Source: Sphingobacteriales bacterium (GTDB lineage: Bacteria > Bacteroidota > Bacteroidia > NS11-12g > UBA9320). From it: a stretch of 64,000 bases of DNA. Of this stretch, positions 1 to 64,000 are shown in pieces (positions within the stretch are counted from its first letter, which is position 1; every line of letters starts with the position of its first letter). The notes beneath the pieces were generated by a model, which did no database searches, was not told the origin of the DNA, and worked only from the letters and a program-made list of their open reading frames with translations. The DNA lies in the NCBI GenBank assembly GCA_043511425.1, contig CP121331.1:1894315-1958314 (forward strand), read 5' to 3'. The translations under genes and the position numbers were made by a program.

Positions 1-2
1 AA

Positions 3-458
3 TCTAATGATCATTTCAAGAGAATTTTAGAAACTAATCAACTACATAGTGTAATTGATGATTTTAATCGTGCTTTTGAAAATTTAGAAACAGATCCTGA
101 ACAAGCAATTGCAAGTGCATCTTCCACTTTAGAAAGTATCTGTAAAGCTATCTGTGACTTTTTTAAAGAAGACTATCCGAAAGCACAGCATATGCAGCCC
201 TTAATTGCCAAGGCATATAAACTACTCAATTTATCACCTGACCATCACGCTGACGAACAAATAAAAAAAATTCTCGGGGGCTTAAATAGTGTTGCAACCG
301 GAATTGGTACCTTAAGGTCAAAAAATAGTTCTGCTCACGGACATGGCACTAAAAAGGTGAAATTAAATGTACGTCATTCACGCTTAGTGGTAAATAGCTG
401 TATGACTATAGGTCTATTTTTGCTTGAGACGTATTATGACAATTATTTAAATAAATAA
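3..458 (+). CDS. Abi_C (abortive-infection C-terminal) domain protein, 5' end outside window
   Basis: Frame 3 is open from base 3 to the stop at 456-458 with no upstream stop. The C-terminal region (ATGIGTLRSKNSSAHGHG) resembles the Abi_C family. AT-rich. Confidence 0.5.
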   Translation, partial: SNDHFKRILETNQLHSVIDDFNRAFENLETDPEQAIASASSTLESICKAICDFFKEDYPKAQHMQPLIAKAYKLLNLSPDHHADEQIKKILGGLNSVATGIGTLRSKNSSAHGHGTKKVKLNVRHSRLVVNSCMTIGLFLLETYYDNYLNK

Positions 459-465
459 AAACGAA

Positions 466-655
466 CGCACAACACTGTATATAGCAAATAGGGCGTTCGG
501 TGGTTTACGAAAGTTCAGTGCCATTTACAAACACCGCCAAATCGTTGATTTGGCTTTTAAATGAAAAAGATAAAAACAAAATACAACGCTTTGGCTCAGT
601 GCAAACCTGAAAGTTTATCGCTTTCTATTGCTCTACTTGCCATGTACTAAACGTT
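466..655. repeat. Inter-cassette conserved element, copy R1 (~190 bp; hairpin GCCAAATC-gtt-GATTTGGC at 536-554 then TTTT)
   Basis: About 90 % identical to 2562-2754. Begins 8 bp after the stop of the Abi_C gene. Confidence 0.7.
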
Positions 656-939
656 AGTTGCAATTTTTAAGAGCTTCTAACAGCTTATTTGCTTGCTCTT
701 TCCTAGCAAAAACTAAGCTATCATTAACTGTGTTTATATCATCATACCACGCTTTTGCGATTTCGTTCTTATACCAAACATAGGTTACTAATGCAGTTCC
801 AGATTTTGTCAATCCTCTGCACTCTTTATCAAGTTCTTGCACTACATAAGTTTCTGTAATTTCTTGGCAACTTTGTAAAAAAAACAGCAACTAACAATAT
901 GTATAGTGCATAGCTTAATTTGATTTTTAATCGTTTCAT
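654..939 (-). pseudogene. Small lipoprotein gene interrupted by a frameshift in an A8/T8 homopolymer (877-884)
   Basis: ATG at 939-937 encodes a signal peptide MKRLKIKLSYALYILLVAVFF in one frame. The 78-aa ORF (LFFLQSCQEITE...), with lipobox LQSC, continues in another frame after the T8 run. Confidence 0.45.
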
Positions 940-1057
940 AATTTCTATCTATTAAAGTTATTTATTAATCGTTATTTCGTGCTGTTTTGGTCGCTACACA
1001 CCATACATTCAACGTTAGGTGCAAGCCCACAAGGATTCTAAGACAGAGCTTATAAAA

Positions 1058-2101
1058 ATGAAGAAATTTAGAAAATATCAAAACTTGATAGTAATTTTCT
1101 TAGCTAGTATTATGGCGGCATGTCAGCCAAGTTCCATTTTGGATTTATCCGAAAAAGACGGTCTATGGTATAAAGATGGAAGCCAATTTACTGGTAAAGC
1201 ATATGGTACATCTAAAGTAATAAACAATAAACCAATTTATCGGTACTTCGGCCTATTTAACTTTGGAGACTCTCTACTTCTGAATATTCAGAATGGAAAG
1301 ATTAAAAGTATAGACTTTTATACTTCAAATGGGCATTTTGCCAAACAAGAATTCTTAGAAGACTCTCTTACTCAACTGGAGTTTTATTATACCGAACCTG
1401 GAATTTGGGACGAGAAACTTATATCAGGGACAGCAAGTTTTAAAAATGGAAAACCACATGGATTAAGAATGTACTATGCTGAATCTAAGCATTACATGTA
1501 CTACAACAACGGTACATTAGGAAGACAAACTGAATATAAGTTGGAACCAAAGCTTCTTGATATTGATGAAATCTTAGCTCAGGAGATTATATACAAGAAA
1601 GGCAATTCTAATGCGAGATTCACTAGGAAATACTATGATAATGGTAAGACATTGAGAGAAGAGTCCGATATAGATTCTGATGGAAATGTTCTAAGTAAAG
1701 TGAGTTATGATTTGAATGGAAAAATATATGAGAAAGTTGTGAATGGTAAAAAGATTCTCTTACCGATAAATGGTAGTATTAAAACCTCGAATAGTCGTGG
1801 TGAAATAAGAGTAATAGAATACAAGAATGGCAAAAAGCATGGTGTGGAACGTCAATATTACACAGACGGACAACTTTGGGTGGAAACCACATATAACAAT
1901 GGAGAAAAAAATGGTTTAAATAAGCGTTGGTACAAAAACGGAGAGTTAGCTTTGGAATGTACATATCACAAAAATATAATTCACGGAAATTATCAAAAAT
2001 GGTACGATAACGGTCAATTATGGGAGAAATCGACATACCAAAATGCAAAATTAATAAGTCAAAAAAAATGGTACAAAGACGGGAAACCGGCTTTAAAATG
2101 A
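1058..2101 (+). CDS. YwqK-family / MORN-variant repeat lipoprotein (antitoxin/immunity-like)
   Basis: Repeated WYxNGxL...Y(H/Q)xN...G units (WYKNGELALECTYHKNIIHGNYQKWYDNGQLWEKSTY). Lipobox IMAAC after MKKFRKYQNLIVIFLAS. Start moved to the internal ATG at 1058; the ORF track starts at 1019. Confidence 0.55.
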   Translation: MKKFRKYQNLIVIFLASIMAACQPSSILDLSEKDGLWYKDGSQFTGKAYGTSKVINNKPIYRYFGLFNFGDSLLLNIQNGKIKSIDFYTSNGHFAKQEFLEDSLTQLEFYYTEPGIWDEKLISGTASFKNGKPHGLRMYYAESKHYMYYNNGTLGRQTEYKLEPKLLDIDEILAQEIIYKKGNSNARFTRKYYDNGKTLREESDIDSDGNVLSKVSYDLNGKIYEKVVNGKKILLPINGSIKTSNSRGEIRVIEYKNGKKHGVERQYYTDGQLWVETTYNNGEKNGLNKRWYKNGELALECTYHKNIIHGNYQKWYDNGQLWEKSTYQNAKLISQKKWYKDGKPALK

Positions 2102-2108
2102 AATTGTT

Positions 2109-2543
2109 ATGGTTAAGCAAATAATGAAATACTCCCGTGCAACTTATCTTATTCTAAGCTACTTTCAACTCATTTTATTCTTTGTTCTATTAAAATCGCT
2201 TTACATGAGAAGACTGTATTTTCCTGGAAATGGGTTTAGTGGAAGCCTATCTAGAACAATGCCTTTAGCTGGTTATCAGTTAGGTTTTATTATATTAATG
2301 ATCATGTTCACATTACTTCTTGTTGTAAGCTGGATGTCAGTAAAAAAGGGCAAGCACAAAATTGTTTTATTTAATATTTTATTCATTATCCAATCCATTT
2401 TAATAGTCCCTATTATCTTCATTATTTACAACTGGCAGCTAGCTATTGTTAAGGTCGGATACTTAATACTAATTCCAATAATGTTACTCTCGATATTGAT
2501 GATATTAGAAAAAATAAAAGTTAAAAGAAGTGTAGCTTCATAA
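2109..2543 (+). CDS. Small polytopic membrane protein, hypothetical
   Basis: 144-aa ORF with about 4 hydrophobic segments. Alternative start at 2124 (MKYSRATYLIL). Followed 19 bp later by repeat R2. Confidence 0.45.
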   Translation: MVKQIMKYSRATYLILSYFQLILFFVLLKSLYMRRLYFPGNGFSGSLSRTMPLAGYQLGFIILMIMFTLLLVVSWMSVKKGKHKIVLFNILFIIQSILIVPIIFIIYNWQLAIVKVGYLILIPIMLLSILMILEKIKVKRSVAS

Positions 2544-2561
2544 AAAAAAATCAAAGCCAGC

Positions 2562-2754
2562 ACCTAACAATTGTATATAGCAAATAGGGCGTTCAGTGGT
2601 GTACGAAAGTTCAGTGCTATTTACCAACACCGCCAAATCGTTGATTTGGCTTTTAAGAATGAATAAATTAAAAACAAAACACAACGCTTTGGCTCTGTGC
2701 AAAATTGAAAGTTTATCGCTTTCTTCTGCCCTACTTGCCATATACTAAACGTTG
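2562..2754. repeat. Inter-cassette conserved element, copy R2 (hairpin 2632-2651 then TTTT)
   Basis: Near-identical to R1 (tgtatatagcaaatagggcgttc...ccgccaaatcgttgatttggctttt...cgctttggctc...gaaagtttatcgctttc...tactaaacgtt). Confidence 0.7.
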
Positions 2755-2806
2755 TGCGTAATGCAAAAAAATAGTAACCATACAGATTAACAGACAAATA
2801 AAAAAC

Positions 2807-3475
2807 ATGAAACAGAAATTAGTATTTATTCTTGCTTTGACATTAATAGCAAAGCTTTCACACAGTCAGCTTATTGACCGATATGGAATTAATGTTGGAA
2901 CTTCATATTCTACTCAGATTTGGGATTACAAATTAATAAACGTTGATTCAGATAATGAATATAAATTTGGATTTCAAGCCTTTTTACAAGCGGAAAAAGA
3001 TTTTGGGAAACTCTTGGCTCTGCGGACAGAATTAGGATACATACAAAAAGGATTTAAAAATAATTTAACCCTTACTTCCGCAGAGGGAACTTTTGTTGGG
3101 ACAAATAATGACAATGTGATATTGCATGATTTAGCACTTAATCTTGGATTAAAAATAAAACCGTTGAAAACAGATTTTTCTCCCTATTTTCTAGCTGGAT
3201 TACGTGGCGATTATATGATTTCCTATAAAGACGTAGAAATAGAAGAGCCTGGTTCTGGACTGAAATTTAATATTTATGAATCAACAATTGAGGATTTTAA
3301 CAAATTCAATATTGGTGGATTAATAGGATTGGGTGTTGACATAAAGGATTTGTTTTATTTTGAAATTGAATACAACCCAAACTTCACAAAGAATTTTGAT
3401 GACACAGGATTGAGTATTAAAGATAATTGTTGGGGAGCAAAAATTGGATTAAACATTAACAAACTAACAGAATAA
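2807..3475 (+). CDS. Secreted beta-rich protein, possible outer-membrane beta-barrel
   Basis: Signal peptide followed by alternating hydrophobic beta-strand pattern. No terminal aromatic residue, so the OMP assignment is weak. Confidence 0.35.
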   Translation: MKQKLVFILALTLIAKLSHSQLIDRYGINVGTSYSTQIWDYKLINVDSDNEYKFGFQAFLQAEKDFGKLLALRTELGYIQKGFKNNLTLTSAEGTFVGTNNDNVILHDLALNLGLKIKPLKTDFSPYFLAGLRGDYMISYKDVEIEEPGSGLKFNIYESTIEDFNKFNIGGLIGLGVDIKDLFYFEIEYNPNFTKNFDDTGLSIKDNCWGAKIGLNINKLTE

Positions 3476-3484
3476 GAGGCACAT

Positions 3485-3678
3485 ACGCACAACAATGTAT
3501 AAAAGTAATAGCGGTTTTCGTGGGTATTTGAGCGTATTTGAGCGTAAGTAGTTCTAGTCAGCCCCGCCAAATCTGCCGATTTGACTATTTAGATTAGGTG
3601 CAGCTTTGGCTACTTAGTAAATTGACACGAAACCGCTTTAAAGTCCGCTACTACTCTTATACGGGTCGTTATGCGCAA
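3485..3678. repeat. Inter-cassette conserved element, diverged copy R3 (hairpin CAAATC-tgcc-GATTTG 3568-3583; internal 10-bp tandem tatttgagcg x2)
   Basis: Shares the acgcacaacaatgtata 5' end, ccgccaaatc...gatttg hairpin, gctttggct and cgttatgcg 3' motifs with R1/R2. Confidence 0.5.
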
Positions 3679-3711
3679 TTGCTCAGCAAACTCAAAAAGC
3701 TGTAAAAACAA

Positions 3712-4278
3712 ATGAAAATAAAGAAAGATAATTTAACACCTGAACAAAAAAAGAAAGCCTATTTTGGAATTGTTTTTTTGTCAATTTTATTATTCTCATT
3801 TTTTTATTATGCTAACTTTTTAAAAAAGACAACTAAGGAATTATTGTCAAAAAACACTGAATTAACAGTTTGCGAAATTATAGGTTTTAGCACTTATAAA
3901 GGTAGTACAGATATTATAGAATATTCTGTAAACGGAAAAAAATATAAAAGAGAACTTTTAGCAAGAAGGGTAGCTGAAATAGGAGAATTTTATGAATTAA
4001 AATATTCTAAAGTTGAACCTGATATTTGTGAAGTTAATTATAAAAATCCGAAAATTTATAACCCTGAAAATTACATAAAAAGTATAGGAATTATAAGTGA
4101 CATTTATGAGAACGAAAAATATAAGATGTTAACTTTTGAGTATGATTATGAAAGAGAAAAATTTGAAAGAGATATTTATCTTTATAACCTAGAGAATTAT
4201 GAAAAAGGAAAGCAAATTGAAATAATAATAAACAGAAAGAATCCAAAGATATCATATTTAACAAAACAGATTGAATAA
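3712..4278 (+). CDS. Membrane-anchored hypothetical protein (K/E/Y-rich, AT-rich)
   Basis: 188-aa ORF with an N-terminal TM segment (FGIVFLSILLFSFFYY). Followed by element R4. Confidence 0.45.
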   Translation: MKIKKDNLTPEQKKKAYFGIVFLSILLFSFFYYANFLKKTTKELLSKNTELTVCEIIGFSTYKGSTDIIEYSVNGKKYKRELLARRVAEIGEFYELKYSKVEPDICEVNYKNPKIYNPENYIKSIGIISDIYENEKYKMLTFEYDYEREKFERDIYLYNLENYEKGKQIEIIINRKNPKISYLTKQIE

Positions 4279-4287
4279 AAAACTGCA

Positions 4288-4425
4288 CATAACACCGTGT
4301 ATATTTTATTGCTTTCTTTTAGCCAACTTACGAAAATCCTCGCGGATTTTCTATTCAGTATTTATTTGCTAAATTTACGCTAAACCAACGCAACAAAGCA
4401 TACACAAACACGTTGGCTGTAATTT
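4288..4425. repeat. Inter-cassette element, degenerate copy R4 (hairpin GAAAATCC-tcgc-GGATTTTC 4333-4352)
   Basis: Shares cacataacaccgtgtatat 5' end and acgttgg 3' motif. The hairpin occupies the same position as in R1-R3 but has a different stem sequence with pairing maintained. Confidence 0.4.
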
Positions 4426-4486
4426 AAAAGAACACTGCTCAGCCTAAAATTTCTTGAACAAGCTGACGATAATTATTTTGAATACC

Positions 4487-4870
4487 TTACGTAACTTTTG
4501 ATTTGTCTTGATTAAATCCTGCCTCAGCTATTGAAAACATTTCCGCGTTTTGAACTCTCAAGTTTTTATCACTCCACAAAATGATTTCTGTAATGACAGG
4601 AGCTAACTCTATTCCCTTTTCTGTTAGTAGATAAATATTTTCCTTTTGATTATCAGGCAATTTTTGCTTGCTTATCAAATCATTTTCTTCCAACCACTTT
4701 AATCTTGAAGATAAGATACCTGGTGCAATTCCCTCTGGTGAGGCAGAAAATTCCTTAAAATTTTTTTTGCCTTGAAGCAACATATCCCTTACAATCAACA
4801 AAGACCATTTATCTCCTACTATATCTAAAGTGGAAGCAAGTGGACAGCCTGATCTAAATTTATTTTCCAT
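4487..4870 (-). CDS. HxlR-family winged-helix transcriptional regulator
   Basis: CPLASTLDIVGDKWSLLIVRDML motif. Divergent from the SDR gene. Confidence 0.7.
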   Translation of the reverse strand: MENKFRSGCPLASTLDIVGDKWSLLIVRDMLLQGKKNFKEFSASPEGIAPGILSSRLKWLEENDLISKQKLPDNQKENIYLLTEKGIELAPVITEIILWSDKNLRVQNAEMFSIAEAGFNQDKSKVT

Positions 4871-4914
4871 TTTTTTTACTATTATTTCGATAGTAATAAT
4901 TATTTATCTTACTT

Positions 4915-4935
4915 TTGCTACTGATTTAATAGCAA
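4915..4935. promoter_or_regulatory. Palindrome TTGCTA-n9-TAGCAA in the HxlR/SDR divergent intergenic region, candidate operator
   Basis: Seen directly in the sequence. HxlR-type regulators commonly bind palindromes in their divergent promoters. Confidence 0.25.
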
Positions 4936-4950
4936 AAATAGAGAATATAA

Positions 4951-5721
4951 ATGAAACAATCAAAACAAATAGTACTTATAACGGGTGGAGGTTCAGGCAT
5001 TGGACTTGCCATAGCTCAAAAATTCTTAGCAAATAACAATACCGTAATCATAACAGGTAGAAATCTTGCTAAACTCGAAAAAGTAAAACAAGAAAATCCC
5101 AAAATACATATCTATCAAAGTGATGTAACGGATGATGCCGAAGTAAGGATGCTCGCAGACGATATTCAACAAAAATTTGACGGATTGGATGACCTCATTA
5201 ACAACGCAGGGATTATGAATTTGGTAGATACGGGCAATGAAAGCAACGACTTGCAAAAACAAATGCAGGAAATTGAAATCAACTATAATTCGCCTATTCG
5301 AGTATTGCATTATTTCCTTCCACTACTCAAAAAAAGTAAAAATGCAGTTCTTGTCAATGTTTCTTCGGGTTTGGCGTATGTTCCATTTGCACAAGCACCC
5401 GTTTATTCAGGAACAAAATCAGCTTTACATTTTTGGACATTAGGCATTCGTCCACAACTACAACCGCATAATATAAAAGTGGTTGAACTCTTGCCACCTG
5501 TTGTCGATACACCATTGGCACACGGAGCTGATATTGCCGAAGATGATAACTTGAAACCAATGCCACCCGAAAAATTAGCAGATATTTTTTGGAAAGATTT
5601 TATAAGTGGGAAAGAAGAGATTACACCGGGTATTTCCAAACAATTGAAATTAATGAGTAGGCTTGCTCCCAAATTCATCTTTAAGCAATTGAACAAAAAA
5701 CCAATCCCAAACCGAAAATAA
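4951..5721 (+). CDS. SDR-family NAD(P)-dependent oxidoreductase
   Basis: ITGGGSGIGLAIA Rossmann motif and YSGTK catalytic motif. Confidence 0.75.
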   Translation: MKQSKQIVLITGGGSGIGLAIAQKFLANNNTVIITGRNLAKLEKVKQENPKIHIYQSDVTDDAEVRMLADDIQQKFDGLDDLINNAGIMNLVDTGNESNDLQKQMQEIEINYNSPIRVLHYFLPLLKKSKNAVLVNVSSGLAYVPFAQAPVYSGTKSALHFWTLGIRPQLQPHNIKVVELLPPVVDTPLAHGADIAEDDNLKPMPPEKLADIFWKDFISGKEEITPGISKQLKLMSRLAPKFIFKQLNKKPIPNRK

Positions 5722-5742
5722 TCACAGATAAAAAATAACAAA

Positions 5743-6231
5743 ATGGACAATTTTACAATTATCAACTTACAAGCCTTGACAGGCACAATCGCAATCATTT
5801 TAGGTTTCAAGTATTGGATTCAACCTCGCATTTCAAAACTATCCTTAAACGAAGCACTTTTGCCTTTTGTTTTCTTAAACACCTTTAGGTATTTGGGCTT
5901 GACTTTTATGGCTAAGGAGCAGTTTTATGACAGTTTTCCTTCGGACTTTTTAACAACAGTTGGTCTGCTTGACTTTACTACAGCAATTTTAGCCATCATT
6001 GCCGCCATTGCATTAAAAAACAAATGGAGTTTTGCCATTCCGTTAGTATGGATATTCAATATTGTTGGGTTTGGGGATTTAATTACTGCTTTTCCTCAAT
6101 TTTTTAGCTTAGAACTCTATAATCATAACCTAGGAATTATTTGGTTGACGTTTGTAACCTATGGTTTAGCTGCGTTCTTAAGTCATATCTACATATTTAT
6201 CAGACTATTCAACAATTTAAAAAAGAAATAA
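5743..6231 (+). CDS. Integral membrane protein, hypothetical
   Basis: 162-aa ORF with about 4 TM segments. Confidence 0.5.
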   Translation: MDNFTIINLQALTGTIAIILGFKYWIQPRISKLSLNEALLPFVFLNTFRYLGLTFMAKEQFYDSFPSDFLTTVGLLDFTTAILAIIAAIALKNKWSFAIPLVWIFNIVGFGDLITAFPQFFSLELYNHNLGIIWLTFVTYGLAAFLSHIYIFIRLFNNLKKK

Positions 6232-6232
6232 T

Positions 6233-7237
6233 ATGAACACAAATAATAAAATACTTCTATTCCTTGCACTGAGTTTTTTCGCTTTTCAAAATATAAAAGC
6301 ACAAAGTGTTTATGAAGGAAAGAAAACAAAGGTAGAAAAGGATATTTCGGCAGAATTTCCATTCGAATCTAAATTCATAGAATTAGGAACAGACACAGTA
6401 CATTATGTAGAGTCTGGCGAAGGTGACCCAATAATATTATTGCACGGTTTACCTGCAAATGCTTATCTATGGCGAAACATTATTCCAAACATTGACGATA
6501 ATAAAAAGGTAATAGCCTTGGACTTTTTAGGTTTTGGAAAATCAAGTTTTCCAAAAGACAGAAACGTTTCAGTAGAAGTACAGTACAAAATGCTGACTGA
6601 TTTTATAGAAGCTAAGCAACTTAAAAATGTCACACTTTTTATTCAAGATATTGGCTCAATTGTAGGGATGCTCTATGCGATTAGAGAACCTCAGAACGTA
6701 AAGGGGATGGCTCTCTTTGAAGCTCCTTTTATGCCAGCTGATGTAATGTACGACCAATTACCGTTTAGTTTCAAAGCGTTTATGAAACTCACTAGAACCA
6801 AAAAAGGGAATGAAAAATGGATGGTTAAAAAGAATTTTGCTGGCAAAAAATTGGCGGTTAATTTCTTTACAGGTAGAAAATTACCAAAAGAAGCGTATCC
6901 GCATTATACGCAACCTTGGGATGAGAAAGAAAGACGCTATGCCATAACCAATGGTCCAGACCCTGCCGTTTTATCCTACACCAAAGGAAAGGGAGAAAGT
7001 GACTTTGCTACTCTATTGGACACTATATCAAATGGAATGAAAGAAACACGAATCCCAATCTTATATTTCTACGCCAAAAAAGGATTGGTAAATAGAAAAA
7101 AAGCAGTTGAATACGCCAAAGAAAACTTCAAAAATGCAACTTATGTTTATCTCGGAAAAGGAAAACACTTTTTAACGGAAAGCCACCCAAAACAAATGAG
7201 CCAAAAGTTTAATTTATGGTTTGAAACGTTGAAGTAG
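6233..7237 (+). CDS. Alpha/beta hydrolase, haloalkane-dehalogenase-like, with signal peptide
   Basis: HGLPANAYLWRNIIP resembles the HLD signature HGNPTSSYLWRNIIP. Nucleophile context IQDIGS. Confidence 0.6.
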   Translation: MNTNNKILLFLALSFFAFQNIKAQSVYEGKKTKVEKDISAEFPFESKFIELGTDTVHYVESGEGDPIILLHGLPANAYLWRNIIPNIDDNKKVIALDFLGFGKSSFPKDRNVSVEVQYKMLTDFIEAKQLKNVTLFIQDIGSIVGMLYAIREPQNVKGMALFEAPFMPADVMYDQLPFSFKAFMKLTRTKKGNEKWMVKKNFAGKKLAVNFFTGRKLPKEAYPHYTQPWDEKERRYAITNGPDPAVLSYTKGKGESDFATLLDTISNGMKETRIPILYFYAKKGLVNRKKAVEYAKENFKNATYVYLGKGKHFLTESHPKQMSQKFNLWFETLK

Positions 7238-7254
7238 AAGAAGAAAAACTACAG

Positions 7255-7510
7255 CCAATCGAGTAGACCGCCCCGCTAATTAAGGCAGGGAGGGCCTTCT
7301 CACACCACCGTAGCCTTCGACAAGCTCAGGACAGGCCAAGCTGGTCTCGTATACGGCGGTTCATTAATCCTACTTCACTTGGAGGAAGTATTCTAGCATA
7401 CTAATATACCCTCTCTTTTTAAGTCTGTCTTTGGTTATGGTGGTGATTAAGATAGGACTTTGGGCGGTAGCCCAGCTGATGATACCCTGGCTGTTAAGAC
7501 AGGTGTAATT
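7255..7510. other. GC-rich noncoding island (possible structured RNA or relic of a mobile-element end)
   Basis: Stops in all six frames. Local GC is far above the flanks. Long-range complementarity between ACCGCCC (7270-7276) and GGGCGGT (7462-7468). Confidence 0.3.
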
Positions 7511-7622
7511 CAAATATAGGTTAACAATGTTTGTTCATGCTTTATGCTATTATGTATACTACAAGCCTTATCCCACGCTTCTATTCTTCTTGTATCTTTA
7601 CATTTATTTTTATATTTTTGGC

Positions 7623-7646
7623 ATTGGATATAGTAATATCCAATGA
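7623..7646. promoter_or_regulatory. Perfect 10-bp inverted repeat CATTGGATAT-agta-ATATCCAATG upstream of the 7743 gene
   Basis: Seen directly in the sequence, about 100 bp upstream of the start. Confidence 0.25.
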
Positions 7647-7742
7647 CACCACGTATTCAGAAAAAAATATACATCACGGGATAAAAAATTGACCTGACCA
7701 ATCCCTAAAATAAGGTAAGGCATAAATTAAAATGTAACAAAA

Positions 7743-8186
7743 ATGAAAAAAATGATTCTTATGAGTGTAATAGCTCTATTTGTTGGACTAAGTGTAAAAG
7801 CACAGCAAACTAATATTTCTGTCGCTATTGCAAAAAAATCTACAGATTGCAATTCTACAGATTTAGGGTATAAAGTATTTTATGGTGCAGATTATGGCGA
7901 GTTAAGAAAAAAATCAAGTGCTGCAGTTAAAAGACTATGTCCAGATTGGGAGCACGTCGAAACAAAAAATAATGAAGACTGGGGGAGCTATATGGGAAGT
8001 TATTTAGTAATTATTTCAACCACAGTAACGAACTCTAGCGGATGCAAAAGGAGTAATTATGGAGTAGGTTTTGGGACAAGCAGTAGTGCAGCCTTAAAAA
8101 ATGCCAAAAAACACTTAACAGGTAGAAATTGGAGTTGGAGCGAAAGCAAACACGGTTATAGAATCGAAGCTGAAAAAAGGTATTAA
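7743..8186 (+). CDS. Small secreted protein, hypothetical
   Basis: Signal peptide MKKMILMSVIALFVGLSVKAQQ. 147 aa. Confidence 0.5.
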   Translation: MKKMILMSVIALFVGLSVKAQQTNISVAIAKKSTDCNSTDLGYKVFYGADYGELRKKSSAAVKRLCPDWEHVETKNNEDWGSYMGSYLVIISTTVTNSSGCKRSNYGVGFGTSSSAALKNAKKHLTGRNWSWSESKHGYRIEAEKRY

Positions 8187-8189
8187 AAC

Positions 8190-8290
8190 ACCGTAATACG
8201 GTGCACAGTTAATCGCGAAACTTCTTACTATGTTGAGAAGCTCCACACGTAATTCCGCCACTAACCATATACAAACACGTTGGGAGTCAT
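8190..8290. repeat. Partial R4-like element after the 7743 gene (hairpin cttct-n10-agaag; caaacacgttggg 3' motif)
   Basis: The 3' motif matches R4 (cacaaacacgttggctg). Located immediately after the stop codon. Confidence 0.3.
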
Positions 8291-8311
8291 TAAAAAACAT
8301 TAGTACCTAAG

Positions 8312-8693
8312 TGAAGATATCAATTAACAAAAATGCCCCAGAAGTTCAATCCAAAGAGACTGAAATCCTTGTGAAACCCGAAAAACTTTGGAAAGTCTTG
8401 TCAGATATAGATAAGTGGTCTAATTAGCATTCGAACATCAAAAACCCACAAACACTCTCAAAGCCTTCTGAAGGAAGTACATTTAAATGGAAAAATAACA
8501 GAAGTAACATCACTTCCACCATTCATACCATAGAACAAAATAGGATGCTAGGCTGGACTGGGAAAAATTTTGCAGCGGATGCAAATCATAATGGGTTTCT
8601 GACACCAACAGAGAATGGTACTAAAGTCAGAACTGAAGAAAGTGTGCAAGGTTTGCTCATGTCCATTACGAAGAAGAAAATAAAAACGATATA
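8312..8693 (+). pseudogene. SRPBCC (polyketide-cyclase/START-like) family gene with an in-frame TAG and a 3' frameshift
   Basis: VKISINKNAPEVQSKETEILVKPEKLWKVLSDIDKWSN*HSNIKNPQTL...EGSTFKWKN. The stop sits where a Trp would be expected. Confidence 0.5.
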
Positions 8694-8815
8694 AACCAAT
8701 AGAAAATCTAATACACGCAGAAATTCTTACCAAAACGTTTGATGATCTACCTCACGGAGTAGGTATTTTTCAAGTTGCGGACTTAAGTGACATTAGAAGC
8801 ATTCAATATGTCTTT

Positions 8816-9765
8816 ATGAATAAGGTTCTTTTATATGAAATGAGAAAAACCCGCGAGGAGGTTTTTGGGAAAAAGATTATAGAAGTAGCACCAGAAGCCT
8901 ATGCTCACGAAGGAGGCTTACAGGTTATTGAAGCTTATAGAAAAGTAGCTACAGACGGTGAAAGTATTAACTTGGGGCTAGTGGAATATTCAAATCACAT
9001 GGTCGCAGGTACATACGAATGCTCCATTCATCCGATCCAAGATAATTACGTATACGTGATGCTCAGGAATGTAACGGAATTAGAACAAACAAAAAATGAA
9101 TTGGAGTTAAGGAATAAGGAACTCAACTAATTTGCCCATATGGTAACCGCTTCGCACTGTTTCTGGTTTTATACAATTAATTGAGACGAAATATCAACAC
9201 AAATTAGATGAGCAAGCGCTCAGATTATTAGGTTTCATATCTAACGCAACAAGTCGGATGAGAACCCTAATAAGCGACCTATTAGATTATGCCAGTATAG
9301 GTTAAGGAAAAGAAATGACTGTAGTAGACTGCAAAAAACTGGTTGAGGTCATACAGGAAGACTTGCAAGCTATAATCAACGATACAGGTGCGACTATTGA
9401 AGTTAGTGAGTTACCCCGGATCAAAGGCTTTCAAACCGAACTACGCCTACTTTTTCAGAATTTAATTAGTAACAGTATTAAATTTAGCAAACCTGGGATA
9501 GCTCCGAAAATCGTACTATCTGCAAAAGAATAGGATGGTTGGACTTTTGCCGTACAGGACAACGGTATCGGCATAGCGGACGAACACATAGATAAAATTT
9601 TTGGTACTTTCCAACGCTTGCACTCTAGAGACCAATATGAAGGGTCAGGCCTTGGACTCGCTCATTGTACGAAAATAGCTGAACTACATAAAGGTAAATT
9701 ATGGATAAAATCTAAAGTTGGAGAAGGGAGCACCTTCTATTTTAGCATGCCAAATCAACTCTAGC
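8816..9765 (+). pseudogene. Sensor histidine kinase (PAS-HisKA-HATPase_c) disrupted by frameshifts and nonsense codons
   Basis: PAS fragment in ORF 8816-9130. HisKA region (FISNATSRMRTLISDLLDYASIG*) lies in another frame. HATPase_c region (LISNSIKFSKPG...[22 protein letters not shown]...GSGLGLAHC) has an in-frame TAG at 9531-9533. Confidence 0.6.
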
Positions 9766-9952
9766 CATTACACACTATAGCCTTCCCTAAAAATCAGACA
9801 GTTTAAAATTTGAACAAGAATTATAAACCAATAGCTACTTATCTTTTGTACCTAAAAACTACACCATACTTCAGCCTTTTAAAGACCTACACCCCCTTTC
9901 GCAAATGCTTCCCGCCTGAAAACTGAGTATAAATTACCAGCGCACTTCACCT

Positions 9953-10082
9953 TTTTAGTCTATACCGTAATCACTGGTTTGAATTATTCCTGTCCTACTA
10001 ATTGGGGTATCATCACACCTAAATTCTTCGATAAGCTGAACCGAGAAGACTTTTGGCAAGGCTCCCAATAGGATGAAGCACG
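9953..10082 (+). pseudogene. Degenerate partial duplicate of the 5' UTR and first ~40 codons of the radical SAM gene at 11312
   Basis: tttagtctataccgtaatca...cacacctaaattcttcgataagctgaaccgagaagacttttggcaaggctcc aligns to 11287-11420 with an internal deletion. Confidence 0.55.
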
Positions 10083-10112
10083 CTGAGTACTACATAGCTA
10101 TTACCTGCACAC

Positions 10113-10146
10113 CAAAAAAAAGCCCTGACAAAAACTGCCAGGGCTA
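10113..10146 (-). terminator. Rho-independent terminator for the 10171-10740 gene
   Basis: Stem AGCCCTG/CAGGGCT with a U-run on the minus strand. Confidence 0.55.
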
Positions 10147-10170
10147 GTACTCTCTTTCAGAAATGACTGC

Positions 10171-10740
10171 TTAGTCCGCTTTTGCTTTTACCTTAAGCGT
10201 TCCGTTAACGGTAATCTCTAAATCAAATTTTGTAGGCCCATTAAGTTTACTATCCATAACATAATTGATAGGACTTCCAAGTTCAAACGACGTTTCCATC
10301 CGATCCAGCTCTCCCTGATCTAAGTCTAACGTAACACCAGTTCTTAGTTGAGCCATAGTATAACGCGCTCCAATACTATCTATTGGGTTCCCTTCGTCCA
10401 CAAAAGAGAAACCGAATTCATCCGCATCATTTACTTCTATTTCATTAGCTAACTTGACCTTAACCTCGTTAATGTCCAAAGATTCTACTCTTTCCTTATA
10501 CTCCGCTATGTCTGCTTGATCAGTAGACATCTTACCCTCTATTTTATAAGAATCTTCTGCATTTGATGAGTCTAAATATCTTTGATACATCTCTTGAGTA
10601 ATATCTACTTTAATGGTGTCTGATTTTGTAATATCCACATCTATGGCTAGCTCCTCTGTACACCCCCCCAAGAAGGCAAACATTAAGGTGAAACTGAATA
10701 CAGCTAAAAGCCCTCTTTTTAGGTTAATTTTGTTAATCAT
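10171..10740 (-). CDS. Acidic lipoprotein, hypothetical
   Basis: Signal peptide and lipobox FLGGC. 189 aa. Confidence 0.55.
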   Translation of the reverse strand: MINKINLKRGLLAVFSFTLMFAFLGGCTEELAIDVDITKSDTIKVDITQEMYQRYLDSSNAEDSYKIEGKMSTDQADIAEYKERVESLDINEVKVKLANEIEVNDADEFGFSFVDEGNPIDSIGARYTMAQLRTGVTLDLDQGELDRMETSFELGSPINYVMDSKLNGPTKFDLEITVNGTLKVKAKAD

Positions 10741-11311
10741 ATCTTAAAATTTTATACGAAAATAGTATAAAAAAAATATAACATACAAATTATTAGTCCG
10801 CTTGTATTCCATTAACCAATGGGACAGTTCTATAATCGCACCACTTGCGTCTTTGAGCTATGGAGTACGTATTTACCTTTTAGTATCCGCAAAAGTGCCA
10901 ATGAACCGGTTTGCTGAACTCTAAAAGAAAAAAAAGAAATAGGTCCACAATTGCTCATCTTTGATTCATTTGCAGCCCAAAGCATTGCTGTCGAGACCAT
11001 TATGGACCATATACCTGCCTTGAACCTATACGAAAAAGTCGGATGTATTGGAAATAGCCACCTGGGAAACCGAGCACAATCTGACCAAGGTTCTGTTAAA
11101 ACGACCATTAAACACATTACCGAATGAGCGAAGAACCAATCCACCGAAGAGTCTAAGAGGCTTTCGTTTTACGAGTTACAGACTTCTATCGTTACCAAAG
11201 TGTCTCCCACGAATTCACGTCCAAGTTTCCGCAGCCTAGCTTAAACACAACTGGGATAGTTGAGAAAAACTTGCACGTTCCACATATTTAGTCTATACTG
11301 TAATCAACGAT

Positions 11312-12394
11312 TTGGATAATACTATTATCATACCGAAAAATGTAAAAGGGCGAGGTGCCTTGGTAAACACACCTAATTCCTTCGATAAGCTGAACAGAGA
11401 GGACTTTTGGGACGGCTCTTATTTTGATGAAGAATTCTTTACCAATACCAACCAAACTTCATACACTACGATATATCCTAAGACCTTAGTCAATAAGGTA
11501 GATAGTCCAGACATCCCATCAGACTGGAGTATGAATCCTTATCAAGGGTGTGAGCATGGATGCGTCTACTGCTACGCTCGTATCACACACGAGTACTGGG
11601 GATATAGTGCAGGCACAGACTTTGAAAAAAATATACTCATCAAAGAAAATGCACCTGAGCTACTTATCAAAAAACTAAAAAGCCGCTCATGGACTGGTCA
11701 GCCTATTATGCTCAGTGGCAATACAGATTGCTACCAACCCGCTGAGCAAAAATTTGAAATTACACGCAAACTACTTCAGGTATGCCTAGATCACAATCAG
11801 CCTGTAGGTATTATCACTAAAAACGCCTTGGTATGTAGAGATATAGATATCTTGAAAAAGCTAGCCGCTAAGAACCTAGTGCAAGTACACATCTCTATCA
11901 CCACACTGGACGAAGAGCTTCGCAGAACTATGGAGCCACGCACCTCCAGCACTCATAAAAGACTAAAGACTATTGAGAAACTGAGTGCTCATAATATCCC
12001 CGTGCACGTAATGCTAGCACCTATCATTCCCGGACTTAACAGTGACGAAATCTTTGATATCTGCGAAGCCGTGAGTAAAGCTGGGGCTAAATCACTAGGC
12101 CATACCATGGTACGGCTAAATGGAGCTATCGCACTACTCTTCGAAGATTGGATACAAAAAACCTTCCCCCTAAAAGCTACACGGGTGATGAATCTAATCT
12201 CAACGACCCAAGGTGGCAAGCTTGGAAATAGCACTTTTGGTGAACGCCTGAGAGGGGTAGGCACCATGGCAGTATCCATTAATGAGCAGGTAAGATTAGC
12301 CAAGAAAAAAAACGGATTAGCCCTAAAACCAAAACCGCTAAACACCGCTGTATACCAATCTGCTCCCTCTACTCAACTCAACCTGTTTGTTTAA
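11312..12394 (+). CDS. Radical SAM protein, SPL/PA0069-like family
   Basis: CEHGCVYCYAR CxxxCxxC cluster motif. About 360 aa. Confidence 0.7.
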   Translation: MDNTIIIPKNVKGRGALVNTPNSFDKLNREDFWDGSYFDEEFFTNTNQTSYTTIYPKTLVNKVDSPDIPSDWSMNPYQGCEHGCVYCYARITHEYWGYSAGTDFEKNILIKENAPELLIKKLKSRSWTGQPIMLSGNTDCYQPAEQKFEITRKLLQVCLDHNQPVGIITKNALVCRDIDILKKLAAKNLVQVHISITTLDEELRRTMEPRTSSTHKRLKTIEKLSAHNIPVHVMLAPIIPGLNSDEIFDICEAVSKAGAKSLGHTMVRLNGAIALLFEDWIQKTFPLKATRVMNLISTTQGGKLGNSTFGERLRGVGTMAVSINEQVRLAKKKNGLALKPKPLNTAVYQSAPSTQLNLFV

Positions 12395-12422
12395 TGGACA
12401 CATTTTGCTATACCTTTGCTAG

Positions 12423-12791
12423 ATGGAGCCAAAGGAATGCTTGCATTGTGGAAAGGAGTTAATAGGCCGAGCAGACAAGAAATTTTGCGATAACCAATGC
12501 CGCAATGAGTATAACAATACACATAACAGCATTTCCAATAATTACATACGCTTAGTAAACCGAATCATTAAAAAAAATAGAAATATCCTAGAAGCACTGT
12601 GCCCACAAGATAAATCTATAAAAGTTCCTAAAAAAGAATTGACCAAACTCGGCTTCAGCTTTGAATACTTCACGAATACCTATACGACCAAAGCAGAAAA
12701 AACCTACTATTTCTGCTACGAATATGGCTATCTGAACTTGGGAAATGATTACTTTGCTTTAGTTTACAATCAAAAGGCCTTAAACGAATGA
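12423..12791 (+). CDS. Zinc-ribbon-containing hypothetical protein
   Basis: CLHCG...CDNQCRN four-Cys N-terminus. Confidence 0.45.
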   Translation: MEPKECLHCGKELIGRADKKFCDNQCRNEYNNTHNSISNNYIRLVNRIIKKNRNILEALCPQDKSIKVPKKELTKLGFSFEYFTNTYTTKAEKTYYFCYEYGYLNLGNDYFALVYNQKALNE

Positions 12792-13627
12792 AGCTAAAAG
12801 ACGTACTCGGAGCAGAACTCTGGAAAATTAGCGATAACGCCGCAGTGACTGTGGGCAGTCTGCTGTACATTATAGGTGCTGCAGTCGTAATCTGGTTTAC
12901 CTACCGATGGACCAAAAAACTTGCTCGCAAAGCTGTACAAGCAGGTCGACTGGATACTGGACGGGAGTTTGCCATTATTCGGATATCGAAGTACTTATAC
13001 ATCATCCTTTTTGCGATAATCGCCCTACTCGCTTTGAATGTAAACTGGACCGGTTTCTTAGCACTTACCCCCCTGCTTATTGGTATTGGTCTTGGTCTCC
13101 AACAAGTAGCCAATGACATCGTATCTGGAGTTATTCTCCTAGTAGAACCCTCCATACGTGTAAATGATGTGGTAGAAGTAGATACCATCGTAGCTCGTGT
13201 GACGGAAATAGGACTGCGGACCTCTATAGTAGAAACAAGAGACGGTATCGCCATGATTATACCCAACCACAAGCTGGTGAGTGAAAACCTAATCAACTGG
13301 AGTTCCAATGATACCGCTACGCGTTTTAGTATAAAAGTAGGAGTAGCCTATGGCAGTGATGTGAAACTAGTAGAAAAACTATTATCCGAAACCGCTTGGA
13401 AACACAGCAAGGTAATTACAAACCCTGCTCCACTTATTCTGTTTAAAGATTTTGGCGAATCCAGTCTAGATTTTGAATTGATATTTTGGACCAATCAACT
13501 TTTTGTTATCGAACAAGTCAAAAGTGAATTGAGGTTTATGATAGATGACGTCTTCCGTGAGCACAACATTCAGATTCCATTCCCTCAGCGAGATTTACAT
13601 ATAAAATCAGGATATAAGAATCCATAA
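12788..13627 (+). CDS. Mechanosensitive ion channel, MscS family
   Basis: TM segments followed by a beta-domain (IIPNHKLVSENLINWS ... LDFELIFW). ATGA overlap with the upstream gene. Confidence 0.7.
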   Translation: MKLKDVLGAELWKISDNAAVTVGSLLYIIGAAVVIWFTYRWTKKLARKAVQAGRLDTGREFAIIRISKYLYIILFAIIALLALNVNWTGFLALTPLLIGIGLGLQQVANDIVSGVILLVEPSIRVNDVVEVDTIVARVTEIGLRTSIVETRDGIAMIIPNHKLVSENLINWSSNDTATRFSIKVGVAYGSDVKLVEKLLSETAWKHSKVITNPAPLILFKDFGESSLDFELIFWTNQLFVIEQVKSELRFMIDDVFREHNIQIPFPQRDLHIKSGYKNP

Positions 13628-13642
13628 TCCCTTTCTCTTAAA

Positions 13643-14752
13643 GTGAAGAAGCGATCTTGTACCCATACACTAGCAATCGTCCTAGTCACGTGGATGCTCG
13701 GTGCATGTAAAGATCAGCATACTTTACCCGTTTCTGAGGAGAAACCGACGTCCAACACTTTCTACTTTCCTCCCATCTCAGGCGAGTGGGAAACCACAGA
13801 CCCTTCCACATTAGGATGGAACCAAAAGAATATTGACCTGCTCTATACGAACTTACAAAACAATGATACGCGGGCTTTCATCGTACTCAAGGACGGGAAA
13901 ATTGTACTGGAAAAATACTGGGGCAAGACCCTCTTAGGCAACGCAGATTTTGATACTAGTAAAGCGTGGTACTGGGCATCAGCCGCTAAAACCCTCACCG
14001 CATTTACAGTAGGTAAGGCGGAAGAAGATGGGCACCTCAAACTAACCGACAAGACTTCTGACTACTTGGGTGAAAACTGGACCAGCCTAACCCAGGAACA
14101 GCAAGATAAAATCACTGTTTGGCACCAATTGACGATGACGTCTGGACTAGATGACGTAAGAGCGGATGACACCTCCGCTGCCAGCCTAGTGTACAAAGCC
14201 GATGCCGGCACCCGCTGGGCCTACCACAACGCTCCATATACCCTGCTGGAAAAAGTAGTAGAAAATGCCACTAATCAGGACTACAATACTTACTTCAATA
14301 GCGTACTACAAGATAAGATAGGTATGACCGGATACTGGCAGTGGAGTGGAGTACTTCACCTCTATCTTAGTACTGCTAGATCTGCCGCTCGATTTGGTCT
14401 CTTGATGCAGAACCAAGGAAACTGGGACGGTGAGCAATTGCTGAACCAAGAGTTTGTAAATGCAGCTATTACCAAGTCTCAAGAAATCAATAAAGCGTAC
14501 GGATACCTCTGGTGGCTGAATGGAAGCGAATCTTACCATATACCGCAGTCTCAGATAGAGTTTCCTGGGATGTTCCTTCCAGACGCTCCGGCAGATGTAT
14601 ATTCCGCTATGGGTAAAAATGGCCAGTATGTAAGCATCTCCCCGTCCACTGGACTAGTAATCATTCGGATGGGCGATAGTCCAGATAATGCATTAGTTCC
14701 CTTCCTATATCTCAATGATATCTGGGAAATGATGGATGCCGTGATGAATTAG
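13643..14752 (+). CDS. Serine hydrolase / beta-lactamase-family lipoprotein
   Basis: SAAK (SxxK) motif and YHN motif. Lipobox LGAC. GTG start. Confidence 0.55.
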   Translation: MKKRSCTHTLAIVLVTWMLGACKDQHTLPVSEEKPTSNTFYFPPISGEWETTDPSTLGWNQKNIDLLYTNLQNNDTRAFIVLKDGKIVLEKYWGKTLLGNADFDTSKAWYWASAAKTLTAFTVGKAEEDGHLKLTDKTSDYLGENWTSLTQEQQDKITVWHQLTMTSGLDDVRADDTSAASLVYKADAGTRWAYHNAPYTLLEKVVENATNQDYNTYFNSVLQDKIGMTGYWQWSGVLHLYLSTARSAARFGLLMQNQGNWDGEQLLNQEFVNAAITKSQEINKAYGYLWWLNGSESYHIPQSQIEFPGMFLPDAPADVYSAMGKNGQYVSISPSTGLVIIRMGDSPDNALVPFLYLNDIWEMMDAVMN

Positions 14753-15747
14753 CTTTTCTCCAAACAGAACAAGTACTCGAGGGTCTCGGTAGCTACGTGA
14801 TTCCTATTCTCCGTCTTATCCGCTTTGAAGCGTTGGTATGCCTGTGTTTTAAGCTCCACTCTGCCATACTTCGCTAAGATTTCTGTGATCTCCTGATGGG
14901 TCATCAGGCCCTCGTTGTTATAACTCAAGAATACATACGTAAACTCTGCATCATGGATGAGCTCTTCAAAACTTTCTTTTACTGATGACTTACTGCAGTA
15001 CGCAGATCGATTATACGCTGGGAGACCGGTCACCCCTTTCGGTTCAAAATCCTCGTAAGCAGCAATTGTATTCAAGATATGGTAATTGCTCCCATATTGC
15101 CGTGCATTGTACGGAGGATCTAGGTACAGAATATCACCTTTGATCGTTTTTACGAGCTCATTTGCATCCCGTTGATATACCTGATGGCTAGCCGAAGTAA
15201 CCTCAAATTCAGCAGGTAGTATCTTTAAATCTGCTGAAGCTGTTTTCTTAATATGCTTGAGGTAGGCACCATACACAGATGCGGTATTTGCTACTTTGTC
15301 CGCACTCTCTAACAAGGTCGCTAACAGATAATAATAGACGTCTTCTTCTATATGCCCAGCCTCTTTCCAAGCTTCTATTTGCCTGCGCATGGCATCTATA
15401 CGCTTTCCATTATCGTCCTTAAAATAATTGCGGTCACCGTGACCACCGCGGCAGTAATTTCCGTAAATAAACCCTTCTTCACCTTCCAGTACATGTAGTT
15501 CTTCTAGCCACTTGGATGCATCAGTTTTTTTGTGGTTCCCAATATAGTTGCGGTTGAGCACGTAGCTGTAATATTCCAAGTCATTGGCAATGATAGATTT
15601 CGCTTTAGTCTTAAAATATCGACCTACAGCACCGGTGCCTGCAAAAAGATCACAGAACACTTTGTCCGAAATAGGACCATGTATATATTCTTGAATGGAC
15701 TTCTCTAAAAAAGGAAGCAGACGGTATTTGGAGCCTATATAATTCAA
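14749..15747 (-). CDS. Dam-family (D12 class) N6-adenine DNA methyltransferase, orphan
   Basis: NYIGSKYRLLP N-terminus, FAGTGAVG SAM-binding motif and DPPY catalytic motif. No endonuclease gene adjacent. Confidence 0.7.
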   Translation of the reverse strand: MNYIGSKYRLLPFLEKSIQEYIHGPISDKVFCDLFAGTGAVGRYFKTKAKSIIANDLEYYSYVLNRNYIGNHKKTDASKWLEELHVLEGEEGFIYGNYCRGGHGDRNYFKDDNGKRIDAMRRQIEAWKEAGHIEEDVYYYLLATLLESADKVANTASVYGAYLKHIKKTASADLKILPAEFEVTSASHQVYQRDANELVKTIKGDILYLDPPYNARQYGSNYHILNTIAAYEDFEPKGVTGLPAYNRSAYCSKSSVKESFEELIHDAEFTYVFLSYNNEGLMTHQEITEILAKYGRVELKTQAYQRFKADKTENRNHVATETLEYLFCLEKS

Positions 15748-15749
15748 TC

Positions 15750-16361
15750 CTACTTATCTAACCGATAGACTACCCCAGCGGTAAACAGTCTATTAAACCA
15801 CCCTGCCCTACCAAAAACTGTGGGACTGTTGATCACAATCGGGAAGTCACGTACTGAAAGTAACGAGTACGAGTGTCGCAGGTCTAAACCGATTTTATCT
15901 GTAAGGTGATACGTAGCTCCCAAGTGAAAACCAACCTCCGTAGGGTTGAGTTTTTCCTCTTTGGTAATTATTGTATTCTCATCTCGCTGGTTAAATACAT
16001 TAACACCAAGCGATACTCCTCCGTACGGTGTAAAGCGCTCATAGTGCGTATATTTTATGAGTAGTGGCACCTCTATGTAATGATAACTGAGCTTTAAGGT
16101 AAACGTAGGTGGTGCTTCTGGATCTATGACTTTCTTGGCCCCTTTCATACTAAAGCGTATCTCAAAAGCTGCATCCCAATCATCTCTGATATTCCTATCT
16201 ATCTGAATTCCTAGATTAGCGCCTAACTTATTATACCCACCTAATTGATCTCCATCCACCTGACTAAAGTTAGCTCCAGCAAGTAACGATGCTCCAAATC
16301 CCTGAGCAAATAGTGACGCGCTGCACCCCAATAAGACCCATAGCAAAACTATTTTTTTCAT
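15750..16361 (-). CDS. Outer-membrane beta-barrel (porin-family) protein
   Basis: Signal peptide and beta-strand periodicity typical of Bacteroidetes OMP_b-brl proteins. Confidence 0.5.
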   Translation of the reverse strand: MKKIVLLWVLLGCSASLFAQGFGASLLAGANFSQVDGDQLGGYNKLGANLGIQIDRNIRDDWDAAFEIRFSMKGAKKVIDPEAPPTFTLKLSYHYIEVPLLIKYTHYERFTPYGGVSLGVNVFNQRDENTIITKEEKLNPTEVGFHLGATYHLTDKIGLDLRHSYSLLSVRDFPIVINSPTVFGRAGWFNRLFTAGVVYRLDK

Positions 16362-16383
16362 TTCGCATCAAAAATAGATAAAC

Positions 16384-16755
16384 TTGCATACACAAAACGC
16401 TACAATGAGCAGAAAAAATAAAGACATAGCCGGATTTCAAATCCTAAATATACTCGCTGAAGTAGATGGAGTTTTTGATGCAAGTGAAGGAAAAGTAATC
16501 ATTGACTACGTGAGTCAGAATTTTCCATTCGGAGGCAATCTAGAATCTGCCACCGAAGAACTCAGCACTACAGCGCAAGATGATTACCCTATTTTACTTC
16601 AGAAATGTGCTGAAGATTTCTATGCTGACTCTACAGATAAAGAGCGACTAGAACTCATAGACTTTGCCATTAAACTTATAAAAGCAGATGATAAAATAGA
16701 CGATCAAGAAAATCTATTACTCAATAAGCTCTACCAGTACTGGGACATCGTGTAA
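16384..16755 (+). CDS. TerB-like (tellurite-resistance TerB / DjlA-N-like) small protein
   Basis: ILNILAEVDGVFDASEGKVIIDYV pattern. Acidic C-terminus. Confidence 0.3.
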   Translation: MHTQNATMSRKNKDIAGFQILNILAEVDGVFDASEGKVIIDYVSQNFPFGGNLESATEELSTTAQDDYPILLQKCAEDFYADSTDKERLELIDFAIKLIKADDKIDDQENLLLNKLYQYWDIV

Positions 16756-16786
16756 GAACTGTCTTTAGACCGCAATACAACGTATT

Positions 16787-16824
16787 AAAAAGCCCGATAA
16801 TCTTTCGATTATCGGGCTTTTTAT
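16787..16824. terminator. Bidirectional rho-independent terminator (AGCCCGATAAT-n-ATTATCGGGCT flanked by A- and T-runs)
   Basis: Sits between the convergent genes ending at 16755 and 16849. Confidence 0.6.
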
Positions 16825-16848
16825 AGTTATACCAATGAAGCTATATAG

Positions 16849-18390
16849 TTACAAGTCAAACTTAATCCCTTGAGCTAACGGCAAACTTTTACCATAATTT
16901 ATCGTCGTGGTCTGTCTGCGCATGTAGACTTTCCATGCATCAGAACCGCTCTCACGACCTCCGCCTGTTTCTTTCTCTCCACCAAAGGCTCCACCTATCT
17001 CAGCACCACTGGTTCCTATATTTACATTAGCGATACCACAGTCACTGCCTAAAGCACTAAGAAATGCTTCTGCTTCCTGCAGACTATCTGTGAATATAGC
17101 AGAACTCAATCCTTGCTTCACATCATTTTGCATAAGAATAGCTTCGTCCAATGTCTTAAACGGAATGAGATATACAATAGGAGCAAAAGTCTCTTCCTGT
17201 ACGATGTCAAAATGATTGCGTGCTTCAGCGATACAAGGTCTTACGTAGCAACCGCTCTCGTATCCTTTGCCGCTCAGCACCTCACCACCTACAAGTATTT
17301 GTCCGCCTTCTTCTTCTACTGCACGCACTGCACGTTCAAAAGCCGCTACTGCATCTTTATCGATCAATAGCCCTACGTGGTTCTTTTCGTCTAGTGGGTC
17401 ACCTATTCTAAGCTGTCCATAGGCGTTCACCATCTTTTTCTTAAAGTCTTCAAAAACCGTCTCTTGGATTAAGATTCTGCGGGTACTTGTACACCGCTGA
17501 CCGGCGGTACCTACTGCACCAAATACAGCTGCTACTAATGCATTATCAAAGTTTGCCTTTTCGCTAATAATCATCGCATTGTTCCCTCCAAGCTCAAGCA
17601 AAGACTTGCCCAAACGAGCTCCTACCACTTGACTTACTCTGCGTCCCATGCGGGTGCTTCCTGTAGCACTTATAAGCGGAACACGCTTATCTTTGGCCAT
17701 CGCCTCTCCTATCTTATAGTCCCCTATCACTAGGTTAAAGAGTCCTTCTGGAAGGTCATTTTCTATAATTACTTCCTGCATTAGATTATGACAAGCAACT
17801 GCTGTGAGCGGAGTTTTTTCACTTGGTTTCCATATCGTAACATCACCACATACTGCAGCTATCATACTGTTCCACGCCCATACCGCCACAGGAAAATTGA
17901 AAGCAGATATCACACCTACTAAACCGATAGGATGCCACTGCTCATACATTCTGTGCTCCGGGCGCTCACTGTGCATCGTCAGTCCGTATAGCTGACGGCT
18001 AAGTCCTACAGCAAAATCACAGATATCTATCATCTCCTGCACCTCGCCTAATCCCTCTTGGTAGCTTTTACCCATTTCTAGACTAACTAGCTTACCCAGA
18101 TCATTTTTACGTTGGCGCAGTTTTTCTCCGTACTGACGCACTATTTCTCCACGTTGAGGAGCAGGCACTTTTTTCCAATAAGCAGCTGCTTCTTGCGCCA
18201 TTTTTACCACATGTTCGTACTCACTGTGGCTTGCATACACTGCTTCTCCTAGTTTCTCACCCGTCACCGGAGTAAAAACCTCTATAGTCTCAGTGCCCAG
18301 TGAAGTGATCCACTCCCTACCTGTGCATATACTCTCATTTTTTGCCTTAATGCCTAAGTCCGTTAATAGTTCCTGTGTTGTTTTTGCCAT
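16849..18390 (-). CDS. Aldehyde dehydrogenase, ALDH7 / piperideine-6-carboxylate dehydrogenase-like
   Basis: ELGGNNA motif and catalytic Cys context. The N-terminus resembles antiquitin-type ALDH. Confidence 0.75.
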   Translation of the reverse strand: MAKTTQELLTDLGIKAKNESICTGREWITSLGTETIEVFTPVTGEKLGEAVYASHSEYEHVVKMAQEAAAYWKKVPAPQRGEIVRQYGEKLRQRKNDLGKLVSLEMGKSYQEGLGEVQEMIDICDFAVGLSRQLYGLTMHSERPEHRMYEQWHPIGLVGVISAFNFPVAVWAWNSMIAAVCGDVTIWKPSEKTPLTAVACHNLMQEVIIENDLPEGLFNLVIGDYKIGEAMAKDKRVPLISATGSTRMGRRVSQVVGARLGKSLLELGGNNAMIISEKANFDNALVAAVFGAVGTAGQRCTSTRRILIQETVFEDFKKKMVNAYGQLRIGDPLDEKNHVGLLIDKDAVAAFERAVRAVEEEGGQILVGGEVLSGKGYESGCYVRPCIAEARNHFDIVQEETFAPIVYLIPFKTLDEAILMQNDVKQGLSSAIFTDSLQEAEAFLSALGSDCGIANVNIGTSGAEIGGAFGGEKETGGGRESGSDAWKVYMRRQTTTINYGKSLPLAQGIKFDL

Positions 18391-18499
18391 ATGATAATCG
18401 TTGCGTTGCGAAGGTACGCAAATGGGTCAAAGGCTAAAAGAAGAAAGGTAAAAGGTTTATAACCGAATAACGTTCGTAAACATTCCATACTTTTGTCAT

Positions 18500-19125
18500 A
18501 TGACTAGAATGCAAACCCTTTCAATATTTCTCCTTTCCATAATCATAAACGCCTGTTCTAGCCCAGATGATATTCCTAAAGCTGAATCTAACCCTTTCGG
18601 CTATATAGAAGCAGGAAGCACTCTAAATGCTTATAGCAAAACAGGAAATGATACTATAGGAATTGAAGTACTTTTAACTTCACAAGTTTTTAGTGATAGC
18701 AGAAGCTACGACCTTGATAATGACGGAAAAGACGACATAAATTTTCTATGCATTGGGGGTGGCAGCGACGAAAATACTTGGGGAATGAATACACATATAA
18801 CACCTTTAGATAGCCATGAAATCGTGGTAACTGATGCAATCATCCGTGGAATAGAGATAGTCTCTCTCCATTTTCTTTAACTAAAGGCAGTGACATTAGT
18901 AGTCAATCCTATTTCAAACAAAAATCAAAGAGTACATATGGATTCGCCTTCACTGATGACGGACCCAACGGTTCAGGAAATTGCTGGGGTAATGAAGATT
19001 ATAAGTTTATTGGTGTCAAAATAAAGAAAGAGGATTCTTACACATTCGCTTGGATCAAGTTAGCAATAAAGACCGAAGACAAGAATCTTGAAATTATTAT
19101 TGACTCTTTTGGTTCTAGAGAATAA
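18500..19125 (+). pseudogene. Lipoprotein gene split by a frameshift near a CTCTCTC run (~18860)
   Basis: The 126-aa ORF ends at 18880. Frame +1 is open from 18835 to 19125, about 97 codons with no ATG (…YGFAFTDDGPNGSGNCWGNEDYKF…). Confidence 0.4.
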
Positions 19126-19173
19126 TGAACTTTTCACTCCATACTCTTCACTACTCACCGCAAATCCTTAGCT

Positions 19174-20478
19174 TTGCCCGTAATGAAGTACCCAAGATTA
19201 AACAAAGAGATTTTTATAGAAAATAGAAAACGTTTTGTGGCCGAGATGGAGCCGAATAGTATCGCTATATTCCATAGCAACTACCAATACAGTTGGAATG
19301 GTGATGCAGTATATAAATTCAAGCAAAACTCGGATATATTTTGGGCCAGTGGTATTGATCAAGAAGAGAGTGTTTTAGTGCTTTATCCAGATTGTCCTAT
19401 TCCTGAATATAGAGAGTGCCTTTTCTTGGTGGAAACCAATGATAAAATAGCGGTATGGGAAGGATACAAATACCCTAAAGAGGATGCTACTGCAACTAGC
19501 GGAATCGAAAATGTCTTCTGGAATAACGACTATATGCAGCAACTGCGTCAAGTGATTAACCTAGCGGATAATGTATACCTCCCCTTAAACGAAAACGACA
19601 GATTCAATCCTAAATCTCCTACTAAAGCGATAGACTTTGCCAAGGAAATGATGGACCTCTACCCGATGCATACCTATAAGCGTGCGGGTAAAATACTAAA
19701 CAGACTGCGTGGCACTAAAACAGCGCTAGAGCTAGAAGTAATGCGTGAAGCTGTACAGATATCTAAAAAAGGTCTACTTCGTGTACTAGAGACTACTAAA
19801 CCAGGAATGGGCGAGTACGAGATAGAAGCTAACTTAGCACACACCTTCTTAAGCAATAGAGCGAATGGTTTCAGTTTTGAGCCTATCGTAGCTTCAGGTA
19901 AGAATGCGTGCACGCTGCATTACGTCGAAAACAAGGACCAAGTAAAAGACGGAGACCTTATCTTGGTAGACTGCGGTGTGGACTACGCCAACTATGCCAG
20001 TGATATGACCAGATGTGTACCTGCCAATGGTAAATTCTCTCCACGCCAAAAGGACGTGTACAATGCTACCCTTAGAGTAATGAAAGCTGCAAGAGCTAAA
20101 TTAGTACCGGGCACTATGCTGATGGAGTACCAAAAAGAGGTAGAAGCACTAATGACTGAAGAGCTCATCGGTCTTGGGCTACTGACCCAAGAAGAAGTGA
20201 AAAATCAAGATCCAGCGTGGCCTGCAGTGAAAAAGTACTTTATGCACGGCACTAGTCACTTCCTTGGCATAGACGTCCACGATAGCGGAATGCGCTACGA
20301 GCCAATGACTGCGGGAATGGTATTTAGCTGTGAGCCAGGCATCTACATAGCAGAAGAAGGAATTGGAGTGCGAATAGAAAACCAAATCCTAATCACCGAG
20401 AATGGCCCTGTAGATATGATGGACGAAGCCGGAATGCCGATAGAGGTCGAGGAGATTGAAGCATTGATGGCAAGGTAG
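19174..20478 (+). CDS. pepP: Xaa-Pro aminopeptidase (M24B)
   Basis: HGTSHFLGIDVHD and D…D…H…E…E metal-ligand pattern. Confidence 0.7.
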   Translation: MPVMKYPRLNKEIFIENRKRFVAEMEPNSIAIFHSNYQYSWNGDAVYKFKQNSDIFWASGIDQEESVLVLYPDCPIPEYRECLFLVETNDKIAVWEGYKYPKEDATATSGIENVFWNNDYMQQLRQVINLADNVYLPLNENDRFNPKSPTKAIDFAKEMMDLYPMHTYKRAGKILNRLRGTKTALELEVMREAVQISKKGLLRVLETTKPGMGEYEIEANLAHTFLSNRANGFSFEPIVASGKNACTLHYVENKDQVKDGDLILVDCGVDYANYASDMTRCVPANGKFSPRQKDVYNATLRVMKAARAKLVPGTMLMEYQKEVEALMTEELIGLGLLTQEEVKNQDPAWPAVKKYFMHGTSHFLGIDVHDSGMRYEPMTAGMVFSCEPGIYIAEEGIGVRIENQILITENGPVDMMDEAGMPIEVEEIEALMAR

Positions 20479-20481
20479 TAA

Positions 20482-20949
20482 TCACCAACTCCCCATAGCA
20501 CCCTCATACGTCCATTTCTTGCTTGTACGCTTGTACGTAAGAGCCATTAGCGGAATACCGACTGCCAGCATGGGCAAGCCTGCTTTATAATTTTCGCTAG
20601 GGATATCCCAGCCTTTCCTCAGATTATCACTGAGCCCAAAGAGTGAGATGTTCATTCCTGTACTCACGAGCACAGAGGCTATCCTAAACATCCAAGGATC
20701 TCTTCTACCGATGCGCTCTACATTAGTCAGTGGTACTACTTTATGTTTTACACGGATAAGTGTCTCGCTAAGCACTTCCATAGTACCGCGTAATTTTTCT
20801 CCCTTAAACGTTTTTACCACTACAAACTCTCCTTGAGCTATTACCACTTCTTTTTGCTTGTCTCTGTGTTTTAGTACCAGGTATTTATTGGTTTGAGAAT
20901 GCGAAAATTGACATAAAAGGAGACAAATAACTAATAGTTTATACTGCAT
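20482..20949 (-). CDS. Hypothetical secreted/membrane protein
   Basis: Signal peptide and C-terminal hydrophobic segments. Confidence 0.4.
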   Translation of the reverse strand: MQYKLLVICLLLCQFSHSQTNKYLVLKHRDKQKEVVIAQGEFVVVKTFKGEKLRGTMEVLSETLIRVKHKVVPLTNVERIGRRDPWMFRIASVLVSTGMNISLFGLSDNLRKGWDIPSENYKAGLPMLAVGIPLMALTYKRTSKKWTYEGAMGSW

Positions 20950-20993
20950 GCTTATAGTACGAAAACCATTATTAATGGTTACACATATCGCAA

Positions 20994-22400
20994 TTAAACC
21001 AAATCAAACTCCTGATCTAACTCAGGTATTTCTACATTCTTAAACCCATCAGAAAGTATAGTCTCCTTGAATATTTCTTGTCTATCCAGCTCTCCGTGTA
21101 CTAAGAATATTTTCTTGAGTTTTGATTTGTCTTGACACTGCAAGAAGTCCAACATCTCCTGCTGATCGCCATGAGCGCTAAAGCTATCCATTATCACTAC
21201 TTCAGCTTTCACTTGCTTCTCTTTGCCAAATATCTTCACAGATTCAGCTCCATCTCTTATCCTTCTGCCTAACGTATTGTAAGCACAAAACCCTACTACC
21301 AGTATGGTATTTCGCTCGTCTTCTATATTATTATTCAGATGATGCTTTACTCTACCAGCCTGCATCATTCCACTGGCAGATATGATAACACACGGCTGAT
21401 TGGTCTCATTTATAGCCTTTGAATCTGCTACTTTTTTCACAAACTTCAGCCCTTTGAAACCAAAAGGATTCGGATCTATCTGCATATACTCCAGTATCTC
21501 TGCATCATAGCACTCCGGATGCATCACAAAAATATCTGTAGCATCTACGGCTAGTGGACTGTCTACATATACGGGTATATTGGGAAGCCTACCCGCCGTC
21601 TCCAACTTATCCATCATATAGACTATCTCTTGAGTTCGGCCTACAGAAAACGCAGGGATAATCAGTTTTCCTTTCTTTTCTACGCACGTATGCTGTATCA
21701 CCTTCAGCAGCTCTTCCTCGTCATTGGACATTCCCTGGTGTGTTTTACCACCATAGGTACTTTCACAGAGCAAGAAGTCACACGCTGGCATAGGCTGAGG
21801 ATCTCTGAGTATAGGTCTGTCTGGTCTACCTATGTCTCCCGTAAACCCAACGTACTGGTATTCTCCATCCTTGCCTTGTATTTTTAGTGTAACATTAGCG
21901 CTTCCGAGTATGTGTCCTGCGTCATTAAACTGCACCTGCACATCATCTGCTATACGAAACCACCTCCCGTAGCCTATGCCAACAAACTGCTCTATGGCCC
22001 GCACTGCATCGGGTACTGTATAGAGTGGTGGCATTGGCGGTAACTCTTTCCGCGCTCTGCGTTTATTCATCCACTCATTATCTTTCTCTTGAATAAATCC
22101 AGAATCCAATAGCATTAGAGCTGCTAAATCCCGCGTAGCACTCGTACACACTACGTCCCCTTTAAAGCCATCTTTACAAAGCTTAGGAATACGACCCGCA
22201 TGGTCTATGTGACTATGGCTAAGCACCATCACATCTACCTCGCTCGGACTAAAAACCCAGTCTTGGTTGAAATCATCAAAATCTGGATCATTTCCTTGGT
22301 ACAAACCACAATCAAATAGTATTTTAGTTCCCCTATCTTTCGTAATCAGGTGACTACTTCCCGTCACTGTTTGTGCTGCTCCGCAAAATTTAATTTTCAT
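20994..22400 (-). CDS. MBL-fold / beta-CASP RNA-metabolising hydrolase (RNase J / CPSF-like)
   Basis: HSHIDHAG motif. True start is MKIKFCGAAQTVTGSSHLI at 22400; the track ORF extends further upstream without homology. Confidence 0.7.
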   Translation of the reverse strand: MKIKFCGAAQTVTGSSHLITKDRGTKILFDCGLYQGNDPDFDDFNQDWVFSPSEVDVMVLSHSHIDHAGRIPKLCKDGFKGDVVCTSATRDLAALMLLDSGFIQEKDNEWMNKRRARKELPPMPPLYTVPDAVRAIEQFVGIGYGRWFRIADDVQVQFNDAGHILGSANVTLKIQGKDGEYQYVGFTGDIGRPDRPILRDPQPMPACDFLLCESTYGGKTHQGMSNDEEELLKVIQHTCVEKKGKLIIPAFSVGRTQEIVYMMDKLETAGRLPNIPVYVDSPLAVDATDIFVMHPECYDAEILEYMQIDPNPFGFKGLKFVKKVADSKAINETNQPCVIISASGMMQAGRVKHHLNNNIEDERNTILVVGFCAYNTLGRRIRDGAESVKIFGKEKQVKAEVVIMDSFSAHGDQQEMLDFLQCQDKSKLKKIFLVHGELDRQEIFKETILSDGFKNVEIPELDQEFDLV

Positions 22401-22497
22401 TGGTTCCTTTCTATTGGTCAAACTTATCACTTCGAACGCACAATCAGATAGACCAAAAATGATATTTAATAACATTTGGTATCTTTGATACACTATT

Positions 22498-22920
22498 ATG
22501 AAATCAATATACTTCATCCTATTGACCATGCTATTCATCTCCTGTAAAGATAAAGAACCCACTTCAGCACAGTGTGATAGAACCCTAATCATAAGTGATA
22601 AAGACTTCAATGAAGCAAAAGATGAAAGTGATTTTGGTATAAATAATGTAAGTATCACGGGAGATTGCATGACTGTCACCTATAGATATGGCGGTGGTTG
22701 TGGTGAAATCACCACCAAGCTAGTAGCCGCAGAAGAAAGTATACAACATACAGGCAACCTTACTTTTCGTGAGCTTAAACTATCCATAGATGATAAGGAC
22801 AATTGTGAGGCCTTAATCACCATTTCAGAAGAGTTTGACATCTCCGCCCTACAAGGAAGCGGAAACAGTGTGATTATTAAGTTGCATAAGTGGGCTGAAG
22901 ACCTAGTGTATACGTACTAA
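22498..22920 (+). CDS. Lipoprotein, hypothetical
   Basis: Lipobox LFISC. Confidence 0.45.
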   Translation: MKSIYFILLTMLFISCKDKEPTSAQCDRTLIISDKDFNEAKDESDFGINNVSITGDCMTVTYRYGGGCGEITTKLVAAEESIQHTGNLTFRELKLSIDDKDNCEALITISEEFDISALQGSGNSVIIKLHKWAEDLVYTY

Positions 22921-22943
22921 AGTAAATTCTCTTTCTTTGCCTT

Positions 22944-23828
22944 GTGCAATTTTTAAATGATTCAAAACTTCTAGTCACCGACGGTAGCAGCTTCGACCTC
23001 AGTAATCACACCACCAACTATACTGCCGGTATAACAAGTGAACAGCAAGCTAAAAAGCTACTCAAAAAAGCCAATAAGGCCATCTATAAGGAGCAGCGAA
23101 AGCTAAATGCATCAGATAACCACGCTGTACTGTGCGTGTTTCAAGCTATGGATGCCGCTGGCAAGGATAGTACCATTCGCAATGTCTTCACAGGTGTGAA
23201 TCCAGCAGGTTTTAAGGTCACTAGCTTCAAATCTCCCAGTAAAAAAGAATTGGATCATGATTTTCTTTGGCGGTGTAATGCTGCCGTGCCTGGCCGAGGG
23301 ATGATTGGTATTTTTAACAGAAGTCACTATGAAGAAGTGTTGGTATGCAAGGTGCACCCTAGCTATGTGTTAGGACAAAACATACCCGGGATAGACTCAG
23401 AAGCCGATATTAATTCAGCATTTTGGGCGGACAGGTACGAGAGTATCCGTAACTGGGAAAACCATCTCATCAAAAATGGCACAATTATTCTCAAATTCTT
23501 TTTGAATGTAGGCCGTGACGAGCAAAAAGCACGTTTTAAAGCTAGAATAGAAGAAAAAAAGAAGAACTGGAAGTTTAATTTTGGTGATATGAAAGAGCGC
23601 GCATTGTGGCCCAAGTATATGAATGCCTACCAAGATGCCATCCAAAATACGGCTAGTGTAAAAGCTCCATGGTATGTAATACCTGCTGATAATAAGGCTA
23701 TTATGCAATCAATGGTAGCAAATATAGTAGCAGACACTTTAAAAAATATAGCGCTAAACTATCCTGTTGTAGGAGAAAAAGAGATTGCAGAAATGGCCGA
23801 GGCTAAGAAAATTTTAGAAAATGAATAA
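22944..23828 (+). CDS. ppk2: Polyphosphate kinase 2 family (polyphosphate:nucleotide phosphotransferase)
   Basis: Walker-A-like QAMDAAGKDSTIR and the DRYESIRNWENHL region. Confidence 0.7.
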   Translation: MQFLNDSKLLVTDGSSFDLSNHTTNYTAGITSEQQAKKLLKKANKAIYKEQRKLNASDNHAVLCVFQAMDAAGKDSTIRNVFTGVNPAGFKVTSFKSPSKKELDHDFLWRCNAAVPGRGMIGIFNRSHYEEVLVCKVHPSYVLGQNIPGIDSEADINSAFWADRYESIRNWENHLIKNGTIILKFFLNVGRDEQKARFKARIEEKKKNWKFNFGDMKERALWPKYMNAYQDAIQNTASVKAPWYVIPADNKAIMQSMVANIVADTLKNIALNYPVVGEKEIAEMAEAKKILENE

Positions 23829-23910
23829 TGACAATGGTATTGTTTGTGAAAAATACTACTTTTGCAAGCCTTTTAGAAAAATACGCTAACAAGCATAAAG
23901 AGATATAACG

Positions 23911-24072
23911 ATGAGTAAGAGAACATTCCAACCGAGCAGAAGAAAAAGAAGAAACAAACACGGTTTCAGAGAGAGAATGGCCAGCAAAAACGGTAGAAAA
24001 GTACTAGCTGCACGTCGTAAAAAAGGGCGTAAGAAGCTTACCGTTTCTGACGAACCACGTCACAAAAAGTAA
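23911..24072 (+). CDS. rpmH: 50S ribosomal protein L34
   Basis: [46 protein letters not shown]. Missing from the track because it is under 60 aa. Confidence 0.85.
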
Positions 24073-24098
24073 TCGCTGCTTTTACCCATAATTGATCT

Positions 24099-24491
24099 AT
24101 GGGGATTTCACACACTTTTCACAAATTAGAAAAGCTTTCTCACAAGGCTTCTATAGATTCTATTTTCCAAAAAAAAGGAAAAAGTATATACCGTTCTCCG
24201 GTGCTATTAGCCTATTACAAGACGGAGCTAGAGACTCCATATCCTTGTCAACTAATGGTATCTGTAGGGAAACGTAAGTTTAAAAAAGCCGTAGATCGAA
24301 ATAGAATTAAGCGCCAAATTACTGATATATACCGTAGACACAAGCATCGCATCTACGCCGCTGTAGGTACGGACGATAAATATGCTATAGGTATACTTTT
24401 CTTAGGAAAAACACACCCATCTCACGAAGACTTAGAAAAAAAAATAATTTCGTGCTTTGATGAATTTATTAAACTCTTATCCAACGACTAA
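24099..24491 (+). CDS. rnpA: RNase P protein component
   Basis: Basic protein with the RNR motif region (VDRNRIKRQITDIYR). Directly downstream of rpmH. Confidence 0.75.
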   Translation: MGISHTFHKLEKLSHKASIDSIFQKKGKSIYRSPVLLAYYKTELETPYPCQLMVSVGKRKFKKAVDRNRIKRQITDIYRRHKHRIYAAVGTDDKYAIGILFLGKTHPSHEDLEKKIISCFDEFIKLLSND

Positions 24492-24497
24492 ACCATC

Positions 24498-25328
24498 ATG
24501 TCCGAATATCTAGAGCGATTACAAAATACATTTACCGAAATAACAAGTGGAGATTACACAGAAAAGCTGTGGGCTAAGATCTACAAAAAAGACAGCGTAA
24601 GTTTCAGGGCTAAAATTCAAGGCGTAAAAAGTTTCATCCACTTTGACCAGATGCCATGGAACTATCCGAACACAGAGTACTGGGACGTCATAGCTCCTAT
24701 GCTTATGGGCAAGGTCTATGATGCGAAACTACTTGGAAGTGATCCAGAGACTATGCGCCTAACCTTGTCTGTGGCTCATAATTCCTTTTCCAAAAAAATA
24801 TACACCAAGGGTCAATCGTATAAGTGCATCGTATTGGAAAAGCATAAAACCTTCTTAGTGGTAGAAGCCGGAGTAGACTCTAGTTTCAAAAACGGGTCTC
24901 AGCTTGGAGAAATAAGCACCTACGACTTCTGGAAAGCCCAAGAATTCCGCGAGGCTAAAGTAGGAGATGAACTTACACTCACTTACCTCAAGCATAAAAA
25001 TGATCAGACGCTTACCATGTGCAGTCCCACAAAGTACAAGCAGTGGTATAAGCAAAAACCAGAGCAATATGTTGGTGAGTTCATAGACGTAACAGTAAAC
25101 AAAGAAGGCAGCAAAACTACCTATACCGTGAATGAAGCATACAATGGTATACTGCGTATAGGGCCTAAACTGTATGGTGAAGATCTGATAAGTCCGCTTA
25201 ATAGATACATTCAGAATCTGTCTGACGGAGACGAAATGACCTGCTATGTGCAAGGGGTCAATCCTAAGACCAATGAGTATTTTTTACGTTTCGAACCACG
25301 ATTGCTCGAAGAGCTTAAAAAGATATAG
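24498..25328 (+). CDS. Hypothetical protein inserted between rnpA and yidD
   Basis: 276 aa. Tight operon spacing. No motif recognised. Confidence 0.45.
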
Positions 25329-25570
25329 TGCGACTCTTACAAGGATTAAAAGCCATACTTGTACTCCTACTTTTGATACCTATCCGTATTTATCAAAAGA
25401 TTATATCTCCGTTTTTACCTGCTACATGCAGATACACTCCTACCTGCAGCTCATATGCAGTAGAAGCCCTTCAAAAACACGGACCTATCAAAGGACTTTA
25501 TCTAGCCATACGCAGGATTCTCAGCTGCCACCCTTGGAGTGGAAAGCACGGATACGATCCCGTACCGTAG
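25328..25570 (+). CDS. yidD: Membrane protein insertion efficiency factor YidD
   Basis: [27 protein letters not shown] is the canonical YidD motif. Confidence 0.8.
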
Positions 25571-25688
25571 CTACAGATGAGTTACATTTTTAGTATTCAG
25601 GAGGCTTTCCAAATTCCGCAAAAGTGTTTAGCTCATTAGTTTTTTTAATCAAAATACTTAATTTTGATATATTATTACACTCGAAAAC

Positions 25689-26105
25689 ATGAAATTTAAT
25701 AGAAAAGCAAGTATTGCCGCGGTAGCTACAGCAGTGGTAATCTTCAACCTAACCAGTTGTAAGTACGAAGACGGACCAAGCATCAGCTTAAGAACAAAAA
25801 CCTCAAGACTCACAGGAGAATGGGAAGTAAAGTTCATTGATGGAGAAGGCTTTGGCGGCTCCGATAGTGAACTTATCATCGAATTTGAAAAAGGAGGAGA
25901 CCTGAATTACTCAGGAAAGTATTCATACTATGGATATTCTAATGAGTTCTCCTACAAGGGAGAATGGGAATGGATAGATGGTAAAGAAAAAATAGAAGTA
26001 ATAGTGGATGGTGACAAAACGGAATGGGAAGTTACCCGCCTTACGAATAAAGAGTTGGAGTTTGAAGATGAGGCCCGCGATAAGTGGGAGCTTGAAAAAT
26101 TATAA
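25689..26105 (+). CDS. Lipoprotein, hypothetical
   Basis: Lipobox LTSC. Confidence 0.5.
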   Translation: MKFNRKASIAAVATAVVIFNLTSCKYEDGPSISLRTKTSRLTGEWEVKFIDGEGFGGSDSELIIEFEKGGDLNYSGKYSYYGYSNEFSYKGEWEWIDGKEKIEVIVDGDKTEWEVTRLTNKELEFEDEARDKWELEKL

Positions 26106-26124
26106 CTAGAGATTAAATAAAACA

Positions 26125-26155
26125 GAAAAAAGTCGGGCAACCGACTTTTTTTTTG
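26125..26155 (+). terminator. Rho-independent terminator (AGTCGG-gcaa-CCGACT then T9)
   Basis: Seen directly in the sequence after the 25689-26105 gene. Confidence 0.6.
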
Positions 26156-26162
26156 CTTACAT

Positions 26163-27209
26163 ATGGACTACAAACTAACTATTACAGAAGATTTTGAATC
26201 TCTCCTACATAGCACAGGGAGCACTTTAGCGATTAGCGTATACCAAGCAGGAAAAGTATTACTGATTAATACTAAAGAAAACGGCGTGATGAACATCACA
26301 CCTATTAACTACGAAAAGCCTATGGGTGTTATAGCAGAAGGTGATAATCTGGCAATAGCTACCAAGAAAGAACTTCACCTCTATGCTAATTCACAAAAAC
26401 TTGCTCGAAGAATGAAGGTGAATGGGAGAGACTTAGATAATCTGTACTTTCCTCGTGTGACCTACCATACCGGTGACCTTGATCTGCATGATTTAGCGTA
26501 TTTAAATAAAAAAATAATAGCGGTGAATACACGCTTCTCTTGTGTGTGCTCCTTTGATGAAAATTTCAGCTTTACCCCTATCTGGTCACCACCTTTCATT
26601 ACAGAAAACACGCCAGAAGACCGGTGTCATCTAAATGGCCTGGAACTCGAGCATGGAGAACTAAAATATGCAACTGCGCTAGGCACAGGAAATACCAAAG
26701 AATCTTGGAGAGATAATATAAAGGCTGGTGGTATGCTTATGGACATACCTTCAAATAAAATACTACTTGATAACCTATCCATGCCTCACTCACCGAGACT
26801 ATATAACAACAGGTTATTTTTACTTGAATCTGCAAAAGGGGAACTCGTAGAAATAAACCAAGAAACCATGGAGAAACGAACTATAGTAAAATTGAATGGA
26901 CTTGTTCGTGGTCTTAGCATTGTCAATGATTTAGCTTTTATAGGCATCTCCAAAGTAAGAGAAAAAAGTTCCACCTTCAGTAAGTTAGACGATAGTGTTA
27001 AAGCTGAATTCGCTTCTATCCACATCGTTGATATAAATCACGGTGCTATATTAGCACGACTTAGTTTTAAAGGAGACATACAAGAAATTTACGATATTAG
27101 GCTGCTGGATGGAGTCAAGAATGTTGGTCTATTCGGGCTCTATGATGACCGATATAGCAGTGCTGTTATATCCCCTCAGAATGAATTTTGGAAACGAAGT
27201 AACTCTTGA
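26163..27209 (+). CDS. Conserved hypothetical protein (possibly TIGR03032-like)
   Basis: 348 aa. Family assignment is from memory only. Confidence 0.35.
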   Translation: MDYKLTITEDFESLLHSTGSTLAISVYQAGKVLLINTKENGVMNITPINYEKPMGVIAEGDNLAIATKKELHLYANSQKLARRMKVNGRDLDNLYFPRVTYHTGDLDLHDLAYLNKKIIAVNTRFSCVCSFDENFSFTPIWSPPFITENTPEDRCHLNGLELEHGELKYATALGTGNTKESWRDNIKAGGMLMDIPSNKILLDNLSMPHSPRLYNNRLFLLESAKGELVEINQETMEKRTIVKLNGLVRGLSIVNDLAFIGISKVREKSSTFSKLDDSVKAEFASIHIVDINHGAILARLSFKGDIQEIYDIRLLDGVKNVGLFGLYDDRYSSAVISPQNEFWKRSNS

Positions 27210-27263
27210 CACATTTTCTAGCTCTGTAATTACGTTACATTTGTACACACACACTTTATACAC

Positions 27264-28892
27264 GTGAAAAAATACATCTATTTATCTGTTATCGCACTGA
27301 TTGGGTTCTCGGCTTTCAAAGCAGAGGACTACTTCGAAATATCTAAAAACCTTGACATTTTTGCTGAAGTATACAAAGAAGTAAACACAACCTACGTAGA
27401 TGACGTAAAACCAGGCGAACTTGTTCGAGCGGCAATAGACGGCATGTTAGGCTCTCTAGACCCATATACCAACTTTTACAGTGAAGCTCAGGCAGAGGAT
27501 TACCGCTACCAAACCACAGGTACCTATGCGGGTATAGGCTCTACAATTCGTACAATAGGAGACTATGTATACATAGAAAGCCCCGTAGAAGGATTCCCAG
27601 CTCAAAAAGCAGGACTGCTTCCTGGAGACAAGATACTAGAAGTAAGTGGAGAGGACATGAAAGGGAAAAAGAGCAATGAACTTACAGATTACCTGAAAGG
27701 GAAAGCAGGGACCACATTCATCATCAAAATAGAACGATTGGGAGAAGGAGTACTTGAAAAATCGATTACACGAGAAAATATAAAACTCAAAAACGTTCCA
27801 TACCTCGGCATCATAGAGGATAATATAGGCTACTTGCAACTTACAGGCTTCACCCCAAATGCAGGTAAAGAGGTACAAGATGCCGTAATAGAGCTAAAAA
27901 GTAAAGGTGCTACCTCTATAGTACTTGACTTACGCAATAATGGTGGAGGGCTCCTCCATGAGGCCATTAATATCGTAAATGTGTTTGTACCGAGAGGAGA
28001 GACTATAGTGATTACTAGAGGAAAATTTGAAGAAGATAACCGGACGTACAAAACCCTTAACTCACCTGTAGATACCGAAATACCACTGGTAGTACTCATC
28101 AATGGAAATTCGGCTTCTGCTAGCGAAATCGTATCTGGAGCTTTACAAGATCTTGATAGAGCTGTACTCGTAGGTCGAAACTCTTTTGGCAAAGGTCTAG
28201 TGCAGACCACCAAACGACTCACCTACAATACGAGTATGAAAATAACTACTGCAAAATACTATATCCCAAGCGGTAGACTCATACAACGATTAGACTACGG
28301 TAATAAGGTGAATGGCAAAGCAATAGCTGTAGCAGATAGTGTAAAAAAAGCATTTAAAACGCGAAGAGGAAGAGACGTGACAGATGGCGAGGGAATACAA
28401 CCTGATGAGAATATAGCACTCCCTGAATTCTCCAAATTAGCACAGAGTTTGATCCGAAATAATCTAATCTTCGACTACGCGAACAAATATAGAAGTGAGC
28501 ACCCTACGGCAGCAGAGCCCCTAGATTTTGATGTGGATGATGCGCTGTACTCAGACTTCACTCAATTCTTATCTGACAAAGAATACTCCTACACTACACG
28601 TACCGAGAGTGATTTAGAAAGACTAGAAAAGCAAGCGAAAGATGATAACTACTACGTACTTCTAGAACCTGAGTTGACTAAACTCAAAGAAGCAATAGAC
28701 CATACGAAAAAGACTGATTTAATGAATCAAAAAGCTGAAATCAAAGAACTCCTTGAGTTTGAAATCATCAAGCGGTACTACTTTGAGCGTGGTAAAGTGG
28801 AAATCGGCTTTGATGACGATAAAGACTGGGCTAAGGTGACTGAAATTTTAGGAGACAAGAAAGTGTACAATGACATACTCTTAGTAAACTAA
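27264..28892 (+). CDS. S41 family C-terminal processing peptidase
   Basis: PDZ region followed by LDLRNNGGG and the catalytic region. GTG start. Confidence 0.75.
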   Translation: MKKYIYLSVIALIGFSAFKAEDYFEISKNLDIFAEVYKEVNTTYVDDVKPGELVRAAIDGMLGSLDPYTNFYSEAQAEDYRYQTTGTYAGIGSTIRTIGDYVYIESPVEGFPAQKAGLLPGDKILEVSGEDMKGKKSNELTDYLKGKAGTTFIIKIERLGEGVLEKSITRENIKLKNVPYLGIIEDNIGYLQLTGFTPNAGKEVQDAVIELKSKGATSIVLDLRNNGGGLLHEAINIVNVFVPRGETIVITRGKFEEDNRTYKTLNSPVDTEIPLVVLINGNSASASEIVSGALQDLDRAVLVGRNSFGKGLVQTTKRLTYNTSMKITTAKYYIPSGRLIQRLDYGNKVNGKAIAVADSVKKAFKTRRGRDVTDGEGIQPDENIALPEFSKLAQSLIRNNLIFDYANKYRSEHPTAAEPLDFDVDDALYSDFTQFLSDKEYSYTTRTESDLERLEKQAKDDNYYVLLEPELTKLKEAIDHTKKTDLMNQKAEIKELLEFEIIKRYYFERGKVEIGFDDDKDWAKVTEILGDKKVYNDILLVN

Positions 28893-29713
28893 TGGATTAT
28901 TCTTTTATTCTTACGCTCTTCTTCTTTGGTATCCTCGGCGGTTTTATAAGCGGCTTACTCGGTGTAGGTGGTGGCATTATTTTCGTTCCAATTCTGAGTA
29001 CATCATTAGCATCACTAGGTTATGGTGACGAAGAACTTGCGAAGTACATCCTTGCCAATTCATTCGCGGCTACATTCTTTGCTGGGGCTATAAGCACGTT
29101 CAAGCAATATAAACTAAACTCTTTCTACCCTAGAGAGATTCTACTTACTGCCTCGCTTGCGATTCCTGCTAGTCTGCTTATCTCTCATCTAATAGCGGCG
29201 GGGACCTGGTACAATAAAGAAAAATTTAGCTACTTTTTTATATTCCTCCTTGCATTCATGTTATACCGCATGATCGCATCTTCCAAAAGTGTATTTAAAC
29301 CAAACTCGAGGGAAATTAAACCATGGCACTACCCTATTACAGGAGCACTTTCCGGCCTCATATCCGGACTATCTGGACTAGGCGGAGGAGTCATTATGGT
29401 ACCTCTATTTACCCAATACTTAAAACTCGATATAAAAAAAGCAGCGTCCATAAGTATAGGTGTGATTCCTACTATGATGATACCAATGCTTATTTTATAC
29501 GGGACCTATACTCCAACGCAAGAAATAATAGAATGGCACTGGGGCTACTTACTCCCGAGCATATTCCTCCCACTCGTAGCAGGATTATTATTTGCTGCAC
29601 CTCTCGGTGTATCTGTGGGCCAAAAGGCATCAAGTAAGTATCTCAAAATTATATTTGCTGTACTCGTATTCATCGTAATTATTAAAACCATTGCAAGCAT
29701 CATTTTTACATAA
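28892..29713 (+). CDS. Sulfite exporter TauE/SafE family membrane protein
   Basis: Two GxGGG(I/V) repeats (GVGGGIIFVPIL and GLGGGVIMVPLF). Confidence 0.7.
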   Translation: MDYSFILTLFFFGILGGFISGLLGVGGGIIFVPILSTSLASLGYGDEELAKYILANSFAATFFAGAISTFKQYKLNSFYPREILLTASLAIPASLLISHLIAAGTWYNKEKFSYFFIFLLAFMLYRMIASSKSVFKPNSREIKPWHYPITGALSGLISGLSGLGGGVIMVPLFTQYLKLDIKKAASISIGVIPTMMIPMLILYGTYTPTQEIIEWHWGYLLPSIFLPLVAGLLFAAPLGVSVGQKASSKYLKIIFAVLVFIVIIKTIASIIFT

Positions 29714-31388
29714 CACCAAAAAAGTAATTCTACTCATCGTATTGGCTATAACCGTCAATTCATATGCTCAGAAACCACACTTTAAGGATAAGAAAGTCTC
29801 TAAAGAAGTCCTAAATCATATTTCTGCGTTAGCCAGTGATAGCATGCAGGGCAGGTATACAGCTACGGCAGGTGAGCGTATGGCAGCGGAGTATATTGCA
29901 AAAGAATTTGAAGCGATAGGACTAGCTCCTGCAGGAAGACAAGAATACTATCAACCTATGATAGTACCCAATATGCGCATGGCTAAGCAGAACACGTCAC
30001 TAATCCTTGGAGATGATACCATGACCCTGTTTACCGATTTTTATCCAATTAGCCTTTCTACAAATAGAGGTCAGTATCAAGGTGAAATTGTCAATATAGG
30101 TTATGGAATCGCAGATGATGGACTAAAGCACAATGACTACAAAGACAAAGAGCTTCAAGGCAAAGCTGTGATGATAAATATAGGGATACCTGGAGGAAGC
30201 AACCCGCACAATAGATTCATCGGATGGGAAGACTTGGAATATAGGGTAGAATATGCCAAATCTAAAGGAGCAGTGGCAGTTGTCCTATATGCTTCAGACA
30301 GCACCAAAGCACCTTCCGGTACCTTGGTAAAGACAGTAGAAAATTCTGCTATACCTGTAGTGTACAGCACCAAAAATCTAAGTACAATCACCAGCGCAGC
30401 TTCTGAAATAGTTGTAGACATATTGTTTCTCAGCACCAATGCGCACAATGTACTCGGCTATATAGACCACGGGGCTCAGAATACTGTAATCGTAGGTGCG
30501 CATCATGACCATATAGGAAAAGGTAGGAAGGGAGGCTCCTGGGAAGAAAATCCAATGGAAGTACATAACGGTGCCGACGATAATGCAAGTGGTGTAGCAG
30601 GTCTCTTTATATTAGCTAGAGAAATAAAACGTAAACCGCGAAAGTATAAGAATAACAACTACCTATTCATCGCCTTTACGGGACAAGAACAGGGAGAACT
30701 TGGTTCCAAGTATTTTATAACTAGCGACTTATATGCTAAGTATGATGTGAACTACATGGTAAACTTAGACATGATAGGACACCTAGACAGCACTAGTAAG
30801 ACCCTCCTAATAAATGGTGTTGGAACATCTCCTACTTGGAATAAAGCAATAGCCAAAACTAAAATCTGTAAACGAAAAATTGCCAAAATAAAAACTACTG
30901 AAAGCGGTATTGGTCCTTCCGACCACATGTCATTTTATGTAAATGGGATTCCTGCGGTGCATTTTTCCACCGGACATCATCAGCACTATCATACGTCTAC
31001 TGATGACGTGTCTATTATAAATGCTGGAGGAGAAGCATATGCATTGCGCTATATCTGGAAGCTTATGCGCACACTAGACCAACAAGGTAAAGTAGCCTAC
31101 AGTAAAACCAAAGATGGGAATACGATGTTAAATTCAAAAGTTACCTTAGGTATCGTGCTTGACGAAGTATATGAAGGTGCGGGACTAAAAGTAGCAGGCG
31201 TCAATAATAATAAAAAAGGGAATAAAGTAGGACTCTTGAGTGGAGATGTTATACTTAACGTTGGACCACATAAAATCCAAAACCTGCAAGATTATATCGA
31301 CGCCTTGAATACCTTTAATCCAAGTGATGAAACTACACTTACCATTAAAAGGGGGACTGAAACTAAACTATTAAACGTGCAATTTTAG
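29691..31388 (+). CDS. M28 family peptidase with C-terminal PDZ domain
   Basis: HHDHIG and ADDNASGVAGL Zn-ligand motifs. C-terminal PDZ-like region. Start codon uncertain, overlapping the upstream gene. Confidence 0.65.
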   Translation: MQASFLHNTKKVILLIVLAITVNSYAQKPHFKDKKVSKEVLNHISALASDSMQGRYTATAGERMAAEYIAKEFEAIGLAPAGRQEYYQPMIVPNMRMAKQNTSLILGDDTMTLFTDFYPISLSTNRGQYQGEIVNIGYGIADDGLKHNDYKDKELQGKAVMINIGIPGGSNPHNRFIGWEDLEYRVEYAKSKGAVAVVLYASDSTKAPSGTLVKTVENSAIPVVYSTKNLSTITSAASEIVVDILFLSTNAHNVLGYIDHGAQNTVIVGAHHDHIGKGRKGGSWEENPMEVHNGADDNASGVAGLFILAREIKRKPRKYKNNNYLFIAFTGQEQGELGSKYFITSDLYAKYDVNYMVNLDMIGHLDSTSKTLLINGVGTSPTWNKAIAKTKICKRKIAKIKTTESGIGPSDHMSFYVNGIPAVHFSTGHHQHYHTSTDDVSIINAGGEAYALRYIWKLMRTLDQQGKVAYSKTKDGNTMLNSKVTLGIVLDEVYEGAGLKVAGVNNNKKGNKVGLLSGDVILNVGPHKIQNLQDYIDALNTFNPSDETTLTIKRGTETKLLNVQF

Positions 31389-31390
31389 GA

Positions 31391-32341
31391 ATGAAACTAA
31401 CAGAATACATCCAACCCAATAAAACACTTTTCTCCTTTGAGGTTTTACCTCCACTAAAAGGAAAGAGTATAGATTCACTCTACAATGCGATAGACCCACT
31501 CATGGAGTTTAAACCTTCTTTTGTAGATGTGACCTATCACCGTGAAGAGTATATAGAGCGCCCCCGAAAAGATGGTGGTTATGATAAAATCAGCACCAAG
31601 AAAAGACCTGGCACCGTAGCTATATGTGCTGCCATTATGAATAAGTATCAAGTAGAGGCTGTGCCTCATCTTATCTGTGGTGGGTTTAGCAAGGATGAGA
31701 CTGAAAATGCACTTATTGACCTCGCATTCTTAGGTATAGAAAATGTACTCGCTCTGCGTGGGGACAATCTTAAGAATGAACGGAATTTTATTCCTGAAAA
31801 AAATGGGAACGGTAACTCGCTCGACCTCATACGCCAAATAGGTGACATGAATAATGGTGTATATCAGGACCAAGAATTACAAAATGCGACTGAAACAAAT
31901 TTCTGTATAGGAGCCGCTGGTTATCCTGAGAAGCACATAGACGCTGCCAATATGCAGAGTGATCTCAAGTTTCTCAAACGAAAAGTAGATGCAGGTGCAG
32001 AATTTATTACTACTCAAATGTTTTTTGACAATAAAAAATACTTTGACTATGTAGACATGTGCAGAGAAGCAGGCATTAATGTGCCCATTATACCTGGGAT
32101 AAAACCGATCACAAAAAAAGCGCACCTACGGGCTCTTCCTAGCATCTTTAATATGGATATCCCTGAGCCTTTAGCCAGTGAATTGCACGATGCAAAAGAT
32201 GACGCCGCAGCGAGACAGATAGGATTAGAATGGTGTATACAACAGTGTAAAGAACTCAAAGCAGCCAATGTACCTGCACTGCACTTCTACACTATGAGTT
32301 TCTCATCAAGCACCAAAGAAGTAGTCTCTAAAGTATTTTAA
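31391..32341 (+). CDS. metF: 5,10-methylenetetrahydrofolate reductase
   Basis: FSFEVLPP N-terminal motif. About 316 aa. Confidence 0.8.
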   Translation: MKLTEYIQPNKTLFSFEVLPPLKGKSIDSLYNAIDPLMEFKPSFVDVTYHREEYIERPRKDGGYDKISTKKRPGTVAICAAIMNKYQVEAVPHLICGGFSKDETENALIDLAFLGIENVLALRGDNLKNERNFIPEKNGNGNSLDLIRQIGDMNNGVYQDQELQNATETNFCIGAAGYPEKHIDAANMQSDLKFLKRKVDAGAEFITTQMFFDNKKYFDYVDMCREAGINVPIIPGIKPITKKAHLRALPSIFNMDIPEPLASELHDAKDDAAARQIGLEWCIQQCKELKAANVPALHFYTMSFSSSTKEVVSKVF

Positions 32342-32351
32342 ATCCATACGA

Positions 32352-33257
32352 ATGCAAGGCGTAGTAACTAAATCCACAGGTAGCTGGTACAAGGTCCTGG
32401 TAAACGGTGAGCAAGTAGACGCCCGACTAAGGGGAAAAATAAGAACCTTAGAACTTAAAAGTACAAATCCAGTCGTAGTAGGAGACCATGTACTGCTGGA
32501 TTTCGTAGAAGAAGAGTACTCCATACGGGAAGTACTGGATCGAGATAACTGTATAGTACGCCGTAGCAATAAGCTTAGCAAACAGTTTCAAATCATCGCT
32601 GCTAACATAGACAGAGCTTTTCTAATCGTATCTCCTGCCAAACCCCATACTCCGATGGGTTTTATAGACCGGTTTTTAGCTACGTCAGAAGCCTATGAAA
32701 TCCCAGTGACCATCCTTATAAATAAGAGTGATCTAGATACTAAAAAGGCCAATAATCATCGTGAAGTGCTCCTCGACCTCTACCCTTCTATAGGATATGA
32801 AACCTATAGTTTTAGTTTTCTTGAGGAAGAAAGTATAGCTAAAGTATTGGACCTCGTATCTGATAAATGCGTGCTACTGGCCGGCAATTCAGGGGTAGGT
32901 AAGAGTACCCTTATAAATGCGCTACTGCCTGGTTCTGCACAAAAAGTAAGTGCTATTTCTACCTCATACGACAAAGGAAGACACACTACTACATTCGCTC
33001 AGATGTTTCTTGGAGAAAATGGATGTAAGATTATAGATACCCCCGGAATCAAAGATTTTGGAATTGTGAATGTAGAACCTGCACAAGTAAGCCATTACTT
33101 CCCCGAGATGCGTGACCTGCTTTCCCAGTGTAAGTTTAATAACTGTGTGCATACCGAAGAACCAGAGTGCCGCATCAAAGAAGCCGTAGAACAAGGAGAA
33201 ATACCCGTCTCACGCTATGTCAACTATCTCGGCATACTGGAAGAGGTTACCAAATAA
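32352..33257 (+). CDS. rsgA: Ribosome small-subunit-dependent GTPase A
   Basis: LAGNSGVGKSTLINAL P-loop. C-terminal Cys/His zinc motif. Confidence 0.8.
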   Translation: MQGVVTKSTGSWYKVLVNGEQVDARLRGKIRTLELKSTNPVVVGDHVLLDFVEEEYSIREVLDRDNCIVRRSNKLSKQFQIIAANIDRAFLIVSPAKPHTPMGFIDRFLATSEAYEIPVTILINKSDLDTKKANNHREVLLDLYPSIGYETYSFSFLEEESIAKVLDLVSDKCVLLAGNSGVGKSTLINALLPGSAQKVSAISTSYDKGRHTTTFAQMFLGENGCKIIDTPGIKDFGIVNVEPAQVSHYFPEMRDLLSQCKFNNCVHTEEPECRIKEAVEQGEIPVSRYVNYLGILEEVTK

Positions 33258-33400
33258 TTCAGTATCCATTTAGGGCCGTTTTAGTTGTCATGAAAAGGTA
33301 TTTTTCTAATGACTATTTTTTGACTTTGTTTAGGTTTTTCGCTAAAACACTAAACAATTTTCTATGTTAAATACCCATAACTATTAACGAATTAAACATT

Positions 33401-34357
33401 ATGATTAAAAACACTTTTCTTTATGCAATGCTATTTTTAGCATCTTTAACTTTTGTAGGTTGCTCGGATGATCCTGAGGATACTACACCACAGCCTGCAG
33501 CGACTTCTTCTAATACTATAGTTGATATAGCAGGTGGTGAAGATTTTACCACATTGGCAGCCGCACTGGAACGCGCAGGTCTCATCGAAACTTTACAAGG
33601 AGAAGGTCCTTTCACGGTATTCGCTCCAACTAATGCAGCTTTTGACGCACTTCTAGCCGAGCTAAAAATTGAAGGATTAGATCAAGTAAGTAATGCTCAA
33701 TTGACAGAAATACTATTGAATCACGTGGTAAGCGGTAAAGTATTATCTGCGGGCTATGTAAATACACTAGCCACAGGTGCGCAAGACACAAAAATTTCTG
33801 TATTAGTAGATCTTACCGATGGAGTAAAACTAAATAACAGAGCTACAGTAACTACTCCTAATATAGACGCTGATAATGGCGTGGTATATGTTATTAATAA
33901 TGTCCTCACCGTTCCAAGCATAGTGGATGCAGCACTAGCAAATGCTAATTTTAGCATACTCGTGGAAGCTCTCACAGATTCAAGATTAGCAAGCGCTGAT
34001 TTCGTAAACACTTTAAATGGCGATGGACCTTTCACCGTATTTGCTCCAACGAATGCAGCATTTCAAAATCTACTCGACAGCAATGATGATTGGAATAGCT
34101 TAGCAGATATACCAGCAGCTACCCTTGAGGCAGTATTAAAGTATCATGTAGTAGTAGGAGATAACGTAACCTCTGGTGAAATCGTAGATGGACTTACTCC
34201 TACCACTTTCGAAGGAAGTACATTTACCATAAACACTACAAATGGTGTGGTAATTACAGATAAAGGTGGAAACGAATCTACCGTTCAAATAGCAGACGTA
34301 CAAACCAGTAATGGTGTAATACACGCTATCAATAGAGTACTCTTACCACTAGAGTAA
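33401..34357 (+). CDS. Fasciclin (FAS1) domain lipoprotein with two FAS1 domains
   Basis: GPFTVFAPTNAAF appears twice. Confidence 0.75.
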   Translation: MIKNTFLYAMLFLASLTFVGCSDDPEDTTPQPAATSSNTIVDIAGGEDFTTLAAALERAGLIETLQGEGPFTVFAPTNAAFDALLAELKIEGLDQVSNAQLTEILLNHVVSGKVLSAGYVNTLATGAQDTKISVLVDLTDGVKLNNRATVTTPNIDADNGVVYVINNVLTVPSIVDAALANANFSILVEALTDSRLASADFVNTLNGDGPFTVFAPTNAAFQNLLDSNDDWNSLADIPAATLEAVLKYHVVVGDNVTSGEIVDGLTPTTFEGSTFTINTTNGVVITDKGGNESTVQIADVQTSNGVIHAINRVLLPLE

Positions 34358-34398
34358 GTTTATTCTACCAAAAATTTTGGTTAGTTTAAGTACGAATA

Positions 34399-34434
34399 CC
34401 TGTGGTGCGAGAGTGCCACGGGTATTTTTTTGTA
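34399..34434 (+). terminator. Rho-independent terminator (CCUGUGG…CCACGGG then U7)
   Basis: Seen directly in the sequence after the 33401-34357 gene. Confidence 0.5.
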
Positions 34435-34492
34435 CAAAAAATACTAGCTAGCACAAAATGGTTTTAGGCTATAAAAAGCAGTAACAGTCCTA

Positions 34493-34942
34493 TTAAAGTA
34501 TCACTAATCCACCTTCATTATTGCGAACCTTTACTTCCCAAGTACGGTCTGCTAATAGTAAGACTGAGGCTAAAAATGCATCATAAGGCATACGCTCACC
34601 CCACTCATCCGGAGATATGAATGAAAGAATTTTACCTCCGTCCTTTTCATACAGATGGTATAGCTCTCCTATTTTCGGAGTGAATTTCATTTCTGCCTCG
34701 TAGATACCGTAAGAAACCTCCAGACGAGCTTCTATTTCTCGTACCTGTGACATTATCACATCCGCTTGTTTTTTAAGCATTGCGATTTGCTGGTTGGCCT
34801 GCTTCTGCATGGTCTCAACAGCACTCGCTTTTATCTTTCCCTTATTCTCCGCCTTAATCATAGGCGAGGAGACGCTGAGCGGAATAGGTGAGAACTTGGC
34901 TTCACCGGTATAATAAGGCTTGTTGTCTTTTTCTTCGCTCAT
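34493..34942 (-). CDS. Hypothetical protein
   Basis: 149-aa ORF with good coding periodicity. Confidence 0.45.
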   Translation of the reverse strand: MSEEKDNKPYYTGEAKFSPIPLSVSSPMIKAENKGKIKASAVETMQKQANQQIAMLKKQADVIMSQVREIEARLEVSYGIYEAEMKFTPKIGELYHLYEKDGGKILSFISPDEWGERMPYDAFLASVLLLADRTWEVKVRNNEGGLVIL

Positions 34943-35087
34943 TTAAGGATAGTAACGTTTTAGAGTTTATATGGTTCTACATAAATGTAAAACTCACACT
35001 GAACTAACATCTACGCAAAGTTTAAAAAATATTTACAGACTATACTTTGTTATCAAAACTTTGATTTCCTATCCTTGTTACTATCAT

Positions 35088-35702
35088 ATGAACAAACTAT
35101 TCATCCTAGCAGTAATAGCTTTAGCCAGCTGCTTACCTAAAACTAAAACGACTTCTGCAACTGCAGAGGTAAATACCACAAACGAAGAAATAAGCATGGA
35201 ATCATCAGAAGACATCATTGGAATCAAAGACTTCCACTACTACAGTATCCCTAGTTTAGACGAGAATAGTACATTAAACATGGCCGACTACAAAGGCAAG
35301 AAAATACTAGTCGTAAATGTAGCCTCTAAGTGTGGATATACTTCTCAATATGAAGGCTTACAGGAACTAAACCAGAAGTACGGAGATCAAGTACAGGTAA
35401 TCGGGTTCCCGTGCAATCAGTTTATGGGACAAGAGCCCGGTGGCAAGGAAGAGATCGCTGAATTTTGCAGTAAAACATATGGAGTAACCTTTCCTATGAC
35501 TACCAAGATAGACGTAAAAGGAGATAACCAACATGCTATATATAAGTGGCTTACCAATAAATCTGAAAACCAAGTAGGCGATTTTAAGGTAAGTTGGAAT
35601 TTCAATAAATTCCTGATAGATGAAAATGGAAAACTCATAGCACACTACGATAGTAAGGTGACTCCTATGAGTGATGAGCTTATAGCGGCTATCAAAGGGT
35701 AG
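35088..35702 (+). CDS. gpx: Glutathione peroxidase
   Basis: VNVASKCGYT and FPCNQF motifs. The track ORF starts at 34971, but the signal peptide begins at the ATG at 35088. Confidence 0.8.
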   Translation: MNKLFILAVIALASCLPKTKTTSATAEVNTTNEEISMESSEDIIGIKDFHYYSIPSLDENSTLNMADYKGKKILVVNVASKCGYTSQYEGLQELNQKYGDQVQVIGFPCNQFMGQEPGGKEEIAEFCSKTYGVTFPMTTKIDVKGDNQHAIYKWLTNKSENQVGDFKVSWNFNKFLIDENGKLIAHYDSKVTPMSDELIAAIKG

Positions 35703-35724
35703 CAACTATTTGATTAACTAAACC

Positions 35725-35755
35725 TTAAGCCTTCCCCTGGGAAGGCTTTTTTTAT
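35725..35755. terminator. Bidirectional terminator (AAGCCTTCC…GGAAGGCTT then T7)
   Basis: Sits between convergent genes. Confidence 0.6.
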
Positions 35756-35791
35756 ACTATCGTGGGTAATAACTCTATTAGGTCTCTACAT

Positions 35792-37708
35792 CTAATTTTC
35801 CACCTTAGCAAACTTTACGACCACCACTTCTCCTCCAGCGATAGCTCGAACAAAGTATACTCCATTGGCTAGGCCATCTAACTGTATGCTAGTGACCTCA
35901 TTTTTTAGTTCTTCTACAGCGACATTTCGGACTAGTCTGCCTTGCATATCCAACAGTTCTATATTATCAAGTTTTCTGTCTTTTACAAATACTGAGATAG
36001 CATTATTGCTCGGATTAGGATAGACACTCACGCTAGATAAATCTATGTGAGAGCCTTCTATCAGTGTATTCTTGGTAATCAGCCAATAATTAGGATCAAA
36101 CTCTAAATCTTCCACCTTAAATCCCAAATCTACTACTAGCACTTCTTCTTCGCTGGTATGCTCTATAGTAAATAAGCTGTCCATCCCTCTGCCTGTAGCT
36201 CTCATCTGTATAGTCAGTGGAAAGAATGGTACTGAAGGGTGAGACGTAGTCTGATTTAAGGTAAGTCTTATCTTACTGTCTGAAATCCTATTCCATCGAG
36301 TAACTAGGATAGGAAAACCTTCTTTATATACATACCGGTCAAAAAACGGATCTAAATCCATACCACTGGATGCTTCTATGGCATCCTGAAAATCTTGCGT
36401 ATACGCAAATCCATAGCATAAATCTGCGTCTGCCATATAGTTTCTGGTCCCTGCAAAGAAGGCACTATCTACTACCTCCCACCGAAGCTGGTGAAGCACT
36501 GCACTCCCTTTACGGTAACGAATATCCCCACTAAATAGCACATTTAAATTGCTCGTATCATATGCATATACCGACCCACCATCATTTCGTATGGTTCGCG
36601 TAATACTCTCTCTCAGGAATTCGTGAAAAAACGCCTTAGGCTTTACAAGCTCTCTAGCTATAGCATTGGTATACGTGGCCCAACCTTCATTCAGCCATAG
36701 GTCCTTCCACGATCCGCAGGTTATTTTATCTCCAAACCATTGATGCCCAAGTTCGTGAGCCATGAGGTCAAAATCTAGCGACGCCATAAAACTCATAGTC
36801 TGGTGCTCCATACCGCCGCCTCTCATAAACATGGCGTGCCCATACTTTTCGTCCTTGAACGGATAGTCCCCAAATAAGCTATCAAAGCCGCGCATCATGC
36901 CATCTATTTCCCAACGTAAAGTATCTGCTTGAGACTTATACGTAGGGTAAAGATAGTCTAACATGTATACACTATCACCACCCGATAGCTGTATGTGATG
37001 ACTCTCTTCGTAGTAATTACTCACTGCGACAGCTACTAGATATGTAGCTACAGGATGCCTATGCTTCCAATGGTACACAAGACTATTATCCGCTAAAGTA
37101 TCTACCGCCTCCAGTGTTCCTAGTCCTGCCGCCATATTCCCTTTGGGTATAGTGATTTCCATATCAAAAGAATCAATCTTATCGTACAGCTGCTGCTTAC
37201 ACGGCCACCACCCATAGGCACCATACGGCTGTGATAGTGTCCACGCTATAGGTCCTGCAGGTTGATTGTCAAAAGTGAAGGCACGCTGATCACTCTTACT
37301 TGGATCTCCTCTATAATAGACTGTAGTGGTAAGCCTATCTCCTGTCTGGCTAGTAGGTATAGGTATAGTGACTGCATTATTCATTGTGGTATAGCCTGTG
37401 ATTTTCTGTTCATCTACCCAAACTGAGTCTACTATCATATTACTCGTAAGATCGTAGGCTATATGTGTGGCATTATCTTCCAATACGGTTAGTTCTGTGT
37501 AGATGTTTCCGACAATATTTCTCACAGTAGGGACTATGTCTAGTGTCATTTTCTGATACGTAACATCGTACTCACTACCTGTGCGTTTACTCTTAAAGCT
37601 TCGGAGACCCTCATACGCTGCTCTCTCTCCTTTTATCAGTGCCTCCATGTCTTGGGCACAGAGTGTATGCATCAGCATACTCACTAAAAATAGTATTACA
37701 TACCTCAT
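35792..37708 (-). CDS. M1 family aminopeptidase with T9SS C-terminal sorting domain
   Basis: HELGHQWFGD and NEGWATY motifs. C-terminal VYPNPSNN…GVYFVRA. Confidence 0.75.
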   Translation of the reverse strand: MRYVILFLVSMLMHTLCAQDMEALIKGERAAYEGLRSFKSKRTGSEYDVTYQKMTLDIVPTVRNIVGNIYTELTVLEDNATHIAYDLTSNMIVDSVWVDEQKITGYTTMNNAVTIPIPTSQTGDRLTTTVYYRGDPSKSDQRAFTFDNQPAGPIAWTLSQPYGAYGWWPCKQQLYDKIDSFDMEITIPKGNMAAGLGTLEAVDTLADNSLVYHWKHRHPVATYLVAVAVSNYYEESHHIQLSGGDSVYMLDYLYPTYKSQADTLRWEIDGMMRGFDSLFGDYPFKDEKYGHAMFMRGGGMEHQTMSFMASLDFDLMAHELGHQWFGDKITCGSWKDLWLNEGWATYTNAIARELVKPKAFFHEFLRESITRTIRNDGGSVYAYDTSNLNVLFSGDIRYRKGSAVLHQLRWEVVDSAFFAGTRNYMADADLCYGFAYTQDFQDAIEASSGMDLDPFFDRYVYKEGFPILVTRWNRISDSKIRLTLNQTTSHPSVPFFPLTIQMRATGRGMDSLFTIEHTSEEEVLVVDLGFKVEDLEFDPNYWLITKNTLIEGSHIDLSSVSVYPNPSNNAISVFVKDRKLDNIELLDMQGRLVRNVAVEELKNEVTSIQLDGLANGVYFVRAIAGGEVVVVKFAKVEN

Positions 37709-37877
37709 CCTAATCCTACAAATTTATGCTCATAAGTGCATTCTCCATCGATTCACTCTATCATATTTTAGTCCTAACCCGAGTTCAATTATTATTTTGG
37801 ACTCAGACCGCCTTGAACTAGTGCGTTGCAACTGAATATTCAAACTCAAGTTTTAAATACGTATTTTAGCCGCTCGT

Positions 37878-38540
37878 ATGAAAAACTTTTCATTTGTATC
37901 AGCAGTGTTGATCTCTAGTCTATTCCTTTTTCAGTACCAACTCGTAGCTCAAGACAAGGTGGAGATTTCTTATGATGCGCCAGAAGGCAGAGAAAGAATA
38001 ATAAATGAACTAAATGATGTGAAGGTTCTTGAAATAATTTCCAGTGATAAAAAGGCACATCAAAAGAAGTTCACCTTACAGATAATACGCTTTCAGGAAG
38101 GCAAACCAGATACGGTATTCTCTAACGGTAGCAATTGCGATATGATGCATATACCCGTCCCTATGGCCAATGGAGATACCGCCACCTATGTCCACGATCC
38201 GTGTAAATCCCTCCTATACCTTAAAAACGCTGGTGATTTTAAGATAACTCTAGCAGGCAAGTTACAAGATTCTACCTTTTCTATGAGCATCAACTATCCG
38301 TATGGCTCCACTAAGATCGCTCTGGCTAGCAAACCAGGTTACGTACTACAAAATCCATACAGCGATGATAAACGAAAAATAGAAACCAATACTCCTACTC
38401 CTGTAGCACTTTACTTTGGTGGATACAAGCAAGGAAATGGCACCTTCTACTGTCTTGCCAAAACTGCAAAAGCAGAGGAAATGTTTCAAAAATTTCAGGT
38501 GGAAGATTATTACGTAATCTATCTCACTATCAAAGACTGA
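37878..38540 (+). CDS. Hypothetical secreted protein
   Basis: Signal peptide. 220 aa. Confidence 0.45.
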   Translation: MKNFSFVSAVLISSLFLFQYQLVAQDKVEISYDAPEGRERIINELNDVKVLEIISSDKKAHQKKFTLQIIRFQEGKPDTVFSNGSNCDMMHIPVPMANGDTATYVHDPCKSLLYLKNAGDFKITLAGKLQDSTFSMSINYPYGSTKIALASKPGYVLQNPYSDDKRKIETNTPTPVALYFGGYKQGNGTFYCLAKTAKAEEMFQKFQVEDYYVIYLTIKD

Positions 38541-38606
38541 AACACTTTTATTCCTTCCTTCTTTTACAATAGTTAATCTAGCATTTTTTTTACCTTTGCC
38601 CTAGTC

Positions 38607-39080
38607 TTGAAAAAATATCTAGCTATACTCGCTTTAGTAGCCATAAGCATCACCGCTTGCAACGAAAATGTGCTCGTAGATACATTTCACGAACTACCTG
38701 CTGACGGGTGGGGTTATGAATTTGCAGTCACCGACAGCTTTACCATAGATAAGCCAAACCACTACCACGCAGTATCAGCTAATCTTAGAGCTTCAGCAGA
38801 TTACCCTTATGCCAATATTCACCTATTGCTTACCATTACTGCACCAGACGGAGACACTACGCAAATAAAAGTACCCGTAGAATTAGCTGAGAAATCGGGG
38901 GAATGGCTAGGAAGTGGACTGGGAGATGTTTTCACCTTTCAGCGACCCATACTCCATAGAAAATACTTTAACCAAAAAGGCACATATACGGTAACGATAG
39001 TTCAAGACATGCGGCTCGAGAATCTGCCAAGTGTATCAGCAGCTGGGATACGAGTAGAAGAACAAGAAGAGATATTTTAA
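38607..39080 (+). CDS. gldH: Gliding-motility lipoprotein GldH-like
   Basis: About 157-aa lipoprotein (ITAC). The pattern N(I/L)R…Y(K/P)Y(A/S)N…L…G.WLG.G.G…G.Y…MR matches GldH as I recall it. TTG start. Confidence 0.5.
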   Translation: MKKYLAILALVAISITACNENVLVDTFHELPADGWGYEFAVTDSFTIDKPNHYHAVSANLRASADYPYANIHLLLTITAPDGDTTQIKVPVELAEKSGEWLGSGLGDVFTFQRPILHRKYFNQKGTYTVTIVQDMRLENLPSVSAAGIRVEEQEEIF

Positions 39081-39188
39081 TAAAAGCATATGAACCATTA
39101 CGACGTATCCACTTTGATGCTTTCGCTAAAAGCAAACGACCAAGGTGTAAACGCAGTAGAATCAGTTATAAAAGCATAATCAAGAACA

Positions 39189-40583
39189 ATGAATAATTAC
39201 GACGTAGCTATAATAGGAAGTGGACCAGGTGGATATGTATGTGCGATACGATGTGCACAGCTGGGCCTGAAAGTGGCAATCATAGAAAAGTACAACACCC
39301 TAGGAGGCACCTGTCTCAATGTTGGTTGTATCCCTAGTAAAGCTTTGCTAGATAGCTCCCATCAGTACCATGACGCAGTACATAAGTTTGCTGACCACGG
39401 TATCAATATCGGTACTCCAAAAATTGACTTCAAGCAAATGATAGCGCGTAAGCAAGGCGTGGTAGACCAAATGACCAAGGGCGTGGACTTCCTGATGAAG
39501 AAAAATAAGGTTGACGTCTATACGGGAATGGGATCTTTTGTAGATGCTACGACTATACAGATAGATGGAGCTGAAAAAGAAACAATCTCTGCTAAAAATA
39601 CGGTCATAGCTACTGGCAGTAAACCTGCTAGTTTCCCGGGAATGGAGATAGATAAAAAACGTGTAATCTCATCTACCGAAGCCCTTGAACTGAAAGAAAT
39701 ACCAAAGCACCTCATCGTAATAGGTGGAGGTGTGATAGGCTTAGAAATGAGTTCTGTATACAGCAGACTAGGCGCTGAAGTGAGTATAGTAGAATATGCT
39801 GATAGCGTAATTGCTGGTATGGATGCTAGTCTTGGTAAGGAGATGGGCCGCGTACTTAAAAAGCAAGGATTAAAACTTTATCTGGGGCATAAGGTAAGTT
39901 CTGTGACCACAAAAGGTAAAGTAGTAACAGTAAAAGCCGAAGGTAAAAAAGGTGAAATAGTACTAGAGGGAGACTACTGTCTTGTCTCTGTAGGAAGAAG
40001 ACCCTATACCGACGGACTAGCTGCTGATAAGGCTGGAGTAAAGATAGACGATAAAGGTAGAATAGAAACCAATGATCATCTGCAAACGAATGTATCCAAC
40101 ATATATGCAATAGGTGACGTGGTAAAAGGTGCCATGCTTGCACATAAAGCAGAGGAAGAAGGCGTAATGGTTGCGGAGATTCTCGCTGGCCAAAAACCAC
40201 ATATCAATTACAACCTAATTCCCGGTGTAGTGTACACTTGGCCAGAGGTCGCAGGTATAGGACAAACAGAAGAGCAGCTCAAGGCTACCGGCATAAAATA
40301 TAAGGCTGGTCAGTTCCCCTTTAGAGCAAACGGTAGAGCTGTAGCTGGCATGGATTTAGATGGTTTTGTAAAAATACTTGCAGATGCAGAAACAGACGAA
40401 GTGCTAGGTGCACATATGATAGGTGCTCGTGTGGCTGATATGATTATGGAAATAGCAGTGGCTATGGAATTCCGAGCTAGTGCAGAAGACATCGCACGTG
40501 TATGTCATGCTCATCCTACTACCAGTGAGGTGACCAAGGAAGCTGCCCTTGCAGCTACCGATAACAGAGCCTTGCATAGCTAA
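39189..40583 (+). CDS. lpdA: Dihydrolipoyl dehydrogenase
   Basis: GGTCLNVGCIPSK redox-active disulfide motif. FAD and NAD motifs. Confidence 0.85.
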   Translation: MNNYDVAIIGSGPGGYVCAIRCAQLGLKVAIIEKYNTLGGTCLNVGCIPSKALLDSSHQYHDAVHKFADHGINIGTPKIDFKQMIARKQGVVDQMTKGVDFLMKKNKVDVYTGMGSFVDATTIQIDGAEKETISAKNTVIATGSKPASFPGMEIDKKRVISSTEALELKEIPKHLIVIGGGVIGLEMSSVYSRLGAEVSIVEYADSVIAGMDASLGKEMGRVLKKQGLKLYLGHKVSSVTTKGKVVTVKAEGKKGEIVLEGDYCLVSVGRRPYTDGLAADKAGVKIDDKGRIETNDHLQTNVSNIYAIGDVVKGAMLAHKAEEEGVMVAEILAGQKPHINYNLIPGVVYTWPEVAGIGQTEEQLKATGIKYKAGQFPFRANGRAVAGMDLDGFVKILADAETDEVLGAHMIGARVADMIMEIAVAMEFRASAEDIARVCHAHPTTSEVTKEAALAATDNRALHS

Positions 40584-40604
40584 GAAAATTACAACTAACA
40601 GGTT

Positions 40605-40643
40605 AAAGCTAGTCTCCCCTTCGTGGTAGACTAGCTTTTTTTT
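40605..40643 (+). terminator. Rho-independent terminator (AGCTAGTCTCC…GGTAGACTAGCT then T8)
   Basis: Seen directly in the sequence after lpdA. Confidence 0.6.
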
Positions 40644-40724
40644 GGATGCTATAAATCTGGCAGCTACTCTAACTTATCCATCTGAGTTCGACGACTCTAT
40701 TGAGCTCATGTTACCTCTTAACCG

Positions 40725-42095
40725 TTATAGCCTAATATTTAATCCCGCTCTAAAAAGTAAATCTTTAGGCTGATTGTCATATCTCTCTAAGATAGAAACA
40801 AGACCCTTTCTGTACCCCATTTGGGTATAGATTCCTAGTCGAGAATTTATACTGTAGCCACAACCAAGTGCCAATGAAGCTCTCACCACTGTATTTGCCT
40901 GAGACTTGAGCAATTCTTCAGGATAACGAACTTCATGCCCTGTTTTATTTAGCGTATAGTAGCCCGATACACTTAGGGGTACAGATACATTAGCACCAAG
41001 CTCCCCATATATGTTTAGACGTTTTCTTTTTACCTTATACTGAATAGCCAGGGGAATATCCAAGTATTCTATCTTGGATTTACAGTCCTCACATACGGGC
41101 ATAAGAGAATAACTATTAGTAGCCGTAATATCCTGCTGAACCAAGGCTAAATTTTTACCAGAAAGAGTACTTCGATAGATTCTACTTTGAAGTGTGTATG
41201 AGGTGTCATAGGTGGTAGTAACCACCGGTCTCGAATAGTTGGTAATGCTTTCAATATAAGAATAACCTAGGCCCATTTTAAAATTCAAGTTTCGTCTCTC
41301 TAATTGGAATGACAGCCCAGCACCCCAAGTATTCGTAACTCTCTCTATAGATGCATCCTCGGCATGAATGGCATTATGAGACCCTAAAGTAGGCATTGAA
41401 TACTGTATATACGGACTTAAAAAGTATGTCCATACTCTATTTATAGTTAATGACTCGTTATTGACAGATGGTAGTTTAAAACTATAACCACTACTATCAA
41501 GTATGACGGAACTGATACTAGGCAGATATACGTCATGCCTACGGACAGAGTCTATCTTTTTTGCAACCAAATACTCGTGCTCATTCAATGGAGTGTTTGA
41601 AACACTTACAGTGTCAACAACAGGATGCTCACTACCGACGATTTCTTGTATAGCGATTGACTTCTTTTCCGGAAGACTTACTATTGGACTAGTTAAATTC
41701 GTCTTTAGTCGTTCGTTAACTTTTGTTGCTGGTTTGTTTACCATTTCATTTGGATCCTCGTTAGCCGATATCGCATCAAAATGGACAGAATCCGTCTCGT
41801 CAGTGGCCTTTACAATCTTAGGTTGTGCTGATTTTTCCTCCTTTAGAACCTTCGTTTCTGCGCTAGTAGGAGCGCTCTCCGTTCCTTCAGGTTTAGCGAT
41901 AAACGTATATGTGAGCATTCCTATCAATAATACACCAAGTATAGCAATAGCATACTTTTTAGCAAAGAACATAAATCCTCTATCCTCGGCATCTAACATT
42001 GCTTCCATTGCGCTCCAGTCTGCTTCAGAATATGGCGTAGACGGCTTTCCTATTTTACCTTTTATGTATTTGTCAATATCTTGATTCCTACTCAT
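40725..42095 (-). CDS. Membrane-anchored protein co-transcribed with an ECF sigma factor (putative anti-sigma) with a C-terminal beta-rich domain
   Basis: ATGA overlap with the sigma gene. Single TM segment at about aa 48-68. C-terminal ~200 aa show beta-barrel-like alternation. Confidence 0.4.
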   Translation of the reverse strand: MSRNQDIDKYIKGKIGKPSTPYSEADWSAMEAMLDAEDRGFMFFAKKYAIAILGVLLIGMLTYTFIAKPEGTESAPTSAETKVLKEEKSAQPKIVKATDETDSVHFDAISANEDPNEMVNKPATKVNERLKTNLTSPIVSLPEKKSIAIQEIVGSEHPVVDTVSVSNTPLNEHEYLVAKKIDSVRRHDVYLPSISSVILDSSGYSFKLPSVNNESLTINRVWTYFLSPYIQYSMPTLGSHNAIHAEDASIERVTNTWGAGLSFQLERRNLNFKMGLGYSYIESITNYSRPVVTTTYDTSYTLQSRIYRSTLSGKNLALVQQDITATNSYSLMPVCEDCKSKIEYLDIPLAIQYKVKRKRLNIYGELGANVSVPLSVSGYYTLNKTGHEVRYPEELLKSQANTVVRASLALGCGYSINSRLGIYTQMGYRKGLVSILERYDNQPKDLLFRAGLNIRL

Positions 42096-42658
42096 CTTAC
42101 TACTTCTCTTGATTTATTTTCTTTTGCTACCTGAGACTCCAACATTTTCTTCAATTCTGTTCGAGCCTGATGCAGGTGCCACCTACAAACTCCCGGAGAT
42201 ATATTTAATTTCTCTCCAATCTCTTTGTGTGAATATCCGTCGATAGCATACATATTAAATACTGCGCGCGGCACATCATTGAGTTGACTGATAAGTTCTA
42301 ACACATCCTTTTCTTGCAAATGCTGTTCACCCGTATTTCGGTCAATCTCAACTCTTGGCGCTATCTCCTCCTCTAATGTCATTGTTATAGGAATCGCACT
42401 ATTCTTTCTGTACTCATCTATGCAGGTATTTACCATAATGTTTCGCATCCAAGTGGCTAGAGCATACTCCGCATCGTACTTTTGTATATTCTTAAACACT
42501 TTATAAAAACCAGCATTGATAAGGCTGGACACTTGAGAAGAATTGGTACAGTATCGCGTTGCTATATTGTGCATCAATGGATAGTATTGCTCATATAGAT
42601 AGTTCTGTGAACGCCTATTATTTTGTATACAACCCTGTATGACTTTTTCTATATCCAT
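42092..42658 (-). CDS. RNA polymerase ECF-type sigma-70 factor
   Basis: Region 2 (YLYEQYYPLMHNIATRY) and region 4 (HKEIGEKLNISPGVCRWHLHQAR). Confidence 0.75.
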   Translation of the reverse strand: MDIEKVIQGCIQNNRRSQNYLYEQYYPLMHNIATRYCTNSSQVSSLINAGFYKVFKNIQKYDAEYALATWMRNIMVNTCIDEYRKNSAIPITMTLEEEIAPRVEIDRNTGEQHLQEKDVLELISQLNDVPRAVFNMYAIDGYSHKEIGEKLNISPGVCRWHLHQARTELKKMLESQVAKENKSREVVR

Positions 42659-42716
42659 GCTAAATGGTGGAGTCTACAAAAGACCCCACCTTTTAAAACT
42701 CTAGTATAAATTTAAC

Positions 42717-44672
42717 CTACTTAGTTAGGACCACTTTTTTAGTAACTGACCCAAAACTAGACCTTACTACTAGAAAATAAACCCCCGATGTATTTTCTCT
42801 CAAGTCGAAACTTACTGATTGTTCACCTTGAGTAAGGTCTTTTGTAGATTTCTGAACTACCACCCCTAAATGATTTATAATTTCAAAATGATATTTATCA
42901 GCACGATCCACAGCCAATTGCACATTCAAGTGACCCGAGGTCGGATTTGGAAATGCTTGCATGTCACCCATCTTAGCGAGTTCATCTACCCCCGCAGTTA
43001 GTTGAATAACATTAAGTCTGAAACCATCTTTTTTCAATACATCCCCATTTTCATTCATACCGATAGAATCACAGTAGGTATCTGTACATCCAAAATTATC
43101 CGAAATACTTAAACATAACTCATATTTTTTGTACTCAGCATAGTCGTGCGAAAGAGTAGCTCCTGTGGCAGAACTGCCATCACCAAAATCCCAGGTATAT
43201 GATGTAATGTAACCCTCAGTGGTACTATTCTCTACCACGAAAAGTTCAAAGGCAATGTTTGTATCTACGGCCATGTAGAATGACGCCTGACAGTTATAAA
43301 AAACTGGGATTTCTACTGATTGACATATGGAATCACATATAACACCTTCCGAAGTCAATGTGTACAGGCAGATATTGAAAGTCCCACTATCTGAATACGA
43401 GTAGGTAATTGATTCTCCGAATGAAGTATCTATTGCTCCTTCCCCAAAGGACCACAGTCTCATTACTCCAGAATCTACATCTGTAGAGTCATAAACCGTA
43501 ACCGTTTTGCCTTCTTGCGTGTATGAAAAACTAGGAGTAGGACAATCTGGCTCTATAGAAGGACAACCAATAATTGGTGACGTAAGGAAATTAGAATAGT
43601 CCACTTGTCCAAAAACATTAATATTGTCTTTGTAATCTTCAATAAAACTATCCATTACGGCAGTATCAGTAGTACCCCAATAGTTATTTTGTAAATTTAC
43701 GAGGTCGTAAGTACTTGGGCTGCTGTTGAACCCCGAAATTTTTACTTTATTATCTGACCCTTCAAAATTATTGTTCTCAATGAGATAAGGAATACAATTA
43801 CTAAATGTACCAGAATAGCTTAAATGAAGACTTGTATGACCTGAGTCTATTTTATTTCCAGTAAACTCCACATAATCTGACCCACTTGATTCTTGTAATG
43901 AGAACTTAACTTCACCACTATTCTCAAACCTATTACATCTAAGTACCTTACGCTTGGAGGCAGTTGAACCCATTTGAATGGCATTCAGTTCTTTAAACGT
44001 TGTGTTTTCAATGTTTAAGTCTCCGTTTAGATATAAGGTTCTACCATATCCAACTATACTATTGGTAATCGACACGTCTGCATTAGTGCCTACTATATAT
44101 AATACAGACCCTTGGTTTATAGAACCCTTGATACCGTAAATTTCACAACTATCTATAGTCAAATGGCCTAAGACACCAAACTTAGATTGATAAAAAATAC
44201 CATAGTAGCCGCTATCTATTTTAGAATTTTTAATAGAAAAGTCAATGCCCCCATTTAAATAGAACACTCTATTTGCGACTCCAGTTCCTTTTATATCTGC
44301 AAATTGGATAGCAACTTCTTTACCAACTGATCGATGATAATATGCACTTTTTAAAGAATACGCCAACTGAAGTCCTGAAATTTTTACTAGAGAATCTCTA
44401 CTCCCTTGAACGTTTAATGCTCCATCAATAATTAATTGACGATAAGAACCTGAACCGATAAGCTCAGCACCTGGCATCATAGTAACTGTAACTCCAGAAT
44501 CTATATATGTGTTCTGATTAATCAGGTATGGGCTGCTGGCTGCTGTCCACGTTTGATCACTGGTAATGAGTGCTGGAACTGTAGTTTGAGCAGAGAGAAA
44601 CAAAGTGGTAAAAGTCAAAGCCAATGACAGGGTAAATGTTTTTAAATTCATAATTGATTGTTTTGTACTCAC
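42717..44672 (-). CDS. T9SS cargo protein with beta-helix/PKD-like domains
   Basis: C-terminal FPNPTSGHLNV…GVYFLVV sorting domain. PKD-like WDFGDGS motif. Confidence 0.6.
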   Translation of the reverse strand: MSTKQSIMNLKTFTLSLALTFTTLFLSAQTTVPALITSDQTWTAASSPYLINQNTYIDSGVTVTMMPGAELIGSGSYRQLIIDGALNVQGSRDSLVKISGLQLAYSLKSAYYHRSVGKEVAIQFADIKGTGVANRVFYLNGGIDFSIKNSKIDSGYYGIFYQSKFGVLGHLTIDSCEIYGIKGSINQGSVLYIVGTNADVSITNSIVGYGRTLYLNGDLNIENTTFKELNAIQMGSTASKRKVLRCNRFENSGEVKFSLQESSGSDYVEFTGNKIDSGHTSLHLSYSGTFSNCIPYLIENNNFEGSDNKVKISGFNSSPSTYDLVNLQNNYWGTTDTAVMDSFIEDYKDNINVFGQVDYSNFLTSPIIGCPSIEPDCPTPSFSYTQEGKTVTVYDSTDVDSGVMRLWSFGEGAIDTSFGESITYSYSDSGTFNICLYTLTSEGVICDSICQSVEIPVFYNCQASFYMAVDTNIAFELFVVENSTTEGYITSYTWDFGDGSSATGATLSHDYAEYKKYELCLSISDNFGCTDTYCDSIGMNENGDVLKKDGFRLNVIQLTAGVDELAKMGDMQAFPNPTSGHLNVQLAVDRADKYHFEIINHLGVVVQKSTKDLTQGEQSVSFDLRENTSGVYFLVVRSSFGSVTKKVVLTK

Positions 44673-44988
44673 ATATACGTGCCTGTACTGTATGATGTTA
44701 GTATCAAATGTATAAAACTAAAAATGATTTGGTACAAATAATCATAAGTGACTCACTAACCGTAATTTATAAGCAGTTTAAAACACTACTATAATTTTTT
44801 GCACGCTTACGCTATGCAGCTTTCAACTCTTCATTGATTACGAGTCTTAGTGATTTATCATTCTCTAAAACATCCAAGACTCCCCGTAGCAAGTCTTTTT
44901 TCTGTCTACCTTTTGCCAGCCTATAGCCTTAGTCATACTAAAAGAGACTACCTTCACGTTAGTTATTCTCAAAAACTCAAGCCGCGAT

Positions 44989-46422
44989 ATGAAAAAACTT
45001 ACATCTTCCCTAATACTTAGCTTATTCCTGTTTCAAGCGTGTACACAAACATCCAAGAGCACAACAGTAGAAAATAGTGACCATGAAGTAGAAACTATAA
45101 CAGTGTCTGAAGACGGCACTAGCGTAAAAGTCCCAAAGACGGCTGTAGCAAAAACCATTGCTAAGCCACTGCCAAACATTGCCCCCAAGCCTACAACCTA
45201 TCGCATATCCCCATCTAAGGAAAATAAGATGATCACAGAGCAGGGTAGTACTATTACCATACCAAAAGATGCTTTTGTAGATCAAAATGGAAATCCCGTG
45301 AGAGGAGAAGTCGAAATTGCCTTTCAAGAGTACCATACCGCTAGTGATGTAATACTAAGTGGCATACCCATGCACGTAATCACAGAGGACGGAAGTCTTG
45401 AGGCTTTTGAAACGGCAGGGATGTTTGACATCGAAGGTAAAGATGCCCGTGGAAACGAGCTACGTATCGCAAACAATAAAACTATAAGAGTAGACCTTGC
45501 TACTTTCAAAGAAGAGGAAGATTATAATTTCTACTCCTATGACAAGAATAACGGTCTGTGGAAAGAAGAATACCAAAATACTCCTGTAGCCAGTAATAGT
45601 GCTCGTCTGCAACTAAGCGAAGAGCTATCATTCTTTCCTACTCCAGAAAAACCATTGGAAATAAAACGCGCTACAAGCAATGATTTTGTATTTGAGCTTG
45701 CAGTAGACAAGACAAGCAACCCTGAGTTTCATCATTTTGACAATGTGCTCTGGAAGCTTACCGATAATACAATAGAAGATGCTCAACTATTCAAGCAAAC
45801 GATAAGAGACCCTAACCTTACCTGCATAGACAGAGACAACTCTGTTTTTCAGCTGACGGGGAGTGCACGTGGTAGAAAAGTACAAACTAAGGTACAACCC
45901 GTACTCTTTGGTAGCAACTGGAAAAAAGCACAATCTGCTTTCAATAAAAAATTAAATGCATACAAAAAAAACGTAGCCGATAAAGAGGTTATTGTAGAAC
46001 GCCAAAACAAAATGGCTAAACTACAGCGTTCACTCACTGTTAGCTCATTTGGCATATACAACTGCGATAGATACTTACGTATGCCAGGTCGAAAAAAGAT
46101 TAGTTTCAAAGCCATTCTTATGCTCCCGGCGCTGCAAAAAATGGTGCAACAAGCCTACTTAATTATTAAGAAGAAAGGTAAAAACGAAGCTGTTCCAGTA
46201 TATGGAGGTGGCAATGGCTATTTCATGTATGCTCCGCATGAGGACAACACACTCATCACCTTTGATGATGATGGCAATATATTTGAGTATAGCAATAATG
46301 AGTTCAAGAAGCTCACGGGTAAAAGACCGAGAGCAGATTCAGAATACACGTTAAACCTGCAGCCTACGACTTATAAAATAACTGCCGAGCGAGATGTACA
46401 AGCCTACCTAGATCAACTCTAG
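44989..46422 (+). CDS. Lipoprotein, hypothetical
   Basis: Lipobox LFQAC. 477 aa. Confidence 0.5.
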   Translation: MKKLTSSLILSLFLFQACTQTSKSTTVENSDHEVETITVSEDGTSVKVPKTAVAKTIAKPLPNIAPKPTTYRISPSKENKMITEQGSTITIPKDAFVDQNGNPVRGEVEIAFQEYHTASDVILSGIPMHVITEDGSLEAFETAGMFDIEGKDARGNELRIANNKTIRVDLATFKEEEDYNFYSYDKNNGLWKEEYQNTPVASNSARLQLSEELSFFPTPEKPLEIKRATSNDFVFELAVDKTSNPEFHHFDNVLWKLTDNTIEDAQLFKQTIRDPNLTCIDRDNSVFQLTGSARGRKVQTKVQPVLFGSNWKKAQSAFNKKLNAYKKNVADKEVIVERQNKMAKLQRSLTVSSFGIYNCDRYLRMPGRKKISFKAILMLPALQKMVQQAYLIIKKKGKNEAVPVYGGGNGYFMYAPHEDNTLITFDDDGNIFEYSNNEFKKLTGKRPRADSEYTLNLQPTTYKITAERDVQAYLDQL

Positions 46423-46432
46423 CACGTGTCAT

Positions 46433-49400
46433 TTGATAAAGAAACTGCTTCTCATAGCTGGTATTTTCTGTTGTGGCCTAGCCCATAGCCAATCTACTAT
46501 CGACCTATTGCCTACCAAACAAAATGGTAAATGGGGATACATAGACAAGGCTAAAAATTGGGTAATATCGCCTCAGTATGACTATTGTCTTCCTTTTGCT
46601 GATCGCGATTTTACTTGGGTAAAAAAAGGAGAACAAAGTCTGCTCATAAATAAAAATGGTGCAACCCAAAACTCGCTTCCATTCCACTCGATATCAGACA
46701 TATTTGGAGATATCATCATCTATAGAGAGCAAAACCAATTAGGCTGGTATGATAAGGGGAATGCCGCTGTCGTGGCTGCCCAGTACACCAACTTGCAATA
46801 CTTACCTACTAGTAATCATTTTATGACAAATGACACGCAGTTTTACACGGTGGTAGATATTCGCAACCAACCGGTAATTCTAAGAGATAGTATTACCCAT
46901 GTGAGAGTAGATGATTTTTATTTTATAACCAGCCATAAAAAAACAGGCGTATACACTTTCGAAGGGGAACGCATCATACCTGAAGAGTATGCACATATAC
47001 AGCGCCATCCAGACCATTTCATCGCCCAAGATTTTAAAGGCATAAAACACATCTACACCTCTGAAGGCACACTTATTTACTCGGGATTTTTCAAGGAGAT
47101 AACGCCCATTTATGGCCCTTACTTTCAATGTGCTAGCGAAGACAAATTCTACTTGCTAGAAGCCTCATCGGGCCAGCTACTAGATAGCACATCCGGTCGG
47201 TACAGCACTTTCAGTACAGGAATAATCGACATTAAAAATGAAAAAGGACGTGGTCTGTATAATGTCAATTTAAAAAAGAGAATCATCGAACCCAGCTTTG
47301 TAAACGTATTTAATCAAGTTGGTTCATCGTATATCATCACGTATGACGGCTCTACCTTTGGACTGATAGATAGTGCTGGTAACGCTCCAAACGACAAGCG
47401 ATACCTCACCATAGGCCCATACCGAAGTAATGTGTGTATCGTTCGGGAACCGGGACGGTATGGACTCATCGGTACGCGGGCTCAGGAACTTCTTCCTGCA
47501 AATTATTCATTCTTATCTGTAGGAGACGATGGTGTTATAAAAGGGAAAAGAGACTCCATTTTTTTTCTTTACGAATTTGACAGTCAAGGCCGAATGATTG
47601 ACTCTATGCAATTTAATCGCACTGGAACCCTAACACTTAGAGGCCGTGTAAGCATGAGCATCGTAAATGGTACGAGTAGTAATTCATCGCAAATAAGTCA
47701 ATACTGGTTTCTAGACTCTGATGGGAAGTGGGGACTGCGCGATCCTACAGGCAGAATTGTGGTAAAACCCATCTACGACGAAGTACAAAAACTTCGAAAT
47801 ACCAACTTAGTTTTAGGCAAAGTGTTCGCCTCACAATCCGCTCGTCTCACTCGCCGTATGAGTATTTTAAGCTCCACTACCTATGGCGTAGTAGATGAAC
47901 GCAACTTTAGACCTGTAGTACTCTCAGGGATAATGTATATAGACACGAGTACCTTAGCGGATGATAACGTAGAGGTAATGAGAATACTAATGGGCGGAGG
48001 TTTTTTCAGCACCATTAATAAGCGAAGCGGGAGAATACTGCGGTATGAGACTAAATATATAAGTAGGTTTGTAAATGGACATGCCCGAATTTTTATGGGA
48101 ACTAAACTAGTTCTTTCTACGTCGAGTAAAATCACCTCTATCAGCGATATTACTACTTACCTCAATGAGTTTAGTTTTACATCACGTGGGGCTCCACTAA
48201 ACACACAAGCACTTAATCTTGCTGGGTTTGGGTATTGGGCTTATTTAGGCCCAGACGGCAAGTATATCGACTCGCCCAAGACATTTGAAAAACGAGAAAT
48301 AACAGCTGCCTCCGATTTTAAAAACGGTAGAGCCATTGTGGTAGACAAAAATGGCTACTACGGAATGATAAATACAACCGGAGATTACGTACTACTGCCT
48401 ACTTATAAGGAGATATCATTTTTACCTAACACAAATGATTCTCTTCTAAAAACTGTGTCGGCGATGCAACGTTATGGCTATGTGGCAGAAGACGGCCGCG
48501 TTATAGCCCCAGTGCAATATACTAAGGCTTTGCCCTTTGAGAGTGACGCCACCTGGGCCTTTACAGATCGCAGCACTAGTCTAGTAAGATCAGATGGCAC
48601 CCAAGATACCTTTCATGGGAAGCTAAATGTATCGCCTTTTTACAATGGTTATGGTGGCATAGCGGAAGAGCGAAAACTAGCCATAATAACAGCGGATGGT
48701 GAAGTCACATCTTCGTATATTTATTCGAGACTTGGCAAATATGCAGAAGACCTCCAACCGGCTAAAAAAAGAAGAGTATTTGGCTATCTAGATGAGAATG
48801 GAGAATGGGCCATTGAGCCTCAATTTTATAGTGCTGGCCCGTTTGTGAATGGTGTAGCCGCTGTGCAATATAAACCGATGTACAGCACACAAAAATTTTA
48901 TGGCTACATAGACAAAAATGGAGATTTTCTGCAGAAGGGAAAACTTACCCGAGCAGAGGACATAAATAGCAACGGTTATGCTCTAGTAAAAAAAGGAAAT
49001 TTGAAAGGCGTGGTAAATCATGAAGGTAAACTCATTATTAAACCAAAGTATACCAAAGTGTACTATGGTGAAGGATTCTTCACGACGTATCACAATAGTA
49101 CAATTACACTTTACAGTGGGGAAGGTGAAAAGATAAAACGCATACGTGGCTCTATTGTAAATAGCGGGGTAAGTGATGGCAAGCAAGTGGTAAAAAGGCT
49201 AAGGAGAATCGGTGCTATCGACACAACCGGCAAGAAAGTGGTGGACTATAAGTATTTTAACCTTGCTCCTTTTGAAGATGGAATAAGCATAAATCAGAAA
49301 CGTAGAACAGTGTATATCCTACACCAAAGCGGTGACACTATAGCACAAACGGTAGGCAGAGCGAAGGGTGGTTTCCACTCCAAGTATGCCCTCATTCGCA

Positions 49401-49768
49401 ACGGCAGGAACATGTTTTTTATCAATCATAGTGGAAAGAATGCATTCAATCTCATTTTTGAAGATGCTGAACCTTTTGAAAACAGACTAGCTCGCGTAAA
49501 ACTAAATGGCAAATGGGGAATGATCGACGCCCAAGGGTTTTACAGAATACAACCTCAGTACGACTTTGTGAGGCCACCTACCCGTGGAGTATCTATAGTG
49601 GGGCTTAATGAAACCGCTGGCATATGTGATCTAAATGCAAACTACATAGTAGCACCTAGGTGCAACGCAGTAACCTACCTACTCAACGAAGGGGTTTATC
49701 AATACACGCTAAAAAACGAGTTTGGCTATATGGACACAAGTGGGCAGCTTATTTGGGAGGTGAGATAA
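46433..49768 (+). CDS. WG-repeat-containing large secreted protein
   Basis: Many (K)WG(Y/L/M)ID…G…(V/I)xP.YD units. TTG start. Confidence 0.6.
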   Translation: MIKKLLLIAGIFCCGLAHSQSTIDLLPTKQNGKWGYIDKAKNWVISPQYDYCLPFADRDFTWVKKGEQSLLINKNGATQNSLPFHSISDIFGDIIIYREQNQLGWYDKGNAAVVAAQYTNLQYLPTSNHFMTNDTQFYTVVDIRNQPVILRDSITHVRVDDFYFITSHKKTGVYTFEGERIIPEEYAHIQRHPDHFIAQDFKGIKHIYTSEGTLIYSGFFKEITPIYGPYFQCASEDKFYLLEASSGQLLDSTSGRYSTFSTGIIDIKNEKGRGLYNVNLKKRIIEPSFVNVFNQVGSSYIITYDGSTFGLIDSAGNAPNDKRYLTIGPYRSNVCIVREPGRYGLIGTRAQELLPANYSFLSVGDDGVIKGKRDSIFFLYEFDSQGRMIDSMQFNRTGTLTLRGRVSMSIVNGTSSNSSQISQYWFLDSDGKWGLRDPTGRIVVKPIYDEVQKLRNTNLVLGKVFASQSARLTRRMSILSSTTYGVVDERNFRPVVLSGIMYIDTSTLADDNVEVMRILMGGGFFSTINKRSGRILRYETKYISRFVNGHARIFMGTKLVLSTSSKITSISDITTYLNEFSFTSRGAPLNTQALNLAGFGYWAYLGPDGKYIDSPKTFEKREITAASDFKNGRAIVVDKNGYYGMINTTGDYVLLPTYKEISFLPNTNDSLLKTVSAMQRYGYVAEDGRVIAPVQYTKALPFESDATWAFTDRSTSLVRSDGTQDTFHGKLNVSPFYNGYGGIAEERKLAIITADGEVTSSYIYSRLGKYAEDLQPAKKRRVFGYLDENGEWAIEPQFYSAGPFVNGVAAVQYKPMYSTQKFYGYIDKNGDFLQKGKLTRAEDINSNGYALVKKGNLKGVVNHEGKLIIKPKYTKVYYGEGFFTTYHNSTITLYSGEGEKIKRIRGSIVNSGVSDGKQVVKRLRRIGAIDTTGKKVVDYKYFNLAPFEDGISINQKRRTVYILHQSGDTIAQTVGRAKGGFHSKYALIRNGRNMFFINHSGKNAFNLIFEDAEPFENRLARVKLNGKWGMIDAQGFYRIQPQYDFVRPPTRGVSIVGLNETAGICDLNANYIVAPRCNAVTYLLNEGVYQYTLKNEFGYMDTSGQLIWEVR

Positions 49769-49771
49769 TTC

Positions 49772-50728
49772 CTAAAACTTCCAACCAATCTTAACCCCTC
49801 CCCATCCTGCAGGTACGAGTGTCTTTATCTCCTTGGTAATATTGGCTCTGGAATACTCTAGATACACGCCTTTCGTTTGAAGCACAATCCCATAATTTGC
49901 CTGTCCGACCACCCTATTTACATCAGAACTTGGAATGGTATAAACACTGTTATCACCTACTAAACCACCTTGGAGTGTTCCATCATATCCTACAAGTGTT
50001 ATTAGTGGCTGTATATATCCGTAAAGCTGAAATTTAGTATGGGTAAACTGCGAAGTATACGGGCTATTAATCAGTCCAAAAGTAGTAGTAATCCCTGTAC
50101 TTATGTGTGTAAATAATGTTCCCAGTCGAGCATTGGCATTTCCATAAACCGCAAATGTATTATTCAGTCTGTAAAACTCTTTTTCGTAGTCTACACCATA
50201 GTTTACTATAAAATGGTTTCCTATCTGATTTACCCAACCATATGGAACTCTATCACCCGTGAGACTGTGTATGCCCGTTTGTATTTCTTTCCCAAAAGCA
50301 GCAGGTCCCATTATTCCTACACTAACGTTGGATGAAATTCTAGTTCTATTCATGGTATCCAAACTAATGATAAAAGACTTAAGCATGGCAGCGGCAGCAA
50401 ATGGCCTGTCGCCTAATTGTACGGGTAGTTTTTCATATTGATTTGGTGTAAATCCGATGTGTTCAAATGCTACTCCAGCTCTTACCTCTGAATTGTTATG
50501 CTTCAGTAGAATTTTATTAATAGGATTCTTAAGTAATGCAGGAGAAACCACCTCAAAACTGTATCCTTGAGTATAGTTTTCGTCTGTAGTGGCGAAATAA
50601 TCGTTGTCATAATTTACCCTAAAATACCGTTCGCCCTTGACTTCTCTAAACGAAGCCATGTTGTCTATCTTTTGAGAAAAAGCAGAAATACACAGAAAAC
50701 AAGCAAACAGGATACATACAACTCTCAT
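49772..50728 (-). CDS. Outer-membrane beta-barrel protein (possibly LpxR-like)
   Basis: Signal peptide. NDYFATTDENYTQG N-terminal motif. Ends …GWKF. Confidence 0.4.
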   Translation of the reverse strand: MRVVCILFACFLCISAFSQKIDNMASFREVKGERYFRVNYDNDYFATTDENYTQGYSFEVVSPALLKNPINKILLKHNNSEVRAGVAFEHIGFTPNQYEKLPVQLGDRPFAAAAMLKSFIISLDTMNRTRISSNVSVGIMGPAAFGKEIQTGIHSLTGDRVPYGWVNQIGNHFIVNYGVDYEKEFYRLNNTFAVYGNANARLGTLFTHISTGITTTFGLINSPYTSQFTHTKFQLYGYIQPLITLVGYDGTLQGGLVGDNSVYTIPSSDVNRVVGQANYGIVLQTKGVYLEYSRANITKEIKTLVPAGWGGVKIGWKF

Positions 50729-50761
50729 ATAGTAGTATACGAGAAAATGTAGAAAAGAGGT

Positions 50762-52999
<2,238 letters not shown>

Positions 53000-53299
53000 T
53001 TAATTCGAATGCAAATTTACTTTATAAAGAGAGGTTCACAAACAATTAAGGTCTATCATTCATACTTAAGAATAGTTTCACTAATTCTATGTTCTATTTC
53101 GCTCACTTTAAACCTGAGTTTCTTTATAAATTCGGACCTAGACCGCAAGAAAATAGTGTGTTGTAACTGAAATTGATGAAGGTGTGGTAGCCTATGACAA
53201 GTGTATCTTGGGAAAGAAATGGTAATTTTATGAAAATCTATACCTCAGAAGAATAACCGAACTCAAGTTTTAATTTATTTTATTTAGTTTTGACACGAA

Positions 53300-54007
53300 A
53301 TGATGGACACTAGAAAAGCTATATATACGCTAATCATACTCCTTGCTACGGTAAACTTTACACCAGCAAATGCTTCAGAAAAACCAATGCCAGGTGATGA
53401 CAAATCACCCACTGAAACGGAAGAGACTATCCGTCGCAATCGAAACTGTTTCAAAAAAGGTGTTCAAGTAATCAGTGTAGGGTATGGAGCTCCAAATCTT
53501 GGTAAATTAGTGTTTAACGACCTCGATCGAATATACCCGACTGCTGAATTTAGAGGTATAGGGCCGCTGTACTTAAAATACGAGTATGCGATATTTGATA
53601 AAGTTGGCCTCGGTATATCTCTTAGATACCTCAACAGTAAAATAGACTATCCAGTGGAAGGCCCTAACTATGATGCTGGTGGAAACCCAACAGCAGGAGA
53701 CAGTACCTACACCTATACTCAGACAGTAAACTCTATAGCGGCTATGGTACGAGGGAACTACCACTTCGGTACAGGAAGACAGTTGGATCCATACGTAGGA
53801 TTGGGAATAGGTTACGGTAATACTAATTTCAAAATAGACCTTGGCGGAGATTTAAATGGTTTACAAAATACGGTATCCAATCCAATACCTATAGCTGTCG
53901 AAGCAACTATCGGAGCACGCTACTTCTTCTCAAAGACTGTAGGAGCCTATCTGGAGCTAGGATATAGTCAATCTGTGCTTAACGGTGGTTTAAGCTTTAA
54001 ATTTTAA
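53300..54007 (+). CDS. Outer-membrane beta-barrel protein
   Basis: Signal peptide. Ends …GGLSFKF. Confidence 0.5.
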   Translation: MMDTRKAIYTLIILLATVNFTPANASEKPMPGDDKSPTETEETIRRNRNCFKKGVQVISVGYGAPNLGKLVFNDLDRIYPTAEFRGIGPLYLKYEYAIFDKVGLGISLRYLNSKIDYPVEGPNYDAGGNPTAGDSTYTYTQTVNSIAAMVRGNYHFGTGRQLDPYVGLGIGYGNTNFKIDLGGDLNGLQNTVSNPIPIAVEATIGARYFFSKTVGAYLELGYSQSVLNGGLSFKF

Positions 54008-54063
54008 CTTTATTCTTTATATCCACATATTTTGGTCTACATTTGACTAATTAAGAACTTACT

Positions 54064-55356
54064 ATGAAAACAATATTCCAATCTTTATTAATTCTATTCA
54101 TCTCTACCTCGTCTTTTGCTCAGCTAGAATGGGAGTCGGTACCATCAATCCCTGAATACGGTAGATATACTTCGATATCGTTTACCGTCAGTGGCAAGTT
54201 ATATGTTGGCTTAGGACATATTCCTGGTGGAGGGTATTCAAACGAACTTTGGGAATACAACCCTGCTACAAAAATTTGGACGAAGAAAAAAGACTACCCA
54301 GGCAAGGGAAGAAGACTGGCGACAGCATTTGCCATTGGCACTAAGGGTTACGTTGGTTTAGGCGGAGATGGCTCTTCAAGATTCAATGATTTCTATGAGT
54401 ACGACCCAAGTACAGATAACTGGACTCAAAAAGCAAATTTCCCAGGTGGTAATCGCTATGATGCAGCGTCATTTGTCATAGGTGATTTCGGCTACGTAGG
54501 AACAGGGTCATGCGGAGGAACCACCTGCTACACTAATGATTTCTATCAATATAATCCTACCTCAAACACTTGGACTCAAAAAGCAGACTTCCCTGCAGGA
54601 AATAGCACAGGTGTCACAGGTATCGCATTAAACGGTATTGGTTACTTTGGTAATTCTAGAAACACCAGCAATACTCTCTCCAATAATTACTATAAATACA
54701 CCCCAGGCACAAACACTTGGACTGCTATCGCCTCGATGCCAGGCACATTAAGAAGAACCACTATGGCTTTCACATTAGACGACCAAATTTATGTTGGCTG
54801 TGGTGCTTACAACTATTCAAATCCTATTTTTAGAAACGACTTTTATAGATACTCTCCAAGCTCCAATACTTGGTCACTCCAAACTTCCAATATGGATTTA
54901 ACCCCTCGTATAGCTGGAATAACCGCCCAAATAAGTGATAGTAAAGTACTAATTGGTTTAGGTTGGTCTCCCAATGGTTATCTAGCGGACCTTTGGCAAC
55001 TAAACGTAAATTCAGACACGTGTGAATATCACGACACTATTTATGTAACTGTGCAAGATACGCTCACTTTCAAAGTGAATATTGCCTCCGTAGCTCAACC
55101 ACAGTTTGTTGGGGTGAAAGTATACCCTAACCCTACTGGCAGTCAAGTTACTATCGCCATTTCAGATTTTACTCAGCTAAGCAACTATACCCTTAAAATA
55201 TATAACACCTTAGGGGTAAAGGTACTCTCACAAGCAGTAACTGCTGCTACCTATACTATCAACACTTCAACTTTAGGTGTTGCGGGAACATATCACCTTG
55301 AAGTATACGATAGCTTGAATACTAAACGAGGCAGAAAGACCATAATCATACAGTAG
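54064..55356 (+). CDS. Kelch-repeat T9SS cargo protein, paralog 1
   Basis: Repeated W(T/E)(Q/K)K.(D/N)(F/Y)PG kelch-like units. C-terminal VYPNPTGS…TYHLEVYD sorting domain. Confidence 0.65.
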   Translation: MKTIFQSLLILFISTSSFAQLEWESVPSIPEYGRYTSISFTVSGKLYVGLGHIPGGGYSNELWEYNPATKIWTKKKDYPGKGRRLATAFAIGTKGYVGLGGDGSSRFNDFYEYDPSTDNWTQKANFPGGNRYDAASFVIGDFGYVGTGSCGGTTCYTNDFYQYNPTSNTWTQKADFPAGNSTGVTGIALNGIGYFGNSRNTSNTLSNNYYKYTPGTNTWTAIASMPGTLRRTTMAFTLDDQIYVGCGAYNYSNPIFRNDFYRYSPSSNTWSLQTSNMDLTPRIAGITAQISDSKVLIGLGWSPNGYLADLWQLNVNSDTCEYHDTIYVTVQDTLTFKVNIASVAQPQFVGVKVYPNPTGSQVTIAISDFTQLSNYTLKIYNTLGVKVLSQAVTAATYTINTSTLGVAGTYHLEVYDSLNTKRGRKTIIIQ

Positions 55357-55500
55357 GAAATCTCCATACTGTAAAATGAAAGTCTGCTGCCTTCCATTTT
55401 TTAGTTACATTTCTTCCCAACAAAAGAAAAGGGTCCTTTTTACCTATGCGAATTGCTGTGATGATACTCAAGAACCTGATGTAGGTAATGCTTCTGCTAG
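55357..55500. repeat. Conserved 3' flank shared by the Kelch paralogs (copy 1)
   Basis: About 85 % identical to 58484-58625. Partial copy at 57125-57165. Confidence 0.5.
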
Positions 55501-55610
55501 ATTTTAGTCAGCCTATACTCAAAAACGATCTTGTATTTAAGTTTTAATCGCTCGAAGTTATATCTAAATGTTTTGATCTAACTTTGAACGTAATTCTATA
55601 TTTTTGAGCT

Positions 55611-57110
55611 ATGAAAACAATACTTCAAACTATACTAATTCTATTCATATGTACATCGTCCTTTGCTCAGCTAGAATGGGAAAGTAGAAAATCTATCTCT
55701 AGATATGGCAGACATGCAGGTGTTAGTTTTGAGATAGCAGTCAAGATATATGTGGGGTTAGGCAGATTAGCTGACGGTAGCTTCTCCAATGAACTATGGG
55801 AGTATGACCCAGCTTCAGATAACTGGACGCAAAAAGCTGACTATCCACCTGGAGGACGATTTATCCCCAGTGCTTTTTCCATAAATGGCAAAGGTTATGT
55901 GTGCCTAGGTCAAACTTCTACATTATCACTTACCAATACCCTTTATGAGTACGACCCTACAAATGACACTTGGACACAGAAGGCTAATTTCATTGGAGCA
56001 GCAAGATATGGTGCTGCTGCATTTGTGATAGGAGATACCGCTTACGTAGGAACAGGATCAAATGGTTCTAGTAGTTTTCTGAGTGACTTCTATATGTATG
56101 TACCATCCACAAATACTTGGACTTCCAGAGCTAGCTACTCTGGAGGTAGTGCCGCAAACTTAGCTTCATTCACGATAGGAAACCATGGATACTTCGGTAA
56201 CAAGACCACAAGTAGTTCAGCAGCTCCTAATAACAGTTTTTATAAATACTCTCCGTCTAGCAATAGCTGGTCCTCAATTGCGTCTATGCCCGGGGCAGCT
56301 CGCAGGATTTCTGCTGCCTTTGTATTAAACAACGAAGCATATGTCGGCTGTGGAACAAACTCCAATTCTCCAGTTTCTACGTTCCTTAATGACTTTTATA
56401 AATATAATCCAACAACGAACTCTTGGTCCTATCAAACCTCAAATTCTAGTTTTACGCCAAAAATTGATCCTGAATTATTTTGTATTAGAGATTCTGTTGT
56501 GTTTTCTGTAGGTGGGTATGGCACCAATATGTCGTTATCTGAAGTCTGGGAACTAAAACTAGACTTCGACACTTGTGATTATCACGACACGATTTATGTA
56601 GCTGTCCAAGATACAACATTTACTACTATCTATGACACTGCATATGTAACAGTGAAAGACACCCAAATTGTTTACAAACTAGACACCATAGATGTATATG
56701 TAATTGACACTTTTTACCGCACCGTTTTTGATACTACGTATGTTACAGTAACTACCGTGATTTACGATACGACAGCTATCTATACCTATGATACTCTTAC
56801 TCGGTACGTGAACATAGCGGTAGAGGATACACTCAATTTTAGCATCTATACAGACAATTGCTTTAATATAACTCATAAGCTATACCCCAATCCTAGTTCA
56901 GGTATGGTCTACCTATTCTCTAACAATGCCGATTGTCTGGAAGGTTATAGACTTGAGTTCATAGATGCCCTCGGGCGGATATTAGAGACAAAACCCTATG
57001 CTACACTGGTATCCTTTGATGTAAGAAACTATGCAAGAGCGCTTTATTTTGTGCGGCTTATAGGTAAGGACGGTGACACCCTTTTTTCCAAGAAGGTTGT
57101 CATTCGATAG
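55611..57110 (+). CDS. Kelch-repeat T9SS cargo protein, paralog 2, with expanded DT-x-Y-V-x-V tandem repeat
   Basis: Same N-terminus (MKTILQTILILFICTSSFAQLEWES). About 10 units of an 8-aa repeat in aa 325-405. C-terminal T9SS sorting domain. Confidence 0.65.
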   Translation: MKTILQTILILFICTSSFAQLEWESRKSISRYGRHAGVSFEIAVKIYVGLGRLADGSFSNELWEYDPASDNWTQKADYPPGGRFIPSAFSINGKGYVCLGQTSTLSLTNTLYEYDPTNDTWTQKANFIGAARYGAAAFVIGDTAYVGTGSNGSSSFLSDFYMYVPSTNTWTSRASYSGGSAANLASFTIGNHGYFGNKTTSSSAAPNNSFYKYSPSSNSWSSIASMPGAARRISAAFVLNNEAYVGCGTNSNSPVSTFLNDFYKYNPTTNSWSYQTSNSSFTPKIDPELFCIRDSVVFSVGGYGTNMSLSEVWELKLDFDTCDYHDTIYVAVQDTTFTTIYDTAYVTVKDTQIVYKLDTIDVYVIDTFYRTVFDTTYVTVTTVIYDTTAIYTYDTLTRYVNIAVEDTLNFSIYTDNCFNITHKLYPNPSSGMVYLFSNNADCLEGYRLEFIDALGRILETKPYATLVSFDVRNYARALYFVRLIGKDGDTLFSKKVVIR

Positions 57111-57262
57111 TTAACTTATTTAATAATTCATGCAGGTAATGCTTCTGCTCGAGTTAATTCAGCCTCTACTCACTATTCATTTTGTGTTTAATTGTTATGC
57201 GCCCCTCTTTATATTACATTGAAATATTTTGCCGTATCATTTGAATTCTTTAGTTTCGTTAA

Positions 57263-58483
57263 ATGAAAACATTATTCTACACCCTTATAGTTCTACTTAT
57301 CTCTACTTCATCCTTTGCTCAAATAGAATGGGAGTTTAAAGATAGTATCCCAAACGTAGGAATGGATCAAGCTACGGCGTTTGGTGTCTCAGGAAACGCG
57401 TATTTCGGCTTAGGTCGTCAAGCTAGTTCTACTACAAACAAGAATATATGGGAATATAACCTTGTAAACGACACTCTGACACTCAAAACTTCATACCCAG
57501 GGGCTGGAACAGTTTCATGTATTTCATTTGTAGTAGGTGACAAAGCTTACGTAGGCATGGGACAAACTGGTGGTTCCGTATATTCAGATTTTTACGAATA
57601 CAACCCTACAAACAATACTTGGACTCAAAAAGCAAACTTCCCTGGAGGAAATAAATTAGCTGCAGGATCTTTTACCATCGGAGATACCGCTTATATAGTA
57701 GGCGGATCTTGTGGAGGCTCTACCTGTTACGATGACGAGCTTTGGATGTATGTTCCAAGCACTAACACCTGGACACAACGAGCTGATTTCCCAGGAGGAA
57801 ATAGAGCAGGACTTTCAGCTTTTTCTATCGGAACCTTTGGATATGCAGGAAATGGAATTAGTAGTTCAAGAGGACTTAGTAATAATTTTTGGACATATAA
57901 TTCTAAAACAAATGTGTGGAGTACTATAGCCTCTATGCCTGGTTCTGCAAGAAGAAACTGTGTAGCATTTTCTCTAAACAACCAAGGATATGTAGGCACG
58001 GGAACTTTTAATTGGACTCCAGTTGTTAATCAAAATGATTTCTACTTATATGACCCCACAACAAACTCTTGGACCAATAAAACTTCTAACTCAAATTTTG
58101 AACCCAGACATGTCGCAGCTGTGGCAAAAGTGAACGACTCAAGTGTCTTTGTTGGAACAGGAATTGCTGATTATGGTAGAACAAACGATATTTGGCAACT
58201 AAAATTGAATTCAAATACAGCTTCCTTAAATGAGCTGAATATGCTAGGATTTATAGTCTATCCAAACCCTTCCCACGGACAGCTAAATTTAAAATTAAAT
58301 CACCCAAGCAACTACACCCTTAAAATATATAACACCTTAGGGGTAGAGGTATTCTCACAAGCAGTAACTGCTTCTACCTATACTATCAACACTTCAACTA
58401 TAGGTGTTGCTGGAACATATCACCTAGAAGTATACGATAGCTTGAATGCTAAAAGAGGTAGAAAGACCATAATCATACAGTAG
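57263..58483 (+). CDS. Kelch-repeat T9SS cargo protein, paralog 3
   Basis: The last ~200 nt and the 3' flank are near-identical to paralog 1. Confidence 0.65.
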   Translation: MKTLFYTLIVLLISTSSFAQIEWEFKDSIPNVGMDQATAFGVSGNAYFGLGRQASSTTNKNIWEYNLVNDTLTLKTSYPGAGTVSCISFVVGDKAYVGMGQTGGSVYSDFYEYNPTNNTWTQKANFPGGNKLAAGSFTIGDTAYIVGGSCGGSTCYDDELWMYVPSTNTWTQRADFPGGNRAGLSAFSIGTFGYAGNGISSSRGLSNNFWTYNSKTNVWSTIASMPGSARRNCVAFSLNNQGYVGTGTFNWTPVVNQNDFYLYDPTTNSWTNKTSNSNFEPRHVAAVAKVNDSSVFVGTGIADYGRTNDIWQLKLNSNTASLNELNMLGFIVYPNPSHGQLNLKLNHPSNYTLKIYNTLGVEVFSQAVTASTYTINTSTIGVAGTYHLEVYDSLNAKRGRKTIIIQ

Positions 58484-58625
58484 GAAATATCAATACTGCA
58501 AAAAGAACATCTACTACCTTCCGTTTTTTAGTTACATTTGCCTCAACAAAGGGGTGCTTTTCGCTTACGCGAATTGCTGAGATGATACCCAAGAACCTGA
58601 TGCAGATAATGCTGCCGTAGGGAAA
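58484..58625. repeat. Conserved 3' flank shared by the Kelch paralogs (copy 3)
   Basis: See 55357-55500. Confidence 0.5.
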
Positions 58626-58682
58626 TAAAAGATAGATTCGTATCTCTCAACACTCCTGTATTTATAAAAATAAAAACAGGAA

Positions 58683-61187
58683 ATGAAAAACACATTCAAA
58701 CGTATCCACCGAGGTGGAACACTCATCACACTATTGACCATCACAGCACAGCTGTGCTTCAGTCAGACCAACTATTCAGCTCAGGTAAAAAATGCCAAAA
58801 CCTATGAGCCCATTGAATCCGCATTCGTACGGCTCAGCGGGAAAAACGGAGCTACTAGCACTTACTCTACACAAAATGGCAGTATTAATTTTGAAAATAT
58901 TACCGCGGGGAAATACGTAGTTTCAATTAATCACCTTAGCTACAAAACATACATTGACACTATAACCATCACTAAAACTAAGGAAGACCAAATATTCTTC
59001 ATGCTGCCAGATATGGCATTTTTGGATGCCGCAGTTATCAGTACCGTACGTGCCAAAAACACTTCACCGACCACCTATACTAACTTGGACAAAAAAGAGA
59101 TTGAAAGCCTAGACCAAAGCAAAGACTTCCCTTTCCTTCTCAACATGACACCGAGTACTGTGATCTCTTCAGACGCTGGAAACGGAGTAGGATACACAGG
59201 CATCCGAGTGCGTGGCATAGACCCTACTCGAGTAAATATTACCGTGAACGGTATCCCAATAAATGACGCGGAAAGTCAGGGAATGTATTGGGTAAATATG
59301 CCAGACATAGCAAGTTCTACCCAAAGTGTGCAGATACAGCGTGGAGTAGGTACAAGTACCAATGGTGCTGCAGCGTTCGGAGCAAGTGTAAACATACGCA
59401 CCAATGACCTTTCTAAAGACAAATACACCCTCGCAAGTTTTGGCTTGGGCAGTTTTAACACACAGCGAATCTCACTGCTACACAACACTGGCAGGTTAAA
59501 AAACAACTGGGCATTTCAACTCAGAGGCAGTACTATCCAGAGTGATGGATTCATAGACAGAGCCTCCTCTGACTTGAAATCTGCCAATCTAGTAGCTGCG
59601 AAGTACTGGGCAAAATCTGTTTTTAAAGCAAATATAATGCTCGGCAGTGAACGTACCTATCAAGCCTGGAACGGCATTCCTGAGCCTACTTTTAAAGGAG
59701 ATATAGCAGACGAGAACAGATACATAAATGAACTGTACATTGCAGGAGCAGCACTTCAAAATTTGCAAAACAGTAACAGCAAAACGTACAATGCATACAC
59801 CTACGAAAATGAGGTAGATAACTACAATCAGAATCATTACCAGTTTTTCTTTGACCATTCATTCTCTAGTTTCCTTAAACTAAATACTGCCGCTTATGTA
59901 ACTACAGGACAAGGGTACTTTGAGCAATTTAGAGCAGGAGATGATTTTGCGGAATACGGCATAGACAGCATTCACCCTACAGGCGATACTGCTCTCTCTG
60001 GCGACTTGGTGAGACGCAGATGGTTAGACAATACACTCGTAGGCGGTATTGCCAACATCACCTATACCAGAAACAGAATGGAAACTGTGCTCGGTGGTGG
60101 GTATAATCAGTACAACGGTCGCCATTATGGAGAGGCTATTGCTACAGAATTTACAGGATACGAAGACCTAAATGCCAGCTACTATGACAACGACGCTACG
60201 AAAACAGACGGGAACTTCTACGTGCGTCAGTCTTATAACTACAACAACTTAATACCGTATATAGACCTTCAGTACCGATTTGTGAACTACTCCTTCGTTG
60301 GTCTAAACGACTCTGCAGGAAGTACAACCTTACCAGAGGCACAGCAGTATTCAGATCAAAACGTAAACTTCTTATTCTTTAACCCCAAAATTGGATTGAC
60401 TTACTTACTCAAAAATCACACTTTCTACGGAGTGTTTGCGGTAGGAAATAGAGAGCCTGTGCGTGATGATTTCCGTGATAATCCAACAAGCAACCGACCA
60501 GAGCACGAGTCTATGGAAAATGTAGAGATAGGATACCGATACGCAAACGGTAGGAAACGCATAAATGTAAACTTATATAATATGCAGTATGACAATCAAT
60601 TGGTGCTCACTGGTGCGGTAAACGATGTAGGTGAAGCGATAAGAACCAATGTAAAGAATAGCTCTAGACGTGGAGTAGAGGTAGATTTCCAATATCCTAT
60701 AACCGAAAAACTACAAGCAGGTGGAAATCTAACGTTGTCTGAAAATAAGATAGCAGAAACAAGCGAGCGAGTAGGCCCTTTCGATACGCTTTCTGTTGCA
60801 TTGGTGCAAAATTATAACAATACAGATATCGTATTCTCACCAAACACTATTGCTGCAGCAATGCTAAGTTATAAAGCAACCGAACACTTTACTCTAAATG
60901 CAAGCGGAAAGTATGTTGGTAAGCAGTTCTTGGACAATACTCAAAGTGACGCTCGTAGTTTAGACGCATTTACCAATGTAGACCTGAGCATAAACTACAT
61001 CAGTACTGAAGTCAAGGGAACAAAAAATCTCAACGTTGGTCTATTCTTAAATAATGTTCTAAATCAATTCTACGCTCCGAATGGATATACCTTTAGTGGC
61101 ATAATACGAGGTGAACGTCAAGATTTCAACTACCTCTATCCTATGGCTGGATTTAATTGGATGATGAAGGTGAGTATGACATTGTAA
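58683..61187 (+). CDS. TonB-dependent receptor with N-terminal carboxypeptidase-regulatory-like domain
   Basis: Plug motifs (ISSDAGNGVGYTGIRVRGIDPTRVNITVNGIPIND). 834 aa. Confidence 0.75.
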   Translation: MKNTFKRIHRGGTLITLLTITAQLCFSQTNYSAQVKNAKTYEPIESAFVRLSGKNGATSTYSTQNGSINFENITAGKYVVSINHLSYKTYIDTITITKTKEDQIFFMLPDMAFLDAAVISTVRAKNTSPTTYTNLDKKEIESLDQSKDFPFLLNMTPSTVISSDAGNGVGYTGIRVRGIDPTRVNITVNGIPINDAESQGMYWVNMPDIASSTQSVQIQRGVGTSTNGAAAFGASVNIRTNDLSKDKYTLASFGLGSFNTQRISLLHNTGRLKNNWAFQLRGSTIQSDGFIDRASSDLKSANLVAAKYWAKSVFKANIMLGSERTYQAWNGIPEPTFKGDIADENRYINELYIAGAALQNLQNSNSKTYNAYTYENEVDNYNQNHYQFFFDHSFSSFLKLNTAAYVTTGQGYFEQFRAGDDFAEYGIDSIHPTGDTALSGDLVRRRWLDNTLVGGIANITYTRNRMETVLGGGYNQYNGRHYGEAIATEFTGYEDLNASYYDNDATKTDGNFYVRQSYNYNNLIPYIDLQYRFVNYSFVGLNDSAGSTTLPEAQQYSDQNVNFLFFNPKIGLTYLLKNHTFYGVFAVGNREPVRDDFRDNPTSNRPEHESMENVEIGYRYANGRKRINVNLYNMQYDNQLVLTGAVNDVGEAIRTNVKNSSRRGVEVDFQYPITEKLQAGGNLTLSENKIAETSERVGPFDTLSVALVQNYNNTDIVFSPNTIAAAMLSYKATEHFTLNASGKYVGKQFLDNTQSDARSLDAFTNVDLSINYISTEVKGTKNLNVGLFLNNVLNQFYAPNGYTFSGIIRGERQDFNYLYPMAGFNWMMKVSMTL

Positions 61188-61203
61188 CTGCCTTAACCTA
61201 CTG

Positions 61204-61253
61204 ATTTGAATTGGTCTATACTTTACCTTTGATCAAGTATGGCCAATTCAAAT
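61204..61253. promoter_or_regulatory. 11-bp perfect inverted repeat ATTTGAATTGG-n28-CCAATTCAAAT upstream of the aminotransferase gene
   Basis: Seen directly in the sequence. Confidence 0.3.
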
Positions 61254-61269
61254 TCTTACCTTTACCCCA

Positions 61270-62376
61270 ATGATAAACTGGCAAGAACTTAGAAACGAAC
61301 ACCTAGAAAACTACGAAGGAATCTATCTTAACTCACCGGCTAATGGATTACCCAGTTTGGCAAGCGAGGCATTCGTAGCTGCTGAAGTTTTGAAATTTAG
61401 AGAAGCTCCAGGTGACTATCGATTGGACTTTATTAACAACGCGGTACCTGCCATCAAAAAGCAAATAGCAGACTTAATCCATTGCTCTGCAAGTAACGTC
61501 GCACTTACAGCCAATTTTTCTATTGGTCTAAATCTATTCGTAAACTCACTGCCTTCTAAGACGAAAGTACTGCTCATACAAAATGACTATCCTTCACTTA
61601 CCATGCCTTTTCAAATCAATGATTTTGAAGTTGTATGGACCACTTTTGAGGAGGATCACTCACTAGATCTAGCTAAAATAGAACAAACCATTAAAGAGCA
61701 TCAACCCGCATTCTTTGCCATAAGTCACTGCCAGTATCTAAGCGGATATCTTGCAGACCTTGAAGGTATTGGTGCTATCTGCAAGGAGTACGATTGCAAG
61801 CTTATTGTAGATGCAACCCAGAGCTTTGGAGCGATAGAGATAAATGTAAAAAAGTGCAACATAAGCTTACTCGGAGCAAGTTGCTACAAGTGGCCATTAG
61901 CTGGTTTCGGAAATGGATTTTTATATGTAAGCGAGGAACTGCTAAAGACCTATCCACCAAAGTCTGCGGGGTACAACAGCTATACTTGGGAAGATGGTAT
62001 CGCCGTGTATCAACCGAGCATAAAAAGCTATGAACCCGGGCATGACGACCACGTCGCATTTCATCGACTAGGATTTGCCCTGCAAACGATAAAAGAACTT
62101 GGACAAGACTTTATCTATCTGCGCATTACTGAGCTTATGGACTACCTTATAGAGCAACTACAAGAAGCTCAGATTTCTATCGTAGGAGATTTTTACAATG
62201 AAAATAGACTAGGAATTCTCGCAATAGAAAGCAAGGAAGGACTGTTCCAACACTTGCTATTCAAAAGAGTAGAAGCATCAGAACGAGGAGGAAATATTCG
62301 TCTAGGTCTACATTACTACAATACGGAGGAAGATGTAGATGTGTTTGTTAAAGAGGTGAACAACTTCACTCCTTAA
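61270..62376 (+). CDS. Class V aminotransferase-fold PLP-dependent enzyme
   Basis: LIVDATQSFG and SCYKW (PLP-Lys) context. Confidence 0.65.
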   Translation: MINWQELRNEHLENYEGIYLNSPANGLPSLASEAFVAAEVLKFREAPGDYRLDFINNAVPAIKKQIADLIHCSASNVALTANFSIGLNLFVNSLPSKTKVLLIQNDYPSLTMPFQINDFEVVWTTFEEDHSLDLAKIEQTIKEHQPAFFAISHCQYLSGYLADLEGIGAICKEYDCKLIVDATQSFGAIEINVKKCNISLLGASCYKWPLAGFGNGFLYVSEELLKTYPPKSAGYNSYTWEDGIAVYQPSIKSYEPGHDDHVAFHRLGFALQTIKELGQDFIYLRITELMDYLIEQLQEAQISIVGDFYNENRLGILAIESKEGLFQHLLFKRVEASERGGNIRLGLHYYNTEEDVDVFVKEVNNFTP

Positions 62377-62516
62377 CCTTAAACAACCCAGCAATCAGCA
62401 AAAATGCGACTCCAGACAAGAATGGTGGCATCATAAATTTAGGTGCTTTCACACCTCCAAGGTACATCATGGCTATACCAATAATTACAAGCAGGATGAT
62501 TAAAGTATTTTTCATT
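62367..62516 (-). CDS. Possible 49-aa small two-TM membrane protein
   Basis: MKNTLIILLVIIGIAMMYLGGVKAPKFMMPPFLSGVAFLLIAGLFKVKE. Overlaps the 3' end of the convergent gene. Confidence 0.3.
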
Positions 62517-62640
62517 CCGTAAAGTTAAGCATACTTGACCTAACGCACTGTGCATTGATCCTATTTAACCTCCAGTGTGTATACCACTGCATCTGTTATA
62601 TCTAGGTCGTAGTTATCCCAATATTGATCATCGCTTTAGG

Positions 62641-63324
62641 CTACAGAATAGACTCTCCATTTAGGTCAGTAGTGAGTACATCGCTCATATAGTCGAAGAA
62701 TGGGCGAATGGCCAAAAAAGTACTTACCACCTCTTTGGGGAACGACTCGGCAATCACCTCGTCATCTGTAAATTCTCTAAAAGCGTAAAACTGCTTCATG
62801 TTTATCCATTTTATGTTTGGATGCTCTTTGTCAAAGTCACGTGGTGCTGTTTTAAGGGATTCTCCCCTCATTTTACCGAAGTGATTCACGAAGTTCTTAT
62901 CCGATGTAATTTTTTCTATCTCGGTCGTATCCATTTCAAACTCTTTTCGAATCCGGAGTAAGTCCTCTTTTTCCGGAGCATAGAATCCCCCTCCTACGAT
63001 AGTCTTGCCTTCCGGCTCCACACTAAGAAAATACCCTCCTCTTCGCGCTGCAGTCGCTCTAGTAAAAAATCCACTTAGATTATTTTTATAGGGGGACTTG
63101 TCTTTACTAAATCGTACGTCTCTATTGATTCTAAAAATCTTTTTACTCTCTATAACATCGGTAAGGTTAAGTTCATCAGCCGATACATCTATCAGATTAG
63201 AAAATTCCTTCCTAGCCATCACATAATCCTTCTTATGCTCTGCAAACCATTCTCGCGTATTATGCTTTCTTAGTTCTCTGAGAAAGTCAAGTGTAGCTCT
63301 ATTTATCATATTGAATAAACGCAA
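62641..63324 (-). CDS. DUF2461 / TIGR02453 family protein
   Basis: N-terminal FLRELRKHNTREWF motif. Confidence 0.6.
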   Translation of the reverse strand: MRLFNMINRATLDFLRELRKHNTREWFAEHKKDYVMARKEFSNLIDVSADELNLTDVIESKKIFRINRDVRFSKDKSPYKNNLSGFFTRATAARRGGYFLSVEPEGKTIVGGGFYAPEKEDLLRIRKEFEMDTTEIEKITSDKNFVNHFGKMRGESLKTAPRDFDKEHPNIKWINMKQFYAFREFTDDEVIAESFPKEVVSTFLAIRPFFDYMSDVLTTDLNGESIL

Positions 63325-63423
63325 GTAACAGAATAAAGATTAGAATTACATGCAGAGTCTGCCTTTTCAGCAGCCGCTTTAAACAACGTGTTAGATTATT
63401 CTTTTAAGCTTATGTGAATGCAT

Positions 63424-63456
63424 AAAAAAAGGGCATTCCAAAATTGGAATGCCCTT
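63424..63456 (-). terminator. Rho-independent terminator for the 63477-63695 gene
   Basis: GGGCATTCCAA…TTGGAATGCCC with a U7 run on the minus strand. Confidence 0.55.
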
Positions 63457-63476
63457 CTAAATACTTTTATGTTGGA

Positions 63477-63695
63477 CTAGTTCATAGAATCTACAACAGC
63501 TGTAGAGTCATCCATTACTTCTAATTCAACCTCTAATTGAGCTAATGAGTCAGCCATTGCCTCAGCAGCTGCAATAGAATCTGCAGTAACTTGTGCCGCA
63601 TCTACCTCAGCAGTGTTAGCTGACTGAGAACAAGAAGTAAACGATATAGCAGCAGCTGCTACTATTAGTAAAATTGAATTTCTAAGTTTTTTCAT
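63477..63695 (-). CDS. Small Ala/Asp-rich lipoprotein
   Basis: Lipobox FTSC. Confidence 0.5.
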   Translation of the reverse strand: MKKLRNSILLIVAAAAISFTSCSQSANTAEVDAAQVTADSIAAAEAMADSLAQLEVELEVMDDSTAVVDSMN

Positions 63696-64000
63696 TTTGA
63701 TCTAAATTGATTTTTTTTTAATAACGTGCAAAGGTGTACTATTTTTCAATAAGGAATACTACCTTTTTTTTTAATATTCGACGAAATGAGGGTTATTTAG
63801 CCCATTTATAACCGTTTTATGGCTCAACCACTAAATAACATTATTTCACTCTAAAAAAAAGTGCACTCAAACTTCAAATTTACCCTTTTGAAAAATTCTC
63901 AGATAATTCATCTAAATCACTGTTATACACTACTATCCTTCTAAAAAGATATTTGATTATGCCAAAAGTATCTGCACACTATGCACAATGAGACCTGGAA

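Follow-up and report, generated by a model that had tools for sequence, protein, structure and literature searches.

The question raised by the first 8 kb of this stretch of a Bacteroidota chromosome (the window, 64 kb in full) is why one unit of genes after another ends in a copy of the same kind of repeat. We conclude that positions 1-8285 most probably belong to a cassette array of the integron type in the chromosome, of which they form the end far from the integrase. The units hold zero to four genes followed by an imperfect palindrome of 95-196 nt, and their G+C content is 31-35%, compared to ~40% in the core genome (Table 1). Each unit would be a mobile cassette and its palindrome would work as an attC site, a recombination activity that we predict from the sequence. 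An integron-like array or novel cassette system had been proposed in the preliminary description, and the boundary rule, the recombinase and the strain variation set out below support that proposal.

The four elements described earlier (R1-R4) are real and lie near the places given for them. A repeat search agrees with the ~90% identity assigned to R1 and R2 (89% over 96 nt, 95% over 85 nt) and with the greater divergence of R3 (74-77% over the first 39 nt), and the genes ahead of them belong to the classes described (Abi_C, 144-aa membrane protein, outer-membrane beta-barrel, weak DUF3592 match). The elements were said to start 5-20 bp after the stop codon; the measured distances span a narrower 9-19 nt (ORF ends at 458, 2543, 3475 and 4278). 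A next gene 30-55 bp past each element is found behind R2 (2807) and R3 (3712), but behind R1 comes the 361-bp cassette 1, whose only possible gene is a 78-aa ORF on the minus strand, and behind R4 the minus-strand HxlR gene. The count of four was too low, as site X, the shortened site Z and a mutated R'' remnant had been missed. Clean R'' and R' cores had been reported as absent, yet every site opens with nnnnAAC(A) and closes with (C)GTTnnnn.

Table 1. Features at positions 1-9774 of the window. Cassette boundaries are set from the G/TT positions in the flanking sites (the slash marks the crossover); CM R2, covariance model.
Feature	Positions	Strand	Content
Cassette 0, 3' part	1-653	+	AbiJ-like Abi_C gene (ORF ends at 458) and attC-like site; start upstream of window
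attC-like site R1, 193 nt	467-659	+	R'' GCACAAC, R' GTTAGTT; putative crossover G653/T654; CM R2 match 526-659, E 0.09
Cassette 1, 361 bp	654-1014	+	No confident gene; possible 78-aa ORF on minus strand, 654-890
attC-like site X, 132 nt	889-1020	+	R'' AACTAAC, R' GTTAGGT; CM R2 E 2.5e-11
Cassette 2	1015-2751	+	MORN-repeat lipoprotein 1058-2101 (Pfam MORN_2 1.2e-14); 144-aa membrane protein 2109-2543
attC-like site R2, 196 nt	2562-2757	+	R'' ACCTAAC, R' GTTGTGC; CM R2 match 2622-2757, E 9e-4
Cassette 3	2752-3668	+	222-aa outer-membrane beta-barrel protein 2807-3475 (Pfam OMP_b-brl_2 5e-12)
attC-like site R3, 188 nt	3487-3674	+	R'' GCACAAC, R' GTTATGC; CM R2 E 1e-3
Cassette 4	3669-4412	+	188-aa membrane protein 3712-4278; weak DUF3592 match
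attC-like site R4, 132 nt	4287-4418	+	R'' ACATAAC, R' GTTGGCT; CM R2 E 2.6e-14
Cassette 5, 2.8 kb, four genes	4413-7259	+	Closed by mutated R'' AGCCAAT at 7253-7259
HxlR regulator (cassette 5, Pfam)	4487-4870	-	
SDR (cassette 5, Pfam)	4951-5721		
162-aa membrane protein (cassette 5)	5743-6231		
Alpha/beta hydrolase (cassette 5, Pfam)	6233-7237		
Non-coding stretch, 480 nt	7260-7742	.	Unexplained; stands where the rest of the cassette 5 attC would be
147-aa secreted protein	7743-8186	+	Last gene with an attC behind it
Shortened terminal attC-like site Z	8191-8285	+	R' GTTGGGA at 8279-8285; degenerate 5' arm; CM R2 E 5.6e-6
Decayed distal segment	8286-9774	+	Fragments with broken reading frames, similar to an SRPBCC/cyclase-type gene and to a PAS-histidine-kinase gene; no attC

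Each site opens with an R'' core (nnnnAAC-A), which a 2-4-nt spacer separates from a long L stem; a variable middle follows, and L', a 5-6-nt spacer and the R' core (C-GTTnnnn) make up the fifth part. Site lengths are uniform within a family, with modes at ~132 and ~190 nt. The R' of one site is the reverse complement of the R'' of the next (7/7, 7/7, 7/7 and 6/7 along the window, the first being R1 R' with its flank against site X), while R' matches the R'' of its own site at 3-6 of 7 positions only. For cassette 5, CTACAGCCAA is, compared by eye, the reverse complement of the R4 R' flank. Complementarity to the next site rather than to its own is what the cutting of cassettes at G/TT leaves behind. 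The rule extends to 80 loci of other species, where 54 of 88 consecutive site pairs agree at at least 6 of 7 variable bases (39 perfectly), against 1.4% of cross-locus pairs; between R' and R'' of one and the same site, agreement is no better than chance.

In R2, R3, R4 and X the bottom strand folds over its full length, and at each of the six sites its fold is more stable than that of the top strand. A structural scan that ignores sequence places five plus-strand sites within 467-4418, where shuffles would lead us to expect ~0.1. In the set of 81 sites analysed for covariation, paired cells make up 94.6% (70.5% in shuffles) and the covariation score is 0.592, compared to 0.148 in shuffles, none of 500 of which reach the real value, and 0.05-0.12 with slid partners. 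Changes on both sides were found in 17 of 23 pairs tested and in 15 of 20 in a separate RNAalifold consensus. The sites have no bulged (extrahelical) bases and carry conserved bottom-strand G·T pairs instead, three of them invariant or nearly so (scored as G·U: 81/81, 76/81 and 56/81). The scanner favours bottom-strand wobbles in the first 11 L pairs, so the strand asymmetry is partly built in, but the two strongest G·T columns fall outside those pairs.

Hairpins directly behind stop codons would also suit terminator or small-RNA elements at gene 3' ends, or a REP/MITE-type repeat, without any cassette mobility, and the single match of the structural scan in the remaining 60 kb, an unrelated terminator-like hairpin at 16775-16832, shows that such a structure can pass the scan. 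However, a covariance model built from the loci of other species only (CM R2, with no window sequence included) recovers the six sites in the 64 kb at E 2.6e-14 to 0.09, all of them on the same strand, and nothing else below E 0.26; the copies are thus not scattered in the manner of a MITE or REP element. In a sense transcript, the conserved G·T pairs of the bottom strand turn into A·C mismatches, which disfavours the terminator or small-RNA reading raised in the preliminary description, and no T-run follows the hairpins of the window sites. The boundary rule, the fixed orientation relative to the linked integrase and the cassette turnover described below point the same way, and we regard simple repeats as a scarcely credible explanation.

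The content of the putative cassettes is varied. The protein of cassette 0 matches Abi_C (Pfam, 2.4e-23) and, in its full-length form P0121, AbiJ (PADLOC, 1.4e-20). A 99.6% identical metagenome contig (L094) shows that this cassette also holds a 103-aa gene, upstream, with one further attC ahead of it. Pfam searches gave no family for the ORF of cassette 1 or the 144-aa membrane protein, and family searches gave none for the 147-aa secreted protein. The far end of the array (7259-9774) has been rearranged and is explained only in part. The non-coding stretch 7260-7742 has no Rfam match and shows weak similarity over 92 nt to another contig (L085); an inverted repeat links 7477-7514 with 9978-10015. 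Site Z shares the D5 repeat with the 3' end of R4. The gene resemblances in 8286-9774 come from reading the sequence and its ORFs, not from a family search. The strain-conserved flank begins at ~9775-9785, from where homology to three other loci of the species (L004, L005 and L007) starts.

Between the recombinase and this flank, gene content differs completely among strains of the same species, and one strain (L011) differs from L006, L008 and L009 in the absence of a single cassette, so the unit-level variation that the preliminary description had looked to strains for is seen. Homologous recombination between paralogous cassettes, or their collapse in the assembly, could account for the L011 loss. 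Cassette 3 occurs in identical form on three contigs (L001-L003). Cassette 5 is common to different genera: it is 91-95% identical in nucleotides to positions 3441-7168 of L043, where it stands behind a different cassette in an array whose integrase is only 64% identical to that of the window's species (L004). The homology ends at window position 7258; in L043 the AGCCAAC is intact and its attC comes next.

The integrase of the window strain presumably heads the array from outside the window, judging from strains ~95% identical in the flank. In L004, L005 and L007 a 372-aa tyrosine recombinase (PF13495 and PF00589) stands between a TPR gene and the variable cassettes, co-oriented with them; in most loci a small zinc-ribbon gene accompanies it in divergent orientation. 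The enzyme is related to Xer and IntI. Its C-terminal tail, ...KSPL(D/E), is IntI-like, but it lacks the IntI-specific insertion (I2 helix region), which is held to be necessary for attC recombination (PMC4889954, PMC7790495, PMC9668308). Instead, its N terminus carries a conserved alpha/beta domain of ~100 aa. The enzyme stays below the integron-integrase cutoffs (TIGR02249, 187.8 against 265; PRK15417, 123 against 435), XerA 4a8e (1.6e-37) and 5hxy match it best in sequence and fold, and the alignment to XerA and XerD is gap-free. The integrase sought by the preliminary description is thus present at the array head in L004 and L005, with an attI-like site, but it is not a canonical IntI.

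Within the window alone, an attC cluster with no integrase resembles the IntegronFinder category CALIN, a label it would probably receive if the classical attC model detected the sites, as the neighbouring recombinase would fail intI_Cterm. On this reading the array would be an ordinary integron remnant whose classical attC sites depend on a canonical IntI acting in trans from elsewhere in the genome, the adjacent recombinase being unrelated (for example Xer or an island integrase); the YAAC...GTTR core and G/TT boundary agree with classical attC sites, and the neighbouring enzyme does lack the IntI-specific region. We consider this very unlikely. The recombinase family is spread across Bacteroidota and heads such arrays in ~80 species; 60-110 bp past its stop codon lies an attI-like GTT site that is conserved. 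This site (...TATAC-NN-ATG/TT) is conserved up to ATG/TT and divergent beyond, the bases after GTT are complementary to the R'' of the first attC, and seven MAG contigs break off 0-2 nt past the GTT. Structure-defined sites number 139 on the plus strand in 291 kb downstream of the recombinase, compared to 30 plus-strand and 41 minus-strand sites in 668 kb upstream, an enrichment of ~10-fold found only downstream and only on the recombinase's strand. Moreover, the sites lack the bulged bases that the IntI insertion recognises, and surveys with IntegronFinder list hardly any integrons for Bacteroidetes (PMC9024848).

The same cassette system might instead run on Xer-like recombination of double-stranded DNA with two strand exchanges, the palindromes serving another purpose or none. 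The boundary rule alone fits single-strand and double-strand exchange alike, and an enzyme that is gap-free against XerA and XerD and has no I2 helix, the element that Escudero et al. linked to single-strand recombination (PMC7790495), would be in keeping with the latter. Yet the R' region as duplex has no dyad symmetry, R''/R' and L''/L' meet only in the folded strand, and stems that covary across very different sequences, with three positions G·T on one strand only, are hard to explain if the DNA never folds. Double-strand exchange therefore seems to us unlikely. We favour a model in which the bottom strand folds to a hairpin whose R''/R' and L''/L' duplexes, set apart by an asymmetric unpaired spacer, would mimic the core site of a recombinase. 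The tyrosine recombinase would cut and exchange strands at G/TT, and one and the same reaction would insert cassettes at the attI adjoining the integrase gene and excise them by recombining two attC sites. The neighbouring integrase would be the catalyst and folded single-stranded DNA the substrate; the G·T pairs and the N-terminal domain may stand in for the extrahelical-base/I2 recognition of classical integrons.

The closest known counterpart is the sedentary chromosomal integron (Vibrio superintegron, ~125-nt VCR attC). Both have arrays of mostly promoterless, co-oriented small genes, each with an imperfect palindrome with AAC...GTT cores, a G/TT crossover that makes each R' a hybrid matching the next cassette, uniform site length per family, strain-specific content, an attI adjoining a tyrosine recombinase gene, and phage-defence-like genes (here AbiJ-like). 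The present system differs in its recombinase, which is co-oriented with the cassettes and has the extra domain in place of the insertion, in its G·T pairs in place of extrahelical bases, in the zinc-ribbon gene and in a host phylum where integrons are reported to be nearly absent. The 'inverted' integrases of Treponema and related organisms by published definition keep the IntI-specific region (PMC4889954), unlike this family. Xer recombinases (XerA, XerC/D at dif) share the CB and CAT architecture and a catalytic domain without insertion, but act on one conserved duplex dif site in chromosome dimer resolution, whereas this family, with its IntI-like tail and extra domain, adjoins variable cassettes in arrays of diverse hairpin sites. 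We found no description of such an integron class in the literature that could be searched. In sister strains the array starts with an attI and a recombinase dedicated to it, so that the array of this species is a non-canonical complete element, unlike a CALIN, and not a degraded integron. In related strains and ~80 other species, such arrays are tied to a recombinase that does without the insertion thought to define integron integrases.

The four elements that the preliminary description had reported at the start of the window, each directly behind a small gene, are all present at the places it gave (R1 to R4 in the table). R1 and R2, put there at about 90 % identity, align in a repeat search with 89% identity across 96 nt and 95% identity across 85 nt; R3 is, as stated, more diverged, with 74-77% identity to R1/R2 over its first 39 nt. 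A family search also agrees on the classes of the preceding genes: Abi_C, a membrane protein of 144 aa, an OMP beta-barrel and another membrane protein with weak similarity to DUF3592. The position just after stop codons stands (the elements start 9-19 nt past the stop), but the count of four does not, as there is a fifth element, X. The supposed lack of clean R'' and R' cores, the outer 5' and 3' ends of a site, has to be withdrawn: every element opens with nnnnAAC and closes with GTTnnnn.

The window was searched with a structural scanner (AAC...GTT and an 11-bp stem of the inner arms L'' and L' with the observed spacers, no other sequence being demanded) and with CM R2, a covariance model built from 79 sites of ~132 nt from other loci, the window sequence being excluded. 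The scanner found five full sites in the 64 kb, all on the plus strand, and a single match in the other 60 kb, at 16775-16832, where an unrelated hairpin resembles a terminator; in shuffled windows there are ~3 matches per 64 kb on both strands, and ~0.1 are expected per 4.4 kb of one strand. The six CM R2 matches share one orientation and the next best anywhere in the window has an E of only 0.26, so copies of the site are confined to the array. An earlier arms-only covariance model of 52 positions (model R1) missed the long sites, its local ends being unable to span 80-140 nt. Scattered copies, which the preliminary description took as the mark of a MITE or REP repeat, are absent from the 64-kb window outside 467-8285 by both scanner and CM R2. 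REP/MITE-like dispersal is likewise not seen in the 668 kb upstream of integrases in other-species loci, where site density is that of the background. Rfam returned nothing at the gathering threshold for the whole window.

Positions of the attC-like sites in the window, with their matches to the covariance model CM R2
Feature	Position	Strand	Remarks
Site R1	467-659	+	AAC...GTT cores; CM R2 match 526-659, E 0.09
Site X	889-1020	+	fifth element; CM R2 E 2.5e-11
Site R2	2562-2757	+	CM R2 match 2622-2757, E 9e-4
Site R3	3487-3674	+	CM R2 match 3501-3658, E 1e-3
Site R4	4287-4418	+	CM R2 match 4287-4418, E 2.6e-14
Mutated site start (R'')	7253-7259	+	end of cassette 5
Site Z	8191-8285	+	shortened, ends at 8285; CM R2 E 5.6e-6

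A classical attC site has inverse cores at its ends (R'' RYYYAAC and R' GTTRRRY), a second inverted-repeat pair, L''/L', that is conserved as structure, an unpaired central spacer, a variable terminal structure and two or three extrahelical bottom-strand bases on which the choice of strand depends. The sites described here share these features, extrahelical bases excepted. Among 133 sites (AAC and GTT themselves were demanded by the scan), a Y directly precedes AAC in 116 and an R directly follows GTT in 116; A follows AAC directly in 122, C precedes GTT directly in 110, and the outer core positions are less strict than RYYY/RRRY. The L''/L' structure, the spacer and the variable end are all found: 13 sites from four arrays of the window's species are laid out as R'' (7 nt), a 3-4-nt spacer, L''...L', a 5-6-nt spacer and R' (7 nt), and across sites the spacer measures 2-4 nt in one arm and 5-6 nt in the opposite arm. 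Lengths range from 52 to 255 nt with modes at 132 and 190, clustering at 129-135 nt and 183-199 nt, and some sites have 54-73 nt; the ~190-nt class has an additional hairpin, GCCAAATC-n3-5-GATTTGGC.

R2, R3, R4 and X have bottom strands that fold over their full length, and in all six window sites the bottom strand is the stabler (R2, -30.3 versus -26.6 kcal/mol for the top strand; R3, -26.1 versus -20.9 kcal/mol). In 81 distinct sites of ~132 nt, standard pairs fill 94.6% of cells (shuffles, 70.5%). The covariation score reaches 0.592, compared to 0.148 for shuffles, with 0 of 500 as high, and 0.05-0.12 for slid partners; all four Watson-Crick pair types occur at many L-stem columns. No indels are needed to align the L stems over 11-18 bp, and the stems hold no bulged bases; their conserved irregularities are G·T pairs, not bulges. 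In 11 of the 13 sites of the window's species, L pair seven is A·C when read on the top strand and G·T when read on the bottom strand, and bottom-strand G·U is conserved at columns 8-142 (81/81), 29-126 (76/81) and 22-132 (56/81); since columns 8-142 and 29-126 lie outside the stretch scored by the scanner, their conservation is no artefact of selection. The variable middle of the sites is enriched eightfold in the pentamer AGTGC, which in the 132-nt class falls mostly around positions 30-35 and 85-90 (in the window, for example, at 510-520, 595-605 and 2606-2616). The pentamer is a candidate arm-type binding site for the N-terminal domain of the integrase, an idea that remains a lead because only 50 of 125 sites carry the motif.

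Integron crossover occurs between the G and the TT of the 3' core, so the bases past GTT are part of the following cassette and pair with its 5' core. The window follows this rule: the 3' core is the reverse complement of the next 5' core at 7/7 positions for R1 to X, X to R2 and R2 to R3 and at 6/7 for R3 to R4, while each 3' core matches its own 5' core at just 3-6 of 7. By eye, the complementarity at the boundaries extends over 9-10 nt. The GTTGGCTGTA of R4 pairs with CTACAGCCAA at 7249-7258, which defines a four-gene cassette of 2.8 kb. In other loci the rule is obeyed at six or more of the seven variable bases by 54 of 88 consecutive downstream pairs (39 perfectly) and by 1.4% of cross-locus control pairs; complementarity between the two cores of one site is at chance level.

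Integrase, insertion site and cassettes lie side by side in L004 and L005, sister-strain loci of the window's species; in the window's own strain the integrase gene would lie outside the window. Past the integrase stop codon the two are conserved through ...CTATACTAATG/TT and diverge beyond it, and the 5' core of the first L004 attC, TGCTAAC, is complementary to the diverged GTTAGCA. Most of the 71 other-species loci listed have a motif of TATAC, 2-3 nt and ATG/TT 60-110 nt past the integrase. Seven contigs of metagenome-assembled genomes (MAGs) end 0-2 nt beyond the attI-like GTT, the outcome expected from co-assembled strains with differing first cassettes.

The cassettes have a G+C of 31-35%, compared to ~40% in the rest of the window, and their content differs between strains at the level of units, as the preliminary description's reading of a cassette array implied. 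An identical copy of the window's mechanosensitive-channel protein (12788-13627) is encoded on many contigs, with flanks that match the window at 93-96% identity. In L004 (GCA_965656655.1), L005 and L007, a 372-aa tyrosine recombinase (PF13495 and PF00589) follows a TPR gene on the cassette strand and is succeeded by one cassette or four different cassettes, respectively, before homology to the window returns at 9775-9785. L006, L008 and L009 hold a third, unrelated set (T9SS-tail proteins and an OMP), and the window cassettes were not found in any of these sister-strain arrays (L004-L009). In the window's own strain (L094) the array extends beyond the upstream edge of the window by at least one further attC, and the Abi_C cassette carries two genes.

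One cassette is shared across genera. Window 4355-7258 is 90-95% identical to 3441-7168 of L043, a Flavobacteriaceae MAG whose integrase is just 64% identical to that of L004; the L043 copy stands behind a different first cassette, carries an 834-bp insertion and has an attC that opens with an intact AGCCAAC. Near-identical attC types also recur in differing orders elsewhere (L005 6397-6528, L045 17707-17838, L090 14125-14255). In L011, cassettes c2 and c4 of L006 are directly joined and exactly the unit L006 2235-3876 is missing. This loss may be due to homologous recombination or to collapse during assembly, c2 and c3 being paralogues. From the strain-specific arrays, the cassette shared with L043, the one-cassette difference between L011 and L006 and the contig breaks at GTT, we infer that cassettes are probably inserted and excised in an integrase-dependent manner.

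Within L006, two adjacent cassettes (636-2105 and 2286-3746) code for T9SS-tail proteins of 489 and 486 aa that are paralogues, and their attC sites are nearly identical; they are a tandem duplication within the array. In L010 the integrase, array and flank are lost in a clean deletion, with its junction at L010 8364-8370, that also truncates the zinc-ribbon gene. We considered L010 as an empty integration site and rejected this, as it is a deletion that runs between L004 positions 4509 and 8365 and falls on a 7-bp microhomology (GGCTTTC); it is uninformative on integration of the platform.

The distal end of the window array (7259-9774) is rearranged and is understood in part. Homology to L043 ends after AGCCAA (7258). 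An unrelated non-coding stretch of 480 nt (7260-7742) begins exactly past the truncated R'' of cassette 5 (AGCCAA/T), where L043 has an intact attC; its G+C is above that of the cassettes, and 92 nt of it are 77% similar to L085 19593-19680 (Algoriphagus). Nothing supports a group II intron or another known RNA here, and Rfam at the E-value threshold gave no more than a chance-level match (E 0.85) for 7200-8350. On either side of the last cassette, site Z and a pseudogene segment lie the arms of a 38-nt inverted repeat (7477-7514 and 9978-10015, 76% complementary), and the motif GATGATACCC is also the junction between attC and conserved flank in L004; together they suggest an inversion or other rearrangement at the distal end. 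Frame-broken remnants (8330-9765), which on reading the sequence resemble an SRPBCC/cyclase-like and a PAS-histidine-kinase gene, separate the last attC from the conserved flank and have no counterpart in the loci of other strains. Just past the array is a frame-broken pseudo-copy of the radical SAM gene (11312-12394), whose upstream region and first ~120 nt are duplicated (9948-10078 versus 11281-11432, 80-83% identity); it is also found in L004, L005 and L007. The flanks of all strains keep a D12-class adenine methyltransferase gene (14749-15747, minus strand) with no obvious restriction partner adjoining.

The integron reading had anticipated an intI-like recombinase; a tyrosine recombinase does head the sister-strain arrays, but it scores below the integron-integrase cutoffs and lacks I2, the additional helix region specific to IntI. 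The fold is clear (PF00589, 4e-36; PF13495, 4e-11), and in two family alignments R230 is nearly invariant and K252, H319, R322, H345 and Y354 are invariant. Neither the IntI cutoffs (TIGR02249, 187.8 in two stretches, cutoff 265; PRK15417, 123, cutoff 435) nor the Xer cutoffs (XerA, 199.3, cutoff 220; XerD, 177, cutoff 329.6) are reached. Alignment to the solved structures of XerA (4a8e, 1.6e-37; 5hxy) and XerD is unbroken. With VchIntIA (2a3v) it falls into two pieces (query 114-277 with 19-182, and query 294-370 with 242-318), leaving 16 residues in the query where IntIA has 59; the missing stretch we take to be the I2 helix with the residues that bind the extrahelical bases. By hand count on this alignment, the position of IntIA W157 is a conserved K in the family. 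The AlphaFold model (pLDDT 80.6), predicted for P0001, which is 98% identical to the L004 integrase, has an alpha/beta domain at the N terminus (residues 15-80), a core-binding domain of four helices and a catalytic domain, and shows no extra helix; Foldseek ranks XerA first and then IntIA. The family and IntIA have in common a C-terminal ...SPL(D/E/S) tail, which is typical of classical IntIs and is not known from Xer proteins, and this shared tail hints at a kinship with IntI. In L004 (4269-4625, minus strand) and in 54 of 77 other-species loci, the integrase has upstream of it a divergent gene for a zinc-ribbon protein of ~118 aa (CxxC...FCSxxCKNxYH); the same pattern did not detect it in loci of Algoriphagus and Cyclobacterium. 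In the window, the radical SAM gene is followed by a paralogue (12423-12791, plus strand; 28% identity, E 4e-16).

The integrase has thousands of full-length relatives, and the best 120 listed (59-98% identical) are named just 'tyrosine-type recombinase' or 'XerD'. A scan of one genome per species gave 263 relatives; the 80 loci retained from these come from Flavobacteriaceae (Aequorivita, Gelidibacter, Planktosalinus, Psychroflexus), Weeksellaceae, Cytophagales (Algoriphagus, Cyclobacterium) and Chitinophagaceae. Downstream of the integrase (291 kb) the scanner matched 139 times on the integrase strand and 30 times on the opposite strand; upstream (668 kb) the numbers are 30 and 41. The MAG Bacteroidia bacterium M30B35 (JAGYJG010000001.1, 2.4 Mb) has two integrase copies ~1 Mb apart with identical downstream attI regions (L014 and L015), so more than one platform is possible per genome.

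On these sequence comparisons, we infer that the system probably works like an integron. Its recombinase lacks the additional domain that defines IntI (Ghaly et al. 2022, PMC9668308) and is therefore not placed in the IntI family. Cury et al. 2016 (PMC4889954) noted a few recombinases without the IntI-specific region near attC sites and judged them not to be IntI. For Bacteroidetes, Néron et al. 2022 (PMC9024848) list just In0 elements and a single integron that is complete, that of Salinibacter ruber M1, and a preprint by Darracq et al. 2024 (10.1101/2024.07.02.601686) counts Bacteroidota among the clades earlier found without integrons. No account of the present class was found in the literature searched, and absence there is no proof of absence. 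We regard the chances as evenly balanced that Bacteroidota (Flavobacteriales, Cytophagales, Chitinophagales) hold a widespread, unrecognised integron class whose integrase never had or has lost I2, and in which strand choice and site recognition would operate through the conserved G·T pairs, the asymmetric spacer, the N-terminal domain and possibly the zinc-ribbon partner; such a class would be a second solution to recombination of hairpin sites or a surviving stage from before I2.

The short sites, the single recombinase and the clear strand asymmetry make the question open to a direct recombination assay. If the reading is true, a second route or an earlier stage would have to be added to the account that ascribes single-strand recombination to the gain of I2 (Escudero et al. 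2020, PMC7790495). In integron surveys the extra domain is what defines the integrase, and Bacteroidetes have been reported as almost integron-free (PMC9024848); if the family is active, marine and soil Bacteroidota would hold a large reservoir of exchangeable genes, with phage-defence-like, envelope and detoxification-type functions among them, that is invisible to standard detection.
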